A stretch of 64,000 bases of DNA from Macrostomum lignano (Eukaryota), in the NCBI GenBank assembly GCA_002269645.1, contig NIVC01000486.1, forward strand, positions 1 through 64,000. The letters are read 5' to 3'. This document shows positions 1 to 64,000 of the stretch, one piece after another. A program made the translations under genes and the position numbers. Under the pieces are notes generated by a model, which ran no database searches, was not told where the DNA came from, and saw nothing but the letters and a program-made list of their open reading frames with translations. How positions within the stretch are numbered: the first letter of the stretch is position 1; every line of letters starts with the position of its first letter.

Positions 1-1912
1 GTTGTTTATTTGTATCTTCAAGGTCTTATTGCCATTGATATTTTTAAATATAAATTTATCATTGGCTTACAAAATTATTTGCCTATTTTACTAGAAGTTA
101 AACAACAATCAAGGGCAAGCAAAGTTGCAAAATTGTTAGAAGCATACAATTTTAACCTCCAAAATTTGGTCGGCCATGCAACTTAGTTTTAACAAAAATG
201 CAATGTAGTTTTTGGCCAAAAATGTGACTTACATGTAAAAAAACCCTAAAGCAAAATTAACGCAACTTTGGGTAAACGACAGGAGTAACTATAAGTTCTG
301 TCTTATTAAGCCAAAATGCCTCGTCAGCTACTTAGTACTACTACTTGGGTATTTTTCCTGGTGGGCATTTTTGCGACTTCCTTGGTTGGCTGCCAAATCA
401 GTCAGCCAGATCGGCTGACTCAGCCAACTATTGTGCATGTATGGTTAGAAGTTATATATTTGGACAATTAGGGAATTTTTCACAATAGCTACAGAAATCA
501 ATAAGCTTAGGCAGCTAAAGAATTGTCATGAGATACTCGTAGTAGAAATGGCAGAGATTACCATTTTTTCTTAGATAGCAACTTTTCCTATTTTCAATGG
601 TAGGCACTTTATAACTGCTCCTTTTCTATAAGGGTTTTAGCATTTTAGCTATATAGTTCTTTGGATATTTAGCCTGGTTTTTTGGGATATGTCATGATTA
701 AAGGTTGCTAGAAAAGCAGGAAAGGTACAAAAGGTTTCTTTTATAAATACAAGCTAAGCTACATTTTGGTGGAAAAACAACTTGCATGGCTTATAAATCA
801 AGGGATATGCACATATGCTAATCATTTTAAAAATTAAGGTTTATTAATAAACTTTCATAGTAATATAACATTGAGATAGAATTTATTATCAACAAAGAAT
901 GCCTAAAGGTAATTCCATGGTATGGTCATTATTAAGCATGATAAAAAATTACAAATATTTGTTGTATTTCTAATAAATCAATAGTATATTTTTGGTTTTA
1001 ACTTGTATTTTAGTGGTTATTAGCATTGTAACTAAAGTTTTTGCTTTGTTTTGTAAGTCTTGAAAAATTTTAATGTCTTGTGGGACTTACTAAAAATTGT
1101 ATTTTTAAATACAGATCATAAATCTAGTCAATACAGTTTATTTAATGTTTTTTGTAAAACTATTAGTTTTAAATATGAATATTGTTACCTCAAATCTTTT
1201 TCATCAATTATCTCAATGAACTTCTATTATAGAAATATACTTTTGGTTAAAGTGGATACTTTTTCTTGCCTTGTAAAAAACAACCATATTTTTTAGCTAA
1301 CAACTTTTTATACCAGTTTTCTAAAGCTATATAAAACAAAAATAATGAAAGAAAAATGTATACTTAGCCTTTATCTTTGTTTTAATAAAATGTTGTTCTA
1401 ACTAATAATTCAAAGAACCTTTAATGTGACTTAATATATCTTGATATTGTCAACTACTTCAGCTTTCTAGAAAGTTGTGAGAAATTATTTAAAATTTTTA
1501 TGCCATGTCAACTTGCCTTTTCTTTGTTTATTATTTCTATTCAACATCTCTAGAAAATAATTGAGTTTAAGTAATTGGATTTTACACATTTTTAGCATAT
1601 TAGATTTCATCTTATCATAGGTTATGAAGTAAGATATTGGATATTTACATTTTTATAGTTACGTATATTGATTAAGATGTTATTGTTACTTGTATTTAGT
1701 ATTACACAACATTCAATTACAGCTAACAGTCCAGGTACAAAGTATTTTAAAGCATGTTTAATTTACTACTGTAAGTAGCTGCACTACTCTATGCCAATAA
1801 TTGTACTTAAAATGGTACTTTGAGTAGGAACATGAAAATCAAGACAGCATTGCTTTCGATCAAGTAATAATGGTCTGTTATAGGCTGTGTAGGCATTCCC
1901 TATAAAAATCTG

Positions 1913-3764
1913 TCAAATTACACTATAAGACATTGGTAATGATTCGCCAATGGTTACTTTTTTGCTTTTTAATTCTTTATAGCTAGTGTGCATAAACCAG
2001 TGTACATGTACAGTGTAGGCCTCAGTTGGTATTGACTTGGTAGTGAAATTTCGTTTTGCCAACTGCCTACATAAGCGCCGTTTCATTGACGACCTGTTTT
2101 CAGGCTTCTCACAGGAAAAACGACTCTTTCTGGGCAAATACTTGTGTCCCAGATTGGCTGGAACATGTCAGGCTCTGCCAATAGCAGCGAATTGTCTAAT
2201 AATTCATCTAGCTTATTGCCCATCTTGGCAATGTACTCATCATAGAAATCATTGAGCATCATTGGTCCAGTTGTGAACACAGCTTCCATTGAGGTCCGCT
2301 TCCTATAGGCCCAGTTCCATTGAAACCAGGCTGGCCAGCGCTGCAGCACGTAGGTTAAAAATGCCTGACCTGGGCGGCTCATAATCAGTGCATTTGATAT
2401 TAGCCGCGGCTTATTGTAGAGAAACAGAGCGTGCTCAACTGGCTCTTGGGACCACACGGCCGAATAGTTGGTTAGCAGTGGCCTCAGATCGCGTCTCAGC
2501 TCAACATCGATGTCGGCGTACACCCGCCCACATGGTGCATCACAACTAGCCGGCCAATGTCGGAGCGCTCCAGTTCATTGGTTAGCTGTCTGTAGACTCT
2601 GTACAGTGTAGGATAGTATGTGCCTGAAATTTGTATTGGTATGGAAGCCGCACAGAAATTTATATTTGTTTGCAAACTTAACAATGCAGAAAAGAAATGG
2701 CTTCAACTACATAATTCGTGGCTTTTGCACTTCTTTTTGAACTGTGCAGTCAGTCTGGCTTTTTAACTGTGAAATGCATCTTAAATGCCCGCTAAAAATA
2801 GCTAGAGTCATTGCAAACGCCTCACTAGTGACTCTAGCACCTCTGGACCGACTCTTGTGACTTTTTAGCGACTCAAACAACTGTAATGCGACAGAAAGAT
2901 CCAACTGTTGAGTCACGAGCACATCACATGAAGTGTAAAAGAGTTGCGAAAAAGTCGTCCAATAGTCGATGTGTTAGTGCTAAACTTTCTACTAACTAAA
3001 GTAGTATGAAAAGAGATGTTAAAAACGCTGAATGCGATTATGATTCACAGATGCGCTATAGATGCAAATCGGTGAGTCTACAGCAAATTTAGCGCGCCTC
3101 AGATATGATTCCACGGTCTCAGAGTCGACTCTTTAACGACTGATACCGTGACATTTCGTCGCTTTTAGAGTCGTTTCGAGTCACTTCTTTCCTATTTTAC
3201 TTGTGTTGCCTGCAACAGCTTTTGGGGCGACACAAATGACCAACTTGGCCTAGGTATCTTTTTCATTGGAATTAGCAATTTTAAATACTTGCCAATCAAC
3301 GTGTCCAACTGTTGGTCAGTCCAGTGCATGAATCGAAATCGTCTGGCACGTGTGTCTTTACTATTATTAAGCAGCCGGATCCAGGATTTCAAATATTGCA
3401 CGTGCTTCTTCATAGCGTTGCCCCGCTTGCTAGTAAAGTGCACAATTGGCGGTATTTCATCCGGGTAGACTTGACCAATGCGCCAGCATTGAATAGTGCC
3501 TTTCGCTAAGGCAGGTCGCAGTTTCGTAGCTTTATTAGCCTCCTGATAATCGCTCCATTCGGTTGTATTGGCTAACTTGGCTTCGTATTCCTCGGCGTTG
3601 AATACGCCAGCCACTTCGGGCACGTCAACTAACGGCTGGCGTAGCCAGGACTCGCTGCTTTGGATTTGAGTCACAAACATCAGCAGAGTTACCGCCGCCG
3701 CTAGCAGGCATAGAGTGTAGGTTAGACCGCGAAGCGTGCACTTTTTGGCGCTTGTGTTCAGCAT
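1913..3764 (-). CDS. Glycosyltransferase family 32 (DXD sugar-binding; Och1/Sur1/alpha-1,4-GT-like), type II membrane protein; two exons, two apparent 1-nt frameshifts
   Basis: First ATG at 3764 gives MLNTSAKK...LCLLAAAVTLLMFV (signal anchor), then IPPIVHF...FMHWTDQQLDTLIG. Exon 1 is 3764-3293, the intron 3292-2624 (GC..AG), and exon 2 is 2623-1913 reading TYYPTLY...ERSDIGRLVVMHHVGG/VYADID (GG-x-Y-x-DxD motif), NALIMSRPGQ, TTGPMML. The frame is restored by adding 1 nt at 2523-2525 (GGG) and at 2136-2138 (TTT on the minus strand). Confidence 0.85.
3048..3190. repeat. Dispersed repeat, also found at ~5338-5520
   Basis: cagatgcgctatagatgcaaatcggtgagtctacagcaaatttagcgcgcctcagata at 3048 matches cagatgcgctttagatgcaactcagtgattctacagcgactctagcgcgcctcagata at 5338. 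The copies lie in introns of two different genes. Confidence 0.7.
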
Positions 3765-4526
3765 TATAGCGGCGGTGTACGCGCGACCAGAAGATCTGCT
3801 ATTTAAATTCAAACGCTAACATCCGTTATTTCTCTTTGAAACGAAAACTTGCTTATTTTGCCATTGACGAGTGATTATCGCTTAGGCTTGTCAGGATTTA
3901 GGAAGAACGAGTTTTTTGTATTGCCGCTTGGCTGGAGTTGGGTTCGCTGCGGAAGGTCTGGCTTCCTTAATGTCTCCCGGGTTGGAAGGCTGTGGCTGGA
4001 AAAATTTTCCTATCCTCCTCGTCTGAGTTCAGTTCTCTAGCCTGGCTTCAGCTAACATTGAGCTGACTCTCACCCAACCAGAATTGAGAATGCATATTGG
4101 ACTCAGAAATATCGATATGACTAGCGGTCAGCGAACCTATGCAGTAAACTGGTGCACAGTGCTAAAATTTCACGCTGTGTGTAGATTCCTGGCTATTATT
4201 GGCTGTGTTGAAAGTAATTTAATAAAATTCTGTTACACTTGCAGACTTTTGTTTTACTGAATAAAAAAATGGTTCCTCTCTCTCTCTCTTAGTGTGGTCT
4301 TGACTCAATTTACTATTACTAACATGTGTGGGTATGATTTTCGATAGTGCCTCAGAATATTGGCTTGGCTTATTAGCGTATACTGTGTACTTTTTATTCA
4401 CATCCGCCGCTCACTTTTCAGCAGTCCGCTAATCGAACGCCCGCCCGTCAGCGGCGACCCGCAGCGGCGCAAGAACTCAAGCATCATCAACAGCAGCATC
4501 CGCGGCCATTAGTGCAGCTGCACCGA
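3765..4526. promoter_or_regulatory. Probable bidirectional promoter between the GT32 gene and RPA12
   Basis: The two start codons diverge about 760 bp apart, with a GC-rich patch at 4420-4510. Inferred from gene geometry only. Confidence 0.45.
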
Positions 4527-5890
4527 ATGCACCTGGAGTTCTGTTATACCTGCGGCGCTATGCTGCCGGCCTATTGGGAGTCGCAGGTGGCCTGCTCAGC
4601 TTGCAAGAGAGTCACCTGCTTGGCCTGGTTCTCCGATTGTCCGCCTGCCCAGTTTCAGCTGCTGTTCGAGTCCAACTCTGCCGCTGAACAACAGGCCGAT
4701 GACGAGGCTGATGGTCCAGACTCTGATGCTGAAGGCTGCGATCAGGAGAGAGCTCCCGTAGATCCTAAGTGAGTGGCTGCTCAAGTAATGCTTGCCAGCA
4801 CCATGTTGATTGAGTTGGTTGGGAAGCAGCTTTGGGTCTTTCTAGTTAGTTCGCATATTGGGCTTTGACCACTGTGGCAAGATCAGAAGACAAGCAGTCT
4901 TGCCCATTCCGCTGACTCATACAATGCTTAAGCAGGCACGCTCAGACAGAACGACTTAAGTAAATTAGAGCGGGAAACTTCATTTCTTAGAAAATATTTG
5001 ATGGCTGGCTTTATATGAGAAATTCAATATTCTATTGACGTACCGAAATTTACTGATTTTGCATTGTATTTTTAGTGTAAAACCGGCCTTCAAATATTTT
5101 CCAAGAAACTGAAATTTACTGAATTTGCATTGTATTTTTTAGTGTAAAAGCGGCCTTCAAATATTTTCCAAGAAACTGAAATTTACTGAATTTGCATTGT
5201 ATTTTTTGTGTAAAACCGGCCTTCAAATATTTTCCAAGAAACAGAAATTTACTGATTTTGCATTGTATTTTTTAGTGTAAAACCGGCTTTCAAATATTTT
5301 CCAAGAAACTGAAATTTACCATCTTTCACGAGTGACGCAGATGCGCTTTAGATGCAACTCAGTGATTCTACAGCGACTCTAGCGCGCCTCAGATACGGCT
5401 CTACGGCCACAAAGTTGTTTCCGAGTCGAGTCGCAAACGAAACGCCTCAAATTGACTCTTAGGCGACTCTGCTGAATTTTTACCGACTTGACATCTCGTC
5501 GTTTTAGAGTCGTCTAAGAGTCTCTTCTGGTCACTTGCTCTGCCCCTCAGTGCCCTCTTCCCCACCCTACCCGGCAGATTCGCCAAGCTCGTAGCCAGCG
5601 TCCGTCGCGAACTGATCGGCGGCGAGATGGAGGCGGACGACGACGCGGACGGCGGCAGCTCCCGGCACCGGCAGAAGCAGCAGCGCCGCAGGCTGCAAAA
5701 GCAGCAACAGCAGCAGCAGGAGTCAGAGAATCAGGACGGTATCAGCTTGCCAACTGTGCGCAGAGAGTGCCAGCACTGCGGTTGCGACAGAATGTACTAC
5801 AGAACTATGCAGACCAGATCGGCTGACGAGGGCCAGACTGTGGTGTACACGTGTACCAGTTGCAGCAGGACCGAAGTGGAATTCTCCTGA
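4527..5890 (+). CDS. POLR1H: DNA-directed RNA polymerase I subunit RPA12 (ZNRD1/POLR1H), two exons
   Basis: Exon 1 is 4527-4768 (MHLEFCYTCGAMLP...CSACK zinc ribbon; donor AA|gtgagt). Exon 2 is 5578-5890 (ggcag|A), with matching phase 2. The C-terminal TFIIS-like ribbon reads RECQHCGCDRMYYRTMQTRSADEGQTVVYTCTSC. Total 184 aa. Confidence 0.92.
5045..5318. repeat. Tandem repeat, ~67-bp unit x4, in the RPA12 intron
   Basis: Repeated gaaatttactgaatttgcattgtatttttagtgtaaaaccggccttcaaatattttccaagaaact. Confidence 0.9.
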
Positions 5891-5995
5891 TCTTTGTCTC
5901 TTGTCTGTTGCGGATTGCCCTGTCAAGTAACTGATTGAATTATTAATTAGAATTTATTGCTAGTCTAGCGGATTGCTTGTTTAGCTAGGATGGAT

Positions 5996-6430
5996 CACAG
6001 TTCCTAGAGTAACTAGATGGGCCACTCAGCACATTTGCGTGCAAGCTACTTTCAGTTCAGTAGTAAGTTAAACTGAAGCATTTTTATGTATTTTTAAAGA
6101 CAAGCTCATTTATTGGCTCTTACCCACAAACTTAAACCCTCAAACTCCACACAGAACCTCTACCCCTGCCCTGCCACCCAGTTTTTATTACATTCTTCGG
6201 TTGTTCCAGCCTAAAGCTGCCATGTACGTTTCAGTGGTCAATGTACATTATGGCTGAACCCATTAGCAAGCTGTTTACGTCTGCAAACTTGGGCTTCTAA
6301 TAAACTTATCAAAGTCATTTCAGCTGCCTTTATTTTATAAAATAGCTTATGTATTCTTCATTGCTACTGAACTGAAAGTAGAATGCTGTTTTACTAAGTA
6401 TATATGCCTGAGTGGCCCATCTCTTAGTAG
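5996..6430. mobile_element. MITE family A copy (same family as 18385-18819, 22210-22694, 24420-24621, 31213-31340)
   Basis: Terminal inverted repeats agatgggccactcag...ctgagtggcccatct and subterminal ctactttcagttcagtag/ctactgaactgaaagtag; the internal sequence is shared with the other copies. Confidence 0.8.
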
Positions 6431-6840
6431 AACGTAACGCGCTAGTTTAGCTATCATGAATAGGAATTGTCATTCTTGGCAATTGAGAACACAAGATTTT
6501 AGATGCAGTGCTTTGCTCTAACGCATGTTTATCATTGCCAGTGCATTTTTTCATATACTTGAGTACAAATACAAGCATAATAAAACTCATTTAGAACAGG
6601 TCATAAACACGTGGCTGAAATCATGTGTGTCCTCTTGAGTGTGAAAGCTTAGAGTGTTGATAGGTTGCAACTCAATTCTGTGTCAATCGTGTATGACAAT
6701 AAATGCTAATAAACAAACACGCATCACTGCTCTAAATTGGAAGTGTTTTTTTGTCAGAATAATTTCTCTTTGTGAGTAGAACGATAAAATGTTCGAGAAG
6801 GTTTAGATTAGAGAAAATTTGTGAGCTTTGTTGCTGAATT

Positions 6841-8100
6841 TGCATGCTTTAGTAGGGTGTGAATGCGTGCTTTAGTAGGGTGTGAATGCATGCTTTAGTA
6901 GGGTGTGAATGCGTGCTTTAGTAGGGTGTGAATGCGTGCTTTAGTAGGGTGTGAATGCGTGCTTTAGTAGGGTGTGAATGCGTGCTTTAGTAGGGTGTGA
7001 ATGCGTGCTTTAGTAGGGTGTGAATGCGTGATTTAGTAGTGTGAATGCGTGCTTTAGTAGGGTGTGAATGCATGCTTTAGTAGTATGTGAATGTGCTTTA
7101 GTAGGGTGTGAATGCATGCTTTAGTAGTGTGAATGCATGCTTTAGTAGTATGTGAATGCATGCTTTAGTAGGGTGTGAATGCATGCTTTAGTAGTATGTG
7201 AATGTATGCTTTAGTAGGGTGTGAATGCATGCTTTAGTAGTATGTGAATGTATGCTTTAGTAGGGTGTGAATGCATGCTTTAGTAGGGTGTGAATGCATG
7301 CTTTAGTAGTATGTGAATGTATGCTTTAGTAGGGTGTGAATGCATGCTTTAGTAGGGTGTGAATGCATGCTTTAGTAGTATGTGAATGCATGCTTTAGTA
7401 GTATGTGAATGTATGCTTTAGTAGGGTGTGAATGCATGCTTTAGTAGTGTGAATGCATGCTTTAGTAGGGTGTGAATGCGTGCTTTAGTAGGGTGTGAAT
7501 GCGTGATTTAGTAGTGTGAATGTGCTTTAGTAGGGTGTGAATGCATGCTTTAGTAGTATGTGAATGTATGCTTTAGTAGGGTGTGAATGCATGCTTTAGT
7601 AGTATGTGAATGTATGCTTTAGTAGGGTGTGAATGCATGCTTTAGTAGGGTGTGAATGCATGCTTTAGTAGTATGTGAATGCATGCTTTAGTAGGGTGTG
7701 AATGCATGCTTTAGTAGTATGTGAATGCATGCTTTAGTAGGGTGTGAATGCATGCTTTAGTAGTATGTGAATGTATGCTTTAGTAGGGTGTGAATGCATG
7801 CTTTAGTAGGGTGTGAATGCATGCTTTAGTAGTATGTGAATGTATGCTTTAGTAGGGTGTGAATGCATGCTTTAGTAGGGTGTGAATGCATGCTTTAGTA
7901 GTATGTGAATGCATGCTTTAGTAGTATGTGAATGTATGCTTTAGTAGGGTGTGAATGCATGCTTTAGTAGGGTGTGAATGCATGCTTTAGTAGGGTGTGA
8001 ATGCATGCTTTAGTAGTATGTGAATGTATGCTTTAGTAGGGTGTGAATAGATTAAGTAGGGTGTGAATAGATAAGTAAGGTGTGAATAGATAAGTAAGGT
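6841..8100. repeat. Minisatellite, ~23-bp unit (gcatgctttagtagggtgtgaat)
   Basis: About 50 near-identical tandem units with no spacers. Confidence 0.97.
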
Positions 8101-8145
8101 GTGAATAGAATAAGAATGGTGTCAATGCTCTGTTAGGTTGTGAAT

Positions 8146-8644
8146 ATGGCAGAAACAAGTTCTTCCTTAGACTGCGCATTGAAGTCAGCCTTGACCCCAT
8201 TTCAGCGCATCGTCGCCAGATCCAGGTGCTAATCCAGTTGCTAGGCAAACGCTCCGATCCCGGCAGGCCGCTCGCATCCGCCGTGCTCACCGCCTACCTG
8301 CGCCGGCGCCAGTTGCCGCCTTGGACGGCGTTTTTCCTGCACCGCGGTCAGGTGATCAACGATCAGTGGGGCCTGAGCCACTTCAACTGGCCAGTGGAGG
8401 GTGGCAACTATCACGTACTGCGCACCGGCTGCTATCCATACGTGAAGTACCACTGCACCAGGGCTCCACCGGACCCCGGCCTGCTCAGCCAGGACCGGTT
8501 CTACACCTGTTTGAAGGCGGCTAATTTTGGTCTGCCAACTCTGGCCTACGGCTTGGCGGCCAGGTTCCTAGCCAAGCACTCGGAGTCTATTAGCGTTGAA
8601 ACCGCCAGGTCACCGTGTACTTTTGGATGGCTGAGACCTGGTAG
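8146..8644 (+). CDS. C15orf61: C15orf61-like conserved uncharacterised protein (two apparent 1-nt deletions)
   Basis: RPLASAVLTAYLRRRQLPPWTAFF...NDQWGLSHFNWPVEGGNYHVLRTGCYPYVKYHCTRAP...RFYTCLKAANFGLPTLAYG closely matches the human C15orf61 core as I recall it. The ATG at 8146 joins if a G is added at ~8225. The conserved end (QVTVYFWMAETW*, TAG 8642-8644) lies in the shifted frame after ~8605. Confidence 0.88.
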
Positions 8645-8671
8645 CGGCCAATCTCTGCACTCATATCAGCC

Positions 8672-8953
8672 ATGGCCAATTTCGGTGCATTCAATTATTG
8701 GCCAACATTCTGGGGCTATCTGCTCATCTTCCTGTGTCTGTGGGGCCTGGCAACTCTGCTCAGACTCATTCTGATGCTGCTCTACAGCTGCCTCAGCAGC
8801 CTATGGAATCTAATTCGGTCACAGAGGAAGCCAGCTAGCCAAGAAATGAGCAGTACTCCTGCTACTACTAATAGTAACTCAATTAGTCAGGTAGAAGAGC
8901 TGCCGACTGACTCGCATTCAGAAGAATCTGATATTAAAGATGACAGTTATTAG
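8672..8953 (+). CDS. Small single-pass membrane protein, 93 aa, unknown family
   Basis: ATG at 8672 in the context cagccATGg. Hydrophobic stretch FWGYLLIFLCLWGLATLLRLILMLLYSCL, then an acidic Ser/Thr-rich tail. No family recognised. Confidence 0.5.
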   Translation: MANFGAFNYWPTFWGYLLIFLCLWGLATLLRLILMLLYSCLSSLWNLIRSQRKPASQEMSSTPATTNSNSISQVEELPTDSHSEESDIKDDSY

Positions 8954-9077
8954 TGTGTGATTACTTTGTGTCTGTACTGAGGTTTGATCTCGTGAGTTCA
9001 GTTAATTTTAAACAGCGATTGAGCCGTCACTTGCTTATTTTGTCATTTTTAACTGATTATACTTTTTTAACAGTATT

Positions 9078-10105
9078 GCATTTCCTGTATCTGAGGCGTG
9101 CCATTTCTGTATCTGAGGGGTGCCATTTCTGTATCTGTGGCGTGCCATTTCTGTATCTGAGGGGTGCCATTTCTGTATCTGAGGCGTGCCATTTCTGTAT
9201 CTGAGGCGTGCCATTTCTGTATCTGAGGGGGTGCCATTTCTGTATCTGAGGGGTGCCATTTCTGTATCTGAGGGGTGCCATTTCTGTATCTGAGGGGTGC
9301 CATTTCTGTATCTGAGGCGTGCCATTTCTGTATCTGAGGCGTGCCATTTCTGTATCTGAGGGGGTGCCATTTTTGTTTCTGAGGGGTGCCATTTCTGTAT
9401 CTGAGGGGGTGCCATTTTTGTTTCTGAGGGGTGCCATTTCTGTCTGAGGCGTGCCATTTCTGTATCTGAGGTGTGCCATTTCTGTATCTGTGGCGTGCCA
9501 TTTCTGTATCTGAGGCGTGCCATTTTTGGTTCTGAGGGGTGCCATTTCTGTATCATCTGTGGGGGTGCCATTTCTGTTTCTGAGGGTGCCATTTCTGTAT
9601 CTGTATCATCTGTGGGGATGCCATTTCTGTTTCTGAAGGGTGCCATTTCTGTATCATCTGTGGGGATGCCATTTCTGTATCTGTGGGGTGCCATGTCTGT
9701 ATCATCTGTGGGGGTTCCATTTCTGTTTCTGAAGGGTGCCATTTCTGTATCATCTGTGGGGATGCCATTTCTGTATCATCTGTGGGGTGCCATTTCTGTT
9801 TCTGAAGGGTGCCATTTCTGTATCATCTGTGGGCATGCCATTTTTGTATCATCTGTGGGCATGCCATTTTTGTATCATCTGTGGGGGTGCCATTTCTGTT
9901 TCTGAAGGGTGCCATTTCTGTATCATCTGTGGGGATGCCATTTCTGTATCTGTGGGGTGCCATGTCTGTATCATCTGTATCTGTGGGGGTGCCATTTCTG
10001 TATCTGAAGGTGCCATTTCTGTTTCTGGGGGTTGCCATTTCTGTTTCTGAGGGGTGCCATTTTTGCTTCTGAGGAGTGCCATTTTTGCTTCTGAGGGGTG
10101 CCAGT
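9078..10105. repeat. Minisatellite, ~22-25-bp unit (gtgccatttctgtatctgagggg) with variant blocks
   Basis: Tandem units seen directly; they explain all overlapping ORFs at 9035-10149. Confidence 0.96.
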
Positions 10106-10865
10106 TGTGTAACTGAGTGAAAATCAAAATAATCCCAATTTGGCGTCATCTTGTCTTCTTATTGATTTTGCATTTTGTTTATAGCATGTTGTGTAGAACA
10201 GAATAGGTCAAATTTAGTGATATTGAAATGTAAAGTTTATTATTTTTTTTGCGCAAAAATGGAAGCATGCGGCATAACTTAACTGCGTGCTCTTCTGCTT
10301 TAGTTGCCTGCTATGCGTGGAAGTTGTCTGAAACCATATCGTCACTACTTTTTCGTTTAAATACAATTGTACTTTGGAATGTTCTAGTTTGTGCTTGTTT
10401 ATTTATTTGCTTGATTGGTCAGGCTAGAATGCACAGGTAATTATCGGATTAGTCAGGCTAGATTGCACAGGTGATTATCTGATTGGTCAGGCTAGAATGT
10501 ACAGGTGATTATCTGATTGGTCAGGCTAGAATGCACAGGTGATTATCTGATTGGTCAGGCTAGAATGCACAGGTGATTATCTGATTGGTCAGGCTAGATT
10601 GCACAGGTGATTATCTGATTGGTCAGGCTAGAATGCACAGGTGATTATCTGATTGGTCAGGCTAGAATGCACAGGTGATTATCTGATTGGTCAGGCTAGA
10701 ATGCACAGGTGATTATCTGATTGGTCAGGCTAGAATGTACAACTGATTATCTGATTGGTCAGGCTAGAATGCACAGGTGATTATCTGATTGGTCAGGTTA
10801 GTATGCACAGGTGATTATCTGATTTGTCAGGTTAGTATGCACAGGTGATTATCTGATTGGTCAGG

Positions 10866-13800
10866 TGTTATGTCTTCTTCTCCGACGTGGAGCTGCTACA
10901 TTTAAGTAAGAAGACAATGATTCGCTTAAGCGGTTCGAGCTATCGTTTTGCTCCGGTTGATACAAACTCCTCTTGGGATTCATCTTGTAACTACTTTATT
11001 ATAAAATAATAGGTTGTGCCCTAGACAACAAAACATTGGGCTGGGGGCATACTCTGTGTCTTCTCTGCTAATATACAACATTCCCCCTTTTGTCAATAAA
11101 AAGTTGCATTGTCAGTTATCCGGAATTATTCACTGTATTGCAACCAATCCGGTTTTCTCAATTTGCTTCGATCCCTCAGTATCCTTGTGCCCACGCCTTC
11201 TGCTCCAGGGTCAGCGTCATCCTGGTCTGTGTCCGCTGCCTGAGATTCTCCTCGGCTTGGCACGTCTTGGACCGGTTGAGTTGATTCACTCTCTCGCCGC
11301 TCTTTCTCGGTGGTAGTTTTGTCGCTCTGAACTCTCCTAGGATCCTTCAGAATAGGCGGTAGGTGATGAGCCTCCGGCTTGTTCTGTCCAGGTAATTCTG
11401 CACTGACAATTTGGTCGACGTGTCGCTTCCAGACTTGTCCGTTAACCAACAATCTATAGGACAGCGTCCTGTGCGGGCGATCACCTTGGCAGAAATCCAC
11501 CTGTTCTCTCGCTCCCTTCTGAAGTCCAACGTCAGAACTGAGTCTCCTTCTTGAAATTCTCGAATAGTTGATCCTCTCTCTATTTGTCGTTCAGTGACAT
11601 CCGTCTGCTTGTTTAACACTCTTGAGTAAGCATCTGGCTTGAGAAAATCCAACCGTGTCCTGCGACTGTAGCATAACATCATCTCTGCTGGTGTTCTACC
11701 GGTTGTTGAATGAGGTGTACTGCGGTAGCGGAACAGAAAGTTCTGCATGCTCAAGATTGGATCACCGTGAGTCTTAATTCCTGCTTTGATGACAGACTTT
11801 GCTGTTTGCACCATTCTTTCACTAAGTCCGTTGGTACGCGGATGTCCAACAGCTGTCAAAATCTGTCGGATGTTATTCCGCTCTAGGAAAGTACGGAACT
11901 CAGCTGAGCAGAATTGGCTACCATTGTCACTCAACACTTGCTGTGGGATGCCAAATCGTGCGAACGTTTCTCGTAGACATTCTATCGTCCTGTTGGTAGT
12001 TGCGTGCTTCATGGGAAAGATCTCAACCCATTTACTTGTTGCATCGACTATAACAAGCCAGTAGTATCCATGGAATGGTCCCATGTAGTCCTGTTGAATT
12101 CGAGTCCAAGGCCTTTCTGGCCAGACAAGAGGCTGAACTGGTGCTTGTGCAGGCAAATTCCTTTGCAGCTGACAGCCTTCACAACTACGGACTAGGGCTT
12201 CTATAGCCTTGTCGATTCCTGGGAACCATACATGCAGTCTAGCTATGGATTTCATTGCAACAATTCCCGGATGTCCATCATGAAGCAGTTCTAACACAAC
12301 CTGTTGTACGATTCTTGGAATAATGACTCTTACTCCCCAAAACAGCACACCTTGCTCAATGCACAACTCGTTCCGCTTCCTGAAGTACTGCTCCAGCTCT
12401 TGCTCACAGGTTTCTGGCCAACCATTTTGACAGTATCGAAGAACTCTCTGAAGCTGTGAATCTTTCTGTGTCTCGGTTCGTATTGTTTCTGCGTTGACTG
12501 GTAGCATTTCTAGCCTGACCTCCAAGACACGATCAACCTTGCTGATATTACCAGGCACTGGGAGACGTGAAAGTGCGTCAGCATTCGAATGATCCTCTGT
12601 TCTTCTGAATTTGATGGTATACTGATGGGCAGAAAGCAACACGGCCCAGCGCTGTAGTCTGCTTGCTGCTATGCTCGGAATGTCCTTCTTATCTCCAAAA
12701 ATGGTCAGTAGGGGTTTATGGTCAGTCACTAGTATAAAATGATGTCCAAAAAGATATTGGTGAAATCTTTTAACTCCGAAGACGATGGCCAGCGCTTCTT
12801 TCTCTAGTTGAGAGTAGTTGATCTCAGGTTTTGTTAGAGTTCTCGAAGCAAACGCTACAGGCCTTTCCTCGCCATTCGGCATCAAATGTGAGATGACACA
12901 CCCGATTCCATATTTGGAGGCGTCCGTTTGCAACACAAGCTGCTTCTTAGGATCAAAATGAGCCAGAACACGCTCAGAAGTTAGAGTTGCCTTCACTTTC
13001 TCGAATGCTGCCGAACACGCTTCACTCCAATGAAACTCTGCGTCTTTGTGCAACAGTCTGTTGAGAGGTACCAGTATTGATGATAGGTTTGGAATAAACT
13101 TCCCATAATAGCTGATCATCCCTATCAAGGAACGAACCTCTGACACGTTAGTTGGTGTTGGAGCTTCATGAATTGCCTGAACTTTCTCTTTCGAGGGATG
13201 GATTCCCGATTCATCGATAACATAGCCCAAGAATTCAATTCTGTTTAGGCGGAATTCACACTTTTTCCTATTCAAATGCACACCGTGAGCTAAAAGACGT
13301 TCTAATACAGCTTCCAACCTTTTGTCGTGGTCTTCCAAACAACTGCCGGATACAAGAATGTCGTCTATATAGACAACTACTTCCAAGCCTTGTAAAATTT
13401 TCTCCATCGCTTCTTGAAATTGCGCAGGGGCTGATGCCAGACCCATTGTTAGTCGCTCGTATTGGAACAAACCCAGATGTGTGTTAATTGTAGCGAACTT
13501 TTTGCACGAATCCTCCAGTTCCAGTTGTAAAAACGCTTGCGAAATATCCAATTTCGAGAAGACTCTTCCACCATTCAGAGTTGCGAAAATTTCTTCCGGT
13601 TTCGACAGAGGGTACTTGTCAACCTCCAATTGAGGGTTAACGGTTCTCTTGAAATCAGCGCAAATCCTTACGGATTTTCCATCGCGCTTCAAAACTGGGA
13701 CAATCGGAGATGCAAAGTCTGATGCGCTCACTTTTTTGATTATGCCTTGAGCTTGCAAATTCGCCAGCTCCTCTTCAATGAGGCTTTTGATCGCAAATGG

Positions 13801-15408
13801 CACCGGTCGACTCTTGCAAAACTTTGGAATGAAGTTTTCTTTCAACAGTATTCTGGCCTTTAACCCTTTGATAGTGCCAAGGCTTTCAGCAAACACTTGA
13901 TCATACTTCTTCATTAACCGCTCGATAGGTGGAACCAACGTTGTTGTTTTCACATGGGCAAACCTGCTCCAGTCAATTTTCAACGAAGAGAGCCAGTCCC
14001 GACCTAGAAGATTCACTCTGTCTCCCTTCACAACAAGCGCAGTTAGTTGATACTGTCTTTCCTGATAGTTAGTTACGGTAACAGTAGCTTCGCCCAGAAC
14101 TGGTATGAGATGATCTGTGTAACTTGACAGTCTAACATTAGATTTAGACCACCTTAAGCCAAGTTTCTTGCCAGTATTTTCGTTATTAAGGGTCTTGTCT
14201 GCGCCAGTATCCAGTTGGAAATTTACAAAATGCCCATTTATATTTAACTCGCACATATACGGTGCTGATCCACTAAAGCCAGCCATACCTGTAGCAAACA
14301 CAGTCCTGATCTCGGAATGCTTGTCTCGACCACTGCAGTCCGAACCCTCACTTTCTGACTCACTGTCGAAATTCCATGCGTAATGCACCTTACCGGACTT
14401 CCCACGTTTTGAAGAGTTGAATCGCTTTGACCTGCCACTTCCAGACTCTTTTGCCTTGTCCTTTGTACGGCATGCATCTTTAAGATGTCCTACTCGGCCG
14501 CATTTGCTGCACGTTTTATTCCTATTTGGACAGCTCCTTGCCCAATGATCCTTCGCGTTACAGCGGAAACATCCATCTTGGGCGCGGCTCCTTTTCCCAT
14601 GTTGCGCTGCAGTTGATTGCTTGTTAGTTTCCTTCGAGAAATTGACACTATGACCGACTCCTGTGGCGGAGGTGATAGTCACGACTCCTCGCTCTGCTGC
14701 TTCCATCGCAGTCGCTAGCGTTAGTGCACCCGACAGGGTCAGTGTCTCTTCTTGTAGCAATCGCTGCTGGACGAGCCTGTTCCTGAGGCCAACGACGAAC
14801 CTGTCTCTCAGTGCCTCCTCCAGGAACTTGTCAAAACCACACGTGGCTGCCAACCTCCGCAGACTAGCAAAAAAGTCACTCACTGTTTCTCCTTCGTGTT
14901 GGACTCTGCTGTGGAAGTTGTACCGCTCGACGACAAGCTTCGGCTTTGGGTTGAAGTGTTCCCTCAGCGTCTTCACTTGTTCGTCGTACGCCACATCCTT
15001 TGGCTTCTTAGGCGATAGCAGGTTGCGTAGCAATTGATAACAGTCATTACCAATCACTGTAATCAGATTTGCTCGCTTATGTGCCTCCTCGGTCACTTTG
15101 TTTACGACGAAAACTGCTCGAATCGTTCTTCATAAGCTTCCCATTGCTCCGGTTTAGCCACGTCGAACTCTCCGATTTTTACACTCGTCGCCATTGTTAT
15201 GTCTTCTTCTCCGACGTGGAGCTGCTACATTTAAGTAAGAAGACAATGATTCGCTTAAGCGGTTCGAGCTATCGTTTTGCTCCGGTTGATACAAACTCCT
15301 CTTGGGATTCATCTTGTAACTACTTTATTATAAAATAATAGGTTGTGCCCTAGACAACAAACATTGGGCTGGGGGCATACTCTGTGTCTTCTCTGCTAAT
15401 ATACAACA
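10866..15408 (-). mobile_element. Full-length Ty3/Gypsy LTR retrotransposon (Mag-like, single gag-pol ORF)
   Basis: The LTRs at 10866-11080 and 15195-15408 (TG...CA) are identical except for one A in a homopolymer. The TSD is 5 bp, TCAGG (10861-10865 and 15409-15413). A PBS-like TGGCGACGAG follows the 5' LTR and a PPT aaaagggggaa (11081-11091) precedes the 3' LTR. Confidence 0.97.
11126..15194 (-). CDS. Gag-Pol polyprotein (Gag, 2 CCHC knuckles, protease, RT, RNase H, integrase)
   Basis: ATG at 15194 gives MATSVKIGEFDVAKPEQWEAYEERFEQF and joins ORF 11347-15096 with +1 T at 15110-15113. Motifs: CFRCNAKDHWARSC, QLDTGA, YIDD, LQTDASKYGIG, HDGHPG..CEGC, and the DDE core. The C-terminal LSYRLLVNGQVWKRHVDQI is in ORF 11126-11500 after another 1-nt shift near 11465. 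Confidence 0.93.
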
Positions 15409-15820
15409 TCAGGTTAGTATGCACAGGTGATTATCTGATTGGTCAGGTTAGTATGCACAGGTGATTATCTGATTGGTCAGGTTAGTATGCACAGGTGATT
15501 ATCTGATTGGTCAGGCTAGATTGCATAGGTGGTTATCTGATTGGTCAGGTTAGTATGCACAGGTGATTATCTGATTGGTCAGATTAGTATGCACAGGTGA
15601 TTATCTGATTGGTCAGGCTAGATTGCATAGGTGGTTATCTGATTGGTCAGGTTAGTATGCACAGGTGATTATCTGATTGGTCAGGCTAGATTGCATAGGT
15701 GGTTATCTGATTGGTCAGGTCAGAACAAGAGAGTAGAGGTTAGTTGGTTAGCCGAAGTGCCACGAGCAGCAGAATCAGGGGTTATGACTGTTTCACCCCG
15801 CCTCCGCTGCTCGCCGGGAC

Positions 15821-18800
15821 ATGCCCCAGTACTTCAACAAGCCGGAGAATGCGCTCAAGCGTGCCCAGGAATTCCTGGAAGTGGACAAGAAAGAATCGGC
15901 TCTGGACATCTTAGCCGAGGTGATGAAGTCCAAGCGGCATAGGCAGTGGAACAAAGTACACGAGGACATCATGCTGATGTTCCTGGATCTCTGCGTCGAG
16001 CTGCGTCGCAACCAGATATTCAAGGAGGTCATCCACCAGTACAAGAACATGACGCTGAACGTGAGCCCCAGCTCGCTGATTGACATTGTTCGCAAATACC
16101 TGGAACAGGCCGATCGTAAGACCGAGGAGGCTCGCCAAAAATCCAAAGACGCCGTGTCAGCCGAACAAGACGAAGTTGACGATCTGGACGTGATTGAGAC
16201 GCCCGAGAGCCTGATGATGTCGGCAGTGAGCGGTGAGACTACTCAGGACCGCTCAGATCGGGCCATTCTGGTCCCCTGGCTCAAGTTCATGTGGGAGAGC
16301 TACAGGCAGTGCCTGGACCTGTTGCGCAACAATAACAAGCTAGAACGGTTGTACCACGACGTGGCCCAGATGGCCTTCCGATTCTGCGAGAAATACGGCA
16401 GGAAAACTGAATTCCGCAAGCTGAACGACATCCTGCGCAGTCATCTGCTCAAGTTCCAGGCTCAGCTGGCCTCCGGACAGCCGGTGCCACCTACAGGTGT
16501 GAATCTGAACAACCCGGACACTCAGGGCTACCATCTGGAGACCCGGCTGTCCCAGCTGGAGTTCTCTATGAACCTAGAGCTGTACAACGAGGCCTACAAG
16601 TCTATTGAGGACATCTGGAATCTGGTCACGCTGTCTAAGAAATCTCCGAAGCCTAGCATTATGGCAAACTACTACACCAAGGTTGCTCTGGTGTTCTGGA
16701 AGTGCGGCAGTCACCTGTTTCATGCGGCCGCCCTGCACAAGCTGTTTAATTTGCACCGGGAGCACAAGAAAAATATGGCTAGCGATGAGCTGCAGGTAAG
16801 ACTGAGGGAGGGTCTTTAGGATGAATCAAAGTGTGATTTTGCTGAGGCTAGTAGGATTTTGATTAGACAAGTGAAAAATAAATCAGCAAAGACTAGATTT
16901 TGATGTGATAGATGAGTTTTAAATGAAACATGTGAGAGTTCAAAGACATATAGGATATTTTAATGAGACATGTGAGATTTAAATGAGACATGTGACCTTT
17001 CAATGAGACGTAAGACCTCAATGAGACGTGTGAGATATCAATAAGACGTGTAAGATCTCAATGAGACGTGTAAGATCTCAATGAGACGTGTAAGATCTCA
17101 ATGAGACGTGTAAGATCTCAATGAGACGTGTAAGATCTCAATGAGATGTGTAAGATCTCAAGGAGACGTGTAAGATCTCAATGAGACGTGTAAGATCTCA
17201 ATGAGATGTGTAAGATCTCAATGAGACGTGTTAGATTTCAGTGAGACGTGTAAGATTGCCATGAGACTGTGAGACTTTAATAAGACGTGTAAGATCTCAA
17301 TGAGACCTGTAGGATCTCAATAAGACTTGTAAAATCTCAATGAGACTTGTAAAATATCAATGAGACATGTGAGATTTCAATGAGACGTGTAAGATCTCAA
17401 TGAGACATGTGAGATCTCAATGAGACATGTGAGATGTCAATGAGACGTGAGATGTCAATGAGCAATGTAAGATCTCAATAAGACATGTAAGATCTCAATG
17501 AGACATGTAAGATCTCAATGAGACATGTGAGATGTCAAAGAGCTTACCTGAATTAGCTCAGACAGGCAGCTAACACAGCATACCCCCGAAAACCGCAGAC
17601 CATGGCCAGCACTGTGCTGTGCGCCACCCTGGCCATCCCGCTGCCATTCGTCCGCGATCGCCACGCCGACTCGCTGCTTGAATCCGGCGAGATCGCCAGC
17701 AGCGCCAAGCAGAAGATGCTGTGCAGCCTCCTCGGCATGCCCATCCCGCCCAGCCGCCGCTCACTCTGCGCCGATCTGGTCCGTGGCGGCATCGTTGAGC
17801 TGGCCCACCCGGAGCTGGCCTCGCTGCACGCTCAGCTGGAGCAGCGGTTCCAGCCTTTGAAACTGGCCGACCGCTGCGCCCCCGGTCTGCAGAACATCCG
17901 CTCCAATGACCGGCTGGCCCATTACGCCCGGCCAATTGAAGACATGCTGATCTGCCGCACCCTGATCCAGACTGCACAGGTGTACGCCAGCATCACCCTG
18001 CCGCGGTTTGCCACCCTGTTCCCGTTCTGCGACCGGCTCCGCCTGGAGACCACAGTGGTTGAGGCTGCCCGCAATCTGGAGATTCCAGTTCGGATTGATC
18101 ACAGGCGCGGTAGTCTGCTGTTTGGCGGCTTCTCCCAGCTGGGCATTTCACAGCGCGAGGAGGGCGTGCTTAGCGACGGGCCAAGCGTGAAAACTGCCGA
18201 CCAGCTTAGTAAACAGCTGGTGCTGCTGGGAAGCGCTCTGCAGGTACGGTGGAGATTGGATGGGGTTTTGTGCAGTTGGGTGTACACCTGACAGCTCCAG
18301 ATGTGCAGATAGAGCGCTAACCGCACCCAGATCTGCTTAACTTTAGGACGCTTTATAGAGGGGGTCGGCAAACTTATATTTAGCCACAGATACTAAAATA
18401 ACTAGATTGGCCACTCAAGCATATACTTAGTAAAACTGCTTTTTACTTTCAGTTCAGTAGCAAAGAAGAATACATAAGCTATTTTATAAAAAATAAAGGC
18501 AGCTGAAATGACTTTGATAAGTTTAGAAACTCAAGCTTGCATGCAGGCGTAAACAACTTGCTAATTGGTTCAGCAATAATGTACATTAGCCAGTCCACTG
18601 AAATGTACATTGCAGTTTTAGGGAGCGGGTTTGGGGGTAGTGTGGAGAGGCACGGTTGGAGGTTTTTAGCTGGGGGGTGATCATGGGTTAAGAGACAATA
18701 AAGTAGCCTTGTCTTTAAAAATACAAATAAAATGCTTCCGTTTCACTTACTACTGAACTGAAAGTAGCTTACACGCAAATTTGCTGAGTGGCCCATCTAT

Positions 18801-21800
18801 TTATTTTCCTGTATCTGTGTATTTACCTCAAAAGATGGAGATAGATAGAAAATCTAGTGCATGACTGCGGGCCAGAGGAAGGGAGAGTTGAGATGGAATA
18901 GAAAAGGGAGAAGAGAGGTAGGAGAAAACAGAGGTGAGGGAATAAAGGAAAAGAAAGGATGAATCTCCTCAGTTTTAAAAAGGAAGAGAGGAAAGAGAAA
19001 GACGAGGGGAGGAGAGGAGAGAAAACTTTGAACGGGCCGGATTGCTATTGTGAAGTTTCAAAGGACCCGAGGGCTGGGGTTTGCCGACCCCTGCTTTATA
19101 GGCTTGAATAAGTAGCATTAGAAGCATAACATTTTCTCTATTAAGTATTTTTGTGAGCGTTAGACTACTCAACAGTAGCAAGAGAAGGATATGCTGGTTA
19201 AATTACAAAGCTTCAAACGTCTCTCACTCTGATGTTCGAGTCCCATTTTGAGCACACAAATTAATCAGCTCACGCTAGGCTACTTACAGTAGTAATATTA
19301 ATGGCTCATTAGCATAGAGAAAACGCCAATTTGAAACATCTCCAGGGCGTGCTGACAATCATTCAACCGGAGAAAGATGCCCAGATTGAGCAGCGCAAAG
19401 CTCTGGCTCACAAGTACGGCCAGACAGCTTCTCGCGATCACCAGAAACTGCTGCAGCGCAAGGAGCTGATCGAGGAGCGCAAGGAATACCTGGAACAGCT
19501 GCAGCAGCGCCGCGAAGAGGAGGAACACATGAAGCAGCGCCAGCAGCAGGAGCGAATCCAGCAGCTGGAGAGCGAGCGGATGGAGCAGGACGTCAAGCGT
19601 AGGCAGCTTGAGCGAAAGGAGATTGAGCAGCGCAATATTCAGCTGAAGGTAAGTGGCAGCTGTGTGATTCAATGATTGGCAGCTGTGTGATTCAATGATT
19701 GGCAGCTGTGTGATTCAATGATTGGCAGCTGTGTGATTCAATGATTGACAGCTGTGTGATTCAATGATTGGCAGCTGTGTGATTCAATGAGTGACAGCTG
19801 TGTGATTCAATGATTGACAGCTGTGTGATTCAATGATTGAGACAGCTGTGTGATTCAATGAGAGACAGCTGTGTGATTCAATGATTGACAGCTGTGTGAT
19901 TCAATGATTGACAGCTGTGTGATTCAATGATTGACAGCTGTGTGATTCAATGATTGGCAGCTGTGTGATTCAATGATTGACAGCTGTGTGATTCAATGAT
20001 TGGCAGCTGTGTGATTCAATCAATGATTGGCAGCTGTGTGATTCAATGATTGGCAGCTGTGTGATTCAATGATTGGCAGCTGTGTGATTCAATGATTGAC
20101 AGCTGTGTGATTCAATGAGAGACAGCTGTGTGATTCAATGATTGACAGCTGTGTGATTCAATGAGAGACAGCTGTGTGATTTAATTAGCAGTGCTTCTCA
20201 AATAAGTGACCCAAAGTGACGATAAGGTAGTTATTAGTGTCGCTGGTGAGAGACAGTAATTCAATTAGCAGTTAATAGCAGAATTCACAACACAGAGCGC
20301 TGTTCACGCCATCGCCCATGCCAAATTCCCCGCAGGTAAAGAAGGAGCGCATCGAAGTGTTGAAGGGCACGGAGGCCGGCCGGCGCGCCTTCGCCAACCT
20401 GGACGACGCCAACATCGAAGACATCAACGCCGACGAGGTTTTCGCTCGGCACGTTGAAAAAGAGCGCCGAGAGCTGATGGAGCGCATCAAGACCCAGGAG
20501 AAGAAGCTGGATCATCTGGCCCGGGCTAAGCGCCTGGAAGAGATCCCACTGCTCACTGCCGAGTATGAGAAGCGGGCTGAGGAGGCACGTCAGCGCCACG
20601 AAAAGGCGGAGGCCGAGCGGCTGCGCACGCTGAAAGAGCAGCACGCCAGGCTGTTGCAGCTGAAGCAGGAGGCCCAGAAGATCATGCCATTCAAGGCCGA
20701 GTTCGAAGACGAGATTCTGTCCGAGCGTCGGTCCGAGTTCGATCGCCGCATGGACGAATGGCGCCAGCGTTTAGAGACGGCGCGCAAGGAGCGCCTCGCC
20801 GAGCGCAAGCTGCAGCGCGAGCGGGATAGGCGCGAAGAGTTTGTGCGCCAGCGCCTGGCCGAGCTGGCCGCCCAGCGGGAGGCGAAGGAGCGCGCGGCCC
20901 GCGAGGAAAAGGAGCGCCAGATGCAGGAGGAGAACAGGAAGAAGCAGCAGCACTATGAGCAGCAGAAGGCTAAGCTAGATGAGCAGGCCAAGGCTCAGGC
21001 GCAGAAGGAGGCCGAGATTGAGGAAAGGCTCAAAGCTCAGCGCGAAGGCGGCGGCACCAGTGCCGCTTCCGGTCCCGGTGAAAAATGGCGCCCAGCCGGC
21101 GGCTCCAAGTGGCGCGAGCGCGAGAAGGAAAAAGAGGACAGCTTCAAGCGGCAAAGCGACAATGCCGGCAGCTGGCGCGCTGGCGGAGGGGAGCGAACTC
21201 GCGACGATAAGCCACTCCGACGGGAGGAGCGGCCGGATCGCTCTGACCGTACTGACCGGTTAGATCGTGATCGCCGAGATGACCGCCGCGATGACCGACG
21301 TCGTGATGACCGCCGCGAGGACCGCCGGGAAGACCGCCGGGAAGACCGTCAGGAAGACCGTCGGGAGGACCGTCGCGATGACCGCCGGGAAGACCGTCGG
21401 GAGGACCGCCGTGATGACCGCCGTGATGACCGACGTCGCGATGACCGCCGTGATGACCGCCGCGATGACCGCCGTGATGACCGTCGGGAAGACCGTCAGG
21501 AGGACCGTCGCGATGACCGTCGGGAGGACCGTCGCGAAGACCGTCGCGATGACCGTCGTGATGACCGTCGCGATGACCGCCGTGATGACCGACGCCGCGA
21601 GGACCGTCCGTCAATCCAACGCCGAGACGAAGGCCGACGCGACTTGACGGAGGGCTCTTGGCGCAGCGGCGGCGCCAGCTCAGCTTTCGGATCATCGCGC
21701 AAGTCGATTCCGCCTCGTCGGGGCGACGACTCCGCCCGTGGCGCCGCCGACGCTAGCGGCACGCCGTCCAGGCGCCAAGACGAGCGCGGCGAGTCCGGCG

Positions 21801-21907
21801 GGGCCTGGCGCTCTCAGGCTGCGCCTAGGGCTCAGCAGGCCGCGCCGGCAGCCGCTGCCAGCTCTGGCGAAGCGGACGGCTGGACAACCGTCAGCAAGAA
21901 GAAGTGA
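15821..21907 (+). CDS. EIF3A: Eukaryotic translation initiation factor 3 subunit A, 4 exons, ~1164 aa
   Basis: MPQYFNKPENALKRAQEFLEV...LVPWLKFMWESYRQCLDLLRNN is diagnostic. Exons are 15821-16795, 17599-18243, 19346-19648 and 20336-21907, all phase 0 with GT-AG boundaries. A coiled-coil region, an RDDR repeat region and a C-terminal DGWTTVSKKK follow. Confidence 0.97.
17030..17540. repeat. 20-bp minisatellite (atgagacgtgtaagatctca) in eIF3a intron 1
   Basis: Tandem units seen directly. Confidence 0.93.
18359..19093. mobile_element. Non-autonomous hAT-like element with a nested MITE-A
   Basis: Ends agggggtcggcaaac ... gtttgccgacccctg, with a perfect 8-bp TSD CTTTATAG (18351-18358 and 19094-19101). 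MITE-A at 18385-18819 is inserted just inside the left end, flanked by tatttagc/tatttacc. Confidence 0.85.
19654..20180. repeat. 23-bp minisatellite (cagctgtgtgattcaatgattgg) in eIF3a intron 3
   Basis: Starts immediately after the gtaagt donor at 19649. Confidence 0.95.
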
Positions 21908-22209
21908 AGCCCGGACCTCCGCCGTTGCTTGCGGTTCTGTTCGACCGCCGGATTGTGAGGCAAGAGAAAGAGAACTGAAAAAAACAAGTTTATTGATTGA
22001 AGCTTGGATTTAGTCCCCTACTATTAGTAATCTGTTGCTGTTGTTTGTTCGCGAAAATTGTCCGGTCTCTCGTTCCGTTTTGTGCTGCTAGCGTGCAACT
22101 CTCATTCGCATTGTTCCACTCAATTGCTAACCTTTTCCCATTCTCTTTTCTGATCCTTATCATTTCTCCCTTCCCTAATTGTATTTGTCCCTTACTCGTT
22201 GGTATTGGG

Positions 22210-22694
22210 CAGAGATACTAAAATAACTAGATGAGCCACTGAGGCATATACTTAGTAAATTACGAGGTAGTAATTAGTAAACACAGCTTTCTACTTTCAG
22301 TTCAGTAGCAATGAAGAATACGAGCGTACATAAGATGTTTTTTTATAAAAATAAGGCAGTTGAAATAACTCTGATAAGTTTAGAATCCAAGCTTGCATGT
22401 AGGCGTAAACAACTTGCTAATTGGTTCAGCAATAATGTACATTGGCCACTGAAATGTACATGGCAGCTTTAGGCTGGAATTCCGAAGGAAAGGCAATAAA
22501 AAATTGGGCGGGTTAGGGGGGGGGGTAGTGTGGAAAGGCGCGGGTGGAGGGTTTAAGTTTGGGGTAGAAGCCAATAAATGAGCCTTGTCTTCAAGACTAC
22601 ATTAAAATGCTTCTCAGTTTAACTTACTACTGAACTGAAAGTAGCTTGCACGCAAACGTGCTGAGTGGCCCATCTGGTTATTCTAGCATCTGCG
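22210..22694. mobile_element. MITE family A, complete copy with 8-bp TSD
   Basis: TIR cagagatactaaaataactagatg...catctggttattctagcatctgcg; perfect TSD GTATTGGG at 22202-22209 and 22695-22702. Confidence 0.9.
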
Positions 22695-24893
22695 GTATTG
22701 GGTCGCATGTTAAATCCAGTTCAAACAATTATCCCGTCTTCGTGTTTCTCTCTCCGTCTGAATTGTGTTTTCTCTGCTTGTTATTTTTGTCCCGAGCAAA
22801 GCTGGCGGGCTTGTTGGGTTGAGCTGCGGCACGCAAACAGTTGCTAAGTGGAATTTAATTGAATTCGAGAAAAATAAAATGACAATTGTAAGTCAGCGCT
22901 TGATTCTATTTTAGGCTGGCCTGTCATCTCTTGTTAAATTCGCTGCTGTCTGAGCATGACTTTGTTTATTTTTTGCTACTCGAGTACTCGTGTACTTTAT
23001 TCGGCAATAACTGAGACAGATATGAGATTAACGAAGTGACAGCAGAGCAGCTTAGCGGTAACATCGACAAGTCCCTAAAACACAAAGTGTGTAAACTTGC
23101 CTGATAATGAGAGCCTCCCTGTGAGCTTTCGCGGATAAACAGGCAAAAGTACATAAGCCAGCCTGCATAAAGCACAAAATGGTCATCTTTTCTGGAACCG
23201 TGGCTTCCTTCTATGTTCAGAGGGATGTTTGGGCGTGACACCTGTCTTTTTCTCGGCGCAACTCTCGGTGTGCTTTAGTTTTTTATCAACATTCATTCCC
23301 GATCATGTCTTTAAATTATTCCCAGGACTTGACGCCAATACTTTGTTGTTGTTGTTAAACGGGGGTGGGAAGCCGGGAGCTACCCGCGGATCAGCCCTGG
23401 GAGGGGCTCTGCCGCTGAGAGGCACTACCAGGGGCATGTAGCCCGAGATACCCCGAGATTGGACCCTGACGTCTGGGCCAGGGGAATCTGCCAACCCAAA
23501 CCTATGGACTAGGACACCGCCAACCCAAAAAGTGGAATCAGGGACGGTGCTAAGACCGAGTCCACCCAAGCCACCACCCTGCACACAAGTCCCGGGAGTG
23601 CGCAAAAAAGAATTGGAAAAAACTTTGAATACTACTGAAAGCGGTCCGAGAGCGGGGAAACCCTGAAGTCTCGGAAATGGCTTAATTTTGGAGCGAGTCT
23701 GGAAGGCTTGTTTCCGAGGGCGAGTCTCCTGTCAGGCAGGCGACCAACTACCTACAGGGCTGCAAGCCCAAGGGTATCACCTATCCAGCTCTATATTGGA
23801 GGCCAGGCCAAGGGGTCGGGAAGGGGCACAAGGGGCAAGAGGACCCGGACTCAGCCGGTATCCCCGATTCGGGACGAACATCAACCCCAGGACTCCAATC
23901 CACTGTCAGGATGAGAGCCAAGACACTAGGGCAGGGAGACAACCAGAGGAGCCAGCAGGTGGACCAAGGAGAGCAAGCTGGACCGGGCAGGGAGGGCAGA
24001 GCTCATAACTCCGGAATTTTGGAGCGGCATTCAAAGGCCTTACATTAATAAAAGCACAAAGATGGGATAAAACACGAAGGGATAAAAACAATGGGAGGAG
24101 CACCTGAACCCTAAACCCGGGGCTCAGCCTCAGGGCTTGCATGCTATTGGGCTCTACCGTACACTTTGTAAATGGTCATTCTTTCCTGCAGGGCTGGTGC
24201 GACCGGGGGGCTCAAGTCCCGTTCTAGCCACACTGCAGTCCAGAGTACGCACTCACTCCAGGTACACCCCCTAAACCACGAGGCCCAGGGCCGAAAAATT
24301 GATTGGAATGCACGAAAAAGAAGGGCTATTTTTAGCTGTGTACATCACCTCCGGTGAGGACACTATTGGATTGGGCTAGCGAGAGCTAGTATAGTTATAT
24401 AGTATCTGTGGATTGCAATTAAAGAGGCAATTAAACTGGGGCCGGTGGGGGGGTAGTGTAGAAAAACGTGGTTAGAGGGTTTAAGCTGGGGGGTAAGAGC
24501 CAATAAATGAGCCTTGGCTTTAAAAATACATTAAAATGCTTCAGTTTAACTTACTACTGAACTGAAAGTAGCTTACACGCAAATGTGCTGAGTGGCTCAT
24601 CTAGTTATTCTAGTATCTGCGATTCAAACTGACGAGGGCCTCCGTCGTGATATCCCCATTGGCTAAAAGCTAATTGTGTAAAAGTACTCGAAATTGCCAA
24701 CGCCTTGTAGCCATAGACAGTTCGCCTCTGCTTGCAAAGAATTAGCTAAAAATGCCTTCCGTAGAGTCATGAGCGCAGCCCCCCCACTCGTGACGCAGGG
24801 GAGCAGATTCGGTGAAGAATAAACTACGATTTTTGTATAAATCGACCACAGCCAGAGCAAGGCGGAGCGCAACCAGCTGCGAACTCAATCCCG

Positions 24894-25150
24894 ATGCCTT
24901 CGGACTCGAGGCGCAGACGCTCCTCCAGAATTGGCCGATGGCTCGGCGAGCTCAGCGACTCCGATCGTCAGGCTCTGCCTGTCGACTTTGCGGAGATCGC
25001 CTCGCTGATTGGCTCTTCCGTGCGAGCCCCGGCTCCCTGCAGTGCTCCCAGTTCCGGCGAAGGACTTCTGCAACAGCAGCAACCAGCTCAGTTCTCACTT
25101 CCGCTGCAGCCGCCTCCGCCGCCGCCTCTGCCACCACCACCACCACCGCA

Positions 25151-25181
<31 letters not shown>

Positions 25182-28100
25182 CAGCTACAGCAACCTCAAA
25201 CAAAGCAGCAACAAAGGCCAACATCGGTCTCCTCATCTCATTCGTCGAAACAGCAGCTGCAGCTGCAGCAGCATCATCATTCTGTAGAAACACCGGCTGT
25301 CGTTCTGGCCAGCGATTCACCATTGGGCTCGTGGGCCAGCGAGGAGTCCACGTCAAACAGTGCGTTATTGCTTGACCTTGTACTTTTCTCGTATCTGCCA
25401 GCGCCTGTCCTGAGGAGGGCCGTGGCCCAGTGGTCTGGCGCGGCGCTCTGATGTGCCAGCGGCCCGGGCTCGATTCCAAGTGCAGTCACGTTAATTTGGG
25501 GCTGAATTGGAATCTCGGCTTGGCTCTGCTCGTGCAATTAACGGCCTTGAGAGCCAACCCCCCAAGGCGCAGTGAAGTGTACATGCCTAACGATAAATAA
25601 AGCTAGGGCCGCTGTACACTCCTGTGTGAGTGTGTGCCTGCGCGTATGACTGCGTACGTATCCGCGCGCTATTGTGCCCCCTGTAATTAAATAATACTCT
25701 GGTCCCAAATCTGTAAAATCCGGTCCCTATTCTGTAAACTCCGATCTCTAATCTGTAAACTCCGGTCCCTAATCTGTAAACTCCAATCCCTAATCTGTAA
25801 ACCCCAATCCCTAATCTGTAAACTCCAATCCCTAATCTGTAAACCCCAATCCCTAATCTGTAAACCCCAATCCCTAATCTGTAAACGCCAATCCCTAATC
25901 TGTAAACTCCAATCCCTAATCTGTAAACTCCGATCTCTAATCTGTAAACTCCGGTCCCTAATCTGTAAACTCCAACCCCTAATCTGTAAACCCCAATCCC
26001 TAATCTGTAAACTCCAATCCCTAATCTGTAAACCCCAATCCCTAATCTGTAAACCTCAATCCCTAATCTGTAAACTCCAATCCCTAATCTGTAAACTCCG
26101 GTCCCTAATCTGTAAACTCCAACCCCTAATCTGTAAACTCCAATCCCTAATCTGTAAACTCCGGTCCCTAATCTGTAAACTCCAATCCCTAATCTGTAAA
26201 CTCCAATCCCTAATCTGTAAACCCCAATCCCTAATCTGTAAACTCCAATCCCTAATCTGTAAACCCCAATCCCTAATCTGTAAACTCCAATCCCTAATCT
26301 GTAAACCCCGGTAGCACCGAACGGACTAAATAACAATGCAGCAAACATCCGTTCCATGAAGGCATCGCATCCGCATCCACCGAGTCCAACACCGAGCTCA
26401 AGCAGTCCAGCGCAAATTCATCTTCCTTGGTTTCATCCTTGGATAGCAACAAGCTGAAGGTAGTGCGCAGGGAGCACCTGCAGCAGTACGCGCAGCAGCA
26501 GCAGCCTCTGCCTCAGGCTCAGCAGCGGGCGTCGATGCGAGGCTCAGGTGCCGAGCACGCCCAAGCTGCCGCATCTGGCGACACCGTTATCCATCAGCAT
26601 CAACACCGCAATCACAGTCAGCAGCACCAGCACCAGCATCATCAGCAGCAGCAGACATCGCAGCCGGGCAACACCATTCACAAGTCATCATCTTCGGCGG
26701 CTGTTGCAGCTGCCACCGCTGCGGCCGCGGCAGCTGCTGCCGCCGGTGCTGCCAACGGCTCTTCGTCAGACGTGGCGGGAGTTACCTATTATTTTCACCT
26801 GAGCCGAAGCGCTACCAGCGCAAATGGACAGGTGTGTAGAATTCTTTTTCTGCGCTGCATCTTTTGAGATTTAGAAACCATTTTTATTCTGACACGAAAG
26901 TGGCAAGTGCTGAATCCTATTGAATCACATTGAATCACCCTGAATCACCCTGAATCACTCTGAATCACCCTGAATCTCATTGAATCACTCTGAATCACCC
27001 TGAATCACCCTGAATCATTCTGAATCACATTGAATCACTCTGAATCACCCTGAATCACCCTGAATCATTCTGAATCATTCTGAATCATTCTGAATCACCC
27101 TGAATCACATTGAATCACCCTGAATCACCCTGAATCACTCTGAATCACAATGAATCTCATTGAATCACTCTGCATCACCCGAATCACATTGGATCACTTT
27201 AAATTACATTGAAACACCCTGAATCACCCTGAATCACCCCGAATCACCTCGAATCACCCAGAATCATCTCGAAGCAATCTGAATCACCCTGAATCATCTC
27301 GAATCAATCTGAATCACCCTGAACCATATCGAATCAATCTGAATCACCCTGAACCATCTCGAATCAATCTGAATCACCCTGAATCATCCCGAATCACCTC
27401 GAATCACCCAGAATCATCTCGAAGCAATCTGAATCACCCTGAATCATATCGAATCAATCTGAATCACCCTGAACCATATCGAATCAATCTGAATCACCCT
27501 GAATCATATCGAATCAATCTGAATCACCCTGATATCTGAATCACCCTGAATCATATCGAATCAATCTGAATCACCCTGAACCATCTCGAATCAATCTGAA
27601 TCACCCTGAATCATATCGAATCAATCTGAATCACCCTGAACCATCTCGAATCAATCTGAATCACCCTGAATCACTGTGAAACACTTAGCATCACACTGAA
27701 GCGTTATAAATCACACAGCACAATTCTGACTGGTTGTGCTACAATGTCGCTTAAAGTGCGGCAGGATGCACACTGCCCCCTGCCTCTAATAAAAAAAGAA
27801 GCCACACTGATCCACACTGATCCACACTGATCCACACTGAGCCACACTAACACACCCTACCATCCCAAAGGAGCCTCTAGCCCAGCTGAAGTCCCTACGC
27901 GAGACCGACCGGCCGCTGCAGCAGATCGCAGCCAACCGGTCGGTCAGCATCGCCCTCGGTCGAGTTGTCGAATCAACTCCGCCGGGTTCGGCCGCCGCTC
28001 CCGGCTACCAGCGCAAGGTGGTGATCCAGGGGGCCAACTGGCGCAGTGTCATCAACTCGGTGAACGACCTGAGTCGGCTGTACCCGGACCTCATGACCCA

Positions 28101-28796
28101 GGCTACCGGCAGCGGCGGGGGCGCCGGGCACGCGGAGCAGACGGGTGAGCGGCCAACCCGTCATTTGTGCAATTATTTTTAATTAGTATTTGTCAGTTGA
28201 CCAAGTAAATTTCTCACGCCACACACTTTACTTTCTTTAGTAGACAAATTCTACTTAATTCAAAAAATTAATTTTAACTACAATAAAATCTCCTTCCAGA
28301 CTCGAAGAACTCCTCCTCGCTGCACAAGAGGCACGAGCCGCAGAAGCAGCAGCAGCAGCAGCAGCACCGGACTAAGAGTTCAGCGCAGCCGAACGCGTCA
28401 TCCAGCAAGTCGATGTCGCACAAGTCCAGGGCGTCCGGCAGGCAGCAGTCGCAGCCGCCGCAGCCACAGCAGCCGCCGCCGCCGCCGCCCCCGCCGCCGC
28501 CGATGCCGCCGCCTCCATCCTCGTCATCGTCGAAGGCGAAGCTGGCCCAGAATGTTCGCTTTCAGCTGACAACACCCCAGAGAGAGAGCCTGTTCACCCA
28601 GGATGAGCTGGGCAGGCCGAGCCACCCCAGGCTGAAGAACCTGCTGGCGTCGCTGCAGATGGACATGAACTTCCTCGAGCGCAGCGTCACCGAGGACAAC
28701 GTGCCCTCCGTGAAGGTGCGCTTCTTCTTTGAAGCCTTCGACCAGCTGACCGCCCTGTGCAAGGCCATTGACTACCAGCTGCCCACTCAGGCCTGA
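24894..28796 (+). CDS. Uncharacterised low-complexity (poly-Q/P/A/H) protein, ~568 aa, with two possible degenerate KH-like folds
   Basis: The phase-compatible GT-AG model is 24894-25359, 26362-26831, 27871-28144 and 28300-28796, giving 1707 nt with no internal stops. Globular segments include GYQRKVVIQGANWRSVINSVNDLSRLYP and VPSVKVRFFFEAFDQLTALCKAIDYQLP. Confidence 0.72.
25410..25680 (+). mobile_element. tRNA-derived SINE family B (other copies ~32645-32860, ~45955-46160 and ~47330-47600, all minus strand)
   Basis: A-box TGGCCCAGTGG and B-box GGCTCGATTCC; the 3' part ggccgctgtacac(t/c)c..tgtgtg is shared among the copies. There is no complete tRNA acceptor stem. Confidence 0.65.
25705..26310. 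repeat. 21-bp minisatellite (ccaatccctaatctgtaaact), intronic
   Basis: Tandem units; source of spurious ORF 25587-26357. Confidence 0.95.
26920..27670. repeat. 10-bp minisatellite (tgaatcaccc) with a 30-bp higher-order unit, intronic
   Basis: Tandem units seen directly. Confidence 0.93.
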
Positions 28797-29374
28797 ATCG
28801 TCACTGTTAGCTGATTTTCATTTTTTAAGTTCTAGTTTTCTATACGTGTGTGCGTGACATAGGGCTCAGGGCAGCTGTGCATTTTTAAACATATCGCTGT
28901 ATTGACAGCTCATTTTTTCCTGTAGGTGAAACATTAGTTATTCATTTGTAATTTTCATTTTTAACTTTGTAGTGCCATTTTTGTATCCGGTGTGCATTTT
29001 TTAGTCAAAAGTGCAACTTTGGTGTTCGCCCCGCGCTTGCTATTGGCGGCATTCGCTGAGTTTTAAAGAGTTGTTGTTTTAGTTTGAACTTATTTAGCGC
29101 AAAGGAAGCGTCTTTTACTTTCGCTAGCAGGAGTCAAAAGCAGACAGGCAAGTAAAAATCTGCTCAGAAGCCAGCAGCTTGTTGTGTATGGCATTTAGCT
29201 TTCACTCACGTAACTAAATACACTATTTACTCTGAAGCAGACTTTTTGTTCAACCGAGGTCAGAATAACTCAAGCAGGTGCCTAGATTCACGCTTTTTCT
29301 TTTGAAGGCGAACATTTTATGGCAAATTTTTTTTGTTTTTTTGCTTTTGCTGACAGCTATGTTGCATCTGGAGG

Positions 29375-30645
29375 GGCTAGATTAGCAATCCATTTTATTG
29401 CTACATTCTTGTGGGCTAGATTAGCAATCCATTCTATTCCTGCATCCTTGTGAGCTAGATTAGCAATCCATTCTATTCCTGCATCCTTGTGAGCTAGATT
29501 AGCAATCCATTCTATTCCTGCATCCTTGTGGGCTAGATTAGCAATCCATTCTATTCCTGCATCCTTGTGGGCTAGATTAGCAATCCATTCTATTCCTGCA
29601 TCCTTGTGGGCTAGATTAGCAATCCATTCTATTCCTGCATCCTTGTGGGCTAGATTAGCAATCCATTCTATTCCTGCATCCTTGTGGGCTAGATTAGCAA
29701 TCCATTGTATTCCTGCATCCTTGTGGGCTAGATTAGCAATCCATTCTATTCCTGCATCCTTGTGGGCTAGATTAGCAATCCATTCTATTCCTGCATCCTT
29801 GTGGGCTAGATTAGCAATCCATTCTATTCCTGCATCCTTGTGGGCTAGATTAGCAATCCATTCTATTCCTGCATCCTTGTGGGCTAGATTAGCAATCCAT
29901 TCTATTCCTGCACCCTTGTTGGCTAGATTAGCAATCCATTCATTCTATTCCTGCATCCTTGAGGGCTAGATTAGCAATCCATTCTATTCCTGCATCCTTG
30001 TGGGCTAGATTAGCAATCCATTCTATTCCTGCATCATTGTGGGCTAGATAGCAATCCATTCTATTCCTGCATCCGTGTGGGCTAGATTAGCAATCCATTC
30101 TATTCCTGCATCATTGTGGGCTAGATAGCAATCCATTCTATTCCTGCATCCGTGTGGGCTAGATTAGCAATCCATTCTATTCCTGCACCTTTATGGGCTA
30201 GATTAGCAATCCATTCTATTCCTGCACCTTTATGGGCTAGATTAGCAATCCATTCTATTCCTGCATCATTGTGAGCCAGATTAGCAATCCATTCTATTCC
30301 TGCATCATTGTGAGCCAGATTAGCAATCCATTCTATTCCTGCATCCTTGTGGGCTAGATTAGCAATCCATTCTATTCCTGCATCCTTGTGGGCTAGATTA
30401 GCAATCCATTGTATTCCTGCATCCGTGTGGGCTAGATTAGCAATCCATTCTATTCCTGCATCCTTGTGAGCTAGATTAGCAATCCATTCTATTCCTGCAT
30501 CCTTGTGAGCTAGATTAGCAATCCATTCTATTCCTGCATCCTTGTGAGCTAGATTAGCAATCCATTCTATTCCTGCATCCTTGTGGGCTAGATTAGCAAT
30601 CCATTGTATTTCTGCATCCTTGTGGGCCAGATTAGCAATCCATTA
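29375..30645. repeat. 39-bp minisatellite (gggctagattagcaatccattctattcctgcatccttgt), intergenic
   Basis: About 32 tandem units. Confidence 0.97.
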
Positions 30646-30798
30646 TCAGTGCAACATCAGCATCCTCTGGCAGGAAGTCATTCCGTGTGACATGACTGCA
30701 GTCACGCAGAACAGATATAGCAGTTAATAACCTGACGTCCCGAGCAACGCCGGGCTAGTATATTTCTAAACGGAATTTTGCGCAGTTGCGCCACCATT

Positions 30799-33700
30799 CT
30801 AAACGGCTCGCAGGAAGGCGGCCAGGCCGGCCAGGGTCTCCCTGCCAACGGAGACGATCTGGGCGGGCGGCAGGACGAAGCCGTAGCGCCCGGTGTCGGG
30901 CAGCTCCAGGGTGTAGGCGTAGCGAATGCCGATCGAGATCGCCCAGTCGTCGGAGCCGCCGGCGGCCGGGTCTGACGATGGCGTGAGACGGGTTTGGTTG
31001 GTGGCCTCTTAGCGCAGGATGTTTTCGGCGTCAAAATGGTGTCTTCAATTCCAAACCCACTTTTCAGTTGGGTGAACTGAAGCAATGCAGAGCTAAGTTC
31101 AGTGTCTTGCGCAAGTGATACAAATTGTAATTCCGAGTGGGTCAAGAATCGAACCCCAGACCTTTCAGTAGTGAGTCCGACGCTCTAAACACTAAGCTAC
31201 TCGAGTAGATGCCTCAGATACTAGAGTAACTAGATGGGCCACTCAGCACATTTGCGTGCAAGCTACTTTCAGTTCAGTAGCAAGATAAACTGAAGCATTT
31301 TAATGTATTTTTAAAGCCAAGGCTCATTTATTATCTCTTTAATATCTGTGGTAGATGCTAGCTGGATTTCAAACCGACATTTTCACTGCCGACAATTTCA
31401 ACTACTGACCCTAACCCTATTCCAATGACTTCTTAGGTCTACTAATAGTCGTCCTTGTTCCTAATCTCAGCCCTATAACACTAATCCTAACTCTTTAGCC
31501 CTAACCCTAACCTAAAATCGGAGGGTCAAATGTCGTGGGCTCCCCAAATGACTCACAGAGCAGGTCGGCCGAGTGGCCAACCGTATAGCGCCTGCCGTTG
31601 ACGCTCTGCAGTGCCCGGGCGCCGGTCTGAGCGGCAGAAAGCTGAAGAATAGCAAACCAGTGAGTAGTACATGCTGCATGTTGAAGCTTGGCTTTACTGC
31701 CCTGGTATAATGCTGAGGATACCGGGCTCAAAAGCTGCTTACCAGCTCCGCAACGTTGTTGGGGTTCACGCCGAACGCATAGCCAAATGGATGAAGCCAG
31801 TACTGCCCGTAGGAGTGCACAGACCAGAAGGCCTTGATGGCTGATTTGTTTCGCAGAACGAAGTTCCTGATGGCCTGGGTCTCCGGCTCGGAGAAAGCGG
31901 CGACTCCTCTGTACACGTCGGAGCACTGGGAGCCGCTGCTGCCCGTGCCGCCGAATTTGAACCCGAAGTTGCGGTTCAAATCCACGCCGTAGCAGGCCCT
32001 GCCGGGGCGTCGGTTCTTGCGCCACATGCGGTTCTGGATTTGGAGGTTTAATTAATTAATAATTCATCGTAGGAGCGCTGCGGGCAGCCTGGCTCAACAC
32101 CCTCTTCCCATTCCGCTGACTCCTGTGTAGTGCATTCTGCACTTGTTTTTTTTTCTCCCCTTGTCTGGGTCGGCCACCCCCAGTGACCATGTTCTGTCTG
32201 GTTTCGGGGCGGGTGGTCCAGCCCTTGGCTTTGCGCGCGGCCTGATTGGTTGTGCAGTTGTTTTAACTGTGATGGACGGCTCCTATTGGCTGGGTGAGGC
32301 CCTCTCTCTGTCGCTCACCCTTTCTCTCTGCCCAAGCCGGTTTGGCGGTATTTATAAGTCTCTTCGTCTCGAGCTGCCCCAAACGCTCGCCTCATCCCTT
32401 TTTCGTGTCTGCCGGTTCTGTTTTGGTTTTGCTAAATTACCACGAATTTGAACTAGACGGAGAAGTTTCACAGCGATTGTAGCTACAAGCGTACAGTTAC
32501 TCAGAGAATAGAGCAAACGACTACAGAGCTATCCAGAGATTAGAGATCAGCTGAAAGATTCAAGCGACGAAATAAACAAATTCGATTCGATGCGAAAACG
32601 GCGACCGCCGTGATTGAGCCGAGCTGGTAAGCGCTTTCGTTGTTCCGCACTCACGCACACACGTTCACACAGGGTGTACAGCGGCCCTGTGAATTTCTAG
32701 CCGCCAGGCATGTACACTCGCTGTGCTTTGGGGGTGGCTCTCATGGCTGTGAATCGCACGACAACCCATCGACCAATTTTTGAGCACGAGCTCCAAATGA
32801 ATGCGGATTCGAACCGAGGTCGTGGCGCTAGATTCAGACGCGTTTACCGCTGAAATGAGACCTCCCAGACCTATCGAGGCGTACCGGCCAATGGGTGCCA
32901 GCCCCTGTTGCCAGTTGCGTATGTGCACTGCTCCGCGTTCATTGTCTCGGTTGCCTGGGGGTTCGTAGAGTCCGTGTGTCCTGACGCAAAATACTCGTAC
33001 ATTGGCCCTTGCCCTGTTGTGCGCCAGCCTGCTCGAGCTGACGCCTCTCTGAAGACAACACTCGCGCCCCTCTGAGAACCCGTGTATTAGTAGTCCCTGT
33101 ACGTCAAGGGCTAAGGAATCCTTGGATACAACAGTAGTATAAACATCCTGTTTGAGACTTCTGCCGCACAGAATAAGCTAACCTCCCAATTAATTTTTAT
33201 TTACACTGGTGTGGGTGTACTCGTATCCGTCCGGATTGGCTAGCGGCACAAAGACCAGGTTCCAGGAGTCCAGCAGGCTGCGGTATTGAGGATCGCTGAT
33301 CACCTACGAATTGAGTCGGCGTTAGTGGGGATGAGTAAATATGAAAAACTGGAGGATTGACAACTTAAAAGGACGAGCTTTACCTGGTCCATAATGTACA
33401 GCAGGGTGGCCGGGCTGATCCACTCGCGGGCGTGAATGCCGCCGTCCATGAAAATCATCGGGTTGGCGGAGTTGCTGCCCAGCTGAAAAATAGGAGTTCG
33501 ATGGGAGTGCCAGGGAGCGTCACGGAGTATTAGGGTGTATCGGGAGCGCAATGAGAGAGTGTCCGGGGGTTGTGGAGTGTTGTGGGGTGTTTTGGAGGAT
33601 TCTGAAGTGTTGTTGAGGGTTGTGGTGTGTCATGGAGTGTTGTGGAGTGTTGTTGAGGGTTGTGGAGTGTTGTGGAATGTTGTTGAGGGTTGTGGAGTGT

Positions 33701-35329
33701 TGTGGAGGGTTTTGGAGTGTCATCGAGTGTTGTGGAGTGTTGTGGAGGATTGCGGTGTAAGGGAGTGCCGGGGAGTGTTGTCTGGGTTTGTGGAATGTTT
33801 TTTAGTGTTTTGGAGTATTTTTAGGGTTGTGGAGAGTCGTGGAGTGTCATGGAGTGTTGTGTACGGTGGAGGTGTGAGGGAGTGTTACTGTGAGTTACGG
33901 AATATTAGGTGTGAGGTGAGCATTCATCACGCAGTCTCACCTTGTACGCGATGATGTCGCGGTTCTCGATGCTCTTGCCGATGACCTCCTTGGAGCACTG
34001 GCTGCCGCACTTGCTGATCAGTGCGCTGGCGATGGCGTGGAACTGGAAGCAGAAAAGTACGAGAAGTCAGAGAGATAAAGCGATTATGTACTTCAGAAGC
34101 TGATGACCAGATCACCCGGGCCGCACTTACCTCAGCATAGCGGTGGTACTTGCTGTGATCGTCAAAGGCAGCCCGGTTCATGTCGTTTTCCTGGATAAAA
34201 AGGCTGAATGAAAAAAATTGTCAATTAATTTATCTATTGAAACCACTCATTTTCATGCTGTCAGTCGGTAATCAGTAATCAGTAAGATAAGTATCCAGTG
34301 TACCATGTTCTCGGGGCTTAGCTCCCAGTGACTCTAAATACTAGCTCCCAGTGACTCTAAATACCAGCTCCCAGTGACTCTAAATACCAGCTCCCAGTGA
34401 CTCTAAATACTAGCTCCCAGTGACTCTAAATACTAGCTCCCAGTGCTCAATGCTTAGCTCCCAGTGCTCAATGCTTAGCACCCAGTGGCCCCACAATCAG
34501 TGCTCCTCACCGTCCCAGATCGGGATTCGAGACGCGGTACTGGATGCGATGCTGCGCGAGCGCCGCCTTGACGCCCTGCAGCTGCTTGCGGGTCACTCGA
34601 ACCTGCACCGAGCGGCCGGGGGCGCTGGGCCCCGACCAGAAGTCCAGGAAGTCCGTCTGTGTATGGAGACATTTTTGTGAGCAAGTTAAAACTAGTAATA
34701 ATAATATAATAATTCATTACACCTGCCCTAATCGGCAGATCTGCAACTGACAGCTCAGCCACAGCTATTTGCGCGGCGCATCTGAAGGCTGCGTACGGCT
34801 GTTCAGTCCAAGGACGGGGGGGGTCGCCACATCCACCCTCAATTACCACAGCTAATGCAGGTACCCATTTTACAGCTGGGTGAACTGAAGCAATGCAGAG
34901 TTAAGTGTCTTGCTCAAGGACACAGATTGTTCCGAGTAGATCGAGAATCGAACCAACGACCTTTCAGTTTTTAGTCCAACGCTCTAACCACTAGGCTACA
35001 GTTGTAGCCTTAAAACTCAGTCACGAACGTGTCTTTGGTTAATCGCAGCATTTTTTGGCTGAAGAGTCGCTTGTAAAGTTTTCGCCCGCTAGCCAGAATT
35101 TTCACAGTGGCTTCAGTCTTTTAGGGGTGCTAAGGAGTCGCTGGCTAAACAGTCCACAGTCACGCAGTCAAACCTCTTTGCCGAGCAGTCCAAGCTCGCG
35201 CCACTGTTCCAGGATGTCCACCTGTTCCTGGGTGCTGGGCGTCAGAGCCAGCAGCTGGTCGCCCATGTACTGCAGTGGACTGTAGGCAGCCGCAGCCGCT
35301 ATGCACAGCAGCAAAACTAATTGTCTCAT
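30799..35329 (-). CDS. Secreted zinc carboxypeptidase proenzyme, M14A, carboxypeptidase B-like; 9 exons, 407 aa
   Basis: Exons are 35329-35174, 34656-34511, 34203-34131, 34042-33941, 33482-33384, 33303-33205, 32033-31743, 31641-31557 and 30971-30799 (1224 nt, phases consistent). Signal peptide MRQLVLLLCIAAAAA and an activation peptide are present. Motifs: GIHAREW, NPDGYEY, WRKNR, DLNRNF, SVHSYGQ, PAAGGSDDWA (Asp at the specificity position suggests basic-residue preference) and YTLELPDTGRYGF. Confidence 0.95.
31056..31200 (-). mobile_element. CORE-like SINE, 3'-truncated copy
   Basis: The minus strand has a tRNA head (tagcttagtgt..ggttcgattc) followed by cttgcgcaagacact..ttgcttcagttcacccaactg; same family as 34696-35000. 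Confidence 0.75.
31213..31340. mobile_element. MITE family A, internally deleted copy
   Basis: Both TIR ends are present with a perfect 8-bp TSD GTAGATGC (31205-31212 and 31341-31348). Confidence 0.85.
34696..35000 (-). mobile_element. Full-length tRNA-derived CORE-like SINE in a carboxypeptidase intron
   Basis: The minus strand has A/B boxes (tagcctagtgg, ggttcgattc), the central gtgtccttgagcaagacacttaactc..cttcagttcacccagctgtaaaatgggtac resembling the MIR/CORE consensus, and an (att)n tail. Confidence 0.8.
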
Positions 35330-36413
35330 AGTGCAAAGTAAGGCTTTTTCGTTTCAAGGGTATTAGTGAGTTATTTAATTCTCGGCTCATAGTCAGCAGG
35401 GGCTGGCCACAATTTATGCAAAACTTGCCGAATGAAATCTCTTATCACAAGGGCGGTTTTCCGTCGAACCGACCAACACGAAAAAGCAGTCTGCCAGATG
35501 CTGCTTTCCCTGAAAGCACGAGGACGCCACTACCGGTTACGGTTGCAATTATTTTATATATGGAGCTCAATAAATAACTCAACCAACTCAACCAAGCTCA
35601 AGGTCCAAATTTATCTGTACGTCGCCCACGCTCCCATGCGTTGCGTTAATGCTTCGATTTCTGCCAGTATCAGTTGCCGAGTCTTTCTCCCTGCGGAAGC
35701 CTGGGGAGTTGCGGCGCAGATCCGGGTGCAGTTTAGATCGGTTTCATAGGCTTTATTGATCCAATATACTGAGAATAATGAAGGAACATTATTAGCAAGT
35801 TAGAGGCCAAAGCACCACAGTCCAGTCTGGGTGAACCCGACGCCAGCTGCTCAACTGTTTGGAGAAATAAGCGGACACGGTTTCATTTTTCCATAACAGG
35901 TGTCCAATAGGAGGAATGGGATGGCCATCTGCCCGATGTGAACTGCTGGCCAACGGCAGATGCAAGGACAAGGACCACTAGAAGTTACCGTTGTATCAGG
36001 ACGCAACACTCGTAAATATTGTAAAATTATTTGAAGGCCCGCTTGTTTACGTGTATTTATCGGTACTTGCCTTCAAAAAAGTGTTCTACTCGACTGTTTT
36101 AAAGAAGCATGCACTACATTGAGCCTCAGAAGCTCCATAAATAGGTGTATTTATACTTTATTTAGGCTTTAATCTGTAAAATCTAGATATTTTAGATACA
36201 ACGGTAACTTCTAGTGGTCCTTGGGCAGATGCTTGAGGTAGGCAGCCTTGCAGTCGAGATCCTGGCACACTGTGGGCACCTGTACATCCTTGCTGATCAT
36301 CTTCAGTAGCGAAGTTCCTGCTCTATTAGAAGAGCAAAACAACCAAAAAATAGTGGACAGGTAAGGCTTGTGACAGTTGCTAGTTGCAGACAGACAGATA
36401 GAAAGACCTGTCT

Positions 36414-36626
<213 letters not shown>

Positions 36627-38287
36627 GGTTGTCATGCGACTCACAGCCATTAAGCCTTAACATATCAACTCCCCCCTTGACATCTCAGCGATGCCTCCAT
36701 AAGTCTTGAAATCTTAAAAAATCTGTCTACTTTCTAACCCTAGCCTAACCCTAACCCTAACCCTAACCCTAAAGCATTGACATTTCAGTAATTCTCTCCA
36801 AAAGTCATTATAGCACATTATAGCATCATTACAGCATTATAGCGATTCCCTGCAAGCCTCGACATCGTAGGGATTCCCAAATGAATCTCTTAACTTCGAC
36901 ATGAAGCTTCTTTTATTTTTTACATTACGCTTTTTCTATCAGCGATCCCTCCAGTGAGGAGCCAACAAATAATGTAATAAAAAGTTTTCAATAAACTACA
37001 TGTAGCTTCTGACTTTAGCCTTGACATCTCAGCTATTCCCCCGTAAGCCTTGACATGTCAGCGATGCCCCCCATAAACCTTGAAATCTAAAAAATCCCCT
37101 GTTAACCTTGAAACCCGCTAAAATCTAACCCTCAACCCAAACCTGACCTAAACCTAACTCTAACCCAACCTAAAGCCTTGAAATCTCAGCAATTCTTCTC
37201 CCCTAAGCCTTGACATTTTAGTGATTCCTTCTTTAAGAATCACAGCACTATAACGATTCCCTCCAAGCCTTGACATCGTAGCAATTCCCAAAATGAATCT
37301 TTTAACTTCGACATTACTTTTATTTTATGTATACATAGTGCTTTTTTTCTTTTTTACATGACTCTTCTTCTATCTAGCACTGGGCAACCCGCCCTTTTTT
37401 ACCTTGCAAAACGCTTTATCCAACAACCACCTTGTTTAACTGGCAAAACGACCTTTCTGTCCAAAAAAGGTAGTTTCCAAAAAAAGTTGTCCAAAAAAAG
37501 TCTGTCTGTTAATTCAAAAAAATAGTTCGATAAAACAAATTCAGTCAAACAAAATACTTCGATTAAAACAAACTCACGTATTAAAACAACAAAACATGTT
37601 TCTAGCATTTGGCGGGAATTAAATTTAGGCATAAAATTAATAATTTTCTATCACCCTTACATACATATATGTACTTGAATTAGCTAGGTAGATAAGAAAT
37701 GTAAGAATTTTATTATGTTTAAAATAAAAATATGATTAACTTTGCATTCGCAGTCCATTTGCGCATATTTGTTTATACTCACAAAATCGCTGCTTTCACG
37801 TATGTTTTAAAAATAAAACGGAATGAAGTCGAGCAGTACTATGAGAGCATTTAAACAAAAATCAAACCCTTTTCTATGATTTTAACAGCGTTGAAAAAAG
37901 TTAATTATTGGAAAAAGCTGCCTAATAATTCAAATAACAATTTAGCCAGATTAATTTTGTTTAAATTACAACAGAAATTCTACACGATTTTAATAAGCCA
38001 TTAGCTACATTCATGTAATATTAAAATTAATATAAATTATTAATAATCTGTTCTCTTTTCTCTCCTCTCCTCTGACTTCTCTCCTCTCCCTTCGCTCCTC
38101 TCATCTCCTCTCTTCACTCTCCTCTCCTATTTCGTCTTGCGTTGCCCAGTAAAAAAGTTTGCCAACCCCTGACTTCAACTAAAAAAACGGTTTTCTCCCT
38201 GAGCACGTCACAAATTGAGTCACAAAAATACCATACATGTACCGCATACTTCTGAACTTTATGCATAAGTTTTCAGCATATTACAAG

Positions 38288-40732
38288 GGGTGCACGACAA
38301 TTAACTGCCACAATTTGACTGCCACAATTTGACTGCGGTCAATTTGACTGCGGACAATTTGACTGCCGAGCAATTTGACTGCCAACAAAATGACTGCGGA
38401 CAAAATGACTGCCAACAATTTGACTGCCGACAAAATGACTGCCAACAAAATGACTGCGGACAAAATGACTGCCGACAATTTGACTGCCGACAAAATGACT
38501 GCCAACAAAATGACTGCCGACAAAATGACTGCGGCAATTTGACTGCCGACAATATGACTGCGGCAATTTGACTGCCAGCAAAATGACTGCGGACAAAATG
38601 ACTGCCGGGCAATTTGACTGCCAGCAAAATGACTGCCGGAAAAATGATGCTCCTAAAGTTAAACACTCTGTCACCCCTTTTAAGTCCATGCATGTAGTGA
38701 AATATTGCATTTAGAATGATGCAGAACAGAATACATAACCTTTATAATACAACAAGCTGTTGAAACCCGCGGATTTTGAACCCGGGGAATTCCAATCCCA
38801 GGAACTATTTTGCATATATTCTAAAATCTGAGGTTAAACTCGCACAAAAACTTTTATTAGTTAGGATAGAGTTAGACATAACAAAGAGTGTATTCGTGTA
38901 AAACTCGGTGATCTTGAAAATTCTTAAATTTATGCATACAGTACGAGCGTATTATTGAAATCACCCATTTAAATAATAGGTGTAAGGTGTATAGTGTAAC
39001 GTTATATATTATGGTAATTTATAAGGGGTATCCCTTAGCTGCACCATGGCGTTACTAAATCCAAGCGTTACTAAATTCAAGCGTTACTAAATTCACGGTT
39101 GCTAAATTTCGGTTACTATAAATTCAAGGGCACCCACGTCCCACAAACTTGGCTTTTGAAGCCGGGATTGGCAGACTATAACCTCAAAGGCCAGATACGA
39201 GTAAAGAATCCTGCTTATGGCTGTGGGCCAGATGAGAGTGGAAAGGAGAATGAAAAGACTATTAGAAGAGAGGAGAGGCGAGAGGGGGTAAGAAAAAAAG
39301 ATAAAAGATAAGATGGGTGAGGAGAGAGCAGAGACAAGTGAGAGGAGGGGAGAGAAGAGGGAGAGGAAAGAGTAGAGGTGAGAAGAGGGAGAGACAAGAG
39401 GGGAGAAATGAGACAGGATCGATGAGAGAGGATCAAGGAAAGAGATTAGAAAGAGATTAGAAAGGATAGAGAAGAGAGGAGATAAGAGGGGGGAGAAAGA
39501 TGAGTGAAAAAGAGGAGATAGAGATAAGAGAGAGAGTTGAGAAAGAAGACAGGAGAAAGGAGAGATGATAGAGTAAAGGGAAGAGAAGAGCGGAAAGAGA
39601 TGAGATTGTAGAGATGAGAGATGGAAGGAGAGATGAGAGAGTAGAGATGAGAGAGATGAAAGAAGAAATGAGAGAGTAGAGATGAGAGATGAAGGAGAGA
39701 GCAGAGTGCAGAGAGACGATAGAAGAGAGTATAGGGAGAGAGTATAGAAGAGGGAAAAGAAGAGAATTAAGGAAAAAGAGGAGTCATAAGAGGGGTAAGA
39801 AAATTTTTTTTACAGAGGATTACAGAGGAGAGAGGTGAGAGAACATACGAGTATAAGAGAGTAAAGATGACAGATAAGAGAGGGGAGATGAGAGAGCAGA
39901 GACGATGAGAGAGAGGAGACGAGAGACGAAAGAGAAGTGAGAAAACAGAAGAGAAAAAAAACAGAAGAGAAAATAGAAGTTTCAAATGATGCAAGGGGCA
40001 TAGGGAGAGGCAGAGGTAGAGGCCAGAGTTTTCCTGACATTCTGTGTGGCACCCCAGCCAACAATATCAGTTTTCCTCAAATCCGAATTTTACACGAATG
40101 CACTGTATTTTGTGTTTAACTCTATCCTAACTAATAAAAGTTTTTGTGCGAGTTTAACCTCAGATTTTAGAATATATGCAAAATAGTTCCTGGGATTGGA
40201 ATTCCCCGGGTTCAAAATCCGCGGGTTTCAACAGCTTGTTGTATTATAAAGGTTATGTATTCTGTTCTGCATCATTCTAAATGCAATATTTCACTACATG
40301 CATGGACTTAAAAGGGGTGACAGAGTGTTTAACTTTAGGAGCATCATTTTTCCGGCAGTCATTTTGCTGGCAGTCAAATTGCCCGGCAGTCATTTTGTCC
40401 GCAGTCATTTTGCTGGCAGTCAAATTGCCGCAGTCATATTGTCGGCAGTCAAATTGCCGCAGTCATTTTGTCGGCAGTCATTTTGTTGGCAGTCATTTTG
40501 TCGGCAGTCAAATTGTCGGCAGTCATTTTGTCCGCAGTCATTTTGTCGGCAGTCATTTTGTCGGCAGTCAAATTGTTGGCAGTCATTTTGTCCGCAGTCA
40601 TTTTGTTGGCAGTCAAATTGCTCGGCAGTCAAATTGTCCGCAGTCAAATTGACCGCAGTCAAATTGACCGCAGTCAAATTGACCGCAGTCAAATGTGGCA
40701 GTCAAATTGTGGCAGTCAATTGTCGTAGACCC
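38288..40732. mobile_element. Foldback/MULE-like non-autonomous DNA transposon with ~590-bp modular TIRs
   Basis: Arms ~38288-38875 and ~40117-40732 are reverse complements. The outer ~350 bp are built of ~14-15-bp subrepeats (caaaatgactgccg/caatttgactgc). Termini are GGGTGCACGACAATT and GGGTCTACGACAATT, with a perfect 9-bp TSD TATTACAAG (38279-38287 and 40733-40741). The interior is non-coding and GA-rich. Confidence 0.92.
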
Positions 40733-41021
40733 TATTACAAGGCCGTAGTTTTCTAGAACTAATACATAACAAATATTATACGGTAGTGAATTCATTAAAA
40801 TAAGAATATACCGATTAATCCAACGTTCGTACTGTATACGCATAGGCAACTGAAGTAGGATAAGGGGATGGTCATGGGGTGTCACCATAGGCACACATGT
40901 CACCACTAAGAGCGTCCTTCTACTTCAGTTGCCCATGACTGTATAGGTACATATACCATACTTATTAAAACAAAAGTTCGTAAGCAAATAAATTATTCAA
41001 TAAAAGGTTGCAGTGAATCTG

Positions 41022-44000
41022 CTACGGGTTCATTCGCGCCATCAGTCTGGCGCGCAAGCTTGGCAGGAAGTAAGCAAGGCCAACAGCCAGTGCTCCACTC
41101 CAGCGGCGCCGCCAATAATGGGGGCACTGACCGGGGCAGTGTGAATGACGGCTCCAACAATGATTACCCCAATCATTGGAATCAAAGTGCGACACAAGAT
41201 GTCACGTCTTCTGCCGAGGAACTCCTGCTGAGGCATATTGAATTTCGCTTTACGATGCAGCAAAAGCAGATGTGATGCAAGTCCCACAACGCCAATTAAA
41301 AGCACCGAGCCGCACTCTGCAATTAGGGAACCGGCAACGGTGGTGATCGAAGCTTCCCTCTGCATCAAGGTGTAGACTAATCGTAGGATTCGAACTGCAG
41401 CAGTAGCAATGGTTTGCACCGCGTTGGGCAAAAAGTGGCTAAAACGCCAGGCTAGATTATTCAACTGAGTACTGCTCACCCGGCCATAAATTAAATAGTT
41501 GACAAAGTGTTCGCAGTTGTTAAACAGTAAACTGTAACTCCTACTGCCACACAGTTGATTGAATTTGGCGTCGATCTGGTTCCAGTCTAAATCGGAGTTG
41601 TGCACGACCTTCTGGATTTGATTGTCTGCAACTCGAAGAAATCCTTGAAGCTTGACGACTCCCATGGCTCCAGGACCTTGCGGCAATGCGTACGTGACCC
41701 CAACGCCGGAACAAGTGGCAGCATCCCACTCTGTTAAAATGAAATCAACCTCAGAAACTACTCCGTTGACCATCCGATTTAGAATAATGTGATTGTATTG
41801 CCTGAGACTGCGTCTATCAACTCTGTCTTAGAGTTCAACTTTTCTATTCATTTCCAAAACTTCCAGTGATTTTTCTTTGGTCAGTTTCTTCATTTTGACC
41901 TGAATTTCGGCGAGTTCAGTACCGAACAGGCTTTGAATGCCGCACATCCGACCGGCATCAGGATTATTTCTCAGCCAGAAGCAAAAGTCCCGACTGCAAA
42001 CCTTGCTGCCAAACTTCTTGGCCTTCGCAGTCCATCCCTTCCTGTCGTCGTCGGCATTCAAAAATGTGCAGTCCGTCAGCTCCTCCAGAATAGCAAAACC
42101 AGCGGCTTCTTCAACGCCATTATAGTTGACGCGTCGAATCGAGCTCTCACCCGGGCCAATGACGAGCTTTTCAAATCGCACCCGTTTCTGGTCGTGATTA
42201 TTTTCGTACAACTCGACACGAACAATATCGCTGCAGCCATCTACTGCAGAGCAGCTGCGCATAATTGCTTCGTGCTTGTAAAAGCAAGGTGACTTGTAGA
42301 ACTTTATGTGGCCTCTCTCGAACTCAACAAGGTCTTGCACTGAGTGTACGAGAACTGCGCACTGCTCCCTGTTGCTACTATGCTTGATGCTGCACCAGCG
42401 AGCAAAGTCGCGACTGCTGTTCCACTGGAAGTTGTGCTGCTTCTCTTTGAGTCGGTCGTTGGCTCTTTTAGTCACCTCTTCTGGGGTGAGAACGCAGCCT
42501 TCCAGTACGTTGTACTTAATCGTGTAAATTTTCTGCTTCTTTAAGTCTACTGATAAAGTTTGCCTCTCAATCTGACCTCTCCACGAATCTCTGTAAAAAA
42601 TGAGATCGATTGTAGCGCAGTGGGGATTGTTCGTATCCGGTCGCACCGGGTTGCCGACCACCACTGCGTGCTGGTACAGAGAATACCAATTGTCTCTCCA
42701 AGAAATGACCGAACCAGCTGAAATGCTTTGCATATCATATACTTCTTCAGCTATATGTGCTGGTGACTGGCTACCACCGCCATACAACTGGCAGTTCAAG
42801 CTGGTATCATTGTGTACGCACAGCTTGGCGTCCTTCTCTTCAGCATCAATGATGTACTTTAGTTGTGACACGCACAAATTTTGTTTTTGAGAGCCGTAAT
42901 GGAGCGTTTTAATGCTGAATTGTCCGGATGACCGACCGCTGCCGGTACTGATGCCCGCAACAACCCGATAGACACCATTTATGTGTAAGATGTCGCCAAC
43001 TCTTAGGTCATCACAAGCCACGGGCAACTCACGGTCATGATTGGGAGTAACACTCTCAAACAATACGAGCCGATTGCTTTGCACTTCATTTTGAGTCAGT
43101 GCATCCCAAATGCTGTCTTTCCAATCATCAAATCTTCTATCGCTGTTCGTCACCAGGCGACAAATTTTGAATGAACTTTCACTGTGGTTCAAGGCCAGAT
43201 TTTCTATGAACTCAATGCGTCGGGTTAATTCCGCTTCACTGATGACACGAGACTGATATTGAATGACTCGAGTCACTGGCTTGTCCATTTTGAGCACTAG
43301 TTCACTTGTGTGAACGTAATGCAATTCATTGGGCTTGATTACTTGCAATTCGAGCAAAAGTTTTCGCCCATTATTCAGTTTAGTTACTTTGGTCACTTCT
43401 CCGTGAAGTCTGTTTTTTAGACAGCAGTTAAATTCAAGATGATCACCTTCTTTAATTTCGTGAGTATGAAAGCCATCTAGAAATATGGGCACCGAATTGT
43501 CAGCTCTGTGGCTGATGGACTTGGTCTTACACCACACGACAAACAGAGTGCCACAGTTAGCAATCAGAGAGTATTCCTGCTCGTTGAGGCGGCTTCGAGC
43601 TCTTTCAACCACAACATCGGGCTCGTGGCACCAGAGATCCGAGAAGTGACAGAGAAAGCAGTTCGGATGCACTTGTTTAGTTCCCTGTCTGTCATATTTG
43701 AAAACAAAGTCCTCTCTGATCACAGTTTTAGCGTCAAGCCACGATTTCAATCCGTAATGAATAGCAGTGACAATGTATTTTTCATTTTCACGCGCCAGTT
43801 TTTCCACGATAACCCTGTGCCACTTGCCAGTGTACCACAGGCGCATGACGTCACCTTTCTTTAGCTGTTGAAGCAACTGGAGGGTTACCGGTTCCTCTGA
43901 GTAGATGCCTGCGAGATTTACCGGAGATGATTCTTCTAAGTCTAAAGGACAATCAGCTGTGTTGTCATTGTGCACGCACAGTGTTGTTTCCGTCTCTTTC

Positions 44001-44824
44001 TTTCTTATCAGATACTTTAGCGTGCAAGTCTTGCGATTTTCGTGGTCGACTTCACTGTAGTTGACTAATCCAACACTGACTTCATCCGCGTCGCGAACTA
44101 CACGGCAGACTACTCTGTAGGCATCGTCAACAAAAATGATGTCGCCTCTATGAAGATTTTTCACTTTCACCCTCTGGGTCAATGGTCGAATCGGTCTACT
44201 CTGATTCGTCATCTGTGCGGCTTGCTGCCTCCAGTCCTGCCCGTGGCGACTCGCGTCGGTGAGAAGTAGGCAAAACTGCAGAGTCAAAATGCGCCTCGGA
44301 TACGCGAGGCCGCGCATCAAGTCGATCCTGTGGAGAAATTCCTCAGTCTCCACGCACTTCGATACCGATTTCACTACTGGAACGCGCTCTTTCGATTCTT
44401 TCGATTGTCGAAATTTCCGCTCAGAAATGTTCACAAAGGAAATTCGATCCTTCATCAAGTCCTGCGTGGAAACACTCAACGATAGTAAATAAATGTCCTC
44501 GCACATCTCTTGGCTACTTCGTACGACTGCATGAATTGATCCAGAGTCGTGTTTAAGACTCAAATGATCTCCAGCTTTCACTTGGTGGGTTTCAAAATTC
44601 CCAGGCAAATAAATTGGCACGGTACAATGTTTTCTGTGAGATTGGTCCTTGGTCTTGCACCAAAGTACGAAACCTGAATCACCAAACCATTTGATTTTCT
44701 CGTTCAAGCAACTTTGGGCTCTCCTGACGACTTCGTCGAGAGGACTGCAGTACGATTTTGGAAAGTGTCGAAGTTGGCAACTGGGTTTCAGATGTTTTGA
44801 TCTTCTAGAATTTATAATATTCAC
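41022..44824 (-). CDS. Multi-repeat LRAT/NlpC-P60-like (permuted papain fold) protein with C-terminal transmembrane segments; interrupted by one in-frame TAA at 41828-41830
   Basis: Repeated LRAT-like motifs: GDH/GDV/GDI strands, VVERARSRLNEQEYSLIANCGTLFVVWCKT, EEVTKRANDRLKEKQHNFQWNSSRDFARWC, and a final SYSLLFNNCEHFVNY. ORF 41042-41773 is in the same frame as 41828-44824. Adding 1 nt at 41095 gives a hydrophobic end GVGALAVGLAYFLPSL..MNP* (stop 41022-41024). The 5' end is unresolved. Confidence 0.75.
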
Positions 44825-45469
44825 TTCTAATATATCTTTGCTTACTCGTCTCTCAATTTGGCCGGAAAAACGGGCGGAAAAATGGCTTGGTATTCCTACT
44901 GTTAATAGGGTACCCCGGTGTTATTCGTCACCAACCGGGTGTACCCATTTTTCATCCCATATAAGTTTTCTCTCTTCCACGGGACACAAGCTTTCCTCCC
45001 GGTGTCCCGTGAGAGCATATTTAAGAGTCTGCATCCCGCTCCCTCCAACGAGACTCTCGACTTGGATTCACCCTTCCCGGACTCCCAGTTCCAGACTTCG
45101 AGTAGTGGACCCTACGTGTAAGCCCGGTACTCCAGACCCGGCCATATCATGCAGCTCCTCTCCCAAACAATCTGATAATGAATTATCGATTTAATTAGAT
45201 ACGCCTCTAGAGTACGAACCGATTATCAGCTGTTTAGAGACGACAGTGTCCCTGTTCGACGAGATGTCTCTTCATTGCTTTTCTCCTGTTAAACATATAT
45301 ATCCTGATTTCGTGGATTAACAAAGACACGATTTTTAACAACTTCATAGATTTAAGAAGTTACCCTCTCTACGGATCGGCGTGTAAAAATATTCATCCCC
45401 AAACCAGACTGAAGGATCGGAGTCTTCAAGAGGAGTCTTCAAATGTAAGAGGATTGTTGGCTCACTGTA

Positions 45470-45955
45470 CGCAACAACAACAACAAACAACAAAATACGC
45501 TGTCAGGGTGGCAAAAGTCAGCGTCACAGGGAGCGCTTCATGGCTTGGGCGCCAACAAAGGTCGCGCCACCGGCAGTGTCCGGGGCGCCGGCGTCAGCCA
45601 GCAGACAGTCGACGTAACGCCGAGTTTGCGCTTGACCTCGCCGGTAGGGTGCCTGCAGCGTGAGCAGCAGCACCTCCTGCACCGGCTGTGGGCAGTACGA
45701 CTCGGCGCGGATGAAATGGCCTGCGAGCTGGAGTCGCCGACGGCGCAGTAGATCGCTTGGACGTGGCAGGCCAGCGCGGCGATAGAGTGCCGCGTTGGTG
45801 ACTCGCTCGACGCCGATGTTGAAGGCGGCGCGCAGCAGGCCAGCGTGCGCCGCATCGACTTGCTGTTCGAGTGAGTCCGTCAGCGTCCAGGTCTCGGCGT
45901 TGTAGAGCAGGACGGTCTCGATTACCGCCTGGAACAGTGCCGCCCTCTGGCGCAG
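45470..45955 (-). mobile_element. 5'-truncated non-LTR retrotransposon (RTE-like) 3' end
   Basis: VLLYNAETWTLT..LEQQVDAAHAGLLR..VTNAALY..RRRRLQLAGH is a post-RT C-terminal region typical of RTE-clade LINEs, followed by a (ttg)n tail at ~45474-45497. Confidence 0.85.
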
Positions 45956-47090
45956 GCACGCAATCATACACACGCTTATACGGGGTGTACAGCAGCTTTG
46001 ACTTTCTTTCTAATCGTCAGACATGTGCACTCTCTGTGCCTTGGGGGTTGGCCCTCACTGGTGTGAATCGCAAGAGAACCTCTCGACCAATTTTTTGGTT
46101 CGTTCAAGGAATCAAACCGGAGGGTCGTGGCGCATTTACTGTACCCCACTCGGCTGCCTATTCCCAAAGCAGCTCCATTCTCCGCTACATCGCGTCGTCA
46201 TTTAATGAGCCGCTTGTTGTTTTGCGACGTCGGGACAATGATCTACCCTCGACTAATTTTCTTTTACCGATCGTCTTCGGCTTGGTGAGCAGTGACGTTT
46301 TTTAAGCGATCTTTGTGTTCAGGACTATACAGTGTTGTTTGCGCCTGTTCCAACAGGATCATTTTTGACGAGATCTAAACAAACAACACCTGCCACTTGG
46401 ACCTTTTAAGAGTCGTGGGAGAGCCAGCCAGATGCAAAAATAGCAACAGAAAACCGAGAAATTACTGCAGCAGAGCAGCACAGAGCTGTGTCGGCGTCTC
46501 TACTGTAGTTTCTATCGCGTTTGCTCAAGAGGCAGTGACGAATCTCACTTGATAATGTAGAGAGTAGAGACTGCAGCTCTGCATGCTAAGAAAAAAGATG
46601 CCAAAGTGAGGTTAAACATGGTTAGAACTGTGTCGAGTGCTTGCAGAGCGTCAGAACTGGAGTGTCTGCAAAATAGAAAAATCTGCAGCATTATGGCCTG
46701 GCCTGACAATACTGTATATTTAGCAACACATCTCAGGCCCCCACCTTTTTTCAAACTGGACTTCCATTTTTGTCATTCTTTTCTTCTCTAGGGGCAGACT
46801 ATAGATTAAACTATTGTCTTCAATACCCCAAAAAACTTTAAGCTTTCTCGCACGGCACGCAGAGCCAAAGGACAGGCAGAATGTGGGTGGGAACGGGCTG
46901 GATCTCAGAGCAGCCACTAACCGCTCGCAGCAGCACCAGGCTTTACCAATTAAAAGGCCCGATGTTCTCGGCTGTGCAACGCCATACAGACGGGAGCGCT
47001 GAGTCTATTGTTATATGAAACTGCAATACGAACTGTGCAGCTGTAAGAATAGCAAAGAAAGCCTGCTGAGAGCGACAACTTTCGGAGGAA

Positions 47091-49364
47091 ATGTCCGCTG
47101 AAGGAGATCAATCTGTCAGTGCCAGTCATCTCAGCACGGTCATCGAAGAGGAAGATCTATACGACAACCACCTGTTGTACTCATCCGGCGGCACTACCGC
47201 GTCTCAAACGCCAACTGACGACGAGTCCACTTCGAGACGGTCATCTCAGGTCAGTGGAGTTATTGCGCTGCTGGGTCTTGTTATTAGAGGCAGGTGGCTG
47301 TGTGCACCCTGGCGCACTTTAAGCGACATTGTCACGCAACCGGCGAGAGGCATTGCTGCCCATTTCGCCGACTCCCCTGAGCAGGCACACAAGCGCGCGG
47401 ATACGTACGCAGCCACACGCACAGGCACACACTCACACAGAAGTGTACAGCGGCCCCAACTTATTTATCGTTAAGCATGTACTTGGGGCAATGGCATTAA
47501 TTGCTCAAACAGAGCCAAGCCGAGGTTCAAATTCAGCCCCAGACTGCACTTGGAATCTGGCACATCAGAGCGCCGCACTAGATCACTCGGCTACAACCCC
47601 ATTCGCTACAGGATGACAATGTCGCAAAATTATACCAATCAATAAATACTCGCTTAAGGTACAATCATTGAAGACAACTTGACAATGCAGCTATTCCTGT
47701 TGTGAAGCATATGATGAAAATGATGCATATCGGAGATAGACTCACTGAGAATGTTGACTACGCTGGCACACCCAACTGACGTGTGGCTTCAGGAACTTCT
47801 CAGCAGTCCCAATACGGCACATACCCGTGTATGACAGAGGTCAATTCAATTAGTTTGGGGCATCATTTGATGAAGACTTGACAAGAGCAATAAAATCTCC
47901 CCGCAGATATCGGAGTCCTCCGCAGCAGAGGCCGCCACCTCTGGCCCGTCTACCGTGCCGAAGAAGTCGTCGGTTCGTCGACCAATCGAAACCGGCGCTT
48001 CCTCCGGCGCTCGCCAGCTGGTTGAGAAACGTCGCAACCAAGCGCCGTCTGCCCCTGCCGCGAAAGCAGAGAAGAAATCCATATTCACTCTGGGTCACGT
48101 GCGCAAGATTTTCGGTCCCCAGAAGCATCAGCAGCAGCAACCACAGCAGCAGCAGAGCTCAAACTCGAGACGATCCAGCGATGGCTCCGGCGGTGGCTCG
48201 GAAGAGTCCGAGTTGACTCAGCGTCGGCTGTCCCAGATAAAGGTGGACAGCCTGCCCGCGGTTTTCCTTGTCAAGTATCTGGGCCTGGCGTCTGCCGCGG
48301 GCCTCTTTGGTGTTGACAGCATTAGAAGGCCGGTGGACGAGCTGGTCAAAGCGGCTGGAAAAAGGCGAGCAAAAACTGGCCGACCGCTGCCCATTGCTCA
48401 GCTGACGGTAAATGATGCCGAACTGTGTGGATGGTGCTGCGAGTTTTTGTGAATTTATTAGCATTGTTCATGATCCGAGATTGTTCATGATCCGAGAGAT
48501 TGTTCATGATCCGAGATTGTTCATGATCCGAGAGATTGTTCATGATCCTTTGTTCATGATCCGAGAGATTGTTCATGATCCGAGAAATTGTTCATGATCC
48601 GAGAGATTGTTCATGATCCGAGATTGTTCATGATCCGAGAGATTGTTCATGATCCTTTGTTCATGATCCGAGAGATTGTTCATAATCCGAGAAATTGTTC
48701 ATGATCCGATAGATTGTTCATGATCCGAGATTGTTCATGATCCGAGATTGTTCATGATCCGAGAGATTGTTCATGATCCTTTGTTCATGATCCGAGAGAT
48801 TGTTCATGATCCGAGAGATTGTTCATGATCCTTTGTTCATGATCCGAGATTGTTCATGATCCGAGAGATTGTTCATGATCCGAGATTGTTCATGATCCGA
48901 GAGATTGTTCATGATCCTTTGTTCATGATCCGAGATTGTTCATGATCCGAGAGATTGTTCATGATCCGAGATTGTTCATGATCCGAGAGATTGTTCCTGC
49001 TCCGAAATTGCTTCCGCAGGTGCTACAGCAGGGCGTCAGCGTGCGGCCGCACCCGCAGAGCGAGGGCGGCCGAGTTGACAAGGCCTTCCACCCCATCGAA
49101 GGCGTGTCCTACGCAGCTGTGGATCCCACAATGCGCCGCATCTTCTGCCTGGTTGTCCTGCCGGAGGCTGACCAGCAGCAGCAGCAACAGCAGCAGAAGC
49201 CAGAGTGCCACGCCTTCGTGTGCAACTCAGCGGAAACTGCCCACCGTCTGGTGCTGGCCGTGACATTTGCGTTCGAATCTGCGACTTCGGCAGCATCAGC
49301 AGCCACAGGTTCGAGGAGGCGCGATGATGAAGGAGAAGAAAACTACTACCAGAAAATGGTCTGA
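47091..49364 (+). CDS. PTB/PID-domain adaptor protein (FAM43/LDLRAP1-like), 3 exons, ~334 aa
   Basis: Exons are 47091-47249, 47907-48407 and 49020-49364, all phase 0 with GT-AG boundaries. PTB motifs: VFLVKYLG, HPIEGVSYAAVD..RIFCLV, ECHAFVC, RLVLAVTFAF. Confidence 0.85.
48465..48995. repeat. 17-19-bp minisatellite (ttgttcatgatccgagaga) filling PTB gene intron 2
   Basis: Tandem units end about 20 nt before the acceptor. Confidence 0.95.
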
Positions 49365-50203
49365 TCGGTGCCATGTCGAAGCAAAATTAATTGTTATTTC
49401 TAGTAGATATGTTTCATTGCATATCAGTTGAGATTATTGATAGTAACAGAATTTTTCCGGGCCAATGCAACTCTGGGAAAATCTTGCTAACAAGTGTTTC
49501 TGTCATTGGAGTAGATTTTACATTTCAAATTCATTCAAATTCAATGAAATTTGCTGTTGCTTGAGAACTGAAATATATTTTTTCTGATGCATTTTTGGAG
49601 AAATAAGACTTTCTAATGTTTTCTCACAATACTATTTTTGTGATATGTCATGTTTGCTTTAGCTAAGTTAAAACAGTTTAATTTATCTCCTGAGCAAAGA
49701 GCTTTTGACGTTCATCTAGATAAAGTGTGTGCTTGACTCAAAAGTAGCGTTCCAAGCTGTTCTTGTCTTATCCACTGATGCTGATTACTGGCCTCAGTGA
49801 CCCAATGCCATTGGATTTTTTCCCTTGTTTTAATCCCACAGAGAAATTGCATGCGCAATCACATTAGGTAATACAATATAACGCCTACCTTCGTAACTTT
49901 AATTCCGAGAGATGGGGTGAAATAAAAGTCAGAAGATAAGAGGGGAGAAGAGGGGAGAGGAGAAGGGAGAGAGGGGAGAAGGGAGAGAAGAGGGAAGAGA
50001 GAAGGGAGAGGAAAGAGAAGAGGGGAGAGGGGAGACGGGGAGAGAAAAGAGAAGAGGGGAGAGGGCAGAGAGGAGAGGGGAGAGGGAGAGAGAGTGAGGA
50101 GGCGAGAGAAAGAGTTGAAGAGATATGGACATTGAGCGGGCCGGATTGCAATTGTGAAGTTTCAAAGGACCCGAGCTTCAGCCCACTAGACAACGAGAAT
50201 ATA

Positions 50204-50206
<3 letters not shown>

Positions 50207-50281
<75 letters not shown>

Positions 50282-50335
50282 AGGAGAGAGAGAGAGAGAG
50301 AGAGGGGAGAGAGAGAGAGAGAAAGAGAGAGAGAT
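50207..50335. repeat. (GA)n microsatellite within a purine-rich tract (49925-50335)
   Basis: Seen directly. Confidence 0.95.
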
Positions 50336-51898
50336 AATTGTCTAAACACACGAACTGCCACTCCCAGACCGCATGTTTGGGAACAATATATCTGAAGGCA
50401 TAGCGGCACAAGTTATCAATTCAAAACGTAAACAAAACCACGGAGCTGATGCAGGAAAAATTGAAGCAAAGTATGTTCAAAGCAAAGAGTACCGAGCTAA
50501 CAGTTATTTCGGGTAAAAATCTTTAGCAACTTCTAAATGCCTCAACGATGTCCACGTTTTCTAAAGTCAGCACAGGTGTACGGTTTAGGATCTCCGGATG
50601 AAGAGACCTGCCCAGTGCCCATGCCCCGGAGATCCCACAAAGGTTACGGTAGTCTTCGTAGTCTCCGTAGGAGATCTTAAACCCTTTAAAGTCTCCGGTC
50701 GGAGATCCCAGTTCGTTTGCAGTCTCCGGATCGGCGACCCAAAACTGGCCGGAGCCCCAGAGATCCTAAACCGTAATACCGGCTGGTTCGGGTCGACGTC
50801 CGGCTCCAAGAACAGTGCAAAGGCTATTTAAAATCTGAAGACGGTCGCTCCGGAATAATTACCGCAAAATTTCATCACAAACAACAAAGAACCAAGACCC
50901 ATAAAGATGTGATTCAAGAGTTAAGGGCCAAATGTACTTTGATAAACTGCTGCATCTCGGCTGAATTCTTCAACCGTCAGATTCACTGCTTAGCAGCATT
51001 TTGCCAAGCAATACTACTACTGATCAAGAGGCAACTTCAGCATTGGTAGTGGTGGCAGTGCAGGTCTCAGGAGCTTTTGGAAGCAGCCACAGAAACTTCT
51101 GGGCAATTAGCATCACATTAACTTAACGAAAGCAGGCAAAATGTTTTGAGCTGCTATATTTCTTAATTTGAAGTCTATTCGAAACCAGGTTAAACTATAA
51201 ATTTATTCCTTTAGCAGCCTTCTTTTGAGTGATTCTTTTCGGGAACCTTTGATAGTCCGGGGTGCTGTACATTTTCATACAACGCCGGTGACAGCGGTGT
51301 AGGGTACACGAGTGATCCGATACTAAACTATACTTATGCGGTAGTAGTCAGTGTATAAGCACCAACGAGTGTCGCAACACCTCTGGTAGCAACGCGAATT
51401 CTGAGCTTCATCACGCCAGAACGAGCTCACTGTGCACACAGTGAAAATACTGAAAAATATTAGTAAAATACGTCTCAGCTCATTGTAGGAAAAAGTACCA
51501 ATGCTACAATTCGTAGCTCGTATTAGCGAAAGCGTAAAACAATGAAAACCGTTGACACAAGAGGCAATAAATAGCAGTAGCATTTTATAATAAAATCAGA
51601 ATAGGTGAAAATATTGTTATTTTGTTTCTGAATGTCTGAATGTTAGCCTGATCATGCTCTAACAGATGGCAAGGTAAAGTAATTATTCATAATTATGATC
51701 TCACTTAGTGGAAAAACTAGAAGGTAACATTATACACTCGTACTGCTTTGTAACACAACTACAATTATAATGAAATCATCCTTAATCCGCGCTGTCGATC
51801 ACTTGAAACCCGCTACGCTCCGACTCTGCAACCTCCACCGAGTCGCTGAGCTCTCTCGGAATTAAGCTGGCTCCCGGGTAGCTCTGGATGAGAGGCAA

Positions 51899-54800
51899 TT
51901 AATCTCTGAACAGTTGAAGCAAGCTGGCGGCAAAGTCGGCGCTCAGATCCATCGACGAACTCTCGTCTTCGAAACCAGTGACGTCATCCCATTCGACCAC
52001 CCTGAAACGGTTGCCTCCCTCCTCGGCGAACTTGGTCAGAGCGTCGCGGAACTCGGCCAGATGAGCTCGCACATCGCCAGTCCTGATGCCGCCGACTCTG
52101 CATTCTGCCTGCTTCCGGATGCCGAGTACACAGGTGGGAATTTCGAACGCGATTCTCCTCGATCGCCAGTCGTGCACTCGGAACGAGTAGCGCCTGCCGC
52201 TGGCCGCTCGGAACTCGTGCACACTCGACTGAGCTCCGAGCTCCGCGAGCTGGCTCCGCAACTTGGACTCGTCCGGGTAGCGACCGCTCTTCGGGATCAC
52301 GAACGTGTACGGCAGGTCGAACGGGATTGGCTCTGCAGAGCTGGACAGCTGCTGCATGTCTGAAATGAGCACAGATGCTCAGTTAGACCAGCAGCTATCA
52401 CCTAGCTAATAGCAGACGTCATATCCGTCTTAAATAAGTCGCTACTTACAATCACTGAGGGGCTGCGCGAATCCGATCCACGTGTTTGCCGCCATCGCGA
52501 ACGCCATCGACATCAGGGGAAGCTCGTCTCTGACCGACTCTGCGCTTGACTGCTGAGCAGCTCTCGATACGAAACTCCACCCGTCTATTAATAGGAAATC
52601 CTCAACTGCAGCAAGCATTTGCCACCTCAAAGAGTCACCGTCCTCCGCGATGTCGATCACCTGAAGCACGCTTGGCTCCGACTCTGCTACCTCCTCCGAG
52701 CTGGTGTCGCTAAGCTCTCTCAGAATCGAGTTCGCTCTCGGGTGGCTCTGGATGAAGCGCAACTCGTCTCTAAACTGCTGGAACATTGCCGTCTTGTCCT
52801 GATCGGCCATCCTGAGCTTCTGCATGACGAACATGGGTGCAGCGTAGCCGCAGAAGACCACTGCGTGCGAGTAGGTCGACTGGTCCTTCGTGAGCGGCTT
52901 CTCCAGCTGCAGCAGGTACGCCGTTACTCGCTTCTTGTAGCCGGGACTGTCGAACTCGAGACACAACTCAGTCGATGCGGTGCTCACCTTGCTGCATCCA
53001 GGAAACAGCATCTGTGGACACACACAGGATACCGGCTGGTTCTGGCTGCTCACGGCGCGCTCGTCCAGCAGCAGGAAGTACTTGGGAACGACTAGGATAT
53101 TGCTGGGGTTGACATCGGTGAGTCCGAAGTTTGTGAGCACTTGTTCTCGGATGAGGCCTTGAGCATCGAGCAGTGACGAGAAAATCTGGCGTCGCATGTT
53201 GGGCAGCACGTAGCTGAGGAACCCGGCGGCCAGTTGCCATGCGAAGCTCTCGCCTGGGCTGCTAAAGCCGCTGTTTTCTGAAAGGATTTGCAAATGGTGC
53301 GGAGAGAAGCTAATGCTATATCTTTTAAGTTTCATCTATGAAGTGATGCAGTAAGCTTTTCTGGCTATGCAGATCAGCGGCGAAGTAATTGTCCATTTGA
53401 GTTGGAATTATAGTGGTGATAAATTCTTCTTTTAATGACCACCTGGGTTCCAAAAGGTACGCAGAATGAATGCACAATCTCGTAAGAAACAAAGTCAATA
53501 TTGTTTCAAAATTACATACTTACCTAGTTCTGTATTGTTTAAGTCTTCCAAGAGTTTTTCAACTCTTTTATTATTTAAATCGTGCAGTTTCAGCACCTTC
53601 ACCATTCGAGTTGGAAGCAGCTGCGACAGGTACAGGTGACTGTCTGTTTTGCTTCTGTAGTTCTTGATTAGGTGGGCCATGCGCTTTCGTAGCCCATGAC
53701 ACTGTAATGTTTGCATGGTATTGACAGCAATAAGTATCCAGCCTTGACCTTGGGCTTACTACATTTGCCCTGTGCTCCAATTGCAAGTGGAGGCAAATGA
53801 TTACTACAGAGTTCAACTGCAACTGAGTTTGCAAATTTGCATTAAACCGTTTGAATTTTTGATTGTAGCCTAAAAGTCTACATTCTTCCTACATAAATCT
53901 GTGTAGGAAGAAATTGCAAAATAATAACTTTTTTACTTAATATGCATGTAACAATTTTGCCATACCAATTTATCAACAATTTTCTTAATCGCAAACTCAA
54001 TCTTTCTTAATTTCCTAGCCCAAATAACTACATTTACTTGTAACTTTGCATCAATTAATCCTTTTTAAATTTTTGGTAACTATAGCGAAGTAACGAGAGG
54101 ATTCAGAAAAAGGTAACAATCGTTACCTTTTTGGTTATTTGTAACGCCCAACACTGCATGCCATCAATAAGTTCCACTCTACCTTGAAAAGCTCCATACC
54201 AAGACGCTTTACACCACCAAGACGCTTTACACCACCAAGACGCTCTACACCACCAAGACGCTTTACACCACCAAGACGCTCTACACCACCAAGACGCTTT
54301 ACACCACCAAGACGCTCTACACCACCAAGACGCTTTACACTACCAAGACGCTTTACACCACCAAGACGCTTTACACCACCAAGACGCTCTACACCACCAA
54401 GACGCTCTACACCACCAAGACGCTTTACACCACCAAGACGCTTTACACCACCAAGACGCTCTACACCACCAAGACGCTCTACACCACCAAGACGCTCTAC
54501 ACCACCAAGACGCTTTACACCACCAAGACGCTTTACACCACCAAGACGCTCTACACCACCAAGACGCTCTACACCACCAAGACGCTTTACACTACCAAGA
54601 CGCTCTACACCACCAAGACGCTCTACACCACCAAGACGCTCTACACCACCAAGACGCTTTACACCACCAAGACGCTCTACACCACCAAGACGCTCTACAC
54701 CACCAAGACGCTTTACACCACCAAGACGCTTTACACTACCAAGACGCTTTACACCACCAAGACGCTTTACACTACCAAGACGCTTTACACCACCAAGACG

Positions 54801-56087
54801 CTTTACACTACCAAGACGCTTTACACTACCAAGACGCTTTACACCACCAAGACGCTCTACACCACCAAGACGCTCTACACCACCAAGACGCTCTACACCA
54901 CCAAGACGCTCTACACCACCAAGACGCTCTACACCACCAAGACGCTCTACACCACCAAGACGCTTACACTACCAATAAGATTCGCAATACCAATAAGATA
55001 ATGATGGTTCGCTCTTATCAATAATGTCCCCTTAATTGTTTTAAATAGTTGCTTCGAGCAGAAAAAAGCTAATAAGTCCTCGCGGGAGTGTCTCTAAATC
55101 TTGGTGAGATTCAGAAAATGATCAGCAACACCGAATAAGAACTTGTAAATCCTTACCCTCTCCACTGTTTGTCTAAGAAGTTTGGTCAGATGTGTCGCAG
55201 ATTCCGGTTGAAACGCAGTAAAAGTATTCAATACTAGTAGAACTTGATGACTTTCATCAATGCTGCTGTACACAGAATTCCCAGAGTTGCAAGGCTGCTC
55301 TACCAGATTTAAACAGCCTCTCAGGAGATCAACGACATTGTCATAGAGTCGGTCCTCCCCGTCACTGGAACCAACCACGATGATTGTGACGAATCTGTTT
55401 GTGTCTGAAAAGATTTAGTCGCACTCTTACTACATCAGAATTCGGTTGTATTGAGTTTTAACCGAAATTTAGCACCATCTATACATGTTTTTAACAAAGA
55501 TGCGATAGAGCCACGTACCTTGATTGAAGAATTGATGGCTGCACATGTATAGTCGATCAGCATGGGATTTATGGAAGTCCATTCTACACTTTGAAACAGA
55601 TTTCGACAGCTTAGGAAGCGAAAGTTCTCAGTAAGTTTTAAGCTAGCTAGAAAACAGATCTGCTGTTTCGTTACTGGGTCCGACAACATTGCCTAATGAG
55701 AAAAAATAGAACGAGAAAAACCGAGGCAAAACCGTGGACTTGCTGTGGGAGTTCCTTCATAAAAAAGGACATTTGTGCAAGTGTAGGCGCATAAAGTGTA
55801 CACAATTAAACAGTCTCATTTTCGCAAGCGGATACACGTAGCTCGTACAACTGCAGATAGATATGTTGATAGAGCTTCATAACGGGTTAATTTCTACCTC
55901 CATAATCCTGTTGACTACATGCACGATGACCAAAAAAATCTAGCCCTAATTTATTGTCACTATTGATAAACAGCATAACTCTTCTATTTTGGCTCACGGT
56001 AGCTCTTGTCTTTCTGGCACACAACCGCAAAGCTGAGGCTATTTCTTTATTTCTCTCGGCAGATGCGACCAGGAGGGCCGCAGACAT
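51899..56087 (-). CDS. Putative TIR-STING-STING protein (copy 1), 6 exons, ~659 aa
   Basis: Model: 56087-55998, 55692-55519, 55404-55157 (needs +1 A at ~55400 or an alternative donor), 53701-53524, 53277-52450 and 52359-51899. TIR-like segments: FVTIIVVGSS..SSIDESHQVLLVL..HLTKLL..LSQLLPTRMVKVL. STING-like domain 1: GESFAWQLAAGFLSYVLPNMRRQI, PKYFLLL, GYKKRV, CGYAAPM, QQFRDELRFI. STING-like domain 2: MAFAMAANTWIGF, PYTFVIP, GRRYS, FEIPTC, AEFRDAL, RFRVVEW. Aligned by eye to human STING (HGLAWSYYIGYL, RLYILLP, GIKDRVYS, LEYATP, KLFCRTL, CRLIAY). Confidence 0.72.
54195..54975. repeat. 18-bp minisatellite (acaccaccaagacgct[c/t]t) in the intron between TIR exons; duplicated at 63640-64000
   Basis: Tandem units; the same unit occurs at both sites, 9444 bp apart. 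Confidence 0.97.
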
Positions 56088-56399
56088 TCTTTTAACTATC
56101 CAGCTCGTCTTACAAAACTTTTTTGACGATACTAAACAGAAGCGTTTAAAAACATTTTTAGTACTGCTATAAAAAGCACAGGTTTATAATTGTTGTTCCT
56201 TCTTCTGTTTACACGGAAGCCTGTCTGATAAGAGCGACACACCATATGGCAGACGCGGATCCAGCCCCTGCTCTCAGCGGCCTCCGAAAAAACCGACGAC
56301 CGGAAGCTCCCCACAGATGACACAGAAGGATTCGCACGCACGTCTCCTGACAAAGCGGCAGCTAGGCGCAGAACACGCGTGGCGTCGAACTTGGTCGAC

Positions 56400-56660
56400 G
56401 AAACTCCTTGACGACACTCCTAGGAAGCGCAAAAATTAATGTTGCAGCCAATTCGTAGGCATCGTGAAGGTGTCCATGCCACCTTTACGAAGAAAACTTA
56501 GCGGCAAGGCGCTAGGACCGGACGAGGTCCCAGTGGAGGCCCTGCGGCGATCACAAGCGTGATGAACCGAGTACTTGTTGGCACCCACCACATGGAACAC
56601 AGCACACATTGTGCCGACCCCGAAGAAGGCCGCGGTACAACACAAAAAGAAAACCACCCT
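56400..56660 (+). mobile_element. Decayed non-LTR retrotransposon RT fragment
   Basis: Plus-strand remnants read KALGPDEVPVEALR and TTWNTAHIVPTPKK (N-terminal RT motifs), with stops and frameshifts. Confidence 0.6.
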
Positions 56661-58733
56661 AAAATCTTGCTGAGGTACATGTACTGCGTATCTCCAATAC
56701 GAGCAGATTCTCGTAGGGTTACCGTTTGACCCAAATCCTCACACTTTTCGTTTCCACGAACTTTCAGAAAGCTGAGGCCGAGCTACGATTTTATTGCTTG
56801 AGTCCATCCGGTTTAACGGCAGATGATCGTCGCTATCATTTCACTGTGTCGCGGTGAATCTCTGCGACACAGTGGCGCTGGAGAAACGGATGGCGACAAT
56901 GTGACTCTGCCTCACAAAATCCGTATACGAGATTTCAGTTTTGCTTTAATGCTTAAATTCTTACCAGCACATGTAGCGGTAACTCTTTTCTTGAACGTGA
57001 TTTTACTACCCGCGGTTTGAATAATGATTTAAAGAGAGCTTGGTCATATTTAACGAGCTGATCTTTCTGTTATTTTTATACAACCTGTCCTTAAACAGCA
57101 GCTGTCCACTGCGATCGAATGACATGGCATAGCAAAAATAACAATCTAGCTCGTAATGACTGAAAAAATATCAAGCACCTGCAACAAATGGGTTCATTTC
57201 ACTGTCGTAAATCACTAAGAATTTCATAGAAAACTCGATTGTATTCAGTATACATAAACTAAACAGCAACGATCGCAGACAGACAGGAATAAGCGCCAGC
57301 CCCCACAGAAGAAGGTTAGCGTAAAAAGCCTGCACGTTATTGACTTATTCCTGCAGAATCTGTGTAGACTAACAACGAGCTAAATACAATAATTTGGCAG
57401 TCTGGCTACATGTATAACTGTATCATGCATCAAGGAAATGTAATCAATGAAAGTAGCGACGGGTATGCAATTGTCAGGTCGTATAGAACGTCTTGATAAT
57501 ATTTCGAATAAAAATTATTTCTAAAATATGTAGTGACTGGCTGCTAACTGGCTATTCAGCAGCACTCACTAGCTTTCCCTAAGAGTGCTGTGATCCGCTG
57601 CACAGTAGCTCGGTCCACCTGATCTAGTGAGAGAGTTACCCTGTGCTGGGCCTAAGTGTTTACTGCCCGATGACTCATCGCCTGAGCGGGCGCGGCAGCC
57701 ACACAAAATGTCTTCCCCTCCCGCGCTGAGGAGGCGAAGCAGGATGACTCATCACCTGCGCGGAGTGTAATGGCTACCTAGAGGGAGTAAACAGGATGAC
57801 TCATCTGCCCAAGTTCTATTTTTAGCACAGAATAAGCACGTGACTGTGCACGCACGCTGTGCGTGGCCACTGACCTTGAGTCACGCCACTGCTGCGTGAC
57901 AGGGTTGCCTTATCTGGAAGTTGGCCTTGGATCACGCGTCGCTCGCATGATTCTGAGGACCAAATAAGGAAGTTTCACGCGCTCACCGCATGAAACTCAC
58001 GTGATTTTTGGGGGTCCGCTAGGCTATAAATACGGAGCATCTGAGAGCCGTTTTTCTCCAGATCGTGAGCCGCGTTCGGGAGCTTCCTCGACTGGAGCTG
58101 CCTCTGCCTTCGAGCTCTCCTCTCTCATTTCAGGTTTTTCAGGTTTTCAGGTTCGAGCAACATTCTACTAAGACGATCGACTGTCGAGACATTTTCAGAT
58201 TTGCCTTTGCTCCGAGCGACTTTGTTATATATTTTATTTCAGGTGACGGATAGACAACTCTGCCGACGCGTCGAGTCCACACACCAAGGTGGCAGCAATC
58301 CTACCAAGTCAAGGCTAACGTTTTAGGTTCATTTTCAGGCAAATCGATAGGTAGTACAACGTTGCTATCTAGCTACTTCAGGAGCAGCGGGTTCTATTTC
58401 TAGGAACATCTTTAAGAACCCGAGGAGTAGTACTTCAAATACATGCACAGTAAAGCAGATTTAAATAATATTTAAGTGAAGTATGTGGTAGGAATTTTGA
58501 GATATTTATTTCACCAACGAAAACACCAACAAATGTTGATTTATTGGCAAGCAACAACTGGCACAAAAATGGATTTTCATATTTATCATACAATACTATC
58601 GAGGAGTTGCATGTGTGAAGTCTTCACAGGAAAATTATTAACTATTAACTAGTCAAGCGGGTTGATGACTATTGAGAGATTAGTTATATCCATACATCAC
58701 AAAAACAGAAACGCACGTTAGTCTGCTGGTACT

Positions 58734-60191
58734 TTAATTTGACAAATTACTTCGTCCATTTAATAACAGTTCAAACAAACAGGCGGTAAAGTCGGCGCTC
58801 GGATCCATCGACGAACTCTCGTCTTCGAAACCCGTGACGTCATCCCACTCGACCACCTTGAAACGGTTGCCTCCCTCCTCGGCGAACTTGACCAGAGCGT
58901 CGCGGAACTCGGCCAGATGAGCTCGTACATCGCCAGTCCTGATGCCACCGAATCTGCACTCTGCCTGCTTCCGGATGCCAAGTACGCAGGTGGGAATTTC
59001 GAACGCGATTCTCCTCGATCGCCAGTCGTGCACTCGGAACGAGTAGCGCCTGCCGCTTGCCGCTCGGAACTCGTGCACACTCGACTGAGCTCCGAGCTCC
59101 GCGAGCCGGCTTAGAAACTTGGACTCATCCGGGTAGCAACCGCTCTTCGGGATCACGAACGTGTACGGCGGGTCGAAAGGGATTGGCTCTGCAGAGCTGG
59201 ACAGCTGCTGCATGTCTGAAATGAGTAGAGATGCTCAGTTAGACCAGCAACTATGACCTTGCTAATAGCATTGACGTGACATCAGTTTTGAAATAAGTCA
59301 CTACTTACAATCACTGAGGGGCTGCGCGAATCCGATCCACGTGTTTGCCGCCATCGCGAACGCCATCGACATCAGGGGAAGCTCGTCTCTGACCGACTCT
59401 GCGCTTGACTGCTGAGCAGCTCTCGATACGAAACTCCACCCGTCCATCAACAGAAAGTCCTCAACTGCAGCAAGCATCTGTGACCGTAAAGAGTCACCGT
59501 CCTCCTCGATGTCGATCACATGAAGCGCGCTCGGCTCCGACTCTGTTACCTCCTCCGAGCTGGTGTCACTAAGCTCTCTCAGAATCGAGTTCGCTCTCGG
59601 ATGGCTCTGGATGAAGCGCAACTCGTCTCTAAACTGCTGGAACATTGCCGTCTTGTCCTGATGGGCCATCCTGAGCTTTTGCATGACGAACATGGGTGCA
59701 GCATAGCCGCAGAAGACCACTGCGTGTGAGTAGGTCGACTGGTCCTTCGTGAGCGGTCTCTCCAGCTGCAGCAGGTACGCCGTTACTCGTTTCTTGTAGC
59801 CGGGACTGTCGAACTCGAGACACAGCTCAGTCGATGCGGTGCTCACCTTGCTGCATCCAGGAAACAGCATCTGCGGACACACACAGGATACCGGCTGGTG
59901 CTGGCTGCTCACGGCGCACCTGTCCAGCAGCAAGAAGTACTTGGGAACGACTAGGGTCTTGCTGGGGTTGACATCGGTGAGTCCGAAGTTTGCGAGCACT
60001 TGTTCTCGGATGAGGTCTTGAGCATCGAGCAGTGACGAGCAGATCTGGCGTCGCATGTTAGGCAGCACGTAGCTGAGGAACCCGGCGGCCAGTTGCCATG
60101 CGAAGCTCTCGCCTGGGCAACTGTTTCGTTGTTGAACCAGATTGTCGTTGATCTTTTTGATTGATGTACATGTATCATTACCGGTTTTCAT
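58734..60191 (-). CDS. STING-STING paralogue (copy 2), apparently lacking the TIR exons
   Basis: Exons are 60191 (in-frame ATG; an acceptor near 60113-60121 is also possible) to 59309, and 59215-58734. It is highly similar to copy 1 from PGESFAWQ onward. The sequence at 60120-61330 shows no match to the TIR exon. Confidence 0.7.
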
Positions 60192-61333
60192 CTTCGATCT
60201 TTTGACAAATCTTTAATGTGTTTGAATCAAAATGCATTTAAATAGAACACTCTTCAAACTCTACGGTTTCTTATTTTGAGCAGAGACTTTGTGTCCTCTA
60301 TTATTTGAGTGGATCTTCGTTGCTTTAACGTTGGCTGCGACATGAATAAAACGCTGCGTTTGCCGTGGAAATTCCATGAGAAAAAGCTTGTATACGTACG
60401 AGTTTGGCTGGTAAAAACCACGGTATTTCCGGGGGAAGTCCTCGGACAAACCCCGGAATCTATGCAAAAAATTAGTTCCTAATAAGACGGTCACTTTGGA
60501 ACGTAGTAAAAGTAAAACTTACTGTTGTTTAGTCTTGAAGTGAATTCGCCATTCCTAACCTCTTTAGGACCCATCTTCTTTAGCTGTTAATTATAGTAGA
60601 ATTAAAATTTAGTGCAGACGGATTTGCCAGTTACGTTTTAAAAAGGCAAAATATTGTGTTCGCATATTTGTTGGCAATCAGTTCTTAAATGCTTTGATTT
60701 AATGACGCAATGATAATGACTATAATTACACGTGCAATTAATATATGTAATCATAGTTAAGCAAGTAGATGCTTGAATTGATGGACTAAAACGCATAAAA
60801 AAGCAAATTTGAACCAGCTTTGCCTCATACTCCAGTCATGCAAGACATTTTGCATATTTTAGTGTGCACCCCTGAGTTTAATTGGCTGTACATAAAGTGG
60901 GATATAGTGGATATACAATTATTTTATTCTGAGGGCCTGAATATATGTGAAATCAATCTTGGGCTCTATTGAATAGGCTAGCAAACAAGGAGATGGAAAA
61001 TGAAAATACAATACGCATTAACAGATTTCGAAATAATAACACGACAACAGAGGAGTCCATCAGTAAAAGTTGACAGTAGTTCATAGTCTTATTGTATCAT
61101 TGCTGCCATTACAATCCTTTTTTGAGTATCTCAAAGAATCCGACAGATCCAAGGACTCTTGACTGCCAGAGCAAATAACATCATGTCGACCCCGATCAAG
61201 ACGATCGTAGATTCCAGATCGCAGAAAACGACATGCTGTAGGTCCGTTAATGCTCGTGATTTTGCAGTCTCTAATAAATGCCCAGGATATCAGCCAGAGA
61301 AGATAGATTCTATTGCGTGAATCATCATTTCTC

Positions 61334-63145
61334 CTAATCTGTTGCTGTCAACAAGCCAAGAAGAGATCTTGCTGACTCGATTTTGTTCGGTTCGGTCACA
61401 AAGCATTCATCGAAACCCGTGACGTCATCCCATTCGACCACCTTGAAACAGTTGCCTCCCTCCTCGGCGAACTTGACCAGAGCGTCGCGGAACTCGGCCA
61501 GATGAGCTCGTACATCGCCAGTCCTGATGCCACCGAATCTGCACTCTGCCTGCTTCCGGATGCCAAGTACGCAGGTGGGAATTTCGAACGCGATTCTCCT
61601 CGATCGCCAGTCGTGCACTCGGAACGAGTAGCGCCTGCCGCTTGCCGCTCGGAACTCGTGCACACTCGACTGAGCTCCGAGCTCCGCGAGCCGGCTTAGA
61701 AACTTGGACTCATCCGGGTAGCAACCGCTCTTCGGGATCACGAACGTGTACGGCGGGTCGAAAGGGATTGGCTCTGCAGAGCTGGACAGCTGCTGCATGT
61801 CTGAAATGAGTAGAGATGCTCAGTTAGACCAGCAACTATGACCTTGCTAATAGCATTGACGTGACATCAGTTTTGAAATAAGTCACTACTTACAATCACT
61901 GAGGGGCTGCGCGAATCCGATCCACGTGTTTGCCGCCATCGCGAACGCCATCGACATCAAAGGAAGCTCGTCTCTGACCGACTCTGCGCTTGACTGCTGA
62001 GCAGCTCTCGATACGAAACTCCACCCGTCAATCAACAGAAAGTCCTCAACAGCAGCAAGCATCTGTGACCGTAAAGAGTCACCGTCCTCCGCGATGTCGA
62101 TCACATGAAGCGCGCTCGGCTCCGACTCTGTTACCTCCTCCGAGCTGGTGTCGCTGAGCTCTCTCAGAATCGAGTTCGCTCTCGGGTGGCTCTGGATGAA
62201 GCGCAACTCGTCTCTAAACTGCTGGAACATTGCCGTCTTGTCCTGATCGGCCATCCTGAGCTTCTGCATGACGAACATGGGTGCAGCGTAGCCGCAGAAG
62301 ACCACTGCGTGCGAGTAGGTCGACTGGTCCTTCGTGAGCGGCTTCTCCAGCTGCAGCAGGTACGCCGTTACTCGCTTCTTGTAGCCGGGACTGTCGAACT
62401 CGAGACACAACTCAGTCGATGCGGTGCTCACCTTGCTGCATCCAGGAAACAGCATCTGTGGACACACACAGGATACCGGCTGGTTCTGGCTGCTCACGGC
62501 GCGCTCGTCCAGCAGCAGGAAGTACTTGGGAACGACTAGGATATTGCTGGGGTTGACATCGGTGAGTCCGAAGTTTGTGAGCACTTGTTCTCGGATGAGG
62601 CCTTGAGCATCGAGCAGTGACGAGAAAATCTGGCGTCGCATGTTGGGCAGCACGTAGCTGAGGAACCCGGCGGCCAGTTGCCATGCGAAGCTCTCGCCTG
62701 GGCTGCTAAAGCCGCTGTTTTCTGAAAGGATTTGCAAATGGTGCGGAGAGAAGCTAATGCTATATCTTTTAAGTTTTATCTATGAAGTGATGCAGTAAGC
62801 TTTTCTGGCTATGCAGATCAGCGGCGAAGTAATTGTCCATTTGAGTTGGAATTATAGTGGTGATAAATTCTTCTTTTAATGACCACCTGGGTTCCAAAAG
62901 GTACGCAGAATGAATGCACAATCTCGTAAGAAACAAAGTCAATATTGTTTCAAAATTACATACTTACCTAGTTCTGTATTGTTTAAGTCTTCCAAGAGTT
63001 TTTCAACTCTTTTATTATTTAAATCGTGCAGTTTCAGCACCTTCACCATTCGAGTTGGAAGCAGCTGCGACAGGTACAGGTGACTGTCTGTTTTGCTTCT
63101 GTAGTTCTTGATTAGGTGGGCCATGCGCTTTCGTAGCCCATGACA
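61334..63145 (-). CDS. STING-STING paralogue (copy 3) with the second TIR exon; 5' exons would lie beyond the window
   Basis: Exons are 63145-62968, 62721-61894 and 61800-61334. 61886-64000 matches 52442-54556 at an offset of 9444 bp. The C-terminal tail has diverged (DECFVTEPNKIESARSLLGLLTATD*). Confidence 0.72.
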
Positions 63146-64000
63146 CTGTAATGTTTGCATGGTATTGACAGCAATAAGTATCCAGCCTTGACCTTGGGCT
63201 TACTACATTTGCCCTGTGCTCCAATTGCAAGTGGAGGCAAATGATTACTACAGAGTTCAACTGCAACTGAGTTTGCAAATTTGCATTAAACCGTTTGAAT
63301 TTTTGATTGTAGCCTAAAAGTCTACATTCTTCCTACATAAATCTGTGTAGGAAGAAATTGCAAAATAATAACTTTTTTACTTAATATGCATGTAACAATT
63401 TTGCCATACCAATTTATCAACAATTTTCTTAATCGCAAACTCAATCTTTCTTAATTTCCTAGCCCAAATAACTACATTTACTTGTAACTTTGCATCAATT
63501 AATCCTTTTTAAATTTTTGGTAACTATAGCGAAGTAACGAGAGGATTCAGAAAAAGGTAACAATCGTTACCTTTTTGGTTATTTGTAACGCCCAACACTG
63601 CATGCCATCAATAAGTTCCACTCTACCTTGAAAAGCTCCATACCAAGACGCTTTACACCACCAAGACGCTCTACACCACCAAGACGCTCTACACCACCAA
63701 GACGCTTTACACCACCAAGACGCTCTACACCACCAAGACGCTTTACACCACCAAGACGCTCTACACCACCAAGACGCTTTACACCACCAAGACGCTCTAC
63801 ACCACCAAGACGCTTTACACCACCAAGACGCTCTACACCACCAAGACGCTTTACACCACCAAGACGCTCTACACCACCAAGACGCTTTACACCACCAAGA
63901 CGCTCTACACCACCAAGACGCTTTACACCACCAAGACGCTTTACACCACCAAGACGCTCTACACCACCAAGACGCTTTACACCACCAAGACGCTCTACAC

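Follow-up and report, generated by a model that had tools for sequence, protein, structure and literature searches.

Two STING-like domains in one soluble chain: a tandem gene family of the flatworm Macrostomum lignano

In its usual form, STING is a symmetric homodimer in which the two-fold axis is the site where a cyclic dinucleotide is read, and most of the flatworm species sampled are without the STING pathway. A gene cluster in the free-living flatworm Macrostomum lignano raises the question of whether a single polypeptide can carry two STING domains and, if so, how such a chain might form a receptor. We analyzed a 64-kb window (the whole stretch of DNA studied, positions 1 to 64,000 of contig NIVC01000486.1), in which the gene of interest (gene A) is one of three tandem paralogues (A, B, and C). 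All coordinates are those of the window, and all genic features lie on its minus strand.

Gene structure and protein layout

The coding span of gene A, 55582-51899, comprises five exons with GT-AG borders that encode 592 aa, and the product matches, at 100% identity, the last 592 aa of PAA82215.1, a GenBank "hypothetical protein". The span is thus shown to be an intact five-exon M. lignano gene. Exon 1 (55519-55582) begins at its first in-frame ATG, at 55582 (MDFHKSHADRLYMCSHQ...); a second ATG, at 55546, is the start in models P0003 and P0014. We set the 5' limit at 55582 because the frame that joins exon 2 in phase starts at this ATG and yields the product matching PAA82215.1. This frame differs from frame 0, which had been chosen in a preliminary description of the locus that also placed the 5' end of the gene at 56087. 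Neither the proposed first exon (55998-56087) nor frame 0 of 55692-55519 can be joined in phase to 55404-55157, and both were rejected; the former, which appears in none of the deposited models, is at most 5' UTR.

Exon 2 (55157-55404, GT-AG borders) encodes most of an N-terminal alpha/beta domain (aa 25-105 of 592), and the intron that follows contains a minisatellite of 43 copies of an 18-bp unit (54198-54975, without strand assignment; TRF). Exon 3 (53524-53701, GT-AG borders), which was located by tblastn with residues 88-151 of P0003 (95% identity), encodes a helical linker (aa 106-164). Exon 4 (52450-53277) holds, in one open frame, a first STING-like domain (D1), a 20-aa interdomain linker, and helix alpha1 of a second such domain (D2), while exon 5 (51899-52359) supplies the remainder of D2 and the stop codon. 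The splice between these last two exons, predicted earlier as 53277-52450 to 52359-51899, is confirmed both by the frame, which is open to the stop at 51899, and by four GenBank models (P0002, P0003, P0004, and P0013) that share the junction (GTAAGT...TTTCAG, codon split T|AC, product ...PLSD-Y-MQQL...). A second candidate donor, 6 nt away, would give PLN in place of PLSDY. A relic resembling the tail of D1 (SHPRANSILRELSD...VID.A; 51779-51928; tblastn, 54-58% identity) overlaps the last codons of the gene and its 3' flank.

Because D1, the linker, and alpha1 of D2 lie in the single exon 53277-52450, the presence of two domains in one chain is independent of any splice prediction. This arrangement bears directly on the possibility that annotation had merged two adjacent single-STING genes. 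Public models P0001, P0009, and P0016 are indeed clearly fused with their neighbors; however, the D1-linker-D2 alpha1 segment is an uninterrupted exon in all three copies in the window, and paralogues at other loci have the two-STING arrangement as well. The continuous open reading frame effectively refutes a merger, and we rejected this explanation, whose probability we consider negligible. Paralogue B (58737-60212; ORF start MKTGND...) has intact D1 and D2 exons, and no exon for an N-terminal domain was found for it between copies B and C. This copy could be a sensor alone, without an output domain. Paralogue C (61337-63157) retains linker, D1, and D2 exons, with its 5' exons lying past the end of the window.

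The gene A protein thus runs from the N-terminal alpha/beta domain through the helical linker, D1, and the interdomain linker to D2. As had been proposed, it is without transmembrane helices (the maximum Kyte-Doolittle mean over 19 residues is 1.29), and no 19-residue window exceeds 1.6 in P0003, P0004, P0005, P0006, or P0008. The interdomain linker (aa 396-415, GWSFVSRAAQQSSAESVRDE; 52523-52582) was delimited by the family alignment. Judged by the general geometry of STING dimers, 20 residues could feasibly reach from alpha4 of D1 to alpha1 of D2.

The N-terminal domain had been described as TIR-like, a claim for which Pfam, hhalign, and PDB searches gave no signal. Pfam TIR, TIR_2, and SEFIR produced no match at E<=10; a TIR profile (MyD88, TLR2, and SARM1) reached at best E 0.019 with 2.4% probability in hhalign; and PDB searches with the alpha/beta domains returned no TIR and nothing relevant. 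These tests, which covered seven alpha/beta domains of the flatworm family, with Pfam run on the isolated domains, were all negative. In the weak full-length AF2 model, the domain is predicted to have just a beta-alpha-beta layout (pLDDT 60-70). The UniProt label 'SEFIR domain-containing' on P0012 is a tentative lead.

Two divergent STING domains

D1 (aa 166-395; 52583-53272) is divergent and carries, ahead of the lid, an insertion that contains Cys. Compared by hhalign with a four-species STING profile, it aligned over 147 columns with a probability of 76.7% and an E value of 2.1e-5; its score of 39.75 was reached by none of 40 column shuffles, the maximum of which was 22.0. A profile search of the PDB with D1 gave 57 matches at E<=10, all of them weak (best E 0.035) and all of them STING. 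The D1 of paralogue P0006 matched Pfam STING_LBD at E 0.0014 (18.5 bits, under the curated cutoff of 27). For gene A, Pfam STING_LBD gave no match even at E<=10, Pfam, PADLOC, and NCBIfam detected neither STING nor TIR in the complete protein or in segments of it, and phmmer against the PDB returned nothing. Taken together, the profile comparisons indicate that D1 is a STING ligand-binding domain.

For D2 (aa 416-592; 51902-52522, split by a 90-bp intron at 52449-52360), the evidence is structural. A template-free AF2 model built from a seven-sequence alignment had a pLDDT of 77.9 and a pTM of 0.74, and all 50 matches listed when Foldseek compared it with the PDB were STING ligand-binding domains (E 4e-7 to 1e-5, TM 0.56-0.67, approximately 185 columns), including those of human, bovine, Nematostella, rat, pig, duck, and Crassostrea gigas STING. 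The model supports a predicted STING fold for D2, with a long kinked alpha1, a five-stranded sheet with a beta-hairpin lid, and alpha2 through alpha4; this assignment depends on that one model, since D2 gave no significant sequence signal. STING was not found in a D2 profile search of the PDB, and hhalign of D2 against the STING profile, although co-linear over 138 columns, yielded an E value of 0.26 with a score inside the shuffled null (16 of 40). A deeper alignment could not be built because homologue searches (described below) returned M. lignano proteins only. The full-length AF2 model, made from five sequences, was poor (pLDDT 41.5): only STING appeared among its 50 Foldseek matches listed, the half that aligned (D1 or D2) was not assignable, and the D1 region (pLDDT 25-45) contained no confident structure. 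Hence, of the two STING folds that AlphaFold and Foldseek had been expected to reveal, that of D2 was recovered, while D1 is without a confident model. The central proposal of the preliminary description, that one soluble flatworm polypeptide contains two STING-fold domains, nevertheless holds, for D1 through profiles and for D2 through AF2 and Foldseek; the STING motifs that it listed for both domains are all present in the translation, each on the matching STING secondary-structure element.

D1 and D2 have no detectable sequence similarity to each other (BLASTP E 14; hhalign probability 0.1%), so that an internal duplication is not demonstrable by sequence. They share the order of elements, alpha1, beta1, lid hairpin, beta4-alpha2, alpha3, beta5, and alpha4. 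At the positions of human Y167, R238, Y240, E260, and T263, the residues are F, R, Y, G, and A in D1 and F, R, Y, E, and T in D2, those of D2 (as well as a retained S241) being read from the co-linear but statistically non-significant alignment. G166, the lid Arg238, and Tyr240 appear to be kept in both domains, and Y167 appears in both to be replaced by an invariant Phe. In 592-aa numbering, the counterparts of Y167 and R238 are F183 and R280 in D1 and F439 and R501 in D2. D1 further keeps W161 and P264 and carries the changes E260G, T263A, and R232S. In the D1 and D2 exons of the three window paralogues, dN/dS ranged from 0.08 to 0.30; these exons are under purifying selection, which is as strong on D1 as on D2.

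Lacking equivalents of E260, T263, and R232, D1 may not bind ligand. Such a loss would fit an alternative in which D2 alone works as the ligand-binding domain and D1 is a degenerate STING fold that acts as a partner in structure or regulation, as one half of a pseudo-receptor, or as a binder of some ligand other than a cyclic dinucleotide. The residues that D2 appears to retain (R238, Y240, S241, E260, and T263) are consistent with this alternative, as are the three D1 substitutions and the large insertion before the D1 lid. We nonetheless consider it somewhat unlikely: D1 keeps W161, G166, F167, R238, Y240, and P264, it is constrained as strongly as D2, and the halves of a pseudo-dimer share one pocket, so that asymmetry need not mean inactivity.

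Family distribution and known relatives

Both domains are present in every family member found (gene A, copies B and C, P0002-P0006, P0008, and P0011), and alpha1 of D1 and alpha1 of D2 are among the most conserved segments across the family. In P0005 and P0006, an alpha/beta domain of about 180 aa sits at the position of the interdomain linker, and the two inserts match each other by hhalign (E 5.6e-7); P0005/P0011 and P0006/P0008 have an alternating [alpha/beta]-D1-[alpha/beta]-D2 layout. Word-indexed searches with the spliced protein, the family alignment, and P0006 found no homologues outside M. lignano, and an HMM search run exhaustively over 1.84 billion representatives likewise yielded M. 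lignano proteins only. Judged by these searches, the two-STING family appears so far to be known from M. lignano only.

The preliminary description considered the architecture undescribed, which was an overstatement. Two members of the family, A0A1I8FVP2 and A0A267E4Z6, bear a name that UniProt assigned automatically, 'Stimulator of interferon genes protein'. Among oyster database annotations are proteins that combine two STING domains with two TIR domains, for which our literature search found no functional study. Like the oyster proteins, which are known from domain annotation, the flatworm proteins have two STING domains per non-transmembrane chain, and the alternating layout of P0005/P0011 and P0006/P0008 is comparable. 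In a comparison made by annotation alone, gene A and copies B and C differ in having no second alpha/beta domain and in joining D1 to D2 by 20 aa, and the flatworm D1 and D2 differ in being mutually unrecognizable by sequence. The two-STING flatworm proteins vary a known receptor in an unusual way and are less new than had been claimed.

The more familiar relatives carry one STING domain per chain, whereas gene A encodes two. With metazoan STING (TMEM173; Pfam PF15009 STING_LBD), the flatworm protein shares the D2 fold and, in comparison with the human, Nematostella, and coral proteins, the element order in both domains and, apparently, G166, an aromatic residue at 167, and the lid Arg238; it lacks the four-helix transmembrane domain, is too divergent for Pfam, and has no recognizable C-terminal tail of the TBK1/IRF3 type. 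With the TIR-STING proteins of bacterial CBASS (e.g., SfSTING) and of Crassostrea gigas (PDB 8ydn), it shares a soluble, non-transmembrane N-terminal alpha/beta domain ahead of STING alpha1, although that domain gave no TIR signal in any test.

The extreme divergence and lineage restriction of the family could also mean that a STING fold was repurposed, such that these proteins sense no nucleotides or act on another pathway, either as a decoy or by regulating it negatively. That no canonical transmembrane STING, no TBK1-recruiting tail, and no recognizable effector domain (Pfam scans of the whole protein and of isolated domains) were found agrees with this idea. The stacking-aromatic and lid-arginine positions, however, appear to persist in both domains of paralogues whose identity within each domain is just 34-44%, and cGLR genes are present: Table S3 of Li et al. 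(PMC9980059) lists five M. lignano cGLRs, among them PAA86972.1 and PAA45980.1. We regard repurposing as improbable.

A single-chain receptor model and its implications

The reading that we favor, with a probability of roughly 0.55, is that the gene A protein is a cytosolic cyclic-dinucleotide receptor in which D1 and D2 form one asymmetric pocket within a single chain. D1 would pack on D2 through the long alpha1 helices in the manner of two STING protomers, giving one ligand pocket. A ligand made by one of the M. lignano cGLR enzymes would close the lid, and lid closure would drive oligomerization and gather the N-terminal alpha/beta domains as output. An intramolecular pseudo-dimer receptor is plausible. 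A more specific version, which we put forward tentatively, is an obligately asymmetric single-chain STING: two anciently diverged domains would build, within a monomer, one hetero-pocket adapted to a cGLR product that is itself asymmetric. If true, gene A would encode a naturally occurring heterodimeric STING whose output domain belongs to a type not yet recognized.

Both STING folds might instead pair between chains (D1:D1' and D2:D2', or D1:D2' head-to-tail), in which case each pair of chains would have two pockets, in dimers or in open-ended filaments. Canonical STING is a homodimer, and the domain of about 180 aa between D1 and D2 in P0005 and P0006 implies that close tethering is not conserved. 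In addition, bacterial and oyster TIR-STINGs are described as signaling through filaments (PMC9402430). Yet D1 and D2 have diverged beyond recognition while always occurring together, each conserved, as expected of obligate hetero-partners, and we think pairing between chains rather unlikely.

A chain with two mutually unlike STING domains would be a natural experiment in breaking the symmetry of STING. It could show how ligand specificity evolves for messengers that lack symmetry, for example cyclic dinucleotides of mixed linkage or mixed base. Because the M. lignano family escapes Pfam, surveys that use standard profiles may undercount STING in divergent lineages. M. lignano has both cGLRs and an expanded, tandemly arrayed, selectively constrained STING-like family, and a cGLR-STING axis would become testable in this regenerating and genetically tractable animal.

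Gene model and tandem array

The region carrying gene A is eukaryotic, and the gene, one of three tandem paralogues in the window, occupies its minus strand (55582-51899). Five exons (55582-55519, 55404-55157, 53701-53524, 53277-52450 and 52359-51899), separated by introns that are all GT-AG, run from the first ATG at 55582 to a stop at 51899. The 592-aa product matches PAA82215.1 (BOX15_Mlig008101g1, a "hypothetical protein, partial" in GenBank) at 100% identity over the C-terminal 592 residues of that record. The spliced product of the last two exons is 96-98% identical to Macrostomum lignano proteins, which identifies the window as DNA of this species. The preliminary description had joined 53277-52450 to 52359-51899, and this junction was confirmed: the intron reads GTAAGT...TTTCAG, a codon is split as T and AC, and the frame continues through ...PLSD-Y-MQQL... 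and stays open to 51899. All of the STING-series motifs that it listed were found in the translation. Its 5' end at 56087 was incorrect, as the ORF beginning there and frame 0 of the following exon do not splice in phase to 55404-55157, and the 56087 ORF was ruled out as the first exon of gene A on this ground; another frame of that following exon does join 55404-55157 in phase. With the exception of the 5' end, the original observation is real. Further, exon 53277-52450 alone encodes the first STING-type domain (D1), a 20-aa linker and helix alpha1 of the second (D2) in one uninterrupted ORF, so the two-domain polypeptide does not depend on the predicted splice. Public models use two donors for intron 4, 6 nt apart (52450-52457) and both preserving the frame; GenBank models read ...PLSDYMQQL and those of WormBase/UniProt ...PLNMQQL.

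The other two paralogues, copy B (about 60212-58737) and copy C (63157-61337, its 5' end beyond the window), are also on the minus strand. D1 and D2 exons are intact and of the same length in all three genes, with dN/dS values of 0.08-0.30, indicating that these are constrained genes rather than decaying copies. Copies B and C are nearly identical in the D2 exon (dS 0.011) but not in the D1 exon (dS 0.094), a mosaic that suggests gene conversion within the array, where such a pattern is typical. No exon for the N-terminal domain was found in the 1.1 kb between B and C (60100-61340), and the D1-exon ORF of copy B holds an ATG (MKTGNDTCTS...); as judged from these two features, copy B may encode a sensor-only D1-D2 protein. 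Gene A and copy C have the same 18-bp minisatellite (ACCAAGACGCT[T/C]TACACC) in their equivalent introns, with 43 copies in gene A (54198-54975) and at least 20 in copy C (63642-64000, continuing past the window end). At 51779-51928, overlapping the final codons of gene A and its 3' flank, lies a relic similar to the C-terminal portion of D1 (SHPRANSILRELSD...VID.A), apparently a remnant of unequal exchanges by which the array arose.

Elsewhere in the genome, more distant paralogues (protein models P0005, P0011, P0006 and P0008) have the layout alpha/beta domain, D1, an alpha/beta insert of ~180 aa, and D2. P0011 is 38% identical to gene A overall, and P0006 and P0008 share about 31% identity with it across D1 and D2 (tblastn); the interdomain inserts show homology among themselves (E 5.6e-7). 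No relatives outside M. lignano were found in word-indexed searches of 5.8 billion proteins or in an exhaustive HMM search of 1.84 billion representatives. The near-identical family records P0001, P0009, P0016, P0012 and P0015 carry unrelated UniProt auto-names of the "domain-containing" type, with HECT, RING-type, VWFA, Death, SEFIR and RWD as the named domains. Several public family models are fused with adjacent genes: P0009 has the S34 domain of a mitochondrial ribosomal protein (PF16053) at its start, and P0016 consists of D1-D2 followed by a partial D1 and another D2.

The window also holds a DUF4528 exon (8226-8774, plus strand, E 1.6e-46); a Ty3/gypsy-type LTR retrotransposon (11347-15096, minus strand) whose Gag-Pol ORF of 1249 aa is uninterrupted and encodes a zinc knuckle, aspartyl protease, RT, RNase H and integrase; eIF3a exons (15821-21907, plus strand) for the PCI/TPR region (E 8e-114) and for a long repetitive tail rich in Arg and Asp; and two adjacent LRAT-domain ORFs (41042-44824, minus strand) of 998 and 243 aa with LRAT/NlpC-P60-type motifs (NCEHF), the longer of which appears internally repeated in about four modules. 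Two near-identical repeat-derived ORFs in inverted orientation (38301-38710, minus; 40281-40756, plus), about 1.6 kb apart, may be transposable-element arms or a palindromic duplication.

Two divergent STING-type domains

Gene A had zero Pfam matches at E<=10, no match in the PDB by phmmer, and none in PADLOC and NCBIfam scans. When the PDB was searched with a D1 profile of five sequences, 57 sequences matched at E<=10, every one a STING chain, led by Nematostella STING (E 0.035); the alignment spans helix alpha1 (GeslaWqlaaGflayvlPnl in D1), with a weak second in-register stretch at "..YATPL..". Paralogue P0006 matched Pfam STING_LBD at the same helix below threshold (E 0.0014; 18.5 bits against a cutoff of 27). 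D1 was also aligned by hhalign with a four-sequence STING profile (A6) consisting of human STING, Nematostella STING (confirmed identical to 5cfl_A), and 8efn_A and 8gjz_A (taken from HMMER output). This alignment covered 147 columns, nearly the whole domain, with 76.7% probability and E 2.1e-5, and its score of 39.75 compares with a maximum of 22.0 for 40 column-shuffled D1 alignments. From these sequence comparisons we take D1 to be a STING ligand-binding domain, though a divergent one. Its strand beta1 and lid are separated by a large insertion, absent from canonical STING, that holds two cysteines invariant in all paralogues (C.CP..LFPGC.K, about 52980-53040 on the minus strand, aa 245-262 of the 592-aa model), which may form a metal or disulphide site.

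For D2, sequence alone was negative: a PDB search with its profile did not recover STING, hhalign comparisons with human STING and with the STING profile were non-significant (E 0.25-0.26), the score fell within the shuffled null (16/40), and D1 and D2 have no detectable similarity to each other (BLASTP E 14; hhalign probability 0.1%). The one hint at this level is that the non-significant alignment is co-linear element for element over 138 columns, compared with at most 35 in shuffled controls. The case for D2 comes from an AF2 model of the domain alone, made template-free from a 7-row alignment of family sequences only, whose lead sequence matches gene A exactly save in the last ~15 residues. 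This model (mean pLDDT 77.9, pTM 0.74) has the element order alpha1, beta, alpha, beta, beta, beta, alpha, alpha, beta, alpha. Of the 215 PDB matches that Foldseek gave at E<=1e-3, every one of the 50 listed was a ligand-binding domain of STING, the sources being bovine, human, Nematostella, rat, pig, duck and C. gigas; ~185 columns aligned, with TM-scores of 0.56-0.67, E values between 4e-7 and 1e-5 and a probability of 1.00. The full-length gene A model was poor (pLDDT 41.5); the 50 Foldseek matches listed for it were all STING, both eukaryotic and bacterial. D2 is thus predicted, from a single model on a shallow alignment, to have a STING fold, and the proposal of two STING domains is supported for D1 by sequence and for D2 by predicted structure.

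Pocket residues, N-terminal domain and proposed mechanism

The canonical STING pocket is formed by two protomers paired via alpha1, each contributing the stacking Tyr167 and the lid Arg238 to ligand contacts. Few segments in the gene A family are as well conserved as the alpha1 helices. D1 keeps the equivalents of human W161, G166, Y240 and P264, has R238 in 4/5 members and an invariant Phe at Y167, and carries S, L, G and A at R232, S241, E260 and T263, respectively; a degenerate D1 is accordingly one rival explanation, and repurposing of the STING fold is another. D2, mapped through its non-significant but co-linear alignment, keeps G166, R238 (invariant) and E260 (invariant), again has an invariant Phe at Y167, and carries A at W161, E or T at R232, Y or F at Y240, S, T or R at S241, T, A or P at T263 and C or S at P264.

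D1 and D2 are both present in every family member, D1s aligning with D1s and D2s with D2s, and this constant association, with each domain conserved despite their mutual divergence, favors an obligate D1:D2 hetero-pair over the rival arrangements, in which the domains pair between chains or form filaments. The 20-residue linker should be long enough to run from D1 alpha4 to D2 alpha1, as estimated from general STING dimer geometry. The gene A product is plausibly a single-chain pseudo-dimer, in which obligate pairing of D1 and D2 would create one asymmetric pocket; the N-terminal domain would then serve as the output when ligand drives closure or oligomerisation. As candidate makers of the ligand, we point to the five M. 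lignano cGLRs, several of them ankyrin-fused, that were cloned for a screen by Li et al. (PMC9980059, Tables S2 and S3); no cGLR gene lies within the 64-kb window.

Residues 1-105 are predicted to have a beta-alpha-beta layout (pLDDT 60-70 in the weak full-length model) followed by a helical linker. The suggestion that this domain is TIR-like was not supported: no family member or isolated domain matched TIR or SEFIR in Pfam, hhalign of seven family alpha/beta domains against the TIR profile gave at best E 0.019 at 2.4% probability, and PDB searches with these domains found nothing relevant. The UniProt label "SEFIR domain-containing protein" on one paralogue is a lead, a putative pointer to the TIR/SEFIR superfamily. 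The predicted lack of transmembrane helices held for gene A, and no family member has such a segment, save that the first strand of P0002, a truncated model, is hydrophobic.

Relation to known STING proteins

Unlike canonical TM-STING, the gene A product has no transmembrane domain, and so is not of that class; nor can it be classified as TIR-STING, since it has two STING domains and TIR was undetected. The layout of oyster proteins annotated with two STING and two TIR domains is mirrored by P0005 and P0006, and gene A is a shortened form of this layout with its two STING domains directly linked. Eukaryotic TIR-STINGs were described as rare by Culbertson and Levin (PMC10732462), whose text mentions neither flatworms nor tandem STINGs. 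The architecture had been put forward as one not known to be described, which overstates its novelty. Papers on both STING and Macrostomum were sought in full text, and the 15 listed of 21 matches included no relevant one. STING identity is not new at the database level, as A0A1I8FVP2 and A0A267E4Z6 are auto-named "Stimulator of interferon genes protein" in UniProt. The former (580 aa) has 94% identity to gene A across the 580 aa that they share in our family alignment, where it is represented by the near-identical P0003. Cestodes have 0 cGLR and 0 STING in Table S5 of Li et al. (PMC9980059), a table from which M. lignano is absent. We consider the main interest of these genes to be (i) their asymmetric tandem-STING design, (ii) the presence and expansion of the family in a flatworm, and (iii) that the family was missed by standard profile searches.

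What the first reader, a model, noticed from the sequence alone, without database searches (positions are those of the whole stretch)
51899..53260. The two STING halves are asymmetric at the ligand pocket
By-eye alignment to human numbering. Domain 2 keeps R238, Y240, E260 and T263 (GRRYS; FEIPT). Domain 1 keeps R238 and the YA-x-P motif but has T at 240, G at 260 and A at 263 (KKRVT; CGYAAP). Both have F at Y167. A homodimer must present a symmetric pocket, whereas a fused pseudo-heterodimer can evolve an asymmetric one. Inference: this may be tuned to an asymmetric or novel nucleotide signal, or one half may be structural only.
Basis: partly seen in the sequence, partly recalled or inferred. 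Interest (0 to 1): 0.8.

Follow-up and report, generated by a model that had tools for sequence, protein, structure and literature searches.

The report
Asymmetric double STING in a flatworm
A flatworm (Macrostomum lignano) gene encodes a soluble protein with two very diverged STING ligand-binding domains in a row; only the second keeps the residues that read the nucleotide base, so it may be a single-chain, lopsided version of the normally symmetric STING dimer, in an animal group thought to lack STING.

Summary
The window is Macrostomum lignano DNA. The target is an intact 5-exon, 580-aa gene on the minus strand, one of three tandem paralogs.

Standard sequence tools do not see STING here: Pfam, PDB phmmer and PDB hmmsearch gave nothing.
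- **Half 2:** an AlphaFold model built from family sequences only matches STING ligand-binding domains in Foldseek (E about 1e-5, top 50 hits all STING).
- **Half 1:** it aligns to a STING profile by hhalign (E 3e-5 to 1e-3), and folds confidently as STING when STING homologs are added to the alignment.

| | Y167 | R238 | Y240 | E260 | T263 | other |
|---|---|---|---|---|---|---|
| Half 2 | F | R | Y | E | T | |
| Half 1 | F | R | none | G | A | keeps Y-A-x-P |

One correction: half 1 has a 3-residue deletion at 240-242, not a T.

G260 in half 1 and E260/R238 in half 2 are invariant across paralogs only 34-42% identical. Both halves are under purifying selection (dN/dS 0.1-0.24).

The pseudo-heterodimer reading is plausible but untested. 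A chain-forming homotypic pairing is the main rival. Tandem STING proteins are annotated in oysters, so this is a new variant of a known kind.

The parts
55519..55546 (-). Exon 1 (ATG at 55546; MCSHQFFNQ, phase-1 donor GTACG)
   Evidence: tblastn with the P0003 N-terminus. The joined 5-exon CDS is 1743 nt with an intact 580-aa ORF.
55157..55404 (-). Exon 2: first part of an N-terminal alpha/beta-looking domain of unknown type (VTIIVVGSSDGEDRLYDNVV...)
   Evidence: No Pfam family at E<=10 for the 96%-identical paralog P0003. A TIR-like nature is a by-eye impression only.
53524..53701 (-). Exon 3: rest of the N-terminal region (CHGLRKRMAHLIKNY...NNTEL)
   Evidence: 95% identical to P0003 residues 88-151.
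52450..53277 (-). Exon 4: STING-like half 1, the linker, and helix alpha1 of half 2
   Evidence: Acceptor cctttcag|AA, donor GATT|gtaagt.
52360..52449 (-). Intron (90 nt, GT-AG, phase 1) that splits half 2 after its alpha1 helix
   Evidence: The same intron is present in the other two copies.
51899..52359 (-). Exon 5: rest of STING-like half 2, with stop TAA at 51901-51899
52592..53254 (-). Half 1, a STING ligand-binding-domain homolog (protein residues 160-380, GESFAW...AAVEDFL)
   Evidence: - hhalign versus STING profiles: E 3.2e-5 at 72.7% probability, and E 1.3e-3.
- Paralog P0006 helix alpha1 hits Pfam STING_LBD at E 0.0014, below the gathering threshold.
- AlphaFold with a merged alignment gives pLDDT 80 and pTM 0.82.
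- Foldseek top 50 hits are all STING, E 1e-6.
53201..53227 (-). Half 1 alpha1 motif AGFLSYVLP (G166-F167-L168...L172-P173 equivalents)
52916..52951 (-). Half 1 lid segment DSPGYKKRVTAY: S at R232, R at R238, positions 240-242 deleted
52829..52855 (-). Half 1 FCGYAAPMF: G at E260, Y261, A262, A at T263, P264
51983..52525 (-). Half 2, a STING ligand-binding-domain homolog (protein residues 403-553, ELPLMS...VVEWDD; spans the intron)
   Evidence: - AlphaFold with a family-only alignment gives pLDDT 65-88 over this half.
- Foldseek versus PDB: top 50 hits all STING, best E 9.8e-6, TM 0.62-0.68.
- Colinear hhalign alignment, E about 0.01.
- Three MAFFT modes agree.
52172..52219 (-). Half 2 lid segment HEFRAASGRRYSFRVH: R238, Y240 and S241 equivalents; the R of EFR is a possible R232 equivalent
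52124..52153 (-). Half 2 IAFEIPTCVL: E260 and T263 equivalents, with P at 262 and C at 264
58758..60164 (-). Paralog copy 2 (the two-exon tandem STING region), intact, with identical pocket residues
61337..62722 (-). Paralog copy 3 (the two-exon tandem STING region), intact, with identical pocket residues; its exon 3 equivalent lies at 62969-63157

Best explanation
The locus encodes a soluble 580-aa Macrostomum lignano protein with no transmembrane helix. It has an N-terminal domain of unknown type followed by two highly diverged STING ligand-binding domains joined by a linker of about 20 residues.

The most likely mechanism is as follows.
1. The two halves fold back on each other through their alpha1 helices, as the two protomers of every known STING dimer do. 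This forms one composite cyclic-dinucleotide pocket.
2. Both halves supply the stacking aromatic (F at Y167) and an arginine (R238).
3. Only half 2 supplies the base- and ribose-reading residues (Y240, E260, T263).
4. Half 1 has a more open side (G260, A263, 240-242 deleted).
5. The pocket is therefore intrinsically asymmetric. It would suit a mixed-base or mixed-linkage dinucleotide made by one of the M. lignano cGAS-like receptors.
6. Ligand-induced closure would then drive oligomerisation and output through the N-terminal domain.

Shown: the gene structure, the STING fold of half 2, the STING homology of half 1, the residue map and its conservation, and purifying selection on both halves.

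Inferred: intramolecular pairing, ligand binding, ligand identity and the output.
For: **Organism and gene.**
- The closest proteins are M. lignano hypothetical proteins at 90-98% identity.
- The 5-exon ORF is intact.
- There are three intact tandem copies.

**STING nature.**
- Half 2: AlphaFold with a family-only alignment, then Foldseek with the top 50 hits all STING.
- Half 1: hhalign E 3.2e-5, a Pfam STING_LBD partial hit in paralog P0006, and a confident STING-like model with a merged alignment.
- In that model AlphaFold placed strand beta5 at LQVID, not where MAFFT had aligned it, so the model is not a simple copy of the alignment.

**Residue map.** It is consistent across hhalign (two profiles) and MAFFT.

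**Asymmetry is conserved.** G260 in half 1, and E260 and R238 in half 2, are invariant in paralogs at 34-42% identity.

**Selection.** dN/dS is 0.10-0.24 in both halves.

**Co-occurrence of the halves.** Every full-length family member found in an exhaustive search of 1.84 billion representatives carries both halves in the same order.

**Solubility.** No 19-residue window exceeds a mean Kyte-Doolittle hydropathy of 1.29.

**Upstream enzymes.** Li et al. 2023 cloned five M. lignano cGLRs (PMC9980059, supplement 3, rows 89-93).

**Established knowledge.** STING binds one cyclic dinucleotide per dimer at the alpha1 interface. In human STING bound to 2'3'-cGAMP, Y167 stacks on the bases, R232 and R238 bind the phosphates, and E260 and T263 contact guanine.
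Against: - There is no direct evidence that half 1 packs against half 2. The tandem model had pTM 0.44, and half 1 was at pLDDT below 50 with the family-only alignment.
- The halves show no detectable similarity to each other and only 22/153 identities through the STING-anchored alignment.
- In paralogs P0005 and P0006 a domain of 155-170 aa sits between the halves. Close intramolecular pairing is therefore not forced by a short linker across the family.
- R232 is absent in half 1 and uncertain in half 2. S162 is replaced in both.
- Sequence-level support for half 2 being STING is weak: hhalign probability about 4%, E about 0.01.
- The half 1 structural model used STING homologs in its alignment, so it is partly circular.
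- The Foldseek output gives no query range. Assigning the first hit set to half 2 is an inference from the confidence profile and from alignments of up to 283 columns to full-length STING.
Confidence: 0.5

Rival explanations
1. Homotypic pairing between molecules. Each half dimerises with the same half of another chain (half1:half1' and half2:half2').
- This would give two kinds of symmetric pocket: a canonical-like one from half 2 and a degenerate one from half 1.
- It would also give an intrinsic ability to form chains or filaments, as ligand-bound TIR-STING does.
For: - All solved STING domains are homodimers; the Foldseek hits are chains of such dimers, including the bacterial TIR-STING filament 9lmr.
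- A large domain separates the halves in P0005 and P0006.
- P0006 looks like a duplicated (domain-STING) unit.
- Each half conserves its own alpha1 sequence.
Against: - No family member with a single half was found. This is expected if the two halves need each other.
- A symmetric half-1 pocket with G260, A263 and no Y240 would have almost no base-reading residues, yet half 1 is under purifying selection.
- The window subfamily has shortened the linker to about 20 residues, which favours intramolecular contact.
Confidence: 0.25
2. The STING fold has been repurposed. The protein no longer binds a cyclic dinucleotide. The retained residues in half 2 are structural or bind something else, and the asymmetry has no signalling meaning.
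For: - Pfam and PDB sequence searches fail.
- R232 and S162 are not retained.
- Most flatworms lack cGLRs and STING (PMC9980059; PMC13563047).
- The output domain is unidentified.
Against: - Half 2 is globally the more diverged half (9/41 conserved columns) but keeps exactly R238, Y240, E260 and T263, plus F at 167.
- M. lignano does have cGLR genes.
- The gene is part of a tandemly expanded family with gene conversion, typical of immune genes.
Confidence: 0.17
3. Neutral decay. One half (half 1) is a degenerating remnant of a duplication, or the gene copies are pseudogenes.
For: - Half 1 lacks most polar pocket residues.
- R238 is lost in half 1 of P0006.
Against: - All three copies have intact reading frames and splice sites.
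- Half 1 has dN/dS of 0.11-0.24, the same as half 2.
- Half 1 keeps more STING scaffold positions (17/41) than half 2.
- Its motifs are invariant across paralogs at 34-43% identity.
Confidence: 0.05

Closest known systems
[quoted passage not shown]
   Same: - Soluble, with no transmembrane helices.
- STING ligand-binding domain(s) sit C-terminal to another globular domain.
- A class with two STING domains per chain is annotated in oyster (PMC11103948).
- The oyster TIR-STING structure 6wt7 is the second-best Foldseek hit for half 1, and 8ydn is among the top hits for both models.
- Both animals are spiralians.
   Different: - No TIR domain is detectable here (Pfam at E<=10; PDB phmmer).
- The flatworm halves are far more diverged: Pfam STING_LBD does not reach threshold, whereas the oyster domains are annotated by standard tools.
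- The window subfamily has no domain between the two STING halves.
- I found no published analysis of pocket asymmetry in the oyster tandem proteins, and could not retrieve their sequences to compare.
Canonical metazoan transmembrane STING (human TMEM173; Nematostella and coral STINGs)
   Same: - Same ligand-binding-domain fold and order of secondary-structure elements.
- Half 1 keeps the A-W...G-[FY]-L...L-P helix motif and Y-A-x-P.
- Half 2 keeps R238, Y240, E260 and T263.
   Different: - No four-helix transmembrane domain and no recognisable C-terminal tail.
- Two ligand-binding domains per chain instead of one.
- 13-20% identity to the human protein.
- F replaces Y167 in both halves. R232 is not retained in half 1.
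- The pocket cannot be two-fold symmetric if the halves pair with each other.
Bacterial TIR-STING (e.g. Sphingobacterium faecium) of CBASS
   Same: - Soluble STING fused to an N-terminal effector-type domain.
- Activation by ligand-driven filament formation is a plausible analogue for output.
- 9lmr appears among the Foldseek hits.
   Different: - Bacterial STINGs are compact homodimers that bind symmetric c-di-GMP.
- Here there are two non-identical ligand-binding domains, in a eukaryotic gene with introns, and no detectable TIR.

Membership tests
STING ligand-binding domain (Pfam PF15009 STING_LBD) | Sequence match to the family HMM above the gathering score (27 bits) | tested here: not met
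   The window protein gave no hit at E<=1. Paralog P0006 scored 18.5 bits, E 0.0014, over profile positions 3-28 only. Other paralogs gave none.
STING ligand-binding domain | STING LBD fold (long alpha1, five-stranded sheet, alpha3, long alpha helix, beta5, alpha4) | tested here: met
   - Half 2: a family-only AlphaFold model (pLDDT 65-88) with Foldseek top 50 hits all STING, E about 1e-5, TM 0.62-0.68.
- Half 1: pLDDT 80 and pTM 0.82, Foldseek E about 1e-6. Its alignment contained STING homologs, so this part is partly circular.
STING ligand-binding domain | Profile-profile homology to canonical STINGs | tested here: inconclusive
   - Half 1: hhalign probability 72.7% with E 3.2e-5, falling to 18% with E 1.3e-3 against a broader profile.
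- Half 2: probability about 4%, E about 0.01, but colinear over 107-143 columns.
STING ligand-binding domain | Cyclic-dinucleotide contact residues (Y167, R232, R238, Y240, E260, T263 in human numbering) | tested here: inconclusive
   - Half 2: F167, R238, Y240, E260, T263; R232 uncertain.
- Half 1: F167 and R238 only; S232, G260, A263, 240-242 deleted.
STING ligand-binding domain | Dimer that binds one cyclic dinucleotide at the alpha1 interface | not testable with these tools
   No multimer prediction, model coordinates or ligand docking were available. The tandem model had pTM 0.44.
Metazoan transmembrane STING | Four N-terminal transmembrane helices | tested here: not met
   The highest 19-residue mean Kyte-Doolittle hydropathy in the 580-aa protein is 1.29, and it lies inside the alpha1 helix of half 2.
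TIR-STING (bacterial and oyster) | TIR domain fused N-terminal to STING | tested here: not met
   - No TIR family at E<=10 in Pfam for five family members.
- No PDB sequence match for the P0006 N-terminal or inserted domains.
Tandem (two-STING-domain) proteins as annotated in oyster | Two STING domains in one polypeptide | tested here: met
   for the flatworm protein. The oyster class is known only from the description in PMC11103948.

The most novel reading that the evidence does not exclude
A single-chain STING: the two halves form an obligate intramolecular pseudo-heterodimer. Its built-in asymmetry (base-reading residues only on the half-2 side) makes it a dedicated receptor for an asymmetric nucleotide signal from Macrostomum cGLRs. 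This would be a cryptic cGLR-STING pathway in a phylum where STING is considered lost, and a natural example of breaking the two-fold symmetry of the STING pocket.
Probability: 0.35. Interest if true: 0.8.

Novelty: new variant of a known kind. Interest (0 to 1): 0.62.

Why it matters
Flatworms are described as lacking STING, and mostly lacking cGLRs. Yet five M. lignano cGLRs have been cloned with no known receptor (PMC9980059; PMC13563047). This family is invisible to Pfam and to an exhaustive HMMER scan, and it is the obvious candidate receptor.

All characterised STINGs are symmetric homodimers that must accommodate asymmetric ligands such as 2'3'-cGAMP in a symmetric pocket. A fused, diverged pair would show how evolution resolves that mismatch. 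It would also make ligand-specificity questions directly testable, because each half can be mutated separately, which is not possible in a homodimer.

The case also shows that very diverged immune receptors can be recovered by structure prediction where profile searches fail.

Tried and rejected
- **Pfam on the 448-aa two-exon product:** only a sub-threshold ERG2 hit, no STING.
- **PDB sequence searches:** phmmer and a family-profile hmmsearch at E<=10 found nothing.
- **Internal duplication:** BLASTP and hhalign between the halves show no similarity, so a recent duplication is rejected.
- **Exhaustive HMMER of 1.84 billion representatives with the family profile:** only 4 clusters. The three with names from the sources are M. 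lignano; P0006 and P0007 carry no organism label. No canonical STING was reached, and no deeper alignment was possible.
- **Rejected submission:** I used the 98%-identical P0002 instead.
- **Tandem AlphaFold model with a 5-sequence alignment:** half 1 unresolved, and nothing on inter-domain packing.
- **Broadening the STING profile with cnidarian sequences:** this lowered rather than raised hhalign probabilities.
- **N-terminal and inserted domains:**
  - No Pfam or PDB match.
  - Only weak internal relationships: P5 insert to P6 insert at E 4e-8, and P6 N2 to P4 N-terminus at E 1e-4.
  - The 'TIR-like' label is therefore not adopted.
- **Literature searches for flatworm STING or for analysis of tandem STING pockets:** nothing beyond the oyster annotation.
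Full report
**What is at the coordinates.** The window is eukaryotic DNA with microsatellites, introns and a retrotransposon.

- On the minus strand, two ORFs (52442-53335 and 51899-52372) are joined by a 90-nt GT-AG phase-1 intron: donor GATT|gtaagt after 52450, acceptor tttcag| before 52359.
- The product is 90-98% identical to four hypothetical proteins of the flatworm Macrostomum lignano.
- With the P0003 gene model as a guide, three upstream exons were placed. The full 5-exon CDS (55546-55519, 55404-55157, 53701-53524, 53277-52450, 52359-51899) is an intact 580-aa ORF.
- Two further intact copies of the two-exon region lie at 58758-60164 and 61337-62722 on the same strand.

**Are these STING domains?** Standard sequence tools say nothing.

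- Pfam gave no STING hit. PDB phmmer and a family-profile hmmsearch at E<=10 gave none.
- An exhaustive HMMER scan of 1.84 billion representative proteins found only four clusters: P0003, P0005, P0006 and the fragment P0007. The three proteins named by the sources are M. lignano; P0006 and P0007 carry no organism label.
- The two halves have no detectable similarity to each other (BLASTP, hhalign).
- The first hint came from paralog P0006. Its half-1 helix (GLAWQYATGFLAYILP) hits Pfam STING_LBD at E 0.0014 and 18.5 bits, below the 27-bit cut-off.

**Half 2.**

- An AlphaFold model of the tandem region used only five family sequences. It gave pLDDT 65-88 for residues 257-400 of the query (half 2) and below 50 for half 1.
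- Foldseek against the PDB returned STING ligand-binding domains as all top 50 hits: human, Nematostella, oyster and a bacterial TIR-STING. The best E was 9.8e-6, probability 1.00, TM 0.62-0.68 normalised to the target.
- The tool gives no query range. I assign the match to half 2 for two reasons. It is the only confident part of the model. Alignments of up to 283 columns to full-length human STING also require more than 100 residues N-terminal to the matched domain.
- The order of secondary-structure elements in half 2 is that of a STING LBD: long helix, strand, helix, three strands, short helix, long helix, strand, helix.

**Half 1.**

- hhalign against a 15-sequence, mostly vertebrate STING alignment gave 72.7% probability and E 3.2e-5 over 134 columns.
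- Against a broader 12-representative profile including cnidarians it gave 18% and E 1.3e-3.
- With 19 canonical STING LBDs added to the alignment, AlphaFold modelled half 1 at pLDDT 80.4 and pTM 0.82. Foldseek again returned only STINGs: 5cfo_A at E 1.2e-6, with oyster TIR-STING 6wt7 second.
- This is partly circular. However, the model placed strand beta5 at LQVID, not at the position MAFFT had aligned, so the sequence itself fits the fold.

**Residue map.** My human STING 139-341 sequence was verified against PDB chains. hhalign and MAFFT (for half 1; three modes for half 2) all give the same equivalences.

| Human position | Half 1 | Half 2 |
|---|---|---|
| W161 | W | A |
| S162 | Q | N |
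| G166 | G | G |
| Y167 | F | F |
| R232 | S | uncertain (the R of EFR aligns to it in one hhalign run) |
| R238 | R | R |
| 240-242 | deleted | Y240, S241 |
| E260 | G | E |
| Y261 | Y | I |
| A262 | A | P |
| T263 | A | T |
| P264 | P | C |

**Is the asymmetry meaningful?** I took 41 columns that are at least 90% conserved in 12 canonical STINGs.

- Half 1 keeps 17, mostly scaffold positions: A-W, G, L, L-P, P203, C206, G234, A262, P264, F291, L295, I298.
- Half 2 keeps 9, but these include R238, E260 and T263. It also keeps Y240.
- The pattern is complementary, not a case of one good and one decayed copy.
- Across paralog lineages at 34-42% identity, G260 in half 1 and E260, R238 and F167 in half 2 are invariant. 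R238 of half 1 becomes T in P0006. Y240 of half 2 becomes F in P0005. T263 of half 2 becomes A or P.
- Among the three window copies, dN/dS is 0.11-0.24 for half 1 and 0.10-0.24 for half 2. Both halves are maintained.
- The copies are mosaic: copy 1 resembles copy 3 in half 1, and copy 2 resembles copy 3 in half 2. This indicates gene conversion.

**Architecture and context.**

- No 19-residue window exceeds a mean hydropathy of 1.29, so no transmembrane helix is predicted.
- The N-terminal 150 residues have no Pfam or PDB match.
- P0005 and P0006 carry a homologous 155-170-aa domain between the halves (E 4e-8). P0006 has two more N-terminal domains. The family therefore looks like a duplicated (domain-STING) unit, and the window subfamily has lost the middle domain.
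- An oyster class with two STING and two TIR domains is annotated in the literature (PMC11103948). I found no study of its pocket.
- Li et al. 2023 state that most platyhelminths lack cGLRs, and they list cestodes with 0 cGLR and 0 STING (PMC9980059). They nevertheless cloned five M. lignano cGLRs (supplement 3, rows 89-93).
- The planarian Schmidtea lacks detectable cGAS and STING (PMC13563047).

**Mechanism.** From established knowledge of STING, one cyclic dinucleotide binds per dimer at the alpha1 interface. Y167 stacks on each base, R232 and R238 bind the phosphates, and E260 and T263 contact guanine.

- The most economical reading is that the two halves pair within one chain and build a single pocket that reads one base specifically (half 2 side) and is open on the other side (half 1). 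I put this at about 0.5.
- The main rival is homotypic pairing between chains, which would give filaments (0.25).
- A repurposed, non-binding fold is next (0.17).
- Neutral decay is disfavoured by the selection and conservation data (0.05).
- None of these can be separated without multimer modelling or biochemistry.

**Verdict.** This is a new variant of a known kind: a tandem, soluble, extremely diverged STING in a flatworm. Interest is moderate to high.

Noticed in passing
window 51908-53278, 58758-60164, 61337-62722 (all minus strand): Three tandem paralogs of the double-STING gene. Synonymous divergence is mosaic: copies 1 and 3 are closest in half 1 (dS 0.07), and copies 2 and 3 are closest in half 2 (dS 0.03). 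This suggests gene conversion or recombination between copies. The C-terminal tails come in two forms (…SSMD[LP]SADF… versus …DECFVTEPNKIES…).
   Followed up: partly
window 51779-51928 (minus strand, overlapping the stop codon and running downstream of it): A fragment about 54-58% identical at the protein level to the half-1 segment ANSILRELSDTSSEEV…VIDIAED (tblastn). It looks like a relic of an exon-4-like sequence in the 3' flank.
   Followed up: no
window 54198-54975: An 18-bp minisatellite with 43 copies at 96% match (consensus ACCAAGACGCTTTACACC). It lies inside the intron between exons 2 and 3 and creates a spurious 264-aa 'PRRFTPP' ORF on the plus strand.
   Followed up: partly
window 49954-50334: A purine-rich low-complexity tract that includes a (GA)64 microsatellite.
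   Followed up: no
window 11347-15096 (minus strand): A 1249-aa ORF with gag zinc knuckle, aspartyl protease, reverse transcriptase, RNase H and integrase domains. This is an apparently intact Ty3/gypsy-type LTR retrotransposon polyprotein.
   Followed up: no
window 15821-18291 (plus strand): Exons of an eIF3a homolog: the PCI/TPR-like region matches at E 8e-114.
   Followed up: no
window 41042-44824 (minus strand): Two long ORFs (243 and 998 aa), each with a short LRAT (NlpC/P60-type) domain match at E about 1e-7. The rest of the 998-aa ORF has no Pfam match.
   Followed up: no
P0001 residues 1-100 (paralog gene model, not in the window): The UniRef model P0001 begins with a half-2-like C-terminal segment (…ELRVAFDVPPCVLNLPGQAKSGVGGV…) that resembles P0006. 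It is probably a merged model of two adjacent family genes. The UniRef names 'HECT domain-containing' and 'Death domain-containing' given to family members were not reproduced by Pfam.
   Followed up: partly
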